Shown here: positions 1 through 64,000 of the stretch, piece by piece
Layout of the letters: the number at the start of each line of letters is the position of its first letter
Position numbering within the stretch: the stretch's first letter is position 1
Source: Chiloscyllium plagiosum
Taxonomy: Eukaryota
DNA: 64,000 nt
Assembly: GCF_004010195.1 (NCBI RefSeq)
Contig: NC_057753.1
Location: forward strand, 13,071,446 to 13,135,445
Direction: 5' to 3'
Notes under the pieces: generated by a model
Told to the model about the DNA's origin: nothing
Database searches by the model: none
Seen by the model: only the letters and a program-made list of their open reading frames with translations
Made by a program: the position numbers and the translations under genes

Positions 1-200
1 TTTCTCTCTTGCCACTATTTCCATTACTCTGTCTTCGTTCTCTCACAGTCTCTCATTGTCTCTGTTTCTTGTGTTTTCTGTCCCCATCTCTCCATCTCTT
101 TGTCTGTCTCTTTGTCTCTCTCTGTCTGTCTCTTTGTCTCTCTCTGTCCCTCTTGTGCTCTTGCTCTCTCTCTCTCTCTGTTTCACTCTCTTGCTCTCTT
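1..200. repeat. CT/CTGT-rich low-complexity microsatellite
   Basis: Degenerate (CT)n/(CTGT)n tract; it explains the Leu/Ser-rich and Arg/Glu-rich ORFs at 9-261. Confidence 0.9.
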
Positions 201-1539
201 CAATATATGATATCACTGAAAAGGGTAGGTTAAATAAGACCTGCACATGAGTTTCAATCATTTTGATATTAATTTCAGTTTACTTTGAATTGTGATAATT
301 GATGGTTTCATAAGCTTAACTCAAAGATGGTCAGGGGGCCATCTTAAGCCTGCCTTTCTTTCTTCTAATCATTTTGGGCCATGAAACATCCTATGTATTA
401 AAATAAGACATGGTAAGTTTCAAACTGGTCATTAACTTATCACTATTTTAACACCATGAGATCACACGTGCATTGGGGAACAATCCCAGCACATGGCCCA
501 GAGGCTGCTGGCTTAGGATTACTGCTTAATCAACAGCTGGCCTCAACAGAAAAATGGCGATGTTCTCTCGATCATCTGTTTCTCATTGTGCCTGTTTTCC
601 CTCTTTACCTATTTACCATCTGTCACCTTTTCCCTCTTGTTTTTAATCTCTCCACTCTGTTTTGTTTTATTTTACCCTCAGCCCTTTTTTATCCTCTTCC
701 CTTTTCGTGCCTTATCAATTTTCCCCCCTGCCTTAATTTGCAGCCCACTCAATTGTACTTCCCCCGCCAATTTGTGCCCCCAAAATTCTGTAGCTTCCTG
801 TAATATCGATTAAAAAATTTTGGGCATCATGAAAGACACGAAATAAATAATTTGTTTTTATTCACTAAATTGAGGGTATTAGTCTCTTTCAATAAAACAA
901 TTATGTATGTATTCAAATGAAAGGTATCGGATATTAGCGCGAATTCGAGGAACCATTGCCTTAAACTTGCTGTTTAACTGACGTACTTTTGCATTCAGTG
1001 TCGTTATGGAAGTTTTTGTTCATGGTAAGCCCATTTCTGAAGAACTCATTTATGAGAAAATATCAAAGGGTAAGTTTTCAGGAATATTGTTTATGATGAT
1101 TATGTTACATAACTATTACAGAAAAATGAATAACGTTGAAGAAATGGCCAACATATTTCCTTAATTTTCATCCATTAGCGAGTTAACTTGTTCGTTTACC
1201 TCTGTGCATCACATTCAGTAGTTTGCACTTTCTTGCATTTCTCCTTCAATAGTTTTTTTCACCATTCTGTCCCCCTGCAAGCATTATTACTGTACTTCCT
1301 TCTTCGATATTGCGAGCTTGCAAATATATTATTCCTTCATCTCCGGCAGCACATCCAAATGTCTTCACTTCTGACCATTTTTAATTTTTGCTGTTCCATA
1401 TTTTCTATTGTTTCTTGCCCTCATGCCTTCCACACTCGGATTTTAGGAGTCCTGAATTAGTAGCACTGATACTTCAAAATCAGCATAGTGCAGCTCCCAT
1501 TCTACGCAGCGTTTTTGAGGATTCACTATCTGTTTGTGA

Positions 1540-1826
1540 ACTATGCCCGCTTGGTGGAGAGGGAGGTAGCAGTATCACAACTCTTGCAATTCTCACAGTC
1601 CTGGTGTGGATTTTGTAGTCTCCTGTGATTGAAGCGGTGGTAATGTTGTCTTGATCGGCTTTTCTTGTGACCGTCACCAGATGCTGAACTGTCTGATTCG
1701 GGAGCTGTCTGTACCAATGTATGGTCGTACATGTGATACTAATGGAACAGGTCATGGACACAATTCTGACTTTACTTGCAACAATCCGCAAAGGAAGTTG
1801 TTTTACTTCATATTCTCCAGACAGCT
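1540..1826 (-). pseudogene. TCR V-segment pseudogene, probably NAR-TCR supporting Vdelta type (extra Cys in CDR1)
   Basis: A polypyrimidine tract and CACAG acceptor end at 1827. The exon reads ELSGEYEVKQLP..VSMTCSISITCTTIHWYRQLPNQTVQHLV, with Cys23, an extra CDR1 Cys and WYRQ. After a frameshift, DTATSLS replaces DTATYYC. A degenerate RSS follows (nonamer TCAAAAACG at 1518-1510). The V-domain call is strong; the supporting-Vdelta subtype is inferred. Confidence 0.75.
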
Positions 1827-2085
1827 CTGTGGAGAACAGAGTGGTAAAAAGCAAGAGGGTTCCACAAATTTGGAACATAATCCAATACAATAAAGGTCGG
1901 TGAAAGCAGTTGTTCACTGACCGTCTGTCAAAAGCTGTGCAACTCTAAATAATAATTTTATTTATAAGAGGAATTAGGTTGAATAACTCGATCTTCATGT
2001 ATTATTCGGAGCTGCCTTCTTGTTGAACTTACTGTAGAAGTTATTCTTGGTGCTGGTTTCTGTAACAAGCTTTTTACACTGACAA

Positions 2086-2148
2086 CTGTTCTCACTGTCT
2101 GTCAGGTCATTGCACCACCACCTTTCAATTTCAGTATTTATCACAGAT
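2086..2148 (-). pseudogene. Putative decayed J segment (NAR-TCR J-like) upstream of the V exon
   Basis: The minus strand reads ...LKGGG(A)...LT(GACA duplication)VRT, resembling the J motif GxGTxLTV. A heptamer-like ATCTGTG lies at 2148-2142; the nonamer is poor. Confidence 0.35.
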
Positions 2149-2567
2149 TCTCAGTACACTGTAGTAGCATGTGCAAGTAATTACGAGGTGAAAATTCTCA
2201 CCACTGATTGCCGTTCACGAGATACTGCTTAATGAAAACAGGCATAGTCTCCTTCCTAATATAACAATGTGATGTGGCTGTACTCTGCATTTCAACGTCA
2301 CTTCCATTATTGAATTATTTCAGGATGTTTTTCTCCCGGTTGGAACTGTAGCTTTATTCCATAGCGTGACTACACTCCGTTTAATCAGAGAAGGGTCACC
2401 ATACTAATCTTAAATATTGATTTACACGTTAAAATGGTGTGCTTCCTCTGCTTGATTCGATGTGAATATTTATTTCTATTATGTACAACATTCCCACAGG
2501 AAGAACAAAACTGACTGCACATTGCAGTAAATTCTTCCACTGGGGTCTGTGTAAAATCGCTCTCATT

Positions 2568-2626
2568 CTCTCTGCATCTTTCTCTCTTTATCTCTCTCTC
2601 ACACACACACGCACGCGCGCATGCAT
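2568..2626. repeat. (CT)n-(CA)n-(CG)n compound microsatellite
   Basis: tctctctctcacacacacacgcacgcgcgcatgcatatac. Confidence 0.85.
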
Positions 2627-2809
2627 ATACAATTATACAAACACAGAGGTACAAACCTTGTAAAATATTCTTCAAATAGCATTAATGCATTATTTTTATT
2701 GGTGATTATAACAAAGTTGAACCCTGACATTTTTGGAGTACAGATGGGTGTCCAGATAGTTTGGAAACTGAAAGGAAGTAGGGTAAAGCATATATTGGAG
2801 CAAACGTAA

Positions 2810-3440
2810 ACCATAAGGCCCTTTCAGTCTGTTCAACCATTTGATATGGCTGATTTTACGCTCAAACCCAAACTCCTGCCTGCTCCCTGGAACCCTTGAG
2901 ATCCCTGCCAATAAAGAACCTATCTATCTCTGTCTTAAATATACTCAAAGACTTGGCCTCCACATCATCCTGTAGGATTTGATTAAACAGATTCACCACC
3001 CTTTGCCTGAACAAATTCCTCTTGAGTACAGTTCTAAAGGGTCACCTTTCTCTCTCAGGCTCTGCCCTCGCATCCCAGTCTCTCCAAAAGGTTGGAACAT
3101 TTTTTCAAGGTCCACTCCATTCAGGACTCTCGGTATTCTGTAAATTTCAATAAGAGCCCTCTTATTGTTCTTAAATCCTTTGAGTGGAGATTCAGAGTCC
3201 TAACCCGTTCCTCATATGACAAGCTCTTCATCACCTGAATCATTATTGTAATCCTCCTCTGGATCCCCTCCAAAGACAACACATCCTTTCACAGAGGCGG
3301 GGCACTAAAATATTAGCAATATTCAAAATTCGGTCTTACCACAGCCTTACGGAGTGGAAGGAATGCCGTACTCCTTTTGCATTACAACTCTCTAGAAATG
3401 AATGCTAACTTTACATTTGTTTACCTAATTGCCAACGCTT
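2810..3440 (-). mobile_element. CR1-type LINE 3' fragment
   Basis: Reverse complement of a CR1 RT C-terminus and 3'UTR (ggccctttcagtctgttcaacc...cagattcaccaccctttgcctga). Confidence 0.7.
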
Positions 3441-3559
3441 ATAATTGCTAAGCCAAATATATGTGTTTCTGTGTGCATGCATCCCTGTGTGTTTTGTATC
3501 TGTGTATTTCTATGTGTGCATCAATGTCCTTGTCTCCACTGCTCGCTGTGGTGACACTT

Positions 3560-3877
3560 TTGGTCTGGCAGGACCTGCTGATCTCTCTTCTCCAGGTACA
3601 TTCACATGTTGGAGACAGCTCAATCATACTGACCACCTCTGTAATTCTCAAAGTTACCTGTGTGGGTTGATGTTTATGCTAGTTGAATGGTGATGTACGC
3701 TGCTATGCTTCCTGTGATGCAATCCCTGATGGTTTTCACCCTTGGTTTAGGCAGTGATTTAGAACCGCCAGAAGAGAGTGGATTGTACAATTTGGAACAC
3801 ATCAAAATTCATTCAACTGCACGCACCTCTGCCGACCACACCCCCATCTGTTAAAATGTTGTCTATTGTACTGAGAA
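3560..3877 (-). pseudogene. Highly degenerate V-set Ig-domain exon relic (non-rearranging type)
   Basis: Acceptor ttttgtctacag, then across frameshifts GVVGR..VQL..LFWRF..VTLRITEVVS.D*AV..CE/VNVPGEE; no RSS found. Confidence 0.3.
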
Positions 3878-4107
3878 CTGTAGACAAAAACACAGACATA
3901 AATACACGCAGAGGATTAACATTTAAAGAGGTGCACACTTTTTTTTTGTAATGGAGGCCTTGTTGCGAATTCTTGAATGAAGGAGAAAAATCAGAGAAGC
4001 ATTTCGAAAAAAGGTCATCGAGCCCTGAATCAGGATCATTTCCACAATATTGACTACCAGACTCGAATGGACTTGCTGAAATCAGCAAAAATAAACCGAC
4101 ATAGATC

Positions 4108-5120
4108 ATAGAAAATTACAGTGCAGTACAGGCCTTTCTGCCCTCGACAGTGCGCCGACGTGTGGAACCAATCTGAAGCCTCTCCAACCTACATTTTTCC
4201 ATTCTCGTATATATGCCTATCCAATTACCATTTAAATGCCCTGAAAGTTGATGAGTCTACTAGTGTTGTAGGCAATATGTTCCCGGTCCCAACTACTCTC
4301 TGAGTAAAGAAATTATCTCTGACATCTGATCTATATCTACCAACACTCTATCGCCAGCCGAGGAAATTGGATCTCACTGACAAACTAAATAATCCTGTGA
4401 TTGTCTTATAAGCCTCCATTAAGTCGCTTCTCAACCATCTTCACCCGAACGAAAACAGCCTCAAGTCCCTCAGTTTGCTCCCAAGTCCTTTCATCCATAC
4501 CAGGCAATTTCGTCGTCAATCCTGTCTGATCCCTTTCCGAAGCTTTCATGTCCTTCCTATTCATGCGGTGACAAGAACTGTAAGGAATACTCCAAATGTG
4601 GCTGCAACAGAGTTTTGTGCAGCTGAAACATGATATCATGGTTCTGAAACTCAATTCCTGTACCAAAAAAAGCTAACACCCCGTATGCCTTCTTAACAAC
4701 CCAATGAACTTGGGTGGAAACTTTCAAGGATCTAGGTACCTGAATACCAAGGTCTTTCTGCTCATCTACACCACGAAGAATCTTATCATTAGCCCATTTC
4801 ATGCGTTCCTGTTACTCCTTTCAAAGTGATACACCTCACACTTCTTTGTAACCTATAACATTCTTCGTCACTATCTACAACTCCACCGATATTAGTATCA
4901 TCCGCAAATTTACTAACCCATCTTTATATGTCTTCATCCAAGTCATTTATATAAATGACAACAGTGGACCCCACTCGTAACTGGACTCCAGGATGAATAT
5001 TTCCCATTAACCACCAACCAATGTCTTCTTTCAGCTAGCCAATTTCTGATCCAAACTGCTAAATCACCCCTACTCACATGCCTCCCTATTTTGTGCAGTA
5101 TCCGACCTTGGGAAACCGAA
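4108..5120 (-). mobile_element. CR1-type LINE 3' fragment (RT C-terminus)
   Basis: ORF 4557-4802 (EQKDLGIQVPRSLKVSTQV..VVKKAYGVLAF..LHKTLLQPHLEYSLQFLSP); KFADD motif near 4900; 3' end near 4108. Confidence 0.9.
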
Positions 5121-5594
5121 TGAAACCTAATATTGTCAGGCTGTCAAACCTGGATTAAACTAAAAGCAGAATCCATCTTCTGCAGTCAGTTCTGAAAATA
5201 CTTATGTGCCACTGAATTGGTGGACTTCGTGAAACCATTCATTGAAAAGCTTGCTGCATATTCTGTGCAACTTACGGCCCGCAAAGCACACCAATAAAAC
5301 TACTTTTGGTGGATGTTGACCTGAGGTTGGTCACCAACTGGTTGGTGTCCCTATCAATAGGAATCATGGACCTGGAATGAGAGTCAAACCGTTCAGGAGA
5401 GATGTCAGGGATCTTTTAGATGCACAACAGGTAGTTAAGCTTTGAAACATACTTCGCAAATGGTAGTTGATCCCAGGTCAGTTGTTAGTGCTAAATTTGA
5501 GTTAGATAAATTGTTTTTCAGTGAATATTTTAAAGGATATGATACAAAGGCTGGTAACTTGAATCGGTCCACACACCAGACACGGTATGCATAA

Positions 5595-6150
5595 GACCAT
5601 AAGACATAAGAGCATAAATGAGGCCATTCAGCCCATTGAATCTGTTCTGAAATTCAATTATGGTTCTTAAGTTTCTCAAACCTTTTCTCCCACTGTCTAC
5701 GTGTAACCCTTAATCCATTTGATATTCAAGAGGTCATGTATCTGTATCTTAAATATACTCAATGAGCTGCATCCACAGCCTACTGCAAGAAAGCAAATTC
5801 TCTGCTCTCTGAGATGTTCTTCTTCTCTCCGTTCAAAGAGGTCTTCCCTTTGCTGTAAGTCCATGCCCTCGGGTTCCAAGTCTCTGTCACCAATGGAAGC
5901 ATCTTCCCAATATCCGGTCTGTCCAGGGCATTCAGTATTGTCTATGCTTCCGTTAGATCCGAATTCATTCTTCTAACCTGCATCCAATACAAAAGCAGAA
6001 TCCTCAAAGTTCCTCATATGTTAAGGCGCACATTCCTGGCACCATTCTCGTAAAGCTTCCCTGAACATACGCCAGGTTCAGTATATAGTTTCTGAGATAA
6101 AGGACTGAAAAATGCGCACGATACCCCAAATGTAATCTGACCAGAGCCTT
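5595..6150 (-). mobile_element. CR1-type LINE 3' fragment
   Basis: Tail cataagaccataagacataaga followed by ggccattcagcccattgaa, with RT-end-like degenerate ORFs. Confidence 0.75.
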
Positions 6151-6283
6151 GTAGAGCATGATGGAATATACTCAGGATGATGAATGGCTGACTCCTGTGG
6201 CTATGTTCCTGTGATAGAGAGTTATACACACTGAGGGACTCGGGATGGGAGAGAATCTGAAAGATTTTATTGTATTTCATGGT

Positions 6284-7171
6284 TTAATGATAGATCAGGG
6301 TAGCGAAAGGGCATACAAACATTTTCTTTACTTCCTCACGAAACTTGTTCTGGGATAGAACAAAGGTGAACACGTTAATGCAGGAACTGAATAAAATAAG
6401 CACAATGCTCACCTCTTGGAGAATATATTGTGGATCATTGAAATTTAGATTGTTGTTCAAGCCCTTACCTATAACCCGCACGTGGTTTTCCACATACGTC
6501 ACCCACAGGAGAAGGAAACTCAGAGAGATAGAAAAAAGCAGGATAATGGATCTCCTATCGTTGGCTATTTCCTTGTCTCCACTGTCCTTGGTGCCACGGA
6601 ACCTCCTGCAGGCTTTGGTGGCTGCTAAGATGTGTCGTTCAGTCAAAACATTGAGTAAAGAAAATGAGGACAAATGGGAGAAAGGGCGTTATGATGCGGT
6701 CTAGCCAGTGGTAGGCCTGCCAAGCAGGCAGGGTGTAGTAGGTGGACTTAATGTCACAGAACCAGGAGACTCCATCCACAACGAATAATGGTTGGCAGAC
6801 GAAGTAGTACAGGAAATGTTTGATACAGCTCAGGACACATACTGTTCCTATGACCAGCGATGCAGTTTTCTCCGTGCATCATCTAGCCTTCAAGCTCTGC
6901 CAGCAGATAGCCACTAAACGGTCGAATGTGAAGGCTGCTGTCAGGCAGACTGAGCCATCCCGGCTTACATAGATCAACACTGCACTGAGCGCACTGGCAG
7001 GGGTGGTAGACAGGACACTGTACCGGAAATAAATGCTGAAAATGCGTTAGAAAATGATGGCCGTGAGGATGACAAGGAAATCAGACACCACGATTGTCAC
7101 CGGGTAGAAGCAAATGTATCGGGAGAGATTGCACTGACCTCGGGATAGGATTATGATCCTGACCAAGCTGG
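6284..7171 (-). pseudogene. GPR139/GPR142-like class A GPCR pseudogene, exon 2
   Basis: Collinear with the intact gene at 24642-25540 (SRYICFY.VTIVVSDFLVI, RDGSVCLTAAFTFDRLVAI, RRSIILLFSISLSFLLLW, SSCINVFTFVLSQNKFREEVKKMF). In-frame stops (e.g. TAA at 7049-7047), a frameshift, and the acceptor mutated to CACTG. Confidence 0.9.
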
Positions 7172-8143
7172 CAGTGACAGACAGAAAGACAAGGAACTGT
7201 AACTGACTCCAGCCAAAACGGAGTCCCATCCAGCTGTTTATGCAATTCTGATCCATCAATTTGCCATCTCTATACTCCGATTATCCCTCAATCAGTGAGA
7301 GCTGTAGGAAATCAAATGCTGCAGAAAATATTTGTTGAGAACAGACTTACTCCAATCAGCACTGCTAACCCCTTCAGATCCGTGTTCTGTGTACCGTGTC
7401 AGCTCCCGTGGTGAACTATCCAATTCAACTCATCTGTAAAATTTCCTCCCCATCCCCTATTCATATCAAGCCTATCAAACTGATATTCACTGACCTACCT
7501 TGGATTTCTATCCTAAAAGCTCTCAGCTGTTTCGAGCTTATTCTTCGAATTTTCAAGTATTCCTATAATCTCACCATTTTCATTCTGTAGCATTCTACTA
7601 ATGTCGGAGAGAGCATCTAAACTAAATTCCGAACTGGATGCACATAAGTGCATTATTCCCGAGGTGTGAACATCATTTTCCAATCAAAAATATTGCATGT
7701 TACAATTCATGAAATAAATGTAGTCATTCATTTTCACATGCAGCTGTCAAAGGTGGTGACACACTTTATCACACTATAATACACTACGAATTGGAACAAT
7801 ACTAACTAGGGTAGATTTTATTTTATAGCATTTTATTAAACGCTAGTGCTCAATAATGCCCATTTTTCATGTTTCAGGCAATGCCATACATTTCACACAT
7901 CAAATGAAAGGTGTATCTCTAAATGTTGAGTACTGCAAATTTGAATAATATATTGTTTTGCCACATAACACAAATATGCTTTGCAAGGTTTATTATCACG
8001 TTATGTGTAATATAGTTTGTCCAAGGTGAAACGTAAGCAGCACTGAATAGCAGAAATGGAAACGAGTCAGATTCTGAAAAGGATGAGACAAAATTACTGG
8101 AGAATCTCAAAACAGTAAATAACTTGATAATATTATGATTCGG

Positions 8144-8213
8144 CAGGGACACCAATAATAGTGAGAATGGGATACACAATGGCAAAGACTGGGCCAATCG
8201 CTGCACTGTGTAT
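8144..8213 (-). pseudogene. GPR139-like GPCR pseudogene, exon 1
   Basis: Encodes IHSAAIGPVFAIVYPILTIIGVP, the same 70-nt length as exon 1 of the intact paralog (MHEPVIAPFFAICYPLLAVIGAL). ATG is changed to ATA and the GT donor is lost. Confidence 0.85.
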
Positions 8214-8719
8214 TGTCTTTTGGAAATAATAGAATTCCTGAGGATCTGTGCCTTTGCTCTGTCACACTTCCAAAGCGTTTCTCATTTACTTCTGCTGACA
8301 GTCTCTAGAGGAACGACTAAATTAGAACGTGAACCTTACTCACACTTCACTGAACAAACAGATGATGTAACAGTCACCTGATTTCTATTTGTAATATTGA
8401 CGAAATAGACGATTGAAGTATTAGTGTGGTTGAACAGCTGATGCTTTACTATTTGATGCCCCCTTTATCCACGAACGAATCCTTTTTTTCAACATCGACT
8501 AGAGCGGCTGATAATAAGCACTGAGCTTAAATACAAGTCCTCCATTATCAAGTCATAGACACGATCCAAATTATTTCCTGCTTTCATGTGTTCAGAGCAG
8601 TTCATTTGTCTTTGCTTAATCCCTTTGTTTTTATTGCTTTCATTTCACCTACGTTTAGGGGGAGTCTTTCATCGTACTGAATTAGCAATCCGCTGTCGCA
8701 GACTAACCCTTGCCTCCTC

Positions 8720-11600
8720 AACAGAGGCAGTATAGTAGTAAGTCAGGAACAGTAAAGGAGCATTCACTTTATTGGGAGTTTTCTACAGGCCCCTCAATCG
8801 CAACAGAGACACTGAGGTGCAGTTAGGAGGCGGATTTTGGAAAGTTGCGCAAGTCACAGGCTTGTTGCCCCGGGTGAATTCAACTTCCCGAATACCGATT
8901 AGTTAGTTCAAATAGTTTGGGTGAAGCAGTTTTCTTTTATCAGCTGTGTCCAGGAAGGTTCCTGCCTCAGCATGTAGATAGACTGACCAGAAGGGATGCC
9001 GTTTTATAATAGATTTGTGCTTGGCAACGAATCATCCCAGCTGAGAGAGCATTTGAGCGATAGTAATCATAGCTCCCTCACCTTTCAAAGCTCATGGAAA
9101 TGTACAGGACCAGAAGTACGGGGAAGTATTTAGTTGGGGAAGGGGAGATTAGAATGTTATTCAGCAGGAACTAGGTCGCCTAAATTTGGAACAGATGTTC
9201 TCAGAGAAACGCATGACAGAAATGGAGAGATTGTTAATGGTGCAATTGCTGATAGCTATTGACAGGTTTCTCCCAAGCAAGCAAAGAAGGAGTGACAAGT
9301 TGGAAGAACCTTGCGTGACGAAGGATGTGCAACATCTAGCCATGAAGAAGAAGAAAGCTAATTTACTGTTGAGGAGGCAAGGATCAGACAGGGCTCGAGA
9401 AGGTTGTAAGTTAGTCAGGAAGGAATTGAACAATGAACTGAGGAGAGCTAGAAGAGGGCATGGAAAAGCTTTCGCAGATAGGATTAAGGAAAACACAAAG
9501 GCATTTGACGATTTTGCGAGGAACATGATGATGACCAGTGTGAGGGTAGGGCCGATCAGGGATAGTGAGGGTTGGGGAACTGTGCCTGGAGTCGGAGGAG
9601 GTAGAGAAGGTACTTTATAAGAGTACTTTGCCTCAGAGTCACTACCGGAAGGAACGTTGATGTTTCTGAGGACGGCGTGAAACAAACTGATATGAGCGAA
9701 CATGTTGGTGTTAAGACAGAAGATGTGCTAAGATTTTGAAATTCATGAGGATGGATAAGTCCCCTGGGCCAGAAAGGATATACTCTATGTTTCTACAGGA
9801 AACGAGGGAAAAGATTTCTGTACCTTTGCTGATGATCTTTGCACCCTTAGTGTACAATGGAGTAATTCTCAATAATTGGAGGGTGGCAAATATTGTTCTC
9901 TTCAAGAAACGGAATTAGGATAATCGTGAGAATTTTAGAGCAGTCAGTCACACGTCTGTGGTGGGGAAGACATTGAGAGAAAGGATCCATAATTACATGA
10001 AAAACCAGAATTTGAGTAAAGTTAGTCAGCATGGCCTTATGTGGGGCACGTCATGCTACAAACATTCTTGACTTCTTTTAGCATGTAACAAAGCGTATTG
10101 ATGAATGTAGAGCATTGGATGTGATATACAAGTAATTGAGCAATGCGTTTGATAATGCTTCCCATGGTAGGCTCATTCAGAAAGTAAGGGAGTACAGGGA
10201 AATCCGGATACAGAATTGACTGCCTCATAGAAGACACATTTTGGTTGTACATGGAAGGCTTTGAGGCTCAATTTTGGTGACCAGTGGTGTTCTGCAGGGA
10301 TCGTTTCTGGGATCTCTGCTCTACGTTATCTTTATACTTTCTTTACTCACTCACGGGCTGAGGATGTCACTGGATAATCGACATTTTGTGCCCATACCAG
10401 CGGGCAGTTAAGAGTCAACCAGGTAAGGATGGCAGGTAATATCCTTCCCAGAATGGCATGAGTGGACCAGATGGTGTTTTTTTCCCAACAACCAACAATG
10501 TTTTGCTGACCATCATAGCCTGTTAATTCCAGATGTTTGTTGAATTCAAATTTCACCCTCTGTTGAGGCTAGATTTGAATGCGGATCCCACCAACATTAT
10601 CTGGGTCTCTGGGCTAAGAGTCTCGAGATGACACCACTAGGCCATTAACGCCCCTTCAGTCACTTGGACCAGGAAGTGGAAGGGTGTCCTAGTAAAGTTT
10701 GCAGATTACCCGAGGTTTGGTGCAGTGGTATATATGTGGAGAGCTGTTGTAGTTTGCAACGCGACATTGACAGGATGGAGAACTGGGCTGATAATTGGCA
10801 GTGAATTTCAGCCAGGAAAAGTGTGAAGTGATTCACTTTGGAAGGTCGAATTTGAATGAAAAATACAAGTTTAAAGGCTGGATCCTTGGCAGTGTAGAGG
10901 TAAAGAGGGATGTTGAGGTCCAGGTCCATACATTCTTCAAATTTGCCACACAGGTTAATAGGGCTTTCGAGAACTAGTATGGTGTGTTTGGCTTTCATTA
11001 GCAGGGGGATTCTGTTTAAGAGCCACGAGGTAATGCTGCAGCTAATACAGCACTAGTGAGATCACACTTGGAACATTGTGTTCTGTTCTGATCGCCTCAC
11101 TATAGGAATGATGTAGAAGCTTTAGAGAGGGTGCAGAGGAAACTTACCAGAATTCTGGGTGCACTGGAGGATGTGTCTTACGAAGAAACGTCGAAAGAGC
11201 TGGGACTTTTCTTATTGCAGCGATGAAACATGAGATCTGACTTTGAATGAGGTGTACAAGATGATGAGAGGCATAGATAGAGTGGATGGCCGTTGACCTT
11301 TCCCCAGTCGGTTATGGCTATAACGAGCAGGCATAATTTTAAAGTGATTGGTGGAAAGTTTAGGAGAGATGTCAGATGTAGGTTCTTTAAACAGAGAGTG
11401 TTGGGTGCGTGGAATGCCCTGCCAGCAGTGGTAGTAGAGTCAGATACGTCAGGGACATTTCAGAAACTCTGGGATTGGCTCATGGAAAATACGTTAGACT
11501 GATCTTAGATAAGGATTAAAGTCCGGGACAAACTCGAGGGCCGAACGGCCTGTACTGTGCTGTCCTATTCTATGTTCTATGTTCGATGTTCTATATTCAA
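8720..11600 (+). mobile_element. CR1-type LINE, long degenerate ORF2 (endonuclease + RT) with 3' tail
   Basis: LLGVFYRP endonuclease motif near 8770; MDKSPGPERIY and NWRVANIVLFKK (9736-9918); FSQEKCEVIHFGRSN; FFKQRVLGAWNALP; (TATGTTC)n-like tail at 11565-11600. Confidence 0.92.
10285..10657 (-). mobile_element. SINE inserted into the CR1 RT
   Basis: Interrupts the CR1 RT between ..LLYVIFI and DLDQEVEG..; carries typical shark SINE motifs (gagtcaacc, ccttccc, accagatgg, gaattcaaattt). Confidence 0.65.
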
Positions 11601-11689
11601 TGTAATGCCTTAGAATTCATAACCAACTGTACATGTTATGGAAGGGTAGGCGAGGACCAGCATTTGCGTTGAAGACAAAATTGTCAAGA

Positions 11690-12035
11690 GCAATGGTTCA
11701 GTGATGGGCACTGCTACCTCACAGTGGAGGATCGGGTTCCGCTATTGACTCTAGCCTCGGGCGACTGTCTGTGTAGAGTTTTCACATCCTCCCTGTGTCT
11801 GCCTGAATTTCCTCCTGGTGCACTGATTTTCTCCCACAGTTCGAAAGATATGCAGGTTAGGAGAATTGGCTATGCTAAATTGGCCAGAGCATTCAGGGAT
11901 GTGTAGGTTAGGTGCATTATTCAGGGGCAAATATAGAGTAGGGGGAATGGGTCTCGATTAGTTGTTCTTCGGACTTGTGAACTTGTTGCGCTGAAAAGGC
12001 CTGTTTCCACGCTGTAGGGATTCGATGATTCTATG
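11690..12035 (+). mobile_element. HE1-like tRNA-derived SINE
   Basis: ggttcagtgatgggcactgctacctcacag (A box), gggttcccg (B box), ggcgactgtctgtgtagagtt, and a CR1-like 3' end ggcctgtttccacgctgtagggattc. Confidence 0.8.
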
Positions 12036-14449
12036 AATCAAAAAGAAAGAATATAGTTTCCTTAGACTGTAACAAAGGAAATTTGCTATTCATACCTGAT
12101 CAGGCCAGGAGAGCTACAAAGTCTCAGCAAATTCACTAACTCTGAACAGTGAAGTGGATTTCCTAACCGAGTCAAATGGTGTCAAGAAAAACAAATGGGC
12201 AAAAAATACAAGTTCTCGTCAGATTCAGCAATATCAACATCCTGGGATTAGAATTAACTGAAAACTGAACTGTATTAGCTACATAAGGATGGTTCCACCA
12301 CGAGCAGGGCAGAGACTATGTTTCTTGCAGTGAATGAACCGAAAGGACAGGAACAGATTAAGCCACTTCGCCCACCGAGTCTATTCCACTATGCAATGAG
12401 ATTAAGGCTGATCTCATAATCCACAACTCAACTTTTCTGCCTTTCCCCATAACCCTTGTATTTCCTTACTGACTAATAATCTGTTTCTTTCACCTTGAAA
12501 ATATTTAACTGCTCAACTATTGGAGCTCACTGCAATAAAGTAACCACAGATACACGATCCTGAAGAAAGAGAAAAAATCTTTCTTGACAATTTTGCCTTA
12601 AAAGAAAACGTTTACTCTGTGATTATACGCTCTGGACCTCGACTGATTTGAAGATAATTCAGAAGAGAACAGATCATTTTCAGATGGATAGCAATTCCGC
12701 AAAGCCTCGATGGGTGAAGAATTGAGTTCTTGCCCCATACACAGAGCAGTGAGACGAGCTAATTGGATTGTGTCAGTTTTGAATCAAATATTTTGAACTT
12801 TAAATTGTGGTGTTTTAATGCGTAGGAAAACTAAGTGCTGTTCTTAATACACATGAAGTATCTGAATTGTCGCTCACGAACGTTACAGTGTGCAGGAAGG
12901 TTCTTATTTCGAAATTTTAACCATTGCCCCGAGAGGTTTGTCGGCAGCCTCCACCCGACCCCAGTGAATTTTCTGGGAGTTGGTCATTTCCTCGAGAACA
13001 ACTTAAACAAGAGTTTCCACGTGGGATCAAATTGGGAAAACTCATGGTTAACACAAACGTTCTGACCTTTATACTTTGGAAATCAATGACCAACCCCCGA
13101 GAGAGGGGAACGGGCCAGACATCTCTCAGTCTGATTCACAAACAGAAAATGCTGAGAAAGCTCAGTGGGTCAAAGTAAGTCTGCGTGGTGAGAAATATTG
13201 CTAATTGTGGTTGTTTAGTCTAAATCGGTTTCAAAGGGGCTCCATTTGCTGTCAATAGTTTTGGATTCAGTTTGTGCTGTAAAGTGCTATAAAACTGCAA
13301 GGATTCTTTTTTGATCGTGTGCCCTGATGTATTATCTCTCTTCAAGTGAAAATTGTTATTTTCCATCTATGCTATTACAGGGAGTAATATCGAGGATCAA
13401 TCATAAATCATGTGCTCTGTAGCACAAGAAATGTTTATTCAGAGCTACATTACCACCTACATGGGAGAGGCCAGAGATCGATCCTAAACTGGTTTTCCAG
13501 TGAGACCCGCTTAGAAATAGCTCAGATCGTAAGGTCTTTGAATTCCTTAGTTGCCCAAAGAAATGTAAGGTTTTTATAGTCTTCGCATTATTTTAATTAT
13601 ATGCAAAGTCGATGTCATTGTTAGCCACATCCAGAAACCTCCACCATCTGTCTATGGGATCCTACAAATCTTCTGAAAGTTTTCTTCCTCTTTAGACATT
13701 TGCCAGCTGTATCACAATATTTACGAACAACATAAATTTTCAGTAAGTACTCTTACGATTCCTGCAAAAGTTTTACAATAGCAGGTTAGGAAGGATGTTA
13801 TTCTTATTAGTAATTATAACTTCTGTAAAATCAACTCTAATATGAAGTTACTGTGACACGACTGACAAATTGAGAATCGCCTTTGTCTGATTCCAGCCTT
13901 GCAATTGTGGTTTACGATCCAATTTGTTTCTATGCTGAATGCGACTTTTAAACTAAATGGTAATTTTAAATACTTCTTTGTTGTTTACACTTTAAACACT
14001 TCCGATTGCTAATTATCTTTTCTTAATAAAAATATATATTCAAATTCCACTAATAAGAGTGAAATTCTACCACTTATAACGTCATCAAGATATTAAATGA
14101 AACGTGCTGAGATTTCACAAATAACTCGTGGACAGCCATTTCTTTACACCGTAGTTTGCAATCACCGTAGTTTCCCTTGATCTTTGGATGAAATAACTTG
14201 TTCGAATTAGTTCCATCTACACTTAAGTTTAATTTATTTATCTTGTCTCTTCTTTATGAATCTATTCTGCCCCCTCCTGGGCGAATGGTCTTTTTGTTGC
14301 TTCGTGTTTACGCTGTCAGTGACATTATCTTTTTCTATAACGCCTCTTCATTGCGTCGGAACATTTGCTCAGGGAATGTAACTAACCTTTCATGGAGAGT
14401 TGTTTTTTGCCTTTTCAATTTTAGAATGGGCTAAACAATTCAGAATATT

Positions 14450-15245
14450 GTCATATCAAACCTTTCTGTACGCATTTCATTAAATGACAAACTTGGGACT
14501 GCGGCCAAACTAGGCCTTACAAGATGGCATTTATTCGTGTGTTTTTGCATTTGGAAATGTCTTTTTACTAAAACCTGATTGACTTCCCTCATGTTTGTTC
14601 CTGCAGAGAATGTCATCTTACACTTATAATGATGCTACTCTTTTCAGAAAGTCATGTTGTGCTTGTTTTATTTTCAGAACGTTCGTAAACACAGAGAGTT
14701 TTGGAGGTCGAGGTTTGAAGGGATTAAGGGCCACTTGATTATATCTAATTTATAGTACCTCAGACAAAAGGCTTTTAAGTTTTACAAAAAAGAACAATTG
14801 AAAATAAAGTGGAGTGGCCTGTTCTCCCAGCTCAGCATTGATCTTGTCTGGTTTGTTTTTAGCAGGCAGTTGATATGATGCTGCTGGCCTGAAAGAAAAG
14901 GGTCCAGGCTGATCTTCCCTCTCTTTGGCATCTGTCCTGCAAGAAACTGGATTTGATTTTACCTTTTGTTCCAAGAAGTGTTTCTGGGGATGGTTGCAAG
15001 TAATAGGTACAGCATCATTAAGTTGTGTTCGCAGAGGTTAAGATATTCTACACAATCTGTTCTTTTTTGTTTGTGTTACATTCAGTAATGTTGTACAAAA
15101 AATCTCTTTTGTTTAAACCTAAGTAGTTCTGCCAGCTGCATCACTCCTGGAATACCCACCTCACACCTGCTTAAATCAACAAGCAAAATTGGGGGCAGGT
15201 CTATTTAATTGAAAGATTTGGCGGGGTCTGACCTGGTGCATAACA
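14450..15245 (+). mobile_element. Putative gypsy-type solo LTR
   Basis: Ends ggggtctgacctggtgcataaCA, typical of elasmobranch gypsy LTR 3' ends; no internal coding; 5' boundary uncertain. Confidence 0.5.
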
Positions 15246-15878
15246 CCCTGCAAATCTAAATGAAGACCACAAGTCCAGCTTTGAACATGAGCAGGATTGA
15301 ACAGTTAAAACTTTTGGCCATGTAGTGTCAGCTGAAAAAGCCCGAAGCGACTATCTTGTCAACTTCTTTATGAGCTGCGAAAACACGCCCTCCATCCTCA
15401 TGACAGTTGACTTAAATACCAAGCAAGCCTATAAAATCTGCAGGATATACACACTATCCTGCTGCCGTGGGTAATGGGTGAATCCTTCAGTTCTCTCATT
15501 TCCTCATGTCATCGTTTATTTATATGTAGTATAATTGCATGTACTGGTATTATTAACGCCATCAAAACAAAGAATTTGACAACTACATGTGCATGAGATA
15601 TGACCAGGATCCATGGGTGTATTTAGATATTTAGTTCCCCAACCCCAAATCTGACGTATCCAGTTCGATTGTTATAACTCACTGTCAACTGTATGAGTTT
15701 TAATCTCGTTTGTATGTTCAGACTATTGATGAATGACTACTTCAGCTCTTTTCCCGAACTTTCCCCTGTCTATAGTCACACACGGAATTGATGGCACTTC
15801 CATTGCCAAGTACTTTGACACTTCTAAGTGCATGTCAGTTCGCTGGATGGTGAGATTCATTAATTCTTGTCACATCGG

Positions 15879-16718
15879 TTTATATAAGTTCTGCACAGTA
15901 ATAATAATGCTCTGCCTCGGGTTGCAATTTGCAATATTCTGTCTATTTAACTTGCACTGCTTTGAACTCTTCTGGGTATAGCTAGTTTATTTGAGTAAAC
16001 AGCATATTGTTCTAATCAGGGGATACTGCAAGAATGACTGGTTGTTCATTGACGAAATAGGTTACATACACTTGTCACATGTCACAAAACACAAACTGAA
16101 AGATTTTGACTGGTCATGGCATCAGAGCTTCATCAGTGATTATTTCCTTGGTGACAGTTTATTAAGTCAATTACCTTTTGGGTTGCACTCAATAAACGTA
16201 TGAATTGGACGGTCATTTTGTAATATCCGAGTCCTTTCTTGGTATCTCCCAATATTGTGAACATTTCTTCGATGATATGTGTGATAGTCCCCATGTTTGG
16301 AGATGCATAACACTACCCCATTGAACGACCCTCTTCATTAGCGTTCTCAATACTCAAAACTCTGGTCGCAACAGATAAACACCTTATGTTTCCCTGGGGC
16401 ATTTTTCTCCTACACGTGTTCACACTTGTTTTCTTCTGTCACTCAATCGGGGAATGTCATGCATATTCAGTTTCAGCAGATTGGTACTAATCATTGTCAA
16501 TAGCCAGCTAGCACAGATTCTGTATGTTTCAGTTCTATGTTCTCAATGAACAACCAGTCATTCTTGCAGTATCCCCTGATTAGAATAACGTGCTATTTAC
16601 TCAAAACAGCTAGCAATACCTAGAAGGGTTCAAAGCAGTGCAAATTAAAAGGACAGAATATTGCAAATTGCATCCCGAGGCACAGCATTATTATTATTAT
16701 TATGCAGAGCTTATATAA
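15879..16718. repeat. Imperfect inverted repeat with ~175-bp arms (15879-16052 / 16543-16718)
   Basis: ttctaatcaggggatactgcaagaatgactggttgttcattg (16010-16051) is the exact reverse complement of 16544-16585; similarity extends out to tatataag at both outer ends. Confidence 0.92.
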
Positions 16719-19620
16719 GTACGAGCCAATCAGTCAATAAATTAAGAAGCCATATTTTGCAGAAGTTTCAGAAATTTAATGGCATCTAATGCAACCTGGA
16801 ATTTTGTCTGTCTACCCAATTTGTTTCAACTTAGTCTTGACAGCCCGGTTTACAATTCTACGCATCTGCTCCGACAGACTCTGAAGCTTTTCATCTCTTT
16901 TGTCTATTTCTAATATGTTTAATGCCAATCATCCCGAGTCGTAACTGGCTCCTGCCATTTCAAATAGTCATGTCATTTTTCCAGAGAAGATTTTTTTCTC
17001 TGATCTGAACTCCTACATTTCCAAATTTAATCCGAATAGGTGAGCAATCAATTATTTTGTTGTTTTGGGGCACCATTCTTGCACTTTTGTCAGGTCACAA
17101 ACTAATAGACATGCTCATACCCTAGCAGCAGAATTACGTTTTTTCCTACATTTTTCATTATTAAATAACTTTCCCTTTGTTTCAGATGAGGGTTCATGAT
17201 TAAACTCACTTGGCTCAGGGTCATGACCACCTTTTCGCTCAAATCGTGAAATTGGGAACACATATCAATTCTGGAGAATCATTATATCGTTTTGCAACGA
17301 GGACCACCGTGCAGTCCACAATTTATTTACGAACAATGTCATACTTTCATCCCTTTCCTTCTACTACCGTTACTAAATCCATAATGACACGTAGTGATAC
17401 AATTCGTGGGTAGAGTCTAATACTTGGGACATGTCGAGAATATTGTGACTCCCTGTTCTGCATATATACATTCACTGGTGTTTGCACTAAACACATAGCT
17501 TGGGCTTGTTTAATGTAATAATTCTTGAGGTCCGTGTTTATCGACCAGTTTTATTTCCCTTTTTTGTTTTTTGGCATGGCTGGAAGGATACGACATGCCA
17601 GAGATAGCATCATGAATTCCCTTTCTGTAACGCTTTTATTCACATTTTCATCACTACTGCTCCCAGCGCTTTGGCATACATGCGATCTACAAGTAATATT
17701 ACCGTTACAATGTCATACATGCATTCTGTCTTCCCTTTCTCTCCTTCTGTTACTCTCGGAGGCTATTTTCCAATTCTAAATTAGATGGCAGTGGTGGCCA
17801 CTACACTATAAAGAACAAGGCTCCATCACAACTTCCTGAAGGGTTAATTTTCATAATTAAGCTTCATTTAAATCAAATTTGACCCAGGGATTTCACTTTT
17901 CCACCTCATCCACTATTTATATTCACTAAAACGCATGTATCAACTTTGATAATAATCTCGTATGGTCCAACCTATCATGTTCGCAGTTCCACACGCTCCA
18001 GTAATATACTTCATCCTTACTTTATCTTCTGGGTTAGCAATATCATCTAGGATGTTTTTGTGCTCACTTTCTCAATTGCTAATTCTCTGTCTATCAGCAA
18101 GTTCTCCTTTAAATTCATACAGTTGCTTTGCCAGTTCTTCCAAAGATTGTTTAACCCTATCCTTCCCATTGCACACCTATGGTTCTCCGAATACCACGTC
18201 ATCTGGTATTTACATAGCCCATCCAGTCATTAATTCAAAGAGAACCAACATCATTCATTTTTCTGGCGTTGACCTCAATTTCATTAAGATAGCAGGACGT
18301 ATGGTAAAATATCATTCAGTTTTTAGTGATGGGTCTATTCAGACTACTATATCTGAAATTTGGTCGTGGGATGGGAGTAGGATTTTCTGTTTTGTACCTA
18401 ACATGACAGATCCTTGCTTAATTCATATTTGTGTCAAATTGGCCGTTGGTCAGAATCCATGTGAAAGTGTACACCTCACCCCCACGTGACATCGGTGTAA
18501 TATGCCAATATATTTCCAACTGTTCTTGTTGAGAAATGCCTGCAGCAGAATGCTTTAACCCACCGAATAATTCTATATTTTCTGACCAAGCAGTGCTTCT
18601 TTCTCTGAGATTGGGATATGGGTCGCGTAATATCCATTTGTAATTGTTCCAGTACGTCCGTGGTTCTTGGCTGGTAGGTCAATCTTATTTTGATTGTTCC
18701 ATCTGGCTCAGGCAGTGGGGACTACGCATCTCTGACGGAATATTTTTTCTTCCTCTCTTCCAGGCCATCAACTACAAGGAGTCACCTAGTATTGCATTTT
18801 AGCCAGCCCAACGTGGGCTAGGGTATGATATGTTTTAAGAACGTATGTCATATAAAGTGTGGTGAAACTACCTTATCCATCATCACACACACTCTGTCTT
18901 GCCGTGTCATTGCCCCACGCTATTTCCCATTCATTTTTCGCTTCCTGTGTGGCTGTTTCTTGAAGAGTTTGTTTTTTTTTAAACTTAACTCTCTTGCTTT
19001 TGTGAAAATTGTGACTGGCAGTTTTACAAATGTCTGTTCGGTTTCTGTAAACATCTTAGCTGGCTTATTGGCAAACTGATTACCCCATTGTTGCGGTGTT
19101 TCTACCTTCCTATGAGCTCTAATCCTAATTCCAGTTACTTTATTAAGCAACTTAGCTACTTCCACCAACTCTTCAACCTGTTCGTCGAGCTGTCCATGAG
19201 ACGAGGTGATGTACCTTCTCCAACCTCAGGTCAACATATTATCATGCCCTATCCCAAACTCAGGCCTACCATCTCATTCTCTACCATGAAAGCTGCTGGA
19301 TTTACTGAACTGAGTTTACAAATCATTCACTATTTGTATATGCTCGTCAGCAGGGGCATTGGCCTTACTTTTCATGATTCTAATAGAATCACATAATTAT
19401 GAGGCTTCATCACTTGCCTCATCAGAGTATTGGGTTAGTACCCTAAAATTGCTCATGTGTCACAATCCAGACCTGAGCACACCGGTAAAGTCTGGCTACA
19501 TCACTCTTCCACTATTTGAATAATATGCTACCGACCTGATACTACCATCACTCGTTTAACTCACTGCTGTTTAGTTTCCGTTCTCATTATCACAAAAACA
19601 AATCTGAAAAAGCCTTTCAG
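16550..19620 (-). mobile_element. Decayed endogenous retrovirus: RNase H, integrase and env remnants
   Basis: RNase H end KVTGIRIRAHRKVETPQQWGNQFANKPAK (18920-19168). Integrase EQLQMDITRPISQSQRKKHCLV..IRWVKAFCCR..TWG (18476-18682), LHMDSDQ, FELMTGWAM, GPYEII. Env-like KRYRKGIHDAISG (about 17635-17597), heptad EKLQSLSEQMRRIVNRAV, and TM YKLCIIIIIMLCLGMQFAIFC (about 16715-16653). Confidence 0.8.
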
Positions 19621-20121
19621 CAATCTGACAATCCTAACTGTAGGTCAAAAGCTTGCTGTCACCAAACAAAGGTTATCTGCGTTTAAGGTCACACTCTGCT
19701 CTTTCCCTTGACAGTCCAATCTGATTGCTGCTTCGTTAGCCTACGTTGGGATACTGTTGAAGTAGTGGGAGGCTTGGAGGGCGGTGAAGGAGTTGGTGAG
19801 AGGGCCCTCGATCTTTATAGGTTTGACAGATAACAACCCATTCCTGATCATCTTCTTGATCAAATTTTCATTGAAATCTAGTGCACCTCATAACAATGAG
19901 TCTTCTGTGGCCCTGAATGTTTTCTCTTTCAAAATTGAAAGGACTGCAGGTAATGTAAATTAGGAACAAAAAACACAAGTTTCTGGATAAGCTCAGTAGG
20001 TCTGGCAGCATCTGTGAAGAGAATTCAGAAATAACATTTCGGGTCAGTAGGTTCTTAAGGCAGGCAGTGACTATAATATGACAAAATTTACTTTGCAATT
20101 TGAGAGGGACAAACGGGAATC

Positions 20122-22200
20122 AGATGTAGCAGTATTTTAGTTGAATAAAGGCATCGACAGAGGGAAGAGCTGACCATAATTGACTGGGAGAGGAAACTAA
20201 CAGGAAAGACAGCGGAACAGCAATGGCAGGTTTTCTGGGAATAATTCAAAAATTCATTTCTAGAAAAACTAAGGGAAAGGAGGACGAAGCAACCATGACT
20301 GACAAGGAAAGTGAGGCATAAAATCAAAGGAAAAATCATATAAGGGAGCGAAAAGCAGTGGGAAACCAGAGGATTGGGAAGTCTAAAATGACCAACAGAG
20401 GACACCGAAAATTGAAAAAAGGAGGGAGAAGATTAAATATGAGTTAAGCTAGCCAGTAATATAGAAGAAATCAAGAATGTTTTTAAATGTATAAAGGACA
20501 AAAGTGAGGCAAGAGTAGCTAATGTGCTGCTGTAAAATGAAGCGAGAGAAGGAGTAATGGGAAAGAAGAAATGGTGGAGGACCTAAAGAATTACTTTGCA
20601 GTGGTCTTCACGGTGGAAGACAGAACAAAAATCTCAATAATCCAGGAGTGTCGAGAGGCAGAAGTGAATATGGTAGCCATATCCAAGGAAAAGATGCGAG
20701 AAAATCTGAAGATGGATAAATTACCTGGACCTGGTGGACTACGGAAGGAATTCTGATGGAGAGAGATGAAAAGGGAGTAGAGACGTTAGGAATGATCTTT
20801 CAGGAATCACTAGAAAAAGAGAAGGTTCCAGAGGACTCCGAAATCCCAAATGTAACTTTTGTGCTTAAGAAGGTCGTAAGGCAAGAGATGAGGAATTACA
20901 GGTTGAGTAGCTTGAAACCTTTGGCAACATTTTAGAGTCCGTTATGAAGGATGGCATTTCTCAATACTTGGTAGTGCATGGTAAAATCGGGCAAAATCAA
21001 AATAGTTTCATTAACGGCATGTCATGCCTGACAAATCTGTTAAATTTCTTTGAAATGGTAACGAACAAGGTTAACCACGGAGAGAAAATTAATGTTATCA
21101 AATTAGAATTCAAGGAGGCCTCTGAAAAGGTGCCACACAGGAGACTATTGAGTAAGATAAGAGACCATGGTGTTAGAGGCTGGTTAATAGCATGTATAGA
21201 AGATTGGCTGTCTGGCAGAAAGCAGAGACAGGGGATAAAAGAAGAATGGGAGCCGATGACCAGTGATGTTCTCCCAGTGTCAGTGTTGAGCCGACAGCTT
21301 TTCACTTTACACATTAATGATTTGGGTGAAGGGACTGAATGCAATCTGGCTAATTTTGCAAATGATACGAAGAGAGTTGGATGAGCATGCAGTAAGGATT
21401 TAGGCTGGTTAGAAAAATGGGCAAAGAACTGGCAGATGGCACACACGCAGAGAAGTGTGGGGTCACGCACTTTGGTTGGAAGAACAGAGGCACAGGCAAT
21501 TTTCGAAATGGCGTGGAAATTCTGAAAATTGAAATTCAGAGGGTCTGGGGAGACCCATTCCAGGATTCTGTTTAGGGAAACTTGCACGTTGAATTTGTTG
21601 TTAGGAGGGAAAATGCAATGTTGGCATTTATTTCTAGAGAATGCAAATATAAGCGCAGCGCATATATCTAAGGCTTTATAAGACTCCGGTTTGAACACAT
21701 TTGGAATATTGTGAGCAGCTATGGGTTCCCTATTTCAGGAAGGTAGTACTGGCCCTGGAGTGTGCCCTGGAGAATGAAACAGGAATGTAACTTTGAACAT
21801 ATGAGGAACTCTGTCTCTCTACTCGAGAAATTTATAAGGATGAGTGGGGATCTAATTAAAATTTACAGAATACTGAACGGCCTGGACATTGAGGATGTTG
21901 GGAAGTCGTTTCCATTAACAGAAGAGACGTGTACCCGAGGGCGGAGTCTTTATTTAAAGGCAAGAGCCTTCAGAACGGAGATGAGGAGAAACGACTTCAG
22001 CCAGAGACTGGTGAATCCATGGAATTCATTGCTAGAAAAGTCTGTGAAGGCCAGGTTATTGAGTAATTTAAGGGACAGATCTTTAGATTTTTAATTATCA
22101 AGAGGATCGAAGGTTACAGGGAGAAAGCGGAGAATGTGGTTGAGAAACTTGTCAGCCATGGTTGCATAACGGAGCAGACTGGATAAGCCATTTCCTTAAC
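20122..22200 (+). mobile_element. CR1-type LINE (degenerate RT)
   Basis: ORF 20944-21384 (SCLTNLLNFFE..KVPHRRLLSKIRDHGVRG..WLSGRKQR..LFTLHINDL..NFANDTK); ORF 21762-22094 covers the RT C-terminus. Confidence 0.92.
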
Positions 22201-24299
22201 TGCACAGTACCTCGCTCATCTGTTTTTTTTTTTTGCTTCAATGCTGCTCAGAGCAAACTTTAATCACCTTCTGCTTCTGCAAAAATGGACTGTTCACAAC
22301 TGAACATTCTCCACGAAAAATCACAGAAAGAGATAATCACCCCTTGCATTGGTTTCGAAATTATATTTTCAACTGCAAAACTAACGGGATAAAGAGTGGT
22401 TAATTGTGGTTAAATGATCAGGATGGATATGTGAGCCAGTGTATGTAGTAAAATCGGACCCTCCACTGAGGCTTGCAGCATCAGCTCCACGGTCATTTCC
22501 TGCCCCGTGCCTTCCAGTCATCACTGTCTTTTACTTTTCCACTCCTTCTCTCCTGCTATGAACTTCTTCCCGGCCAACTGCAGGTCTCTAATTAGAAACT
22601 GCAACTTTTACTAACCGATTCCTGGTAAATGGACGTCATCCACTAGGACATGATTTATAGCCCTTTCTTAATTACTGCAGAGGTGAAGAGCTGCTTTCTT
22701 CAATCCTAGACCACCTTGGATGTCGGTATAGCCAAGTTATGAGTAGGGAGGGAGTTGCATGATTTAGATCCAGTAACGCTGAAGGAACTGAGATGTAGTT
22801 CCAACTCAGAATGGCACATGGCTTGCAGGGGTGTTTGTGGGTGGCAGTTTTGCAATCTATCCACTGCCATTTTCCATCCAGACACTACCAATGTCTTACT
22901 GAACTGAGTCTGGCAGATTCAGCTTTATGTATTTTATTTGTAATCAGCATTTCGATTTCTTTTGGCGAATTCACACAAAAGAAATAATTCTCAATTTCCC
23001 AACTGGGAATTTTATCCAGAAATAGGCGATCCAAGCTCTGAATCGTAACCCCGGAAAAAAAGAGTGATCTTGACAATAAATCAGCATCTTGACTTGTACA
23101 CCCTCTTCTGCTATATCTGATATCCCATCTGATATCAATCATAAAGACTTTTATTTTCTTAATAAATGCTGAAACGTATCGAATGTTTTCTTGAAGCTTG
23201 AGATCAGAAGACATGAAAATTGGGGAATTAGATTCTATTAGGTTCCCTACAGCGTGGAAACAGGCCATTCGACCCAATAAATCCACACCAACCTTCCGAA
23301 GAGTAACCTATTACATAAAAAGAATTAAATTAAAGATAAATGCAATCGATACTAGAAATCAAAGACAAACACAGAAGCATCTCTAAAGAAGTAGAAGATC
23401 TGCCATCATCTGCGGAGAATGAAACCAAATTAATGTTTCGAGTACAGTTGTACTTTCATTCAGAACAGTTCTGAAGGGAGTCAAATCGCGCTTGAAACGT
23501 TAATTTTGTGGGCCAAATGCTCCTATTCATAATTGTGACTTACACGGAAAAAAAATCAAATCAAAGTTAACAGATTTGGAGTTGATTCATAAGTTTCTAA
23601 AACTCAGCAAATCAGGTTGACCACGAAATTTTCATCTAGATAGAGGAGCAAAATAGCAATCTGTTAGTTTCAGATGTAGACATGAATTTGAAGTGCCACT
23701 TCTGTTGACCTCACACACACACACGAAAGAAAAGAAAAGCATCAAATCTAAATTAGTTCTGAAACAAAATAATAAAGATGTAAATAACACCTAATTCAGG
23801 GAAGGAGTTGAAATGAATTTGAGTGATTATAATGTAATTGGGAACAGACTGCTGATGTTTGATTTGAATTAATTTATTATTATCATATCTACTAAAGTAA
23901 TGTGAAAATTTGGTTTTGCATGCAATGGAGGCAGATCACAACATAGCGTGATTGAACAGAACGAGGAATCATTGTTACAGCTGCAAAGGTAAGGCAGATA
24001 AAGCAAGATCTACATTTGATATTGTTAATTGACTAATAGTTCCGGATTTATCAAAATAGTGCTGATTGCAGAGCACGTAAACAGACATCAATAAATCTGA
24101 ATGAATCATTGATGAGGCAAGTTGAAATGCTTGAACCAACTTTTTGATGTCTTCTTCTTAATAATGTTCCAGATTTTCAAATAGATAGTAACCATAGTTC
24201 CAAAACCATTGAATAAAAAATGGATAAAGGAACATGCATAAATACCACTCCAATTAATTAATCGATTTCCCAAAAAATGAATGAACAAATATATATTTA

Positions 24300-24360
24300 T
24301 GTAATAGGTAGATAAATAACGAGATAGATAAATAGATACATACATACATACGTAGATAGG
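24300..24360. repeat. (GATA)n/(CATA)n tetranucleotide tract
   Basis: gatagataaatagatacatacatacatacgtagatag. Confidence 0.75.
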
Positions 24361-24641
24361 TTATAAAACACTGCCTGACAATACTTGGAGTCCTCAAGTT
24401 GTGTTCAGAGACGCAAACTGTGGACTATTATCACATCTAAAACCTCTACAACTTCAGAAGATTTCAATAGTTGGAATAGTAAACATCAGAGCTGAAGAAT
24501 ACTCCTTACATTTAATGAGTACAAGAGCTTGCCAGGATCCTTTCTCATTCTCGTTTGAGAGAGACCATGATGAACTGTGCCTCTGTGATGAAAGAGAAAA
24601 AGTATCGGGAGATGTCTTTATTTTGTTATCCATGGAAGGTT

Positions 24642-25540
24642 TCACCATGTAAAATTCGTGATAGTAGTGAAAGGACACATGAGCAGCTTTTTCATCTCTT
24701 CTCGAAATTTGGTCTGGGAAACCACATAAATGAAGACATTGTTGCAGGAACTAAGTATCTGTAGCATGTTGGTCGTTTCTTGCAGAATAATATCAGGGTC
24801 ACTCGATTCCAAGCCGTTGAAGTAACCTTCACCTACCAATTGCACGTAAAGGTAACGCCCCACATAAGTGGACCAAAGGAGGAGGAAACTGATCGAGATG
24901 GCAAAGAGCAAGACAATGGATCTTTTGCGATTGGCCATCTCTGGGTCTGCACGGTCACCTTCACCCCAAAGTCTTTTGCGGGCTCTGTTAGCTTCTAAGA
25001 TGTGTATTACAGTTAATGTGTTGAGAAGCAGAATGAGAAGGAAAGGGAGAAGTGGTGTTAAAATCTGATCCAGCTTGTCGTAGACCTTCCAGAAGGACGA
25101 AGTATAATAGATTGGTTTAATGTCACAGAACCAGGGCACCCCATCCACAATGTACAGCGGCTGAGAGACTAAGCAGAAAGGGACATTCTTGACACAGCTC
25201 AGAGAACAAATCATTCCTATTACCAGAGTTGCAGTTTTCTTGGTGCAGTATCTGATCTTTAGCTTCTGACAGCTGATGGCCACAAAACGATCAATGGTAA
25301 AAGCCACTGTCAGCCAGACAGAGCCATCTCGTGTAGCATAGACCATCACACTGGTGACTGTACACGCAGGGGTGGTGGACAGGACACTGTTTCTGAAGTA
25401 GATACCACCAATACGGTTGAGCACACAGCCAGCCATAATGACAAGGAAGTCCGCTATTGTGATTGCCACCAGGTAAAATGTGATGCAGAGAGAGAGCCCA
25501 CATTTTCTTTGACACAGGACCACGATCGCCAACGAGTTTG
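24642..25540 (-). CDS. GPR139/GPR142-like class A GPCR, exon 2 (end of TM1 to stop)
   Basis: Open frame after the acceptor gtccttctAG (phase 1): ANSLAIVVL..YLVAITIADFLVI..C..SVWLTVAFTIDRFVAI..PLLPFLLILLLN..RKRSIVLLFAISISFLLLW..SSCNNVFIYVVSQTKFREEMKK. With exon 1 this gives seven hydrophobic segments; spliced CDS is 969 nt = 322 aa. Confidence 0.93.
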
Positions 25541-26933
25541 CTAGAAGGACAGTAGAGATAGATATGTGACAGAATGAATCCCAAACACCAGTTAATTACC
25601 CTACCTATTTCGTGACTGACAACCTCAGCTCACCATCTTCGTACATCCTTTTATTACATCATGATTCCTACAATTACAAAGTTGTTGGTTTTTATTCAAC
25701 ATTCAGTCATGAATTAAACATTTGTACTTACGTTCGTCAGTCCAGTCAGACCGAGTGCAAATTCAGTTCTCTTTCCACTGAGTCAAATCGTTGCGAAGCT
25801 CACCAGTTTAATCAAACACAAAATATTTTTGTCTTATCCAAATCTTTGTTAATACTATTTGTTTAATATATTTGTTTCCTGTCTGGCAATGCCGGATTTT
25901 AATAATCCCAAGCTTTGAATTTTCAGTTACAGCCAGAGGTAGGATCACTCCTCACACCGCAAAAGTCTCAATTTATCTACAATTCTGCAATATCGCGTTT
26001 TATACCTATCAATCAGCCTATCAGTGGTTATATGTTTATCTACAGACGTAGTAATCTCTGGAAACCTTCTTTAATGTCGGCCCTCATTGTTTATGTTTCT
26101 CTTTTTTTCTTGAGGTTGTTCATTATAATCTAACTCATTGTTCACGGCTGCACCAGCATGTGTACTTTATTCCTTATTGCTCTCAAAATCATGCCTTGCT
26201 CGGCTATTTCAAACATCAGTTTATCATCAACCAGATTTCTGCCCGCCTGCTGCCACATACGGACAAGAGTCGGTAACAACAGTAACTTTTGTTCTTTCAA
26301 ACTGCATGAGTGAAGATGGTATTTGGTACACACCCCACGAATTACATGGTCATCATTAGATTTTTCTTTTTCTTTAATGCCACATTCTTTTACGAAATGC
26401 AAATATGGTCAAATATCTCCTAATGACAACAACAGATTCCATAACAAATTAAAATCTCTTACGAACACTCATAACTTGCATACAAATCCTGAAACACTTT
26501 CTGACATAATATTGATGACACTACAAATTGGAAACGTATTAGTTTGTAGTCATTATGTCCGTCCTGCAATAAAAAATACTGTGATCGTTGAATGTAGATT
26601 TAATTTGAGCTCGTCTACTACAACAATTGCGATCTAATAATGCACTTTGATTCGTGGTTTACGAACCTAATTTACGAAATTACATAGCAAATGGAATTTC
26701 TAGAAATTGCTCATGAAACATTAGTTAATATCATGCATTGTTGCCAATGAAATTACAATTTCTATGCATGTTTAGCATAAAACTTTGTAACGTACTATAG
26801 GCAGGTGCTGGCTCCTAACATTCAAAGAGCGCTGAAAGTTACAAAATAATGTAGCCCACCACAAAAGGTAATATACAACACATTTGGTGATTTACAGACA
26901 TAAATGATAACTTATCGGTGATTGAAGGCTTAC

Positions 26934-27003
26934 CAAGGGCACCAATCACAGCGAGAAGGGGATAACAAATGGCAAAGAATGGGGCAATGACTGGTTCATG
27001 CAT
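26934..27003 (-). CDS. GPR139-like GPCR, exon 1
   Basis: ATG at 27003; encodes MHEPVIAPFFAICYPLLAVIGAL plus one base, followed by a GTAAGC donor; phase matches exon 2. Confidence 0.9.
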
Positions 27004-27110
27004 CGTCTTTCAGAAGTTAAGGAAGTTCCCGAATCTGTAGTTGCAATTTCTGCGAATTTCAAATCTTGCCTCATTTATTTTGAGCGAGTCTCCAAAGGGA
27101 CGATTCGTGA
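27004..27110 (-). promoter_or_regulatory. Conserved 5' leader/proximal promoter of the GPCR paralogs
   Basis: Alignable with 8214-8320 upstream of the pseudogene (ctcatttattttga..gtctccaaagggacga vs ctcatttacttctg..gtctctagaggaacga); includes a TATA-like AATAAAT about 70 bp upstream of the ATG. Confidence 0.45.
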
Positions 27111-27499
27111 ACAACAAGCACTTTAGCTACAGTTGAATGAACAACCTAATTAACTGAAGTTTCCATGTCATCCATTTGCAACATCGAAAATGTTGATGTC
27201 CTCATTTCACTTTTTGACAAACAACTGAATTGAACTCTGCCATTCCGCGTTGCCATTTACAATTATTTTGGAAGTTCCACTGATTGAATATGCGAAGTCG
27301 TGATTGTATCGATATTGGAAAATTGTGTCTTCCCTCATTGCCATTTCTTAAATATGATGTGAATTTGCTTGCCATATTAGTTTACATTTTATTTTGACTG
27401 TGAAATGTTTTAATGTTTCATGCTGTAATCGAACCAACTCCGCACCAAATTCCATAAACAAGACTGCCACTGTCGGCCCATTGTACCAGCTTGTTCCTG

Positions 27500-28120
27500 C
27501 CCCACTGAACTAATTTTCTCCTACCTTGACTCCATCCTCTCTCGCATGTTTGGACCCTGACTACCTGCATCCATGATTCATTTGATGTCCTTGGCCATTT
27601 TGTCACCTCCTATTTCCCAGTCATAACTGCCTTTTGTTCACCATGTTCGTTTCCTCTACACCTCTATTTCCCCATCAGGATGGACTGAGAGCTTCCAGCT
27701 TCTTAGTGCTCGAGAGGAATAAACAATCCCCATCTTCTTTCTTAACAGTGGTTTCCAGGCTATTGTGTTTAACAGGGCCTTCAAAAGCACACCCCTTGTT
27801 CTCAGTTTTCATCCCATAAGTGTCTGCATTCAACGAATTATTCTCCGTGATTTCAGACAACTGCATCAGAACACCCAAAAAAACTCATCTTTCGTTCAAT
27901 TCCCCCGTCTGCATTTCGCAGGGACACCCGAGACCACTCTTTGACCAATAACACCAACTCCACATCCCATGTAACAGCAAAGGTTGCTACAACTACCCCC
28001 TCACCTCCTCCCTGCTCCGCATGCAAAGGTTGAAGCATGATTTCAACTGTAATTCCTCCAATCTTGTGTATTGTATTCACTGTATCAAGTGTAGCCTACC
28101 CTACATTGGAGAAAGTATAT
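27500..28120 (+). mobile_element. Degenerate Penelope-like element fragment
   Basis: GIY-YIG-like remnant (NLVYCIHCIKCSLPYIGE, about 28060-28112). Confidence 0.65.
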
Positions 28121-28527
28121 AAAGATTTGGTCTGAAGTAAAACGATGGCCAGACTGGGAAAGAGCAGATAATTCTTCCCCTAAAGGACATTACTAAACTA
28201 AATGTGTCTTTTTTATTATTTAATGAACAAAATGCAGTGCTGATTTGGCTATCATTAGACTAAACTTTGTTTATCCCCGATTTCAATTTTTCGCCATTTG
28301 CCATTTTAACCCACCCTGCTGAAATGTTACTAATCCAGTGGCATATCACTACATCAGCATCCTTTGCTAAATTGCACGATATTTTGTGGTGTAATTCAAG
28401 AACTGCACTAAGTATATCAACATGCCTCATTGAATGCATAAAGGCGTAACATTTCCACTGTTCTGCAGTCATTTCATTTCCTGGCACTTCAGTTACACCT
28501 GAAAGTGTCATTTTTAGTCACGGATAT

Positions 28528-28850
28528 CATAGAACCCCTACAGTGTGAAAAGAGGACACTTGGCCCAACAAATCCATAGCGACACTGCGAAGAGTAACCC
28601 ACCCAGGCACATTCCCCTACTCTGTATTTCCCCTGATTAATGCACCTAATCTGCACACCACTGGCCACGATGGTCTAATTCACCTAAACCGAACATCTTT
28701 GGACTGTGGGAGTAAACCGGAGCACCTGGAGGAAACCCACACAGAGACGGGGAGAACGTGAATACTCCACACAGGCAGTAGCCCGATGGTATAATCAAAC
28801 CCAGGTGAAGCAGCAGTGCTAACCATTCTGCAACCGTGTCACTCACCACT
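28528..28850 (-). mobile_element. HE1-like SINE
   Basis: Reverse complement of the SINE at 11690-12035 (ggaggaaacccacacagagacggggagaacgtg..gcagcagtgctaacca). Confidence 0.85.
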
Positions 28851-29399
28851 TAGGCAATGAGTCGCTGTAGTGTGTTTACACTTCTTCTAACTACCCACAT
28901 GTTTCTTGTGATCTCGTGAAAGAATAACTGGATGAATAGTTTGCTGTGAAACTGGTAAGTAATATATTTATCATTACAAACACGATCACAGAATTTTCAT
29001 TTAATACGATTATAAATGACCTTCAGAAAATATTGCCTGCACTACTCCAACCTCCAGTGAGGCAGCAGGTTTGATGCGAACATTGATTTCTTTAAGAGCA
29101 AAGGAATTCTCCTTTTCATCCACATTCTATTTGGTTCAAAGAGTAGTCAACCGACTTCTGCAGTGACAATTGTGGAATAATTTCGGTCCACATCTTGCAA
29201 ACGAATTAGTTCTTCAGCATTATCATAAAGACAGTGCAATAAATTAGCTGTAGTAAATTATGATAATTTAACACAACACTAAGTGAAGCAGGTCGTATCT
29301 TGCTACATTATAAGAGAATTGAGATTCGAACAACGTAAGAATGGCATTCTTGCAACACCATGTATTATAATTCATACTTCATAGAATGAGGGAGTTGTA

Positions 29400-29920
29400 G
29401 AGTCATAGAGTCATAAAGCAAGGAAACAGACCTTTTGACCAGTCTATGCCGAACATAATCTCAAAATAGCCTACTCTCACGTGCCTGCTCCTTGACATTA
29501 TCTCATCAAGCATTTCCTATTCATGTAATAACCAAAAGATTTCCAAACGTTATATTTGTGCCTACATCGAAAACTTCATTTGGAAGTTCACTCCACGCAT
29601 GATTCACCCTCTGTGTGAATGATTTGCCTCATCTATTTTTAAACTGTTCTCCTTTCACCTTAAAAATAGGCCCTCTCATCTTCAAATCGCCCATCCGAGG
29701 GAAAAGACAACTACCATTTACTGTATCTATTTCTTTTATGTTTTAAAAAATAAACTTCTATCTGATCGCCTTTTAAGCTCCTATGCACCACTGAAAAATA
29801 TCCCAACCTATCCAGCCTTTCTTTATGATACAAACCTTCGGTACCCGGCAACATCATGGCCAATATCTTCTGAACCCTCTCCAGCTTGATAGTATTCTAC
29901 ATATAACTGGGGTAAGATCT
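29400..29920 (-). mobile_element. CR1-type LINE 3' fragment
   Basis: agagtcatagagtcata tail with RT-end similarity. Confidence 0.7.
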
Positions 29921-30847
29921 AACTGTACAGGGTCACAAGCCGAAGATTATCTTGTAACGCTTCAAAAAATGATATCCAACGCAAAGATCTGTAATTTACC
30001 ATTGCAAATTGTTACATTTTGGAACAGTCACATGTAGATTTGAGTTGGCTTTGCCATACACACAGACAAGTTCAATGTATGTAAAATGACCAAATATCTG
30101 TGAGGTGACCAAGTGTATGGATTAGGGCAGTATAGTTGATTGATTTCAGCCAAGTATTTGAAGGCCCCACTCGTGAGACTGATATAGAAGGTAAAGGCAT
30201 ATATGATCCTGGGTAGCTAGGTAAGTTGGAGAACGTATTGGTTTAAAGGTAGAAGACTGGTAGTAGAATGTTGTTTGTGTGACTCGACGCCAGGGTTCAG
30301 AGGCAAAAATCAGAGCCAGGATCTGCTGTTGTTTGTAATATATATGCAAACCAACTTGAAGAAAATTTGTAGGGGCATGCGCCGGGGAGCTCGATGGATG
30401 ATGATAAATTTGACCCTTTTAAAAATCCATTCGATGAGAAGTGGAAAATCATAACATTCAAAGCTTTGAGTCGAATGTTAGAAAGTGGGACTCTAGCAGG
30501 TTTCGTGCAGCTTTTGTGTTATGACTTCATGCGCCAACAAACATATTCCATAGTCCAAGATTATTTGATCTTTTCCTCGGCTCTGATACAAATATGTATT
30601 AAGAAATTATGGCAATGAAAATAGAATAACTGATCTCGACCAGAGGGGTCCATTTAGCGACAAGTTGTATTCGATGATCCGTCATCCAAATAGCTTACCC
30701 TGCATTAATAGGGATCAGTTTCCGATCCTAAAAGGGATCAGTCACACCCCACTTCGATTCACTGACAACAATCTCAGAAAAACATCTGAATATCAGAAAT
30801 CGTCAGCACTTATGAAACTCAAGACTTTAACAGCGACATCACAGTTT

Positions 30848-31335
30848 TATAGACAATAGACAATAGAGAATAGGTGCAGGAGTAGGCCATTCTGCCCTTC
30901 GAGCCAACACCGCCATTCATTATGATCATGGCTGATCACCCTCAATCAGTTTTCTGTTCCTGCCTTATTCCCATAACCCTTGATTCCACTCTCCTTAAGA
31001 GTTCTATCCAACTCTTTCTTGAAAGTATCCAGAGACCTGGCCATCACAGCCTTCTGGGGCAGAACATTCCACACACCCAACACTCTCTGGGTGAAGAAGT
31101 TTCTCCTCAACTCTGTTCTAAATGGCCTACCCCTTATTTTTAAACTGTGTCCTCTGGTTCGGGACTCACCTATCAGCGGAAACATGTTTCCTGCCTCCAG
31201 AGTATCCAATCCTTTAATAATTTTACACGTCTCAATCAGATCCCCTCTCAGCCTTCTAAACTCAAGGGTACACAAGCCCAGACGCTCCAATCTTTCAGCG
31301 TAAGATAGTCCCGCCATTCGGGAATTGACCTCGTG
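30848..31335 (-). mobile_element. Young CR1-type LINE 3' fragment
   Basis: Intact ORF 30946-31317 (GLSYAERLERLGLCTLEFRRLRGDLIETCKIIKG..FFTQRVLGVWNVLP); tail (ATAGACA)n. Confidence 0.93.
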
Positions 31336-31478
31336 ACCTCGTAAATGGGACTGTCGAGGTTGCGGTGAGAAGGAGAAGTTTGACTTGTTTAGAGCGATGG
31401 ACTCAGGATGTTCACTGCTTTCTGTGATAATTTGCAGAAGCAGTTTTGGTATCGCGACGGCCGAGCTGCATCACTGTT

Positions 31479-31732
31479 TACTCTATTAAAATAATAGGTG
31501 TCGGTATAATCAACTGTGTCTTGCATTTCCAGCAAAACCGTTATTTCTGCTTCAAACCTCCCTTCTGCGAAGATCCACTCCCTATTTGTTGCCATCGTGG
31601 CTTGTGTGAAAAAATCATCCTTTTGTAAAGAAACAATCCATGACCTATCAGAGAAAACTTTGATGATGGGAGAATGGTACTAATTTCTGGTCACCACTTC
31701 CGGAATCTGTACCACTCACTGACAGAAAGATG
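31479..31732 (-). pseudogene. Degenerate TCR V-segment pseudogene with RSS remnant
   Basis: Acceptor atttctAG, then SFCQ*VVQIPEVVT...FAEGRFEAEITVLLEMQDTVDYTDTYYF, then AACAGTG-21 bp-ACCAAAACT (31478-31442). Confidence 0.65.
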
Positions 31733-31887
31733 CTAGAAATTAAGTAGAGAGATTTTAATGGGGTTTAATGCCGAGGCAAACAGTGGAGCTAAAGCACACA
31801 CAGTTTTTTTTCTTTCAAGTGAATCGGAGAGTTTTTTTTGGTAAAGATAACAATGCCAGGTTGTTTAATCGGTACTCACGAGGTAAC

Positions 31888-31889
<2 letters not shown>

Positions 31890-31922
<33 letters not shown>

Positions 31923-31947
31923 AGAAGAAGAAGAAGAAGAAGAAGAA
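31890..31947. repeat. (GA)n-(GAA)n polypurine microsatellite
   Basis: About 14 GA units followed by about 10 GAA units. Confidence 0.95.
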
Positions 31948-34349
31948 ATATTAGTCTCATCATGCTACTTCCAGCTTCTGGTCGATGGTTCGTACAGACC
32001 AGAAGCTGGAGGCTGCTGTGGGAGACGACTGAAATGCAACAGCAAGCTCGAGTTGATTTGCAGGCGGCACTGTCCTTGAGTTAATATGAAAACCACTTCC
32101 CACATTAGTCTGACGTACAAAGGGTGGCGTTTTGAAGTTATAGTGTGAATACAGACGGCCGCTGTACATGTCCACAGAGGATAAGCTAGGAGGTCAGCCG
32201 TGTGATTTCATTGATGATGTTCTGTGAGTATGAAATGCTGGTCCAGAGCACTGGATCGTCCACATTTTGGAAAGTCTTAGTTGTTCTTCTTTCAGTACTG
32301 ACTCTGAGATATTTACATGCCCTTGAACTGAGAACATGACTTCTGTTCAACCTCTAACCGGGACGTAATCGCCTCACAATTGGTCAATTAGAATCAATCC
32401 AAACTGATAATCATGTTCAAATTTGAGATAGCCTAGAAGCACGATCAAGATCCTGGAACATAATACATATACACAATTTCAACTCTTAATGCTTCGATTG
32501 AACTTACTGGTTTCAAGTAGGAGTTGGCATCTCCAATTAGCACCACTATTTGCAAAATAACATTGTTTAATCTGATTCAGCCATGCCACCAACTACTTCC
32601 AATAACCATTCGTGCTCTTCCAACAGACACGAAAAAAATCACGTGTCAGTCCGAATCTGACTTTAAAAGCATTGAAATCTCTGGAATACCAGTTCTTAAG
32701 AAAATACTCATTGCTGTCTGTGAGATTTTAAATGTTCCTAATATCTGTCTTATTTGATTGATTTCTCATCATTAAACTTGGATTCTGCTTTCTTGGTTGT
32801 CTGACAAGAGGAAACATTCTTTCCAGAGACACCCTGTTAAAAATTTCAAGGTCTAATCTGTGTCGGTGAAGTGGCTTCAGGATTTTTTTCCTGTCCATTC
32901 TGTCTTTATGGGCAACCCGATCTCTTGGGCATGAGTTTCCTAAAATTTCTCTGAACGACTTCCAACGCACTTGCATCCTTCTGTTAAGAATGACATCAAT
33001 ATGTTACGCCAAACTCGGGATGTGGTCTCAGTAAGATCCTAACTAATCCAACGATCGCTGCATTAAATTATGTTGATAGTGGAAGAGGGGAAACTGTTCC
33101 CACTCGTAAAGATTCATGAACCAGAGATAACAGATTTAAAATGTCTTGCAAAATACACAAGTGTGAGGACAGAAACACGGGTGCCCGAGTTTGGACTTCA
33201 CTGCTCAGAATTTTGTTGCACTTAGGTATGCCTAAGACATTGGAAAGTGTATTGGGTGACATGAAAGAGAGTCAACGTATAGGATTATGAGAAAAGGAGG
33301 GAAATTGGCACTCAGTCAAAATTCCCACAACATTGGCCTTGCTGAATTGCCCAAAGCGTTCGTGGATGTGTAGGTTAGGTGCATTGCTCAGGATAAATGG
33401 AGAGTACTAAGGTAGAGGAATGGGTCTGGGTGGGTTACTCTTCAGAGTGTCGGTTTGGACGTGTTGGGCTGAAGATTGCTTCCGCACTGCGGAGTTTCTA
33501 TGATAATTATTAGTTTGCAAACTTCTTGAGATATTATATCAGGTCCATTGTGCTATTAAAACAGGATTCAGTGATGACATTAATCGATAATGCGAATTCT
33601 GGAGTAATGTTATAGTTATAGTATATAGAATTCCAAAAGGATGGCCTACCCCCATTATTAGGTGTTAAGAATTAACTGTGGTAACTCATTTTGGAGTTGA
33701 GTACAATTGAAAAATAATGTTTAATTACTCTGCATTTTGTTATCTGCTGCTAGGTTTACTGCATGTAAATTTTATGCTGGATAGATGCATTTTTTTTCAT
33801 TCACGGAATTTGGCATATGCTAACAACATTTATTGACCAGCAGTACGTTTTTATTTAAGTAGATGGTTTTGCGTATTTTATATTACTATATGAAAAATAA
33901 CTGCAGTGGTCTGCATCACTGGGCGGGGGACTAACAAATTTTGATACTGGAAGATAAAATTTGGAAGTGGGAATAATAAGGAAACATCAAAATAAATACT
34001 TATGTTGTGTGGAGCATTGTAAGGAAGAAAGGAGTAAAGAACATCTAAGGATGGAATTGCAGAGCTCAGGTTACGATGTTACTGTAAAACGATAGTTGAT
34101 GAAGATCCTTATATCAGAGAGAGAGTGTAGATCTGGAAGTACGCTGAGTTGCAAATTCGGAGAGAAAAGCAAGGACGAATTCCATTCAATCCACAATCCC
34201 ACAATCTTCCAAACTGCTGACTTGAGGAAACTGAAAGAAATAAAGGTCAATTAAACTGTTTTTCTCAAAGATCCATTATACACTCATAGCTGTGTGGTAG
34301 GATAGTTCAGAATACACTTATTATCAGAAAGAGCATATTCCATAACATT

Positions 34350-34910
34350 GGGGAGGGGATTTCGCGGCTCACAGGACTTTGGTTTGCATGTGCAATTCGG
34401 GTCAGTGCGCTCTGGAAAGGATTTGAACCAATTGGAGGGGTTGAGGAGGAGATTCACAAGGATGTTGACTCGGATGGAATACTTCAGTTATTCTGAGGGG
34501 TTGGGGAAGTTCAGGCGGTTTTCTTTGAAACAGAGAAGGTTGAGGATGGTCTTTGTCGATGTGTCTGGGATTATGACAGGCAGGGAGAGAGCGGATTGAA
34601 AACAACTGTTCACCTCAATTGAATAGTCGTGAACATGGGGTTATAATTATAAGTTGAAAGACAAGAGGTTTACAGGGAAGGTGAGGAAAACATTTTTTAA
34701 TCCAAAGGGTGACAGAGATATGGAATTCACTTCCAGGAAGGCTAGTTCAGTTGGGTAATCTCACAAATGTAAAGCGAAAATGTTTGTATTTAAACCTGAA
34801 CAACATTCAAAATATGCACCTGGTGCCACGAAGTGGGAGTTGTACTCATTTAGTATATTTTAGGTCATACACATTAGATGGGCTGAAGGGCCTGATTGAA
34901 CATCTATGAT
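34350..34910 (+). mobile_element. CR1-type LINE 3' fragment
   Basis: LEGLRRRFTRML..SYSEGL..FSLKQRRLR and IWNSLP motifs. Confidence 0.8.
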
Positions 34911-35211
34911 GTTATGAAGCATGACATCAAGAAACAAATAAAGATACTGGATGTTGCAAGACTTTTGGTTCCAGTAATATTCGGATGGTAGCAACGACAA
35001 ATCTGAAAGATCAGCTTCATGTGGAACAATGTTCCAACGCAGCCACAACACTTGGTCTGATTTATCAGATAACGTGTAAAAACCTCTGATTTGTCCGCCA
35101 CACAAAAATAACACATTCAATGTAACAAGTTAACACCACCTCTGTCCACACACCACCAGCGAAGTAATAGAAGAGATTGTTTGCAATTCAGTAAACTATT
35201 ACCTGCAAGGT

Positions 35212-35910
35212 AATATAAAGACTTCCCACGGTTCATCTTGGAGATAGTGCACACCACTGCATTTGTACATTGGCATTCCATACCTCATAATATTTGAAAT
35301 CAGATGTTCGCTGATGATTGCATAATGTTAAACACGATTCACAACTACTCAGGCGCAGAAGCAACGATGTACTGATTGGTTCGACTGGTGGCCGTAGGTT
35401 CTGACTTCAACATTGCATTGGTCCAAGCGTAGACCAATGATGTAAAACAGGGTTATTTTGGAAGAGACTGCTTTTCATAACAAGGCAGGTTTCAATTGAG
35501 ATTTGCATGAACAATCCGAAACACATCAGGAATCAATATGTCTCAAGGCAAATTCTCTGTTGGTTTGAGTCAGAACTGGCTCAAATGAGCACACTTAAAA
35601 TTGTTCGAGCTTAAGCTCCTCAAGGCATAGCTGGAGTTGGTTCTGAACGTAGTAGCCTTTGTTTAACTATCTTCAGCTGCTCCATCATTGACATTCCATA
35701 CATCTCCAACCTTTGCAGTCGTAGGTAGTAGAGTTCACTGGATTGGAAACTCCTGTTGGGGAAAATATAAAGACTTTCCACGGTTCATCTTGGAGATAGT
35801 GCACACCACTGCATTTGTACATTGACAATCCATAACTCATAATATTTGAAATCGAAGTTCGCTGATGATTGCATAATGTTCAACACCATTCCCAACTACT
35901 CGGGTACAGA
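35212..35910. repeat. ~145-bp imperfect direct repeat (35212-35360 / 35763-35910)
   Basis: Both copies contain ccacggttcatcttggagatagtgcacaccactgcatttgtacattg...gttcgctgatgattgcataatgtt; the 3' part is a LINE RT FADDC fragment. Confidence 0.9.
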
Positions 35911-37694
35911 ATCAATGTAGCAAGACCTGAACAATATTCAGACATTTGCTGGAAAGTGCTCACTGATATTTATGCCGCACAAGTGCACACAATGATCATT
36001 TCGAAGAGGAGAAAATATAAACATAACATTCAATCTTCAAGTTTTACCAATTTCAAAATCCTCATATCAAATCCTGGAAAATAATATTGACTAGGCACAT
36101 AGTTTGTCTTGTATAATATGGTCACTGAGCATATCTCAAGCTCGAAATTCTTTGAAGGATAATGCATCACCTTTCTCACGCCCAGGGCGCCTTGAGTCAG
36201 GAGTGGGATAAAACGCGATCCAATTGTCTACACAAGTTTATCTCCAGGAATACTTCAGAAGACAAATACAATCCAAGCGAAAGAAGACCACTTCGTAGGC
36301 GTCGAATCTGCCATCATCAACGTTTGAGTCCCTTCGCCACTGATGTACAAATGCAGTGGTGTGCACAATCTCCAAGATGAACTGTGGAAAGTCTTTATAT
36401 TTCCCCCACCAAGAGTTTCCGATCCAGCAAACTCTACTACCTACGACTGCAAAGGTTGCAGATGTTTGGAAATTTCACCACCGACAAATTCCTCTCCACG
36501 TTACACACTATCCAGACATAAAACTACGTTATGCACTTTCGCTGACAAAAGTTCAGAAACTATTGTGCTTCCCTCAGCCATCTGACAGAACAGGGTCTGT
36601 CGGAACATCACATCTCGGGAAAACATGAAAGAGAGGGTGCAGCAATCTCACGTATTTCTAGAAATGGGAGAGAATCAGTCCTGCGGTTGCCGCCATTTCC
36701 CAATAGCACGCTGAATTTGAAACCAAGTTAAAGAGAAATGTCACGAGAAAGTTGCAAGTTCATTGGAGAAAGAGCAGAGGACTGGGAGACAAGAGGGCGG
36801 CAGCACAAGTTTCACATTTTCCGAGGAGACAACTAATAGAATATATAACAGAAAGGTAGTGAAGCTGGTGTATTTGTATTTTAAGAAAACTTAAGATATA
36901 AAGACACCTAAGCTATTCGTATTCAGGGTTAGAATGTAAGATCGGCGATAATATACTGGAAAGGTTTGAGAATTGGTAGCAGACAAGAAACAACTTGTGC
37001 TTGCAATGGAAGGCTGGGATGAGTCAGTTGTCACAAGGGTCAGCACTTGAGCGCGATTACCCTTCATTCTTAAAAGAACACACTGATCTGGACTCATTAA
37101 ATATTTTTTAGAAGTTCTCCCACTTTCCAAATGTAGACTTACCTGCATGTAGCTGCTTCCAGTCTATGTTTGTCAGATCCTGTCTCTTGATATGGGCCTT
37201 GGCTTTCCTACAATTTCCTTGCTTAACTTCTGCACTAATATTATGCCTTTTCACAATGACTTTAAATATTTCAGTGTTGTGCACACTGCCCCCATAAATA
37301 TTGCACACTAGCACCTTAATGACTTGGTAGCGTTGCCCCTCATCTGAGTACGAACAACAGCCTTTTAAATTTTAGATAGATTACAAAACAACGTGAGAAT
37401 AAAAGATTTCCACATGATTTTGGCATGCTTTACTTTCCTCTTTCTTTGACCACCACAGTATATACGGGAAGTGGCTTTAGAAATCACACCCTAGGATTAT
37501 CTCACATTTCCACTTGGTATTCATATTCTTCTTGATACATTACGTTAGTTTCTCCTGTTTTATTAGTTGTTGTTACAAATTTTATTATCAGAAATCATTC
37601 GTTCAAAGAATAGATTCCTTTTAGGGATAATGTTTCTTTCCATAGAAGTGTAATTCATTCATAATGTTTGTAAAAGTGCGATACAACCATTTAG

Positions 37695-38850
37695 AGTCAT
37701 AGAATCATAGCGGATATAGGCCATTTAGCCCAAACCGTTCCATGCTGACTATAATGCCTGTCAAAACTAGCCCCATTTCCCTGCACTTGGCCCACATAGT
37801 TCTAACAAATTCCTGTCTATGTGTTTGTCCAAATACGTTTAAAATGTTGTCATGTCCACGCGTCGAGCACTTGCACTGGTTGCTCAGTCCATCTGCGTTT
37901 CAACCTGTGTAAAATAGTTTTCACTCAGGTTCTCTTTTTATTAGTTCCCCTCCAACCTTAAACTGATGACCTCTAGAACTTGATTCCCTAACCATGGGAA
38001 AAACGCTGAGTGCGTTCACCTATCTATGCCTTTCATGATCTAGTACACTCTGCAAATCACCCCTCATCTCATGCACTCTAATGAAAAATATCCTAGCTTA
38101 TCCAAACTCTCCCTATAACTCAGACCATTGATTCTTAGCAATATCCTTCTAGATTTATCCTGCACTCTTTCCAGTTTAATAAGATGGTTCCTCTAACAAG
38201 TTGACCGAAACTGAACATCATACTTCAAGTGCATCGTCACCAACGTCCATTAAGACTGCAACATACCTTTCCAGTTTCTCTACTCAGCACCCTAACTGAT
38301 GAAGATGAGTGTGCCCATAGCCTTCTTCACTGCCCCTCTACCTGTGACTCCACTTTAAGAAAATTGTGTACTTGAACTACAAGATCCCTCTGTTCTACTA
38401 CTCAGTAAGGCACTTCATTCATCATGAAAATTCTACCTTGATATGACTTTCCAAATTGAAGTACCTCACACCTATCTATGTCCACTTGTCATTTCTCGGC
38501 CAAGTTGTCCAGCTGATCAAGGTCGTGCTGCAATTTCTGATACACTTGTTCACTACCTACGATAGCTCTTCATTTAGTGTCCTCTGAAAACTTACTAATA
38601 ATCCCATATGCATTTTCACCCAAATCATTGATACAGATAACAAACAGCAATGGATCCAGCGCTGACCTCTAAGGCATTCCACTTGTCACGGGTCTCCAAT
38701 CCAACGAGCATCCTTCCAACATTACGCTCTTCTTCCTTCAATCAAGCCAATTGTGCACACTATTTTGCAGCTCCCTCTACATTCCATGCATACGAACCTT
38801 CCAGAACACCCTACGATGTGGAACATTATCAGAGGCTTTACTCACACGCA
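37695..38850 (-). mobile_element. CR1-type LINE 3' fragment
   Basis: agtcatagaatcatag tail; degenerate RT motifs on the minus strand. Confidence 0.8.
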
Positions 38851-39181
38851 AAAAGCCATACTGACTATTCAAAATCAATCCCTGCATTTCTAAATGCAGT
38901 ATTATCTTACTTCTCAGAATCTTACAAAGCACAGAAGGTACAATAAAATTCAATTTGTCGGCTTACAATATGTTGTACGATATTCTGCTTAAAACAATTA
39001 CAATATGCTTAACACATCTATCTCCACGTGATGATAATCAAACCAGGCTGTCTTTGATTCCAACCATTTCACATTTGCACAGCTGCTCTGCACTGTGCAT
39101 ATGGAATTGTTGTTTTATTGGTCGGCTGCATCAGTGTGAGGGCTTCTGGGCTCAAAGTTCATGGTGCTTTCTGTTCAACAG

Positions 39182-39455
39182 CTTCAAGATACCTAAAGCA
39201 ATCAGTTTAATTCCTTTGGGTAAGTTAAAAGAGATTCTGACCTGCAATTCCAGGGACTTGTAATCATCCTCCACTTATCTTCAGGAAATATCTCAGAATT
39301 TCCCGGGGATACTGGATGTCTCAGTCTAGGATTCTGTCGGTGTATGTTGTCAGGTGACAGCAGCGCAATTAAAAGTGCTCGGCGTTCCTGACAATTGATT
39401 CAGATGGATTTTGTGGCAGTGAATTATTGCCACGCGTTACTGTGTCACAAAAACA
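39182..39455 (+). pseudogene. Highly degenerate V-like relic
   Basis: Acceptor tttctgttcaacAG; across frameshifts ..EILTCNS..STYLQ..FPG..FLTIDS..QMDFVAVNYCHA; nonamer ACAAAAACA at about 39447-39455. Confidence 0.4.
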
Positions 39456-39929
39456 AAGCGCTTCATTGTTTAAGGAATAAAAGCACACTCCTGAATTCAC
39501 ACATATGATTAAAACATAAACAACTCATCAGTCTGAAAGTCCAGTATTATTAGCAGGGAATGCACATTTAGTATTAAGTTTATGTTTTGAAATGAAATGT
39601 CAAGACATTTGAAATGTGTTGGCCTCCCAGTCTATATTAAAGTGTAACCAGGATCAGGCTTCACTTATACAGATGCTGAAGGCAATTCCTAAGTACAGAA
39701 CTCATTGCTCTGTCAGCAGATAACACCTTCACAGTGAGCAGTGAAATCTGTAGATATTAACTTCCTCTGATTGTTTTTGTTTTTTTTCCCTGTATTGGTA
39801 GTGTCCCATTGCCTCTGATTCTTTGCACCAATCTCTGCTTCAACACGATGAAACTACGCCTTATTGAAACAGAAACTCTCTCTGCCATAAAATACATGGT
39901 AACGAATACTGCAAAAATAATGCAATAGT

Positions 39930-40099
39930 ATTATGCCCTTTAGAGAAGGAAACTGCTATCCTCGCCTGGTCAGGATGAAATATAGTTCCCGACCCACAGC
40001 AATGTGTTTGATTCTGAACTGCTGTTCTCGCTTTTAGGGACAGACAAGAAATGCTGGCATTGCCAGTGACGCCCACATCCCTTTAATGAATAAAAAAAA
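39930..40099 (+). mobile_element. SINE 3' end with poly(A)
   Basis: cccacagcaatgtg..ctggcattgccagtgacgcccacatccc..gaataaaaaaaa, abutting the gap. Confidence 0.65.
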
Positions 40100-40599
40100 N
40101 NNNNNNNNNNNNNNNNNNNNNNNNNNNNNNNNNNNNNNNNNNNNNNNNNNNNNNNNNNNNNNNNNNNNNNNNNNNNNNNNNNNNNNNNNNNNNNNNNNNN
40201 NNNNNNNNNNNNNNNNNNNNNNNNNNNNNNNNNNNNNNNNNNNNNNNNNNNNNNNNNNNNNNNNNNNNNNNNNNNNNNNNNNNNNNNNNNNNNNNNNNNN
40301 NNNNNNNNNNNNNNNNNNNNNNNNNNNNNNNNNNNNNNNNNNNNNNNNNNNNNNNNNNNNNNNNNNNNNNNNNNNNNNNNNNNNNNNNNNNNNNNNNNNN
40401 NNNNNNNNNNNNNNNNNNNNNNNNNNNNNNNNNNNNNNNNNNNNNNNNNNNNNNNNNNNNNNNNNNNNNNNNNNNNNNNNNNNNNNNNNNNNNNNNNNNN
40501 NNNNNNNNNNNNNNNNNNNNNNNNNNNNNNNNNNNNNNNNNNNNNNNNNNNNNNNNNNNNNNNNNNNNNNNNNNNNNNNNNNNNNNNNNNNNNNNNNNN
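40100..40599. other. Assembly gap (500 N)
   Basis: Run of n; the ORFs spanning it are artefacts. Confidence 1.
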
Positions 40600-41629
40600 A
40601 CCGAAAGAACTGTGGATTCTGAAAATCCGAGACAAAACCTTAATTTGCTGGAAAAGCTCAGCAGGTCTAACAGCATCGGTGGAGCAAATTCAGAGTGAAC
40701 ACTCGGGTCTCAGGAAGGATCACTCCCAAAACATTAACTCTGCATTCTATCCATAAAGGCTGGCAGACCTGCTAAGCCTCCCAAGCAATTTTCGTTTTCT
40801 TCTCCAAGAACACTTGCAGCTGCAATCGGAACTGGCAGAGTGTGAAAAATGACAATGCTGTCTCCGGCCTGTGACTTGCTCTTAAATCATGAAAGCCATG
40901 ACTTACCATGTTTCAATGCGATGCATCTCCATTTGTAGCTCCAGAGTGGACATAGTTTATCCAGATTCAAGTTTAAGCGGGGACATAAGATTTCCAAATA
41001 CCTGCTCCACTTCTACCATCCTGGTTTGGAGAAAGGCTAATGGTTCGGCTGGGGCAGAGAATCAGCTAAATAATATTCTGTCGATCTGCTGCTTAACACA
41101 TGGATATTATCACTATTCAGTCTTTTAATTCGACGAAACGTTAAGGCATTCCTGTTAGTTTAAATAAGATCTGAAAGATTTTGTTTGATAGCTTTCATAT
41201 ACGAAACAAAAATAATGGAATAGGCTTTCGCAGATAAGCATGAAACAATGTAGATTGAAATTGCGGATGGTGGTGTCGTGGTAATTTTCTTGCACCAGCA
41301 AAGCCAGAATCTTAGCATAACGTTCTGTCAACAGACCGGTTTGGGGAATTTAAATTCAGTTGGCAAATTTGCAGGGCACTAAGTTCGAGGGTAATTACGA
41401 AAGAACAGCAAATGCTCCCTTTCCCAGTCAAACCCACGCCTCATGAAGGAATTCAGTAAAGTAAATCGCACACATTTAAGGTTTACATATACCATTAATG
41501 ATCACCAAACAATTTTTATTTTAATTGTAACTCATACAATTTTAAACTTCTGTTTGAGCTGCAGACTGTATTTTAAAGTAAATTAATTTCACTGTTAATG
41601 GCACTATGTTCAAACAGATATCTGTGGCA

Positions 41630-42965
41630 AATGTTGAAAGACATACTTGGAAAGGCAAGGACTGATTAGCGATAGTTAACATGGCTTTGTGCGTGGGAAA
41701 TCATGTCTCACAAACTTGATTGAGTTTTTGAAAAAGCAACAAAGAGGATTGATGAAGGCAAAACAGTGGACGTGATCTATATGGACTTCAGTAAGGTGAT
41801 CGACAAGGTTCTCCATGGAAGACTGAATAGCAAATTTAGATCTCATGGAATACAGGGAGAACTAGCCATTTGGATACAGAACTGACTCAAAGGTAGAAGG
41901 CAGGGGGTGGTGGTTGGAGCATTGTGTTTCAGACTGGAGGCCTGTGACCAGTGGAGTGCTGCAAGGATCGGTGCTGGCTCCACTACTTTTCATCATTTAT
42001 ATAAATGATTTGGATGTGAGAATAAGAAGTATAATTAGTAAGTTTGCAGATGATACCAAAATTGTGGGTGTTGTGGACAGCGAAGAAGTATATCTCAGAT
42101 TGCAATGGGAATCTTCATCAGATAGGCCAATGGGCTGAGAAGTGGCAGATGGAGTTTAATTCAGATAAATGCGAGGTGCTGAATTTTGGGAACGCAAATC
42201 TTAACAGGACTTATACACTTAATGGTATAAGTCTCCCAGGGAGTGTTGCTGAACAAAGAGACATTGGAATGCAGGTTAATATCTCCTTGAAAGTGGATTC
42301 GCAGGTAGATAGGATAGTGAAGAATGCATTTGATATGCTTTCCTCTATTAGTCAGAGTATTAAGTGCAGGAGTTGGGATGTCATGTTGCGGCTGTACACG
42401 ACATTGGTTAGGCCACTGTTGGAATATTGCATGCAATTCTGGTCTCCTTCCTATCAGAAAAATGTTGTGAAACTTGAAAGGGTTCAGACAAGATTTAGAA
42501 GAATGTTGCTGGGATGGAGGATTTGACCTATTGGGAGAGGCTGAACAGGCTGGGGCTATTTTCCCTGGAGCGTTGGAGGCTGAGGGGTGACCTTATAGAG
42601 GTTTACAAAATGATGAGGGGCATGGATAAGGTAAATAAACAAAGTCTTTTCCCTGGGATCGGGGAGTCCAGAGCTAGAGGCCAATAGGTTTAGGGTGAGA
42701 GGGGAAAGATATAAAAGAGACCTAAGGGGCAACGTTTTCACGCAGAGGGTGTTATGTGTATGGAATGAGCTGCCAGAGGAAGTGTTGGAGGCTGGTACAA
42801 TTGCAACATTTAAGAGGCATTTGGATGGGTATATGAATAGGAAAGGTTTGGAGGGATATTGACTGGGTGCTGACAGGTGGGACTAGATTGTGTTGGGATA
42901 TCTGGTCGGCATGGACGGGTTGGAGTGAAGGGTCTGTTTCCATGCTGTACATTTCTACGACTCTA
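41630..42965 (+). mobile_element. Young CR1-type LINE (RT to 3' end)
   Basis: [35 protein letters not shown]; WQMEFNSDKCEVL..LVRPLLEYCMQFWSP. Confidence 0.95.
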
Positions 42966-44584
42966 AAATCACATGTTGGCTTTCGTGTTCGCGCAATTAT
43001 TCATTATACCGTTTATTATATATCATAGGAAGAATTTCACTATACTTCAATCGATGCTGCATCTTGTGGAAGCATCTTCTGTGATTGAGAGAGTGCAGAC
43101 TCTCGACAAGTGACTGCTACAAAGCAAAATATGTCTGCTTGAAGGCGAGCAATTTCTTATTAAAATATCCTCAGCTAAAATGAAACCAGTGAAAGCTGCA
43201 ATTGCATTAAAGGCATTTTCCTCGTTTATGATCAAGAGGTATCACTAATATTGCTGAAGAAAAGTAGAGTTAACGTTTCAAGTCTGGTGTTTTGCCGTGA
43301 CGAAAGAACTTTTGAGCCCAAATGTTAACTCTTCTTCCCCAGATATTTCCAGACATGCAGAATTTATCCAGAACTTGCTGCTTTGGTTTCAGATCATCAG
43401 CAATGCAGGTCGTTAATTTACATTGCGAAATAATTGTCTTAATTGGGATTGAATTTATGTACAGAGGCAACTGTGACTTCTATTCGAAGGCACATTTATG
43501 TGTTTACCCAAAAGGAAACAGCATCAAGCCGAATACTTTACCGTTTTCTCGTTTATTTAACAGACGAAACTTTCACTTGTAAAGAGGATTCCAGGAGATT
43601 GTACTTTCCTCTGCGTTTTAAATAGAAACTCTTCATCTGTGAACTATTCACTTTTGCAAGAATGGAAAGGGATTTAAATTCTCACTGAGAAACTTTGAAA
43701 TAGAAAAGCAGAGTGACTGTGATCGAGACGCTAAGGAAATTTATACATGCATGGATGGGGCCAGGCTGCCTGGCGACGTTGTAGCTTATTTGGTTAAAGT
43801 ACCCGTTCAATAGATCCGAGATTGTGTTTTCAAATCGATTTTTATATCTTAGGCAAAAGATCCTTTGTTTAGGTTTCAAAGCGATCCTTTGAGTGCCATG
43901 TTGTTGATGTCACCAGGGTAATGAGGCAGAGTCTTTCGAAAGACACCCAAGGCTGTCTCTGGGCATGCCCCAGGGAATTGGAAAACGGTCAATATGACAT
44001 CCTCACCCAAAAAGTGAGGGAGACAAAAATCAAAATCTCTAATTGCAGGGCGATTAGCCTCACATCGTCTTTGAGCAAGTATTGGAATCAATTGGTAAGA
44101 AACAGCGGCTCATTTGGAAAATTACAATCTAATACAACAGATTCAGCATGGCTTCTTGAAAGGAAAATTTAATGAATTACTCTTTTAATTTTTTTTTAAG
44201 GAAGGCAAGCTGAAGTCGATAGAGGGGGATCAGTAGACTCGTCGTTTTGGATTTCCAGAACATGTATCTCATGGTACTTCACGAAAGTTTAAGTCAGAAT
44301 ATAAGAACCAGCGTTTTTGATGATACTACATTTTCATAAATACATAGTTGTCTCATGGGCACTAAACAACTAGTGGGGAACGAAGTTCCTTTTTCTTCAA
44401 TCTGCCAACCAATGCCAAGTGGGGTTAAACAGGGATCAGTACTCCGGCCATAGAGTTGATCGGGTAGATGCTGAGAAAAGTTCCACTCATTGCAGACTTA
44501 GGACAAGAGTGCATAGTCTCATAATAAAGGTTTGCCAATTTAAGAGAGAGATAAGGAAGGATTTCTTCTTTCAGTGAAATGTAT

Positions 44585-45522
44585 AGAGTCACAGTAATAG
44601 AGATACACAGCACGGATTCAGACACTTCAGTTCAACTCGTCCATGCCGACTAGATATCTCAACCCAATCTAGTCCCACCTGCCAGCACCTGGACCATATC
44701 CCTCCAAACCCCTCCAATTTGTCTATCCACCCAAATGCCTTTTAAATGTTACAATTGTACCAGCCTCATACTTGTAACCCTGGCAACATACTTGTAAATC
44801 TTTTCTGAACCCTTTCAAGTTTCACAGCATCTTTCTGATAGGAAGGATACCAGAATTGCATGCAATATTCGAACAGAGGCCTAACCAATGTCCTGTACAG
44901 CCGCAACGTGACCTCCCAACTCCTGTACTCAATACACTGACCAAAAAAGGAAAGCACACCAAACACCTTCTTCACTATCCTATCTACCTGCGACTCCACT
45001 TTCAAGGAGTTATGAACCTGCACTCCAAGGGCTCTTTGTTTGGCAACACTCCTTGGGAACTTGCCATGAAATGCATAAGTCCTGCTAAGATTTGCTTTCC
45101 CAAGACGCAGCACCTCGCATTTATCTGAATTAAACTCCATCTGCAACTTCTCAGCCCATTGGCCCATCGGGTCCAGATCCAGTCGTAATCTGAGGTAACC
45201 CTCTTCCCTCTCTACTACACCTCCAATTTTGGTGTATTCTGCAAACGTACTAACTGTACCTCTTATCCTCGCATCCAGATCATTTATGTAAATGACAAAA
45301 GTAGAGGGCCCAGCACCGATCCTTGTGGCACTCCACTGGTCACAGGCCTCCAGTCTGAAAAACAACCCTCCACCACCACCCTTTGTCTTCTACCTTTGAG
45401 CCAGTTCTGTGTCCAAATGACTCGTTCCCGCTATATTCCATGAGACCTAACCTTGCTAATCTGTCTCCCATGGGGAACCTTGTCGAACGCCTTACTGAAG
45501 TTCAAATGGATCACATCTACTG
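44585..45522 (-). mobile_element. Young CR1-type LINE, same subfamily as 41630-42965, inverted and internally deleted
   Basis: ORF 44766-45365 (IYINDLD..QMEFNSDKCEVL..LVRPLFEYCMQFW..LERVQKRFT); near-identical to the + strand copy. Confidence 0.95.
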
Positions 45523-45524
45523 CT

Positions 45525-46275
45525 AACAATTGTAAAATTGTGGCTCACCTCACACTGCAGCACAGACGAACTTCGGAAAACAATGGAGAATCACCTATAC
45601 AAGGTAGTCAAGCAGAACGTGTACTCAGAAAATACAGTCCTCAGATTCCACCTTACTATACATCAAAGAAGTTTCAGAAATGACAACCAGATTACTAAGA
45701 AGACCCCTGGGAATCCTAGTAGCACACAAACCCACCAAACACTCTCAAACAAAAACTAATAAACTTAAAAGACCCAGTACATCCCATGGACCAAACCAAC
45801 GTCGTCTCCAAAATTCCATGCAAGGACTGCCACAAACACTACGTAGGACAAGCAGAAAGAAAGTTAGCCACCAGGATACACAAACACCAGCTAGCCACAA
45901 AAAGACACGATCCTCTCTTCCTCGTAGCCCCACACACGGAGGGAAAAAACGACCATTTCGACTGGGCCAACACATTTATCCTGGGACAGGCTAAGCAAAG
46001 ACATGCCAAAGAATTCCTAGAGACCTGGCACTCCAACCACAATGCCATAAACAAACACATAGATATAGATACCATCCATCAACTCCTCAGAAAACGAACA
46101 GGAAATGACATCACCACAAACCCCAGGAACCCCATCCAGGACAAACATATAAATAGAAAGCAGGAGACAACAGCTTCGGTTCACTTGGAGGTCGCCACTG
46201 ATGATGTTACCTAGCCAGGTAATGAAACGTCTGCATATCAAATCTACAGCTCAGCGAGCAAACCAGCACCCTAAA
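45525..46275 (+). mobile_element. Penelope-like element 3' part (GIY-YIG endonuclease)
   Basis: ORF 45786-46214 (NVVSKIPCKDCHKHYVGQAERKLATRIHKH..HFDW..ILGQ..KEFLETWH..AIN), followed by actgatgatgttacctagccaggtaatgaaacgtct. Confidence 0.92.
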
Positions 46276-46536
46276 GGAATATTCCACAGAGAAGGATTAC
46301 AGATCTATAATTTTAAATGAACAAATGTAAGTGGCACAGACCAGTCCAATTATGATTTGAAAAGATGTGTTTAGCCAGAGAAAAGGTTGAAATGTGCTTG
46401 TCTTACCGACAAGAAGAGTTTGGAGGAAGTAGCAGTGATCTATTTGAAAGGAAACCAGATGAAGTGCAGCTGAAACGGATGAAATGGTTGCTGATAGCAT
46501 GAAGGGAAGCTATAAGAAAGATGTCAGTGTTTAAAC

Positions 46537-46954
46537 ATGGACATGAGAATGAGTTTTTTTTTTTTGCTCTTGGTTCTATTTTAAGGAAGTGCTGCGAATT
46601 TGGTTTAGTTCACTCGTTCATTTAATCACCGATTTCTGCTTTCTATTACCTTTTGTTCCAGATTTGAACGAAGCAGATTCTGTAACCCAGCGGCAGATTT
46701 CGCTCACACAGACAGAGGGATAAGAAATCTCTTTACACTGCACCTACTGGTAATGATTATTACTTGTTCTGGTACCCGGGCAGACAGCGCGAGTTCACAA
46801 TCCAGAGGCACACGAGCCGTGTTGCTGAAAAGGTGGCGGTTTTCGGTCGGAACTGCTTTTCTGATACAGTCCAGCAGACAGAGAAGTACCACCGATTCAC
46901 CATCTCAAGGCTGGTGCTGTCTGACACCGCGGTTTTTTACTGTGCAACGAGCTT
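46537..46954 (+). pseudogene. TCR alpha/delta V pseudogene (leader remnant + V exon 46662-46954), inverted orientation
   Basis: Acceptor ttgttccAG; DSVTQRQISLTQTEG*(TAA 46721)EISLHCTY, frameshift, YYLFWYPGRQREFTIQRH..FTISRLVLSDTAVFYCATS. Heptamer CACACTG at 46955-46961 with a decayed nonamer. Leader MDMRMSFF.. has its donor mutated to GGAAGT. Confidence 0.88.
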
Positions 46955-47489
46955 CACACTGTTGGGAACGAGTGAGTCTTGTGCAATGTCTACTGCAGTC
47001 TCTGGGGAACAGCTGTTAACTGTTGATGGCTGTTTATCACAGCAGTTACATCGTGACACTTAGTTACATTCCTATGAGGTAATGCTTGGCGACAATGTGT
47101 TGAAAAACACTCCAATATCGCTCATACAGAATAATAATTTTGATTATTGAACTGAATATGAGACGGTTCTAATTGGCTCCTGTGTATTTGGGGAGCTGTG
47201 GATTTCACTGCTCACTATCACTGAGAATACAATCTCTGAGACTGGCTTGTCACAATGTATTCATTGAATCTCCGATGGAGAAAGACTGGAATGTAATCTA
47301 TCAAATGTATGAAATACCAGGATGTAGTATGGCCAGGTGAGGAGACTCTGAATCATCAGGCGAACCGGATCGAGCCTATCTCAATATTGAAGTACACATT
47401 TTAAAGTTTGAAAACTCACAATAATATGTATTAGAAAGTGAAGATATTCGGGATATGATGTGAAGGTAAGTAACGAAAGTATCAGCAGA

Positions 47490-47960
47490 AAAGGTTTACA
47501 AGGATCTCCCGAGTACTAATGAATGTGAGGTACAAGAAGAGGCTGGATAGGCTGATACACTTTTCCCCTGGAAGGTAGATGGCGGAAAGGCGAACATTTA
47601 GAGGTTTGTAAAATCATGAGGGACGTGTATAAGCTGAAAAGCAAACTTCTTTTCCCCTGGGTAGACGAGTTCAACCAGCAGTACATATTTTTAAGCTGAG
47701 AGAGGAAAGATTTGAGGGGACGTGAGGGGCAGCGTTTTCAAACAGAGGGTGATATGTATATGGAATTAATAGTCAAAAGAAGTGATAGATGCAGGTGCAA
47801 TCACAACATCTCAAAGACGCTTAGGCAGCCATATAAATAGGAAAGATTTCGAAGGGTATGGACCAAACTCTAATGAACGTGAATACATCAGTTTCAGAAA
47901 GATGTTTGGTTATGGACGACTTGGACCGAATGACTTGTATCTTTGCTGCATAACTTCATG
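47490..47960 (+). mobile_element. CR1-type LINE 3' fragment
   Basis: cagaaaaggtttacaagg..tttcaaacagagggtg..tggaatt RT-end motifs. Confidence 0.75.
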
Positions 47961-48500
47961 ACTGATCTGTAAGAACAGGCATTCTGTGTTCTTGCAATAC
48001 TTGGTTAGAAAATCTACTCAATCAAAACATCAAATTGAAAAAAAAATTGAAGTATTCATGTTATCGAATATCAGTAGAGGTTTTAGAAATTTGAACTCAT
48101 TGGTTGAGGCGTCTTATGAGTAAAATGTATTTTTTTATCCATCCCACGGTGCGATCCTGCTGCTTTGAAATATTCATTGCTGATTGAAAAACAAAATCAG
48201 GTCAGATATTTTGGGAAACTTTCTTTTCGCAAAGGTTTTAATCTATATAACCAGAAAGGAGACATTCCCTAATCACCTCCGTGGATTGTCCGAATATATT
48301 TGATATAAGAGGCAGAGGAAACCTGTCCCAATGGTGGACTGTTTACTCTTAGATTATGAAATATTTGGATATATTTTAATTTTGTGGTTTTGTTAGAATA
48401 ATATTTTGGTAGTAAATGTTTCTCTGCAACCTTATGCCGACGCCCCTTTCCTTCTCTCTGCGCACCCACCATTCAGTGCAGCTTCGTTGCATTGCGGCAG

Positions 48501-48539
48501 AGTTTTTGTACGAGGCTTCCTCTGGGTACTGTCACTGTG
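48501..48539 (-). other. Recombination signal sequence, 23-bp spacer
   Basis: CACAGTG-acagtacccagaggaagcctcgt-ACAAAAACT. Confidence 0.97.
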
Positions 48540-49073
48540 TCTTTCAGTCCGCAGTAATACACCGCGCTGTCAGACAGCTGCAGCTCACCAATGGTGAAAT
48601 TGCCTTCACTGTTCGAAGTGTCCAGAGACGATGAAAATCGAGTCCCCACTCCGTCTGCTCTGAAAGGATCTCCATAGTTAGGGATGTATATCAAGAATGT
48701 GAGAGCTTTTCCGTGGTACTGACGATACAGCTGTAAGGAGTATGACGTCGATTTGGTCGAGTATCTGAAATTAATGGTCACTGAGTTTCCTTCGAATACT
48801 TTTGTTGCAGTCAGCTCTTGTGAAATCCAGTCTGCACAATTAACACCTGAAACAAAATTGAAAAGCAACAACCATTAAGTTTCACATTCACGTTTTAACC
48901 AAATAATGTCAACAAGGCGCGAAAATACATCGCAAATACAAAGGAAACAGTAGTTATATGGAATGTCACCATGTATTAACATTATCAATTATCAACAACA
49001 TTTTCAACTTCTTGTACATACCAGTTAAGAATGCTGCACATGTCATCAATGCATAAAATGTAACACGCAACAT
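48540..49073 (-). CDS. TRAV: TCR alpha(/delta) V gene segment, open: leader exon 49022-49073, V exon 48540-48846; non-canonical Phe23/Leu41
   Basis: Leader MLRVTFYALMTCAAFLT-G with GTATGT donor and tttcAG acceptor. V reads GVNCADWISQELTATKVFEGNSVTINFRYSTKSTSYSLQLYRQYHGKALTFLIYIPNYG..RFSSSLD..GNFTIGELQLSDSAVYYCGLK, with a canonical 23-RSS. Confidence 0.93.
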
Positions 49074-49800
49074 GTTTGCCCAGCAAATGGTGAGTTTGAA
49101 CAGTAGGAACTGGAACTGAATTATCTCTGCTCTGTGGGAGGATTGAGCACTACGAAATGAAGTTAAGGGACTTGAACAGTTGATATTCTGTCATATCCTG
49201 TCTTACTGCCGACTGGTTCTTTCACATAAGCGTCGTCAGGCACCATCCAATCAGCTCAAGGCATTTCGTTCTCCTGTCTTGATGTCAGAGAGCGGTTCAG
49301 CAACACTTCGAATGTGCTCCACGATTTAATTAGACCATGATTCGCCACCAAGCATTCATTGTGCAACACAACTCCCAAACATATATTTTTCCTTGAAGAC
49401 ACACTAACCTATCAAAATAATTGAGAAAGAAATTCAAAGACAGTGCAATAGCTCCTCTTCTGGTGTACTGAATATAAGTAAAATAGGTATTTAATCTAAT
49501 TATGGGCGTTTTACCGGGGACAGTCTTTAATCTCAATCATTGATGTGTGATAGCTCATGTCCTTATCGTAACAGTGCCCTAGCTCGCCATTAAGAGTGTT
49601 GCTTGCCAAGTACGAACAACACTTAAAACCAAACTAAGGAGGGATTTAGTGCAGAACACAAACATGAAGTTCAGAAGGAAATCATTCACAATAGCTGACC
49701 TTTGTAGTTTGTATTTGAATGTATTAAGAGCTTACAATAGTGCTCATAGATCTGTTTGTGTGTGTGCATTGCGGGTGGGGTAGATTAAGATTGCTTTGTC

Positions 49801-49839
49801 GGTTTTTGTCCAGAGTTTCAGTGACTTTCTGTCAGTGTG
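49801..49839 (-). other. Recombination signal sequence, 23-bp spacer
   Basis: CACACTG-acagaaagtcactgaaactctgg-ACAAAAACC. Confidence 0.93.
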
Positions 49840-50276
49840 GGGTCAGCACACAGTAATATACAGCAGCGTAAGAGACACGAGCAGAAGCGATCTTTAAAGA
49901 ACATGCTTTGTTTTCTTTTTCAAGAGTAGCAGAAATCCTGTGCGAGGAATCTGGACACCGATCGCCCTGCTCCATGTCGAATCTTCTCAGTAAATATCTC
50001 GGAGTTTCCACAGGAAACTGAATGGACAATTTGGCTGATGATGTACTGTATTTTGTTGGGCATAGATATTTCAGAACCTAGTCTGACCTTCCTGAAACGT
50101 TAGTTTAAGTAGATTCCAGGAAAGCGATTCTCGGCAACACCTTCCTCTAAAAAAGAATAAGGTGTCAAAAATCAGTCGTGCAACTGATGAAATGCACTTT
50201 GACTTAATTAATTCAGACTATCCAGTTGGCACAGCCATTATCATCAGCAGCAACACATATACGGGATACGTGGCAT
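49840..50276 (-). pseudogene. TCR alpha/delta V pseudogene (V exon 49840-50146, leader remnant about 50223-50276)
   Basis: 3' part QFPVETPRYLLRR..RISATLEKENKACSLKIASARVSYAAVYYCVLT; the 5' part has stops and frameshifts and lacks Cys23/Trp41; RSS intact. Confidence 0.9.
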
Positions 50277-51409
50277 TATGCTCGACAGAAAACCATTCAC
50301 TTCTTGATTTATTTTGACGTGACTGAACCCAGATCAAAAATAGGCTTCAATTCCGAGGCAGTTGAGGATTCTTTTCTTTGTTCCGATTGACTGATTTTTC
50401 TTATCTCAACAATATATGACTCATAGTTAGTTCATGGCTAATTGCAGTTGAATGTCTCCAATCATTTACCTGATATCGTTATGGTTTTCTCACCCCCTTG
50501 CTCCGTCTCACACTTTCAGACATTATGTTTCTTTCTTGGTTTATTTCAATTTCATTTCAAGCTTAATGGCTATGTACTCAAGGAAGCAAATAGCTCTCTG
50601 TAGGTAAACTGAAACGTGAAGTAATGCAAAATGTATTAAATACTCAGGTCTAAGTTAACGTCTGCAGCAAAGGTGCTCAATTAATCATTACAGTGAAAAG
50701 ACCAGGAAGGAAATGAAAATTCGTCATCCACCTCCAAATTGTGGAGTCTTACACTTGGAGCCACCTTGCTGTGGAAAGTTCATAACTTCAACCAGTCTCT
50801 ACTGTGACCCCAGAGGTTTGAAACCCAATGTCCCTAGTCATGCATTTGAATTACATCACTTTCAAAAGATTGCAGTTTTTTGGTGGAACTGGATCCAGAC
50901 GTTTTAGAAATTAAAAAAAAAGCTTACTCACACCTAAGTTCTATAGAAGTTGAAAAGGTGCAGCAGTATATCATTCAGCCTTTTGACCCCGCTTCACCAT
51001 TTCAGAATAAACAGCTTCTCTGATTGTGGCTTCAGCTCTTCTTCCGTGTCTGGTCCCAGAATACATTTCTCCCTCATAAATCAATTTTCTTTGTAATTCC
51101 ACCTTGAATACATTCAATGGCCCAAATAGCACTTTTATGACAAATATGAATTCCAAAGAGAAACGACGCTCTAAGGGAGAAGTAAAAAATGTCAGCATCT
51201 CCATTTAAGTGGCAGTGTGGAAATTTTAAAAGGTTTGCCTCATAGTTCCATTGTGGCCAAGAAGTAATTTCATCTACTCAACATCCAAAGGTTTTTAACC
51301 ACTTAGGATATTTCATGTTCTACACTAAACACCGCCTATTAATCTCATTGCGTTTTTCCAATGCGTTTGTATTTTTCTCTCCTGGTGCCCTTGATTGTCA
51401 ACCTGGCAC

Positions 51410-51448
51410 AGTTTTTGTGCAGGGGACTAGGCACTCCCATTCACTGTG
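51410..51448 (-). other. Recombination signal sequence, 23-bp spacer
   Basis: CACAGTG-aatgggagtgcctagtcccctgc-ACAAAAACT. Confidence 0.97.
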
Positions 51449-51929
51449 GGTCGAAATGCACAGTAATACACGGCACTGTCTGTCAGCTTCAGGTTTTTCA
51501 CTGATAAGTGGAAAGTGCCTTTGTCCCGGTTGAGATTCCCACGGAAGCGTTCAAAGCCGGGAGCCGTCTCATTATATCCAAAACTATCGGCTCTGAGCAG
51601 ATATCGAGGAGCTTCCTGTGAATACTGGTAGTACCAGAACATGCCGTAGCTTGTAGTTGCAGCAGGTACCGAGTAATTACACGTTATTGCTGAGTCTTCA
51701 CCCGTTAATGCTTCGAGTCGTTGTTGTGACTGGGACACTGAGTCTGCATTGCTCAACTCTGAAATTAAAAAGCGGACACACAGTGGGTTAGAGACAGAAT
51801 GGGAAAGGGCTAATCCCCTGTAGATTGAATTTGAAATACAATGAGTATTTGGGCATGTCGTCTGTAGATTCACCTGAACAAACCTGTGAATAAGAGAATA
51901 CCCAGAGTCAGGCAGAGTTTTAATCCCAT
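51449..51929 (-). CDS. TRAV: TCR alpha/delta V gene segment, apparently functional: leader exon 51884-51929, V exon 51449-51758
   Basis: Leader MGLKLCLTLGILLFT with GTTTGT donor and atttcAG acceptor. V reads ELSNADSVSQSQQRLEALTGEDSAITCNYSVPAATTSYGMFWYYQYSQEAPRYLLRADSFG..RFRGNLNRDKGTFHLSVKNLKLTDSAVYYCAFR, with all hallmark residues and a canonical 23-RSS. Confidence 0.95.
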
Positions 51930-52961
51930 TATTCCCAAGTGATCTCCAGAAGCTGAGACACTAATCACTCTCCGTACCATATCTGGAACTGGAGAAATTC
52001 AAACACCCGGAGAAGTGGTGTGTTTGATTAGCCTTTATCACCCCGCCCATTTCCATTTTTTTCGAACAACCACATGACGGGAAATAATGATCTTCAACAA
52101 ATAATCAGAGAGTGCCCTCCTGTGGCCAGCAGCCAACCTTTGGTAAACACTCAGACACAGTCATGACCAAGTGACAGATACATACCGACTCATTCATGCA
52201 CGCATGCATGCAGCCACAAATGTAAAACAAGGCACGAAAATCAAATGTGCTATGAAATTTTATAAGGTGGTAAACGAACCTTTCACTGGAGCAGTATGTT
52301 AGTGCTAGTCAGTACCTCATGTTCGATGAATGTCTCCTTGGAAAAACTGAGTACTTCTTTCAAATTGAATTCATCAGAGAGCCCCATCCCCACTCGCTCA
52401 CGTTTGCGAGAGTCCCTTTATACCATACTCTATCAAATACCTTCCTGATGTGCAGGAAAACAATTTTCACACCGTGTCTGTTATGTTTGTACGTTTGGAC
52501 AAAGGATGCAATAGGTTCAGGAGCCGAGTGGACCTGGTGGAAGGCACTTGAGCATCATGTTTGTGGCCAGCAGAGACCGCAAGACTTTCGGATGTACTGA
52601 GAATCGACAAGACACCGGCAGGACATCCATTATCTTGCCCTTCGCAATTTCATGCAGATTTCCACTACGGGTTAAACTATACCAGATGTTTCCTCCACGT
52701 GCGGGTTTCAGATGTTATTAATCTTTTGAACTCACATCCTGAACAACCGTCAGACGCTGACTATTTGAACTTTTACAAGGCTCAAGTAGGTATGTTATTG
52801 ATAAACAAGAGAGTGGAAGGTCTTAGAGGTTAAATTGGAATGCTATGTCTGGTTACAATCAGAACGGTCATGATTTTATTTAAAAGTGAAGCACACTCTA
52901 GGTGTCACGTAGTCTAATCCTGGTCCTTGTTCCAATGTTTCCTCATTCATATTACAAACAG

Positions 52962-53163
52962 AATCTGCACAGTAATGCACCATGCTGTCAGACAGCCGGG
53001 GCGCCGAGTTTGTAAATCAGTACATTGGGTAATATTGCCCAATTTGACATTGGTCTGATCCGTGGTGCAGTGTTCTTGGAATTTGAACTGCAACACAGAT
53101 AATGAACACCCGATTGCAGGTCACAAGCAAAAGAGATATCATGAGGACACACCCCACAACGTC
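52962..53163 (-). pseudogene. Truncated V-segment relic
   Basis: FR3 remnant TNSAPRLSDSMVHYCAD (compare TISxLxLSDSAVYYCA) at about 53013-52963; acceptor-like tttttAG near 53164; RSS missing. Confidence 0.55.
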
Positions 53164-53672
53164 CTAAAAATCTAATCCTTCTGATTGACCAGTTAATTCG
53201 CATGAAATAAATGTAAACTCTGATTGCTGTAAATCTTCATTGTTAGTTGTAAAGTAATTAATTTTGATAATGATAACTTTGGTTAGTCATCTATGAAGAT
53301 TTTATATCACGTGATAAAGTAGCATAGCAGGTGATAAATGAAAGACAAAATGAATATTTTAACACTAACCAAGCTTATGGTAGGCAATGGACAGCCGATT
53401 CTAATTGGTAGTTGCGAGATCTCGCACTTCTAAGTAATAATTGAATACAATGGCGTTTATTTTTGTGTAGGGATTTTGCTACATCTCTAAAGCATTGTGA
53501 GATACATAGCACAGAATTAGACTGTAGAGCCAGAAGTAAGAGTATTGTTTATTGTCAGTTTGGTCGTGTTTACAATGCTCTCAAACGTTGACGAGAAACG
53601 TTCAGTGACGTTTGGATTCCTTTTTGTATTCCTTCCTATAATACGAATAACATTCCGTAGAGGGTGTCTAAG

Positions 53673-54029
53673 ATGAAGACATTTGCAGTATTTCTACGTT
53701 TGATTGCATTTTTTTTAAGCTGCAGGTTACTGCGACCGTTCTTCCAACTTGAACCACCATTTCAGGGACCAACAGTTCCAAAGTTGCTTAATGGTTCCAC
53801 TCAAAGCGAAAACCACGTCCAAAATCATCATGGTCGTCACCATTTACTACGTTCATATCCAACCTGCAACAATACTTTCGTCAGAACTCTCGAAGAGAAT
53901 GGATATATGCTGGAAAGGAGATACTTACTGGGAAATAATAAAATGATCAGGAGCAGAAAAAGAAGCTTCTGCATGTTGCGGTGTGATTCCACAGTGCAGT
54001 CCAAATTGTCCATTGTCGGAACAAAAGTA
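53673..54029 (+). pseudogene. Degenerate leader + V relic with RSS remnant, inverted orientation
   Basis: Leader-like MKTFAVFLRLIAFFLS, donor at 53726, acceptor atttcAG at 53765, GTNSSKVA*..LQQYFRQ..FCMLRCD, then CACAGTG (53990-53996)-24 bp-ACAAAAGTA. Confidence 0.5.
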
Positions 54030-56716
54030 CATTCGCTCACCCAATTCATGTCTGATCCAATGAATGACAAACTGAGTTGGCAATGTGGCCAGACCGAGGA
54101 CAGCAAAGGGAAGCTGAAGAAGACACTGGCGATGTTTTGTTGCTCTAGTATTAGCTGAGCGAATGTGTGATATGCGTGACTCTGACGTCCTCTTGTGTTG
54201 TCTCTGTGTAAATTATTCTGCAGGACAAAGCATGAAGTGTTGTTGAATATCGTTATCTATAGAGTAACTGAGAGAATATATATGATATTTTTGGAGATTG
54301 TGGAAGCAATTGTGTTTGCTGCTCACTATTTTCAACGATTTTATGCTTATTTCTCCAGTCGTCTTTTGTGTGATCCTTTTGCATTTCCTCCTTATTGGTG
54401 TGCGTTGCTTGTTTAACTTTGGATCCCTCAGTTTATGATTTCTCAGTCTATTTATTTCAGGTTGAATCTAAATCTCTATTTTCTGTTTTCTTTTTCTTCC
54501 TCTCTATCATTCAGCGACTGTATCTGTGCTCTTTCAAACCCCTGTGATCTTTATTTGTAGAGACAGTTGATGGTTTCAGGATGAACCGAAGAGAGTTGGC
54601 TGACAATGTCCATCACTTGGTCATCTCTCAATCAGTACCTTTCTTCATATACCCAAATGGATATTGCAATGTAAATCAAAATGCAATTCATGATCTGAAT
54701 TAGATTTGTGCGATGAAAAACAAAAGGGTGATGCTCAAGGTGATGGTCATGTTCCCCAAAGGACTTACGTTTCAATCGTCTTCCTGTACAATTGTATTCA
54801 GATTAGAATTTACCAATACCTTAATTTAATCGAGTGAAAACATCAATCCAATGTACTTTCTTTTTAGCCATGTAGAAATACGTTGGTAAGCACAACACAG
54901 CTTTCTGAATATGACATTGTTAAGATACGTACTTCATTAAGTACGTATTTCATTCATTTCATTTTGTGATTTATTTCTTGTTTTATTGTTTTTTGAAGAC
55001 ACTTAGTAGTGAGATACCCCTTTTATATTTGCGTGTTATTTGCATCTTGTCTACAATATTTTTGCTTATCAGTTTGCCTTGTAAAATTCCTCATTTCATC
55101 TTTATTTCTGACTATAAAGATGTCAACACTTCGTCATTGCTGTGCAATTATAATCTCCGACTGCTTTCAGATTATCACTGCATGCTGAGAAAAAATGGCA
55201 TCAACAACTTCGAAAATGACATCTTGATTGAGCGACAATTTCTGGTTTTGTTTATGAGATCTTAATTCTGGAATTTAGTATTGATGGCTTGTGATTGATA
55301 CATGCATCGGAAGAGATTGATGTTTATATATTTAGGTGTAGCATCTAAGAGCCTGGAATGACTATATGAACATTTTTGACGACATTCTTGTGAATTGAGT
55401 TCTCTATTTTGCAAACAATAACAGCAATGAAACAGTGGCAGCAATATTCCCAGTAATGCAAGCGAGTCAAAATGGCAGCAGCAAACGGATGGTGTGGCCG
55501 GAATAACTGCCGACTCAAAGCTTAATGAATTATTGTGATGGTTCCCAGATGTGCTTGGAGTACATGGATTAGAAAGAACGAAGGTTGAACCTCGAGGTCT
55601 GTGTCAACCCTGCACGTGCTTACTGTTCAATTGATTGCAAAGATGCTTGGAGGAATCAGAATACGGAAACTTTTAATTTAGAGTGAGGCACATCAAACAC
55701 TTCTATGCTTTTGAAAGAGTTGTCGATTTCTTTTATCCCCAACTGCAGCCTGATGCTAGGAAATTCACTGCCAGATATACCTCTGGCATGTTTCTGATCA
55801 TATTGGTAGTTGTGTTGGAAAGTAAGAAAATTGTAATCAATGTTGTCATGCGCATTTATACTTAGGTTACTCGAAAACAGATTAGAACATGAGTTAAGGC
55901 CTTCTCTTTTAATCATATTTGATGAAGTTAGCCATCAGTCCTAAATATATATGAATGCATTTCTGCATGGGTGTTTAGACGCTGTCTTTCTGATAGATAT
56001 AGATTTAGTCTCATTACAATTAGTGGCCCGCTCACATGCCTTTACAAGTGGACGGTGTGTGGATTGAGCCCTGCATATTCATGTCAGCCAATGGTGCTAA
56101 CTGAATGGAGGACAGTATAGGATTTCTCCTGCTACTGCAGTGGTACTGCTCAGTAATGCAGTGCCTCTCTCGGTAACAAACACAGACTGCAAAGACATTG
56201 ATACAGCCTCACTATTAGTTGCAGTTTAACTTCTGTAGATATAGAGGAGTGTCATACAAATACATATAATATGCATATACAATGTCTATCAGAGCGAGTC
56301 AATGCACTATGACGAAGGGAAGAGTAAGTAATTCCAGGTAGTATTCACTGAAATGATCGTAGGTCCTTTTCACATACTGCAACTTCCTGTAAAATAATTT
56401 ACAGAAGAATCAGGCCAGTAAAGTTCATAAATGGCTTACTGAGCCATGCACTAATAGCATTGCAGCCGTTGGACCAATGTCTTAGGTATCCGTGATCACA
56501 AAGCTGGAGGAAGAGATCCCCAGTAATTTCTATGGGTGCTCATCATCAAACGACTAACTGTTTTACAATGCATCACAAATTATTTTATAATATAATTTTA
56601 TTGAAAATTAAAGTAACAACTGGTCCTCGGCTATTCTTGATTAATGCTGTGCTTTATTTTGTTATTGGACTGATAACACTGTGATTCTCATTCTGAAGAC
56701 TGAACTGCTGTTTCAG

Positions 56717-57026
56717 GTTCTCCATGTGATGTCGCTCTCTGATGGGCACGAACTGGAATTCTCAGCATACATTTTCAGGATGGCTCCGCTATTTCCCTGC
56801 TACTCTGTGGACTGTGCGGCACAGGGATACCAGGCGCTCTCTGAGAGAAGAGCCCAGATGGTAAATGAACTGATTTGATCTGATTGTTCAAAACAACAGA
56901 GTACCAATCTGGAAAATCGTCAGATGCATCACCTGAGATATACCATCAGTGAGCAGCGGCTGTCCAACAGTTTACTGGCCACTGACAGACACAATGACAT
57001 GAAGCTGTTATGAAGATATTAAAACA
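56717..57026 (+). pseudogene. Degenerate V pseudogene related to the 48.5-kb V family, inverted orientation
   Basis: Acceptor ctgtttcAG; across frameshifts SIHFQ..YSV.L..QGYQAL..TISEQRLSNS..YWPLT, then CACAATG (56990-56996)-21 bp-ATTAAAACA. Confidence 0.6.
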
Positions 57027-57061
57027 GCAGAACTACCAGAGACAGCACCATATGTTCTCAA

Positions 57062-57674
57062 TGTAACACTGGGTCGAGCAACTCGATTAGTTCGATGCCT
57101 CGAGACATGAACAAATTCAAATTCAGCCAATCTGTTTAAATTATACCAAGAAAAATGCCAATTCCCAATCAAGTTTCAATTGAGTATATTGACGATGTTA
57201 AAAGCTAATGACAGCATTCGGTGCTCTGGGATATATGACCGGGGAAAATTGAACAGTTGAGGGTATAACGGTCAAGTCCGAGGAATGTAACAGACTGCTT
57301 GAAAAATAGCTCTCTTAAAAGTACTTTTCGATCAGTAACCTGTAAGCAGATATTCCTAACAAGGAGAAAAGAAGTCACAGACAGATCCGAAGACAAGAAC
57401 CTAAACCTGCCAGGTTTTGAGATAAGTGTCGTTTTCTAAATCTTAGTTGTGAGTTTTATCAGACTAGTATTATAGAAGGGAAAGTCACAGATAGGTTAGA
57501 GAAATAAATTGTACATAATGGTTAGTTAATTATTCTCTGTTATACTTCAAGAATTTTTTTTTTTACTTTGCATACTTCTTGACCACTCATCGTTTTACAG
57601 TTTACTGCACAGGGTTCATCTTTTCTGTGTTGCTGGTTTAAAGTTAAGCAGAATAGTTACCCCATTTCATAATA
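57062..57674 (+). mobile_element. Putative gypsy-type solo LTR
   Basis: Begins TGTAACAC and ends ttctgtgttgctggtttaaagttaagcagaatagttaccccatttcataata, a common elasmobranch LTR end. Confidence 0.55.
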
Positions 57675-60165
57675 GTAACGAACAGTTAACTATTCAATCT
57701 CATCTTCCAATACTTGACTAATTGCCTTGTATTACTTGCTGTTGCAAGTACGTGTCGAAAATAAGCAGGGTTTTTGTCTCTACCGTCCTTAATAACTGAT
57801 TTTAGGATCCTGGGAAACCGCTGGTTGAACAGAACTCTTCATATTTTTGGTTAATCCACTGCCTCCAACTTTAAATTTATTCAGCGGACACTGAAGCATC
57901 CAGCAATGGGAAACATTCATTCCTCTCCATTTATCTACGTTCATTCTTGCCCTTTCGATCTATATCGCTCACAATTTTATGCGTCCCAATCAGGAGAGCT
58001 TAACCTCCTATACTCCAATGAAAATAAGTCTGTCCATACCTTCTTCATAACTAAAGGTCTCCAGCCAATTTAACATGAAAGGAGTCTGCTCTGCACCCGC
58101 TCTTTCGCAATACATTTCTATACTGTGAAGTCCAAAACTCAATGCATTACTTTAGCTGCAGCCTAAACAATATTGTATGCGGTTCCGCCAAGACCTCACC
58201 GTTCTAAGCTCGATGATTTAGTTAATAAATACAAGTGCCCCGTTACTTTCAAAACTATCCCACCACCTTAACGGACCAGTGGACATGTAAGCCAAAGGCT
58301 CCCTGGTCCTCAGTGCTTTGCAATGTCCCATGGTTCCTTATGCATTCGTTTGCCTTGCTTATCCTGCCCGCGCGTATGACCTCGCATTCAGAAAGGTTGA
58401 TTTCAATTTGCCTCTAATCAGTCCATCTGACAAGCCCGCCTATCTCATCCTGTAATGTTAGACTATCTTCCCACTATTGGTCACACGTATTTATGAATGA
58501 TTCATATATTTCAATGAAATTACTGATTAACATTCATATCCTGACATTCATATTTAAATAAGTGATATAACCACAGACAGAATTATTCCAATGCTGACCA
58601 TTGCTGAGCTCCAGTGAAATCAGGATTATAGTCATAAAACTTCGGCGGATTATAACAGTCTGCTTTCTGTCCCACACGAAAATCTGGATCCAAACAGCGT
58701 TTTTATTTCTTAATTTCAATGTGGTCTTACTTTTGTTATCAATCTCCCATGTGGGAACTTATCAATGCAAGGCTGAAGTGGCATCTTTAACACACCGTCT
58801 CGCTGATTCGAAAACATCAATCGAGTTGCTCAACCATGAACCGCAAACTTAATAAAACTGTACTGTTTGTTTTTAGTTAGTCTCTACCTATCCAAGTGCA
58901 AATTATTTCCTTGCCTCACAATTGCTTCTGATAGTTTGCCACTTGAGTTCAGAGTGAGAGATCGTAGTTTCTTGGTTTATCCCTTCCTTCATTGTTAAAA
59001 GAATGGTATCGCATTGACTGTCCTCCAGTCAGCTAATGAAGTCCTCAGGTAGATCGTGGTAAACAAATAAATGCATACAAAAACATGCTCAATGACGATG
59101 CTGGTTTTAACTGTCACAGAAATGTTGAATCAATCTTCGAATAACCTATGTGATTATATGGAACGGTGTCTTCCCAAGTAGGATACAACGCAGCGCCCAA
59201 TTGCTTGTGTGCATCTGGGCGTATGCTTCTCTCTTCTTGTAGCTTTCTGTATCACTACCAACAATCTCCAATGTAACGCCCTCTTCTGTTGGTTTATCAG
59301 TGCATGATTCAGCGCCTTCTTATCCACTTCTGATGGCGACTCTCTGTCATTACCTGAGTTTCAGATTCATTCTCTCCATCTGTTGCAATCTCTCTGTATT
59401 AGTGTACTCAGCCTCACTTTGATTTGATAGACCATAACTTAACAAAAATCAGTTACAGATGGCGACTTCAACCTTAATTTTCCATCCGTCGAAATATAGG
59501 GTATTGAAAGTAACTGGCAGATATGGACAGACATACAGAGTGAGGACAGAGAAACATAAATAGATTTTATTCATTTGATGCAGATGATTTTGAGCATGGG
59601 TGAAATGTTATGCCTATCCCCACAGTTACCTGCAACGTAGAGATGTGAGCGTGTGTCTGGGAGGGACAAAGTCAGAGGTCTGACGACACCAGGTTAGAGT
59701 TCAACTGATTTCATAGTGCTGCTCCTTCTGTTAGAATACAAGCAGGTACCGTCAGACTTCTGAGTGAAGTAAAGAGAGAATTATGTTGCTGGTTGTCTGG
59801 TGCTACATGTATGCTTACTAGATCAGGCCAGGATGACAGTTCTCTTCCCTTGATCCAGACAACTGATTCGAGATAATCATTAATTCTTCATAATAGCTCT
59901 TTTTTGCTGATTTATAGTCTGCAATGGCGGGATTGGAAACCCTCTTCCGAGAATATTACCTAACCCTTTGGATAGAAAGCCTATTGACCAGACCACAAGT
60001 ACTTCCCCTCATGTCGTGATTATTATAAAGGTGAAGCTGATCTACGATGATAGACGTGCTGAAATTAAGATTAATCTTATGTATAGTGATATGGGAAATG
60101 GGATTAAAGGGTTAACATTGAGACAAAGGCAGTTGGTAATTGCACGATGACTTTCATGTGGAGTG

Positions 60166-60962
60166 TGTCAGAATGTGGATGATGAACCCAATTGCCAATT
60201 TAAACCAAATACCCAGAAAACGTCACCTCGCATTGCAATCTGTTAAAAATGTCTGAGTGAAATAAGAGCTCTAATTTACTCTCTATAAATAAAACGTAAT
60301 GATTAATTTACTTAACCCTAACCGGGAACACTCAGCAAAACCTTTAACAAACCGAACACTCTTTCCCATACCTAACCACTGCCGCTTAGCTGAATATAAT
60401 TCTATTAAAATGCAGTTCAATAACACAATTATTGAACGTCACAATTACTTCATTTCTCAAAGTTCACAATTCTCTTATGCTGTCTTCCATCCAGTCTTCC
60501 TTCCGGTCTTCTGATTCTGCTATCTTCTCCCTGGGTCATCTTACTTTCAAAAGATACCTTTTGATGGATAGTGTACGCTGAAATTTCTTCGAGACAATGT
60601 CTTATTTCTTTTCAGATGGCAGTTGTATTGACAAGTTTTCACATTGCACACGGTTTTTATAGCCCCAACATTTTTCGCTCTCATTGGTCCGAGTCTGTCA
60701 ATACAAGAGATTCAAACTCTATTCGGTTTTAGTATCCTGGGTACAGCTTACATTAATTGGTTAAATATGTCTTATTGTCGAAACAACAACCAAAATTCAG
60801 GTATCCATTTAACAGCCATTTGTTACATGTCGCCACTTTGGTACAGTCAGTATCTTCGCTGTTCTGTATTCCAGCAGTTGTGACTTTACTGCAAATTTAC
60901 TTTAAAATTCAGAACGCACAATCTGTCTTCAAGTGAGCATACACTCCTTTGACTTTGTAACA
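60166..60962. mobile_element. Putative LTR (TG...CA) adjacent to the gypsy internal region
   Basis: TGTCAGAA...tttgtaaCA termini, about 800 bp, non-coding. Confidence 0.45.
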
Positions 60963-60999
60963 TGAAGAATTATCGGGTGATGGTGCATGGGTAATTTGG

Positions 61000-63900
61000 G
61001 CCGCATAAATTAGCTTTGTACCAGGATAACCTGTAACAAAATTAAGAAGCGATGCAGATAGAGAAAAAGAGTCTTCAGAGCAAGACTACTGGAAATCTGA
61101 GGAATTGTTTCCAATTGATGGAAGATGTTGGGTGAAAATTATCGGTTCTTTGGTGTAATGACACTGAGATACTAACACTTATCAGCAAAGTGCGACCATC
61201 TGATAACCCAAGACAGCAGATCACTGAAAGTAGGGTTTTAGAATGAGTGTCTTCTATGATAAAGTTGCTCCTTTGACAAGATTATGCATTTTTTTTCCAG
61301 AGAGGTCGTAAATGAATCAGACAGTTGAAATGGGTGATGATGATGATTTCGTCCATAACACAATGTTTGGCTTCCATAATCAATTTCAATCCATGAGAGA
61401 TAGAAATTTGAGCAAAGAGAATGCCTCACGTGGAAAGGGGAAAGTAGATGTCGGTGAAGATCATAAGGATAATTTACTCAAGGGCAAAAAGGAAACCATT
61501 GAAGGGGACAGAGAAGTTCAAAAGCTCCAGTATTTTCACTGCAAAGAAGTAGGCTACATTAAATCACAATGTTAGTGGTTGAGGAGAAACACTGAGATGA
61601 TGTAGGAACACAAAATAAGGCAGTGAATTTTGTTGGTGTGGTAACAGAAAGCACAATGGACGCTAGAGAGCTGCACTAGAATGTACAAGCGGGTCGGAGT
61701 TTGGTTATGGCGGAAGTGCCAGATCTTCTTAAACTATATACTGTGAAGGTAAAGTTTATTCACATTGGCCACGAACAGCAAGTGAAGAGGTTACAATATT
61801 AAGTGACACAGGATCCTTTCAGTCTATGATGCTGACAGATGAGGAGATGATGCAAGATGATCAGAGGATTAGATAGGATAGACAGTGAAAGATTTTTTCC
61901 TAGGATGATGACGTCAGCTTGTAAAAGAGGGCATAACTACAAATTGAGGGGTGATAGATTTAAGACAGATGTCAGCGGCAAGTTATTTGCGTAGAGAGTG
62001 GTAAGGGCGTGCTGCTACTATAGTCAACTCAGCCACATTAGGGAGATTTAAACAATCCTTAGATAAGCACATGGTTGATTCTGGGATAGTGTATGGGGGC
62101 CAGCTGAGAATAGTTCATAGGTCGGCGCAACATCAAGGGGCGAAGAGCCTGTACTGCGCTGTATTGTTCTGTGTTCTATGTTTTATATGTACTTCTGAAG
62201 GACTATTGTGAAAAAAATGTACTTGTAACAGGTTTAACGGTGAGACAAGAAGTGCTCAATTATGTAAAGTTAGTTTAGAGTGTCCAGTGAAGAATGGAGA
62301 ATTCGTGGTAGGAGTACTGGATAAACTCTCACCTCCAGGAATACAGTTCGTTGTTGCTAATTATATCGCTGATTCACCATTAGGAGTGCTGCCTACTGTG
62401 ATGGAATCTCGGGCAACTGAACTATTGTAGGACACAAATCCTGGACATTTTCCTGACTGTGTTGTAATGAGGTCACAAAATCACCATCTGAATCAGGAGA
62501 GAACAAAGATTATAGATAAGAACGTTGAAACATTAGCAGAAGCTTGTTTGATCAGATAGTTGACAAAAAAGGAGCTTATAGACGACAATGCAGACATCTT
62601 TAGCTCTGATAAGTTAACTGAGTTACAGCAAAAAGATGAAAGCTTAAAGCAATTGTATCAAAAGGCATAGACAGAAATTGAATTCGAATATATCCCTGAA
62701 TGTTGTTATCTTAAAAATAATTTCTTAATGAGACCATCGCGTATTCAGGCAGATGAGAACTGGGCAGAAGTTCATCAAATCAAATTACCAGTGGAGAATA
62801 GAAATGAGTCGATGCAAATAGCGGATGAACTACCACTTAGGGGTTATTACGGCGTAAGGAAAACACAAGCTAAAATACAGAAACAGTTTTACTGGCCTGG
62901 ACTACACAAGGATGTAGTTGATTTTTTTCCAGACGTGTCATAAATGTCAGATAATTGAAAAACCACAGTAGTAATAAAACCCGCACTTTTAATATCTTTT
63001 TGTGCATTTGAGGAACGTTTTTAAATAAATGTTTCTATTGGAAAGCTTTTTTTAAAACTTTTACAAAACATTTCCTATTGCCAGTGTCTTTTTTGATTGT
63101 GCGGGTCCCCTACCTCAGACAAAATGTGGGAATCAGTATTTGCTCACAATAATGCATGTGTCGACTAGATTCCCAAGGGTGTTCCAATATGCAATATCAT
63201 ATATAAAAGTGTTGGAAAGGAATTACTCAAATTTTTCACGGGTTACGGACTACCAACAGAAATACAATCACATCACGGGTAAAACATCACATCAAAATTA
63301 TGTAAGAAAGTTATGGACAATTTAGGAATTAAGCAATTTAAATCTACTGCGTAACATCCAGAATTGCAGATAGTGCGAGAAAGGCGGCATCAGGTATTAC
63401 AGGCCATGTTGAGGGCTTATAATCAAGAGTATTTCGATGATTGGGATAACAAAATTCCGTTTGTGCATTTTGCGATCAGAGATGCACAGGTTGCATCCTC
63501 CAAATTCAGTCCATTTAAATTAGATTTTGGCAATGAAGTGAGAGGACAGTTAAAATTTATTAAACCGAAATTGGGATATCAGGATTCGGAGACCACATAT
63601 TTGGATTATGTATCAAATTTTACAGAACGATTAAATAGAGCTGGGAGTTGGCTAGACAGCTATCTATAGTATAGCAGCATACAAGGAAGAAGGAAAGAAA
63701 TTTAAAATTTGCAATTTTGTTATCGGGGTAAGATTTTAGTGTTGCTTCTAGTGAAGGTCAACATTTAAAATCAAGGTCTTGTGGCCCTTATCAAGTTGAA
63801 AGGAAATTTAGTGAGGTGAACTACTTGATAAGGACTCCAGACAGAAAGAAATCTCACAAAGTGTGTCATGTGACTATGATCATAAATTATTTTGACAGGG

Positions 63901-64000
63901 ATGGAAACCAAGAGGAGAATGTGTTGCTGATTACAACACAGAGGAAATAACCAAGTTCAGAGGATTCTGAATTGGACATTCCTCAAATTAAATTGGCTAA
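61000..64000 (+). mobile_element. Decayed Ty3/gypsy element of Gmr1-like organisation (gag-PR-INT), running off the window
   Basis: Zn knuckle YFHCKEVGYIKSQC (about 61530-61572); protease ILSDTGSFQSM (about 61797-61830); integrase Zn finger ELPLRGYYGVRKTQAKIQKQFYWPGLHKDV (62728-62943); core DCAGPLP..LLTIMHVSTRFP, DWDNKIPFVHFAIRD..FSPFKLDFG; GPY near 63785. No RT lies between PR and INT. Confidence 0.88.
61850..62182 (+). mobile_element. CR1-type LINE 3' fragment inserted into the gypsy relic
   Basis: aagatgatcagaggattagatagg...gcctgtactgcgctgtattgttctgtgttctatgt. Confidence 0.85.

What the first reader, a model, noticed from the sequence alone, without database searches (positions are those of the whole stretch)
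6284..27003. A duplicating two-exon GPR139-like GPCR family sits inside a TCR V-segment array
Seen in sequence: an intact spliced 322-aa 7TM gene (exons 27003-26934 and 25540-24642) and a pseudogenised paralog (8213-8144, 7171-6284) with the same exon sizes, phase and 5' flank. Both are co-oriented with the intact V genes and flanked by V segments on both sides (1.5 kb; 31.5 kb and beyond). Established: non-immune genes interspersed in TCR loci are known (trypsinogens in TRB, olfactory receptors at the 5' end of mammalian TRA/D). Inference: with the Vs on the minus strand, D-J-C should lie to the left, so deletional rearrangement of the 48.5-kb or 51.4-kb V would excise this GPCR. T-cell clones would then keep or lose the receptor depending on V usage, a somatically variegated GPCR. 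It may also be co-duplicating with V cassettes or driven by TCR enhancers.
Basis: partly seen in the sequence, partly recalled or inferred. Interest (0 to 1): 0.8.

Follow-up and report, generated by a model that had tools for sequence, protein, structure and literature searches.

The report
Orphan receptors among shark TCR segments
An intact receptor gene and a dead relative sit among T-cell-receptor V segments in a shark, but they belong to a family with over 1,200 copies genome-wide that is equally dense elsewhere on this chromosome, so they are likely passengers (possibly chemical-sensing receptors) that T-cell gene rearrangement would flip or delete only as a side effect.

Summary
Genes confirmed, mechanism as stated refuted. 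The 322-aa two-exon 7TM gene and its pseudogene are real and lie among V segments of a 2.3-Mb TCR alpha/delta-type array. But D, 119 J segments and a C exon lie 1.4 Mb to the RIGHT on the + strand, so the 48.5- and 51.4-kb Vs would join by inversion and leave this gene untouched (0 of 73 mapped intact Vs delete it; 2 invert it). The gene is not GPR139 (24% identical to the genome's own GPR139); it belongs to an elasmobranch family with at least 1,254 motif matches, as dense on this chromosome outside the V array (>=13.0/Mb) as inside (>=14.7/Mb). In-array copies are not a clade. Part of the idea survives: 8 other intact copies lie downstream of plus-strand Vs and would be deleted, and six unexamined distal plus-strand Vs might delete this one. 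Expression is untested; a conserved O/E-like promoter element hints at sensory neurons. The parallel is mammalian odorant receptors among TRAV genes. The scan noted this family and this interleaving before on neighbouring DNA.

The parts
26934..27003 (-). Exon 1 of intact class A GPCR (ATG, short N-terminus, start of TM1; phase-1 GT donor)
24642..25540 (-). Exon 2 of intact GPCR (TM1-TM7, DRF at 107-109, NVFIY at TM7, stop)
27089..27098 (-). Conserved upstream element (CCTTTGGAGA; family consensus CCTCTGGAGA about 98 nt before ATG, followed by AATAAAT); O/E(EBF)-like by recalled consensus
8144..8213 (-). Exon 1 of pseudogene paralog (ATA start, donor lost)
6284..7171 (-). Exon 2 of pseudogene paralog (stops, frameshift; 64% identical to intact exon 2)
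8302..8311 (-). Same upstream element in the pseudogene (CCTCTAGAGA)
1579..1830 (-). Broken TCR V segment, relative of the plus-strand V family at C44:13.40-13.53 Mb
31554..31658 (-). Decayed NAR-TCR-type V relic, no RSS, followed by a LINE fragment
39279..39431 (-). Decayed TCR V relic
40100..40599 (.). 500-N gap, likely a scaffold join of unknown size and orientation
46688..46952 (+). Broken plus-strand TCR V
48501..49073 (-). Intact TCR V: leader exon, V exon, 23-RSS at 48539
49801..50062 (-). Broken TCR V with good 23-RSS at 49839
51410..51929 (-). Intact TCR V: leader exon, V exon, 23-RSS at 51448
53505..53974 (-). Broken TCR V

Best explanation
The intact gene is one ordinary member of a very large elasmobranch family of GPR139-related class A receptors, and it is likely a passenger in a region where receptor genes and TCR alpha/delta-type V segments both expand and decay by local duplication. 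Shown: gene structure, family size, chromosome-wide density, position of D-J-C, mixed V orientation, purifying selection. Inferred: the receptor likely serves chemical sensing in neurons (short N-terminus, huge birth-and-death repertoire, conserved O/E-like promoter element), and V(D)J joining would leave it in place (named Vs), invert it (distal minus-strand Vs) or delete it (distal plus-strand Vs, or a second joining after an inversion) without consequence because T cells likely do not express it.
For: D (12-D-23) at C44:14,552,210, 119 of 119 J matches and a C1-set exon are on the + strand 1.4 Mb to the right; in the J cluster's own scaffold block 18 of 21 intact Vs are minus-strand, so inversion must be routine. 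This gene is deleted by 0 and inverted by 2 of 73 mapped intact Vs, the same if the 13.11-14.03 block is flipped. 1,254 exact motif matches genome-wide, control 0; 8 lie in the 1.86 Mb mapped, and the motif catches only 8 of 13 intact and 0 of 19 broken copies, so it undercounts. Union of two searches: 100 copies on C44 at 1.1-8.8 Mb (13.0/Mb) vs 28 at 12.2-14.1 Mb (14.7/Mb), both lower bounds. In-array label needs 10 changes on a quick tree vs 10.4 shuffled. No receptor among 33 Vs of the recent four-V repeats at 13.385-13.535 Mb nor among 71 proximal Vs. Median dN/dS 0.14 over 78 pairs of 13 intact copies. O/E-like site (<=2 mismatches) in 13 of 19 promoters vs shuffled mean 2.8, max 7 of 500, distal window 0 of 19. 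No 'receptor 139' row among 8,645 bamboo-shark liver/spleen/kidney cluster markers, where other GPCRs are listed (PMC11372145 supplement).
Against: The receptor tract's distal edge (12.20 Mb) nearly coincides with the first V (12.21 Mb) and none of 128 mapped C44 copies lies at 8.8-12.2 Mb, so the overlap is tighter than random placement. 12 of 13 intact in-array copies fall in one supported subfamily, and 21 of the window gene's 50 best hits lie at 12.2-14.1 Mb. One ~36-kb duplication carries receptor plus Vs. The homeodomain site expected beside O/E in olfactory promoters is not enriched (8 of 19 vs 4.8 shuffled, p 0.08; distal control 12 of 19); promoters share ancestry, and EBF is also a B-cell factor (own knowledge). 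Marker tables miss sparse, clone-restricted expression. Four tree rows labelled 'out' (C44:12.27-12.57) proved to lie inside the V array. Three 500-N joins separate the gene from D-J.
Confidence: 0.7

Rival explanations
1. Somatically variegated T-cell receptor set: in-array copies are expressed in T cells, and V choice deletes, keeps or repositions them. For this copy the route would be inversion by the NAR-TCR-type cassette at C44:13.002-13.007 Mb, which would move it from 1.47 Mb to about 113 kb from the C exon, or deletion by distal plus-strand Vs or secondary joining.
For: 8 intact copies at 13.66-14.11 Mb lie downstream of 16-26 plus-strand intact Vs (1-16 if the block is flipped). Intact V-D-J-V cassette on the gene's own side of the gap; distances. 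Six stop-free plus-strand V matches at 12.27-12.83 Mb.
Against: Geometry alone shows no function; the same geometry exists for mammalian OR genes among TRAV (PMC4574546). No marker-table row. The promoter element is the family-wide one, not a lymphoid novelty. With more than a thousand paralogs elsewhere, loss of a few copies matters only if each is specific.
Confidence: 0.07
2. The family is an immune or barrier-tissue sensor repertoire (for microbial peptides or metabolites, like formyl-peptide receptors) that co-locates with antigen-receptor loci for regulatory or selective reasons, independent of V(D)J joining.
For: Family copies tile the chromosome that carries Ig C1-set exons and the TCR array, and several lie within 0.1-2 Mb of C1-set clusters on other contigs, e.g. 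C25:53.29-53.36 and C49:5.84-5.93 Mb; not tested statistically.
Against: No marker in myeloid, B or T clusters; repeat-rich duplication-prone regions collect unrelated multigene families, and scaffolding may cluster them.
Confidence: 0.18
3. Assembly artefact: the receptor block was joined to the V array by mistake, or the true order puts the gene between the named Vs and J.
For: A 500-N join at 40.1 kb and two more before D-J.
Against: 22 V-like hits and 11 receptor copies alternate left of the join, and 104 and 17 right of it; relics 4.5 kb and 12 kb from the gene have no gap between.
Confidence: 0.05

Closest known systems
Olfactory receptor genes among mammalian TRAV genes (human OR10G2, OR4E2; mouse Olfr1507-1509; PMC4574546, passages read)
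   Same: Non-rearranging class A GPCR genes interleaved with V segments at the distal end of a TRA/TRD locus, exposed to V(D)J deletion.
   Different: 2-3 genes in mammals vs at least 32 copies (13 intact) among 126 V-like hits over 1.24 Mb here; a different GPCR family; V orientation here is mixed, so inversion dominates.
GPR139 (human structures 7vug, 9m42) and RefSeq/UniRef models named 'probable G-protein coupled receptor 139'
   Same: Best solved-structure hit (E 7.6e-5); short N-terminus, intron at the start of TM1-coding region in the family; 120 listed homologues are elasmobranch or unnamed models, most with this automatic name.
   Different: The genome has its own GPR139-like gene on C21, only 24% identical to this protein and on a very long branch; the name is an annotation label, ligand unknown.
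Elasmobranch antigen-receptor complex (IgM, IgW, IgNAR, TCR alpha/delta, NAR-TCR; PMC12227049, parts 1-2 of 8 and passages read)
   Same: TCR alpha/delta translocon with scattered Vs and NAR-TCR cassettes on a chromosome carrying Ig clusters.
   Different: The paper's text and 2 supplements do not mention GPR/GPCR genes.
Inversional TRA/TRD rearrangement in teleosts (PMC8559430, passages read)
   Same: V genes opposite in orientation to D-J-C; inversion preserves intervening DNA.
   Different: Teleost Vs lie downstream of C; here they lie upstream in both orientations.

Membership tests
Class A (rhodopsin) GPCR | 7tm_1 profile over cut-off with TM3 DRY-like and TM7 NPxxY-like motifs | tested here: met
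   E 4.7e-19, 69 bits; DRF and NVFIY; the hydropathy scan resolved only 5 peaks above threshold
GPR139 orthologue | Closest gene in the genome to vertebrate GPR139, high identity | tested here: not met
   Separate single-copy gene on C21; 24% identity
GPR139 orthologue | Activation by L-Trp/L-Phe (recalled) | not testable with these tools
   No assay
Gene excised by V48.5 or V51.4 joining | Gene lies between the V and D-J, with V and J in the same orientation | tested here: not met
   D-J-C to the right on + strand; gene is distal of both Vs in either block orientation
Gene inside a TCR alpha/delta-type V array | V segments on both sides and linked D, J cluster and C exon | tested here: met
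   V array 12.21-14.52 Mb; D, 10 J, C1-set exon, 109 J. The alpha/delta and NAR-TCR labels are inferred from order and recall; C-alpha was not found
Co-duplicating V-GPCR cassette | Collinear duplicated blocks holding both receptor and V | tested here: inconclusive
   Met once nearby (12.90-12.96 Mb); not for the window's pair (nearest paralogs 69-71% nt, no collinear block); 4 of 32 receptors vs 33 of 197 Vs lie in >=85% duplicates
Olfactory/chemosensory receptor repertoire | Large birth-and-death family under purifying selection | tested here: met
Olfactory/chemosensory receptor repertoire | O/E plus homeodomain sites in proximal promoters | tested here: inconclusive
   O/E-like 13 of 19 vs 2.8 shuffled; homeodomain not enriched; consensus recalled, published logos not visible
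Olfactory/chemosensory receptor repertoire | Sparse expression in sensory neurons | not testable with these tools
   No suitable RNA run could be evaluated

The most novel reading that the evidence does not exclude
Sharks carry an undescribed thousand-member receptor repertoire, and the branch embedded in the TCR alpha/delta array is read out in T cells: V choice deletes some copies and, in NAR-TCR cells, a 1.55-Mb inversion brings this gene to about 113 kb from the constant region and its enhancer, giving clones V-dependent sets of chemical sensors.
Probability: 0.06. Interest if true: 0.88.

Novelty: new variant of a known kind. Interest (0 to 1): 0.48.

Why it matters
The T-cell variegation idea fails for the Vs named and has no expression support, so the local finding is a large-scale repeat of the mammalian OR-among-TRAV arrangement. 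The family behind it matters more: published work describes cartilaginous fishes as poor in GPCRs and olfactory receptors (PMC8455134 passage; PMC10116579 abstract), yet this genome holds over 1,200 copies of one orphan class A family that my searches did not find described. If it is chemosensory it would revise shark olfaction; if expressed in lymphocytes, the mapped deletion and inversion paths give direct PCR tests.

Tried and rejected
Expression: no RNA holder listed. Two single-cell runs (2% and 6% of reads sampled) and one RNA-guess contig set laid 0 records on the gene; there is no positive control for these runs and their tissue is unknown, so this is no test either way. C-alpha not located: Pfam DUF1968 search gave only noise, ORF scans to 14.765 Mb showed none, probably in a gap; homologue search for the C exon found nothing. 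My first V scan missed the 31.5-kb relic and I provisionally rejected it; pairwise tests reinstated it. The RSS-like match at 39,444 overlaps the start of a V relic and is taken as chance. The first motif calibration had a regex slip; one search is the valid one. The tree is the quick version, rows chosen as best hits to the window gene, fragments and copies with stops left out. RSS of six distal plus-strand Vs remain unexamined; none matched the exact RSS pattern, but many intact Vs also fail it. Atlas on a homologue returned only automatic GPR139/FMRFamide-receptor-like clusters. Literature: GPR139+shark 4 papers, GPR139+cartilaginous 1, 'G-protein coupled receptor 139'+shark 1, none on this family by listing; other searches. 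PMC7909615 (nurse shark TRA/D review) was not held; the catshark supplement (PMC11979771) could not be read; both may bear on novelty and expression.
Full report
Observation. The spliced 322-aa ORF, its splice sites and the pseudogene are at the stated coordinates. The protein is a class A GPCR. The pseudogene has lost start codon and splice sites and carries stops and a frameshift. The two are old paralogs: 580/900 identical in exon 2, and each has nearest paralogs at only 69-71% in the mapped region. V elements flank the gene without a gap on both sides, but are relics (1.6-1.8, 31.6 and 39.3 kb); the intact Vs at 48.5 and 51.4 kb lie beyond the 500-N join.

Place. The window is G000:C44:13,071,446-13,135,445 on a 15.3-Mb contig. 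I mapped 1.864 Mb contiguously (12.871-14.735 Mb): 197 V-like hits (73 intact by RSS and ORF criteria, 30 plus, 43 minus), 32 receptor exon-2 hits over 250 nt (13 with ORF >=290 aa; one 114-nt hit at 14.73 Mb left out), one 12-D-23 segment at 14,552,210, 119 J matches all on the + strand (10 before and 109 after a C1-set exon at 14.569 Mb). This order fits D-delta, J-delta, C-delta, J-alpha (inferred from established TRA/D organisation); C-alpha was not found. V matches extend left to 12.21 Mb. An intact V-D-J-V cassette of NAR-TCR type (label inferred) lies at 13.002-13.007 Mb on the minus strand, on the gene's side of the gap.

Rearrangement geometry. D-J-C is to the right and opposite to the window's Vs, so these would join by inversion of DNA to their right. 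In the J cluster's own block 18 of 21 intact Vs are minus-strand, so inversion does not rest on scaffolding alone; teleost TRA/D also inverts (PMC8559430, passages). The gene is distal to both named Vs and is deleted by 0 and inverted by 2 of 73 mapped intact Vs, also with the 13.11-14.03 block flipped. Three routes still touch it: inversion by distal minus-strand Vs (the NAR-TCR cassette would bring it from 1.47 Mb to about 113 kb from the C exon); a second, deletional joining after such an inversion (inference); and six stop-free plus-strand V matches at 12.27, 12.28, 12.42, 12.48, 12.80 and 12.83 Mb whose RSS I did not see. Eight other intact copies at 13.66-14.11 Mb lie downstream of 16-26 plus-strand intact Vs. 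So clonal loss of some family members is likely as geometry; that it matters is unshown.

What the family is. Homologues are elasmobranch models auto-named 'probable GPR139' (356 hits, best 120 listed; nearest 97% from Chiloscyllium punctatum). The genome's real GPR139-like gene is single, on C21, 24% identical. One 26-nt motif has 1,254 exact matches, control 0, and undercounts. Copies lie on many contigs. On C44 the union of two searches gives 128 copies, 100 at 1.1-8.8 Mb and 28 at 12.2-14.1 Mb, at similar lower-bound density. Intact in-array copies are under purifying selection (median dN/dS 0.14, 78 pairs, many dS near saturation) and interleave on a quick tree with copies elsewhere (10 changes vs 10.4 shuffled), though four 'out' rows are really in the distal array and 12 of 13 in-array copies share one subfamily.

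Co-duplication. One ~36-kb duplication at 83-91% identity carries a receptor and V pseudogenes. The youngest V expansion (33 Vs at 13.385-13.535 Mb) and the 71 proximal Vs carry none. No collinear V-plus-receptor block involves the window's pair. Against pure chance: receptor tract and V array begin at almost the same place (12.20 vs 12.21 Mb) and no mapped copy lies at 8.8-12.2 Mb.

Likely function. Exon 1 was found for 20 of 27 long copies (19 distinct). Their promoters share CCTCTGGAGA about 98 nt before the ATG and AATAAAT 12 nt later. Against a recalled EBF/O-E consensus 13 of 19 match with <=2 mismatches (shuffled mean 2.8, max 7 of 500; distal window 0 of 19); homeodomain sites are not enriched (p 0.08). 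O/E and homeodomain sites mark mouse OR regulatory DNA (PMC7804114, PMC5608512, passages; logos not visible). Shared ancestry weakens the statistic and EBF also acts in B cells (own knowledge). A published bamboo-shark liver/spleen/kidney marker table has no 'receptor 139' row in 8,645 while listing other GPCRs (PMC11372145); sparse expression would escape it. I put a sensory-neuron role at roughly 50-60%, an immune or barrier role near 20%.

Known and new. Human and mouse carry 2-3 OR genes among TRAV genes (PMC4574546, passages), the direct precedent. The shark antigen-receptor complex paper does not mention these receptors; nor do the passages searched in the catshark, Squalomix, bamboo shark and whale shark papers, and searches listed no paper on the family. 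Earlier notes of this scan describe the same family and interleaving on neighbouring DNA; I re-tested size, GPR139 distinctness, the promoter element and the nearby duplication.

Verdict. Real genes, real interleaving, wrong direction of joining, no evidence of lymphoid use. New variant of a known arrangement, carried by an apparently undescribed giant receptor family. Interest 0.48.

Noticed in passing
G000:C44:13,002,505-13,006,727 (L044): Intact NAR-TCR-type cassette (V with 23-RSS, 12-D-12, J, supporting V with 23-RSS) on the minus strand 1.55 Mb from D; decayed cassettes at 12.878-12.884 and 12.975-12.979 Mb each have a plus-strand receptor 3-7 kb away.
   Followed up: partly
G000:C44:14.24-14.55 Mb: 18 of 21 intact Vs in the J cluster's scaffold block are opposite to D-J-C although upstream of it: a shark TRA/D locus that would rearrange largely by inversion, with IgH-like Vs among them.
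   Followed up: partly
G000:C44:13.385-13.535 Mb: About eight tandem copies of a four-V unit (two plus, two minus strand), mostly intact, with no receptor gene.
   Followed up: partly
G000:C44:14.552-14.694 Mb: 10 J segments before and 109 after the C-delta-like exon; only one D found; C-alpha not found up to 14.765 Mb.
   Followed up: partly
G000:C25:53.29-53.36 Mb; C49:5.84-5.93 Mb; C44:0.6-1.4 Mb; C39:25-27.8 Mb; C8: Family copies lie near Ig C1-set clusters on several contigs; no statistical test.
   Followed up: no
G000:C41:18.52-18.97 Mb (L215, L216): TCR beta-like locus with V and J sets in both orientations facing each other, suggesting a duplicated inverted TRB; C exon at L216:115-500.
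   Followed up: no
L109 (G000:C44:14.715-14.725 Mb): Fragmented retrovirus-like gag/pol frames just beyond the J cluster; observed only.
   Followed up: no
G000:C44:2.1-2.5 Mb: Isolated TCR-like V matches and 23-RSS 10 Mb from the array, inside the other receptor tract.
   Followed up: no

Follow-up and report, generated by a model that had tools for sequence, protein, structure and literature searches.

The window analysed here, 64,000 nucleotides of the Chiloscyllium plagiosum genome, contains a TRAV10-like TCR alpha/delta V gene on the minus strand; its exons, signals and changed residues are listed in Table 1. The original prediction held that its leader, splice sites, YYC motif and canonical 23-RSS are all intact, and this is borne out by the coordinates, the open frame and contigs that skip the leader intron. 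At the strict setting there are five RSS-like sites in the 64-kb window, and the 23-RSS of the V gene is one of them. The Pfam V-set profile PF07686 matches the V region (E 1.1e-10, 42.1 bits; cut-off 26).

Table 1. Features of the V gene, with window coordinates
Feature	Position	Strand	Remarks
5' untranslated stretch	49074..49131	-	Spliced contigs: X3 to 49131, X2 to 49126, X1 to 49120
Leader exon (L-part1)	49022..49073	-	ATG, 17 codons + one base, GT donor; spliced to V exon in X1, X2 and X3 contigs
Leader intron, 175 nt, GT...AG	48847..49021	-	Skipped in contigs of X1, X2 and X3
V exon (L-part2 + V region), open frame, TRAV10-like TCR alpha/delta V	48540..48846	-	V-set fold matched and predicted
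Phe at IMGT 23 (TTC), replaces the first cysteine; motif TINFRY	48767..48769	-	Phe in 10/11 open members
Leu at IMGT 41 (CTG), replaces the conserved tryptophan; motif LQLYRQ	48728..48730	-	Leu in 11/11 open members
Gly at IMGT 87 (GGC), may make room for Phe23	48602..48604	-	Gly in 11/11 open members
Phe at IMGT 89 (TTC), may fill the space of Trp41	48596..48598	-	Phe in 11/11 open members
Cys104 (TGC), motif YYC, usual partner gone	48551..48553	-	Cys in 11/11 open members
23-RSS	48501..48539	-	Heptamer CACAGTG 48539-48533, 23-nt spacer, nonamer ACAAAAACT 48509-48501

The replacement of Cys23 by Phe and of Trp41 by Leu, also part of the original prediction, stands. The register of the two residues is fixed by an alignment with solved V domains, which puts Cys and Trp at positions 23 and 41 of the V gene, by the V-set profile match, and by the 134-row alignment A2, in which columns 23 and 41 are at least 90% Cys and Trp. 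Cys104 is the sole cysteine of the V domain encoded by this gene (P0001). Measured against the IMGT rules as quoted in PMC8559430, the gene has the open frame, leader, splice sites, 23-nt-spacer RSS, hydrophobic residue 89 (Phe) and Cys104, and fails at 1st-CYS 23 (Phe) and CONSERVED-TRP 41 (Leu). An error of assembly, or one confined to this gene, is ruled out: both codons are kept in the DNA-like run X6 and in contigs X1-X5, and 10/11 open paralogues share both changes.

The window has further V-like pieces. An intact canonical V with Cys23, Trp41, Cys104, leader and 23-RSS is found ~2.4 kb upstream of the V gene, at 51744-51449 (-) with its RSS from 51448; it forms a long branch in the tree. 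Four of the six V-like pieces are broken; these remnants lie at 50056-49844 (-), 46746-46946 (+), 39425-39279 (-) and 1794-1612 (-). In the first of them the 23-RSS at 49839 is still good, and a partner like it adjoins another member of the family, L004, which suggests that V genes were duplicated in pairs. A 317-codon open frame resembling a single-exon seven-transmembrane receptor is also found among the V genes, at 25595-24645 (-).

A search of the genome gives 69 V matches, 65 of which are on contig C44 at 12.3-14.5 Mb. At this locus 51 of the 65, the V gene included, are on the strand opposite the J array, and most joins in the locus would thus take place by inversion. In the C. punctatum locus, tabulated by coordinates without sequences, many J-proximal Vs are likewise on the minus strand and the nearest Js on the plus strand (PMC10322711); because opposite V and J strands occur there too, a scaffolding flip in the present assembly is disfavoured.

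The best 30 of the 69 matches were retrieved, and 22 of these (L001-L020, L022 and L028) belong to the same family as the V gene, which puts the family at 22 or more members in the genome. In eleven (L001-L011) the V frame is open and both leader and 23-RSS are present; the other 11 of the 22 are broken. In the open members Cys104 is encoded by TGC and TGT, and Leu41 by CTG, TTG and CTA. One open member carries Ser at 103. Three closely related open members (L004, L007 and L009) have a GC donor after the leader exon rather than GT. The one exception at position 23 is L008 (G000:C44:12767998-12768282), an open member which has Cys23 (TGT) together with Leu41, Gly87 and Phe89. It is nested among the Phe23 members in a quick tree; a tree with L008 outside them has a likelihood 5.4 lnL higher (p 0.62). 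By its sequence L008 may be either a revertant or a surviving intermediate.

In the 11 open members dN/dS comes to 0.28 over the framework (codon bootstrap 0.19-0.41) and to 0.61 over CDR1+2 (0.38-0.97); both are averaged pairwise counts on genes chosen as open, so the ratios are biased low. Framework dS separating the V gene from its paralogues spans 0.30 to 1.16. Amino acids kept over such silent divergence are inconsistent with neutral decay, and judged by these ratios the family is under purifying selection.

Transcription and joining were followed in sequencing runs. No run is recorded as RNA; RNA nature was judged from the contigs. Joins are found in X1, X3, X4 and X5, which come from three studies and two organism labels, X4 and X5 being one sample. 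Each of the four has a contig covering V (6, 0, 3 and 2 differences respectively, no gaps), and the leader intron is skipped in X1 and X3, and likewise in X2, which belongs to a fourth study. The X3 contig has one differing base at the splice junction (window 48845-49022) which would turn a leader Gly into Asp; it could be an allele, a mutation or an error. In the joined contigs V sequence stops at 48544-48539 and J sequence takes over. In 4/4 runs the 30 letters of the loose end, judged by eye, stay in frame with V up to a (K/Q)-L-(I/T)-F-G motif. In-frame joining is weaker evidence than four out of four implies, because two of the joins fit a 4-nt TGAA microhomology which itself sets the frame. 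Decay of mRNA could be another enricher of in-frame forms, and the joins are no proof of a folded chain. In the single-cell runs X9 and X10, of which ~2% and ~6% were covered, 0 reads fall on the gene, too small a sample to count either way.

The J segments used can be placed in the genome. A 15-nt J motif has 21 of its 29 matches on C44 at 14.62-14.69 Mb. In the 200 kb examined the final filter leaves 110 distinct J segments, of which 109 lie past a C1-set exon at ~14.569 Mb; the array is on C44 at 14.59-14.69 Mb. From the layout, we infer that the C1-set exon is C-delta. By eye, each loose end corresponds to a different germline J: 14638396 (X5), 14652826 (X4), 14656832 (X1), and 14639100 or 14690232 (X3). 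The in-frame VJ transcripts looked for on the strength of the original prediction therefore exist, with joins to four J-alpha segments, and the V gene is a TCR alpha V by use: its place is within the TCR alpha/delta locus and its joins are to J-alpha segments. The C-alpha exon was not found by a motif scan of 200 kb (21,714 bases of it N), and a search for a longer protein found none out of 115 candidates. Pfam PF09291 likewise picked up no C-alpha in the genome, and gave no signal in any control either. Other loose ends read by eye as L002-, L003- and L008-like, so that several family members, apparently including the Cys23 member, appear to be transcribed.

The nurse shark family to which the original prediction pointed exists, and was described as TRAV10 by Ott et al. 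2018 (PMC5931798). The source data of that paper hold 447 TCR-alpha clones, 45 of them TRA V10; these were obtained by amplification between a V10 leader primer and a C-alpha reverse primer, a design which shows the nurse shark family spliced to C-alpha and by which 45/447 is not a frequency (PMC5931798). By motif counts the TRA V10 clones have T-I-S-Y (Tyr23) in 43/45, Q-L-Y-R (Leu41) in 43/45 and YYCG in 42/45, and two aV10.2 rows have Phe23 and Phe41 by eye (PMC5931798). The V gene resembles nurse shark TRAV10 in having no Cys23, Leu41 within LQLYRQ, FLIYIPNYG, EGNFTI (which holds Gly87 and Phe89) and YYCG; identity is ~64% (62/97, by eye), and membership rests on the motifs and this identity (PMC5931798). 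It differs in having Phe23, where aV10.1 has Tyr, and in the size of its family: two putative V10 segments are given for nurse shark, against 11 open members in C. plagiosum (PMC5931798). In C. punctatum, the family members P0002 and P0004 have Phe/Leu and Phe/Val at 23/41. Comparison of the two residues across species thus yields relatives in both sharks which also have neither Cys23 nor Trp41.

These sequences bear on three further possibilities. An invariant, NKT- or MAIT-like receptor finds no support, since the four joins use four Js and the 45 nurse shark clones hold 29 unique CDR3-J combinations (PMC5931798). Somatic hypermutation could in principle restore Cys23 or Trp41 in surviving cells: TTC and TAC are each one base from TGC, and nurse shark TCR-alpha, with TRAV10 among its V families, is reported to hypermutate (PMC5931798). 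We consider such repair extremely improbable, as it is contradicted by the unchanged codons: none of the five contigs of the V gene (X1-X5) differs at codon 23 or 41, and the motif counts above, with Phe23/Phe41 in the other two clones, show neither residue regained (PMC5931798). It should be noted that the DNA-like run X6 has two differences in common with X4 and X5; being present in a DNA-like run, these are alleles and not hypermutation.

The third possibility is a family that rearranges and is transcribed without yielding a working receptor, with T cells rescued by a later rearrangement or a second allele. Half of the copies (11/22) are broken, the IMGT rules quoted in PMC8559430 demand Cys23 and Trp41, and the evidence of use is from transcripts. 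Against this stand the low framework dN/dS over dS of up to ~1.2, a signature common to two shark genera as well as this genome, and mutated clonal groups of 4 and 9 sequences in the hypermutated nurse shark TRAV10 (PMC5931798); broken copies, moreover, are normal at this locus, as the V-like pieces of the window illustrate. A family without a working receptor is therefore very unlikely. The original prediction favoured a functional TCR V over a decaying gene, and the state of the gene, its transcripts and the selection on it support this. Related sharks that kept Cys23 and Trp41, and a V absent from productive rearrangements, were named as signs to the contrary; the relatives have neither residue, and the V occurs in in-frame V-J joins.

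The rarity of the pattern was assessed in a survey of 394 complete V domains in 266 proteins, made after 109 partial domains had been set aside. Cys/Trp/Cys at 23, 41 and 104 is found in 345 domains and Tyr/Trp/Cys in 16. Loss of Cys23 and Trp41 with Cys104 kept is found in only three of the 394, namely the V gene and the two C. punctatum proteins. No family member was found among 21 chimaera-labelled proteins, which is weak evidence of absence.

Other V domains without a conserved cysteine are known. Salmonid TRAV1 has Tyr for Cys23, is present in other teleosts and is productively rearranged; PMC8559430 reports no further structural peculiarity for it. Teleost TRAV1 and the shark family are both TCR-alpha V subgroups that lack Cys23, persist in more than one species and take part in productive rearrangements (PMC8559430). 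They differ in the rest of the core: the 16 teleost-type Tyr23 domains all keep Trp41, with Val, Ile or Leu at 87 and Leu or Met at 89, whereas the V gene has Leu41, Gly87 and Phe89. A first FastTree with a single teleost row placed it beside the shark family (0.84), but this adjacency vanished when the 16 teleost-type rows and their nearest canonical neighbours were included. A 65-row tree built without columns 23 and 41 (95 columns) unites the shark family in a single clade (SH-aLRT 98) and places the 16 Tyr23 domains with Cys23 Vs of bony-fish type (99). Forcing the shark family and teleost Tyr23 domains into one clade is 26.3 lnL worse, with an AU p of 0.067 on these 95 columns, which does not reject a common origin. 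Independent loss of Cys23 in the shark and teleost lines is favoured by these trees. Nested among the teleost-type Tyr23 domains is a Cys23 domain (P0223, residues 242-323), which is possibly a reversion like L008.

Among antibodies, ABPC48 is a natural example with one conserved cysteine missing (PMC5734687). Like the V gene, the ABPC48 VH and an engineered disulfide-free scFv are V domains which lack a conserved cysteine and work; they are, however, a single antibody or engineered variants, as opposed to a germline family, and loss of Trp41 goes unmentioned in the available text of PMC5734687. The canonical TRAV/TRDV genes of the same locus (window 51744-51449; L021, L023-L027, L029 and L030) share the layout, 23-RSS and V-set fold of the V gene. 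Canonical Vs of the same genome have Cys23, Trp41 and Leu89 in 11/11; the V gene has none of the three.

In a V domain, residue 87 faces residue 23 across the B-E pair and residue 89 packs on residue 41; both 87 and 89 are inward-facing positions of the E strand. Gly87, fixed in the open members of the family, is found in none of the 11 canonical Vs of the same genome and in 22/336 canonical domains. Position 89, Phe throughout the open members, is Leu in 336/345 canonical domains. The two residues occur jointly in 11/11 open members against 1/345 canonical domains. By the geometry above, the loss at 23 and the loss at 41 would each be matched by a change in a neighbouring residue. The original prediction read Cys-to-Phe and Trp-to-Leu as compensated repacking of the core; judged from these residue patterns the reading is plausible, and would now extend to the fixed Gly87 and Phe89. 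Gly87 does not require Phe23, since L008 pairs it with Cys23. Added up over 11 core positions, residue volume comes to 1735 +/- 23 cubic angstroms in the Phe23 members and 1753 +/- 58 in canonical domains, against 1895 in the teleost-type Tyr23 domains; at the four positions 23, 41, 87 and 89 these 16 Tyr23/Trp41 domains are ~100 cubic angstroms larger. The volume argument is weak, because the larger-cored teleost domains belong to a subgroup in use.

In structure prediction by AlphaFold, a deep alignment, mostly of canonical domains, leads to a V-set strand pattern with a pLDDT of 94.5; with family rows alone the five models reach 79.5, 78.0, 60.7, 43.6 and 41.4, two of them confident and the best again of V-set pattern. 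The top fold matches of the model are V domains, and its strands are in V-set order. The predicted model is thus compatible with a V-set fold; AlphaFold confidence says nothing on stability.

A chain that works with a less stable domain has to be weighed. Such a domain would be held by V-beta and C-alpha, and Gly87 and Phe89 would be family traits rather than compensation. The teleost Tyr23 domains speak for it, as they keep Val/Ile87 and Leu/Met89 with a larger core and are nonetheless found in productive rearrangements (PMC8559430), as do ABPC48, which lacks one conserved cysteine (PMC5734687), and L008, which has Gly87 and Phe89 alongside Cys23. The joint fixation of Gly87 and Phe89 in diverged members, so rare among canonical domains, argues in the other direction, and the pair is also visible by eye in nurse shark TRAV10 rows (PMC5931798). 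On balance we regard a less stable domain as unlikely, and hold it probable, on the strength of the sequence comparisons and the model, that a domain without the B-F disulfide folds around a repacked core.

The fate of Cys104 is a related question. An L-part2 Cys, two residues before the first Asp, is present in all 11 open members alongside Cys104. A rewired disulfide might therefore be proposed, in which Cys104 bonds this leader-end Cys, a beta-chain Cys or a ligand. The leader-end Cys, however, is at -1 of a Val-x-Cys signal-peptidase site, and a Cys at -1 of such a site would depart with the leader; Cys104 itself occupies a buried F-strand position, and P0001 offers no other Cys. Rewiring thus seems highly improbable. 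Cys104 is likely to be a buried free thiol, since the sole other nearby Cys would be cleaved off with the leader.

The best explanation is that the V gene is a rearranging, transcribed shark TCR-alpha V of a conserved family, which probably forms a normal V-set sandwich without the B-F disulfide and with a repacked core. Gly87 would clear space for the aromatic ring at 23, Phe89 would occupy the space vacated by Trp41, and Cys104 would remain buried with its thiol free. The chain would pair with TCR-beta as part of the ordinary alpha-beta repertoire with its junctional diversity. As the J array is on the other strand, the join would be made by inversion over ~1.5 Mb.

No published discussion of a shark TCR V without both Cys23 and Trp41 was found; figures and several central shark TCR papers were outside the search, and an earlier remark is possible. 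The available main text of PMC5931798 does not contain 'tryptophan' or 'disulfide', and has 'cysteine' twice, both in a primer table. The surprise is tempered in that the nurse shark sequences were published in 2018 (PMC5931798) and Cys23-less TRAV is known in teleosts (PMC8559430).

As a design for a V domain without the disulfide the family is natural and open to testing, and it bears on the stability of the Ig fold and on antibodies intended to fold in the cytosol. It is conceivable, though doubtful, that Phe/Tyr23, Leu41, Gly87 and Phe89 are a selected and portable second solution to the V core, which would be as stable as the disulfide-tryptophan pin, would fold under reducing conditions and could be grafted onto antibody or TCR V domains for use inside cells. 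The presence of Cys23, Trp41 and Cys104 commonly serves as the test of whether an antigen-receptor V works. Under the IMGT rules that PMC8559430 quotes, the V gene would be filed as an ORF, despite TRAV-like rearrangement and transcription. The test can thus misfile working shark genes as ORFs or pseudogenes: this family drops two of the three residues, yet has 11 open copies and joins to many Js.
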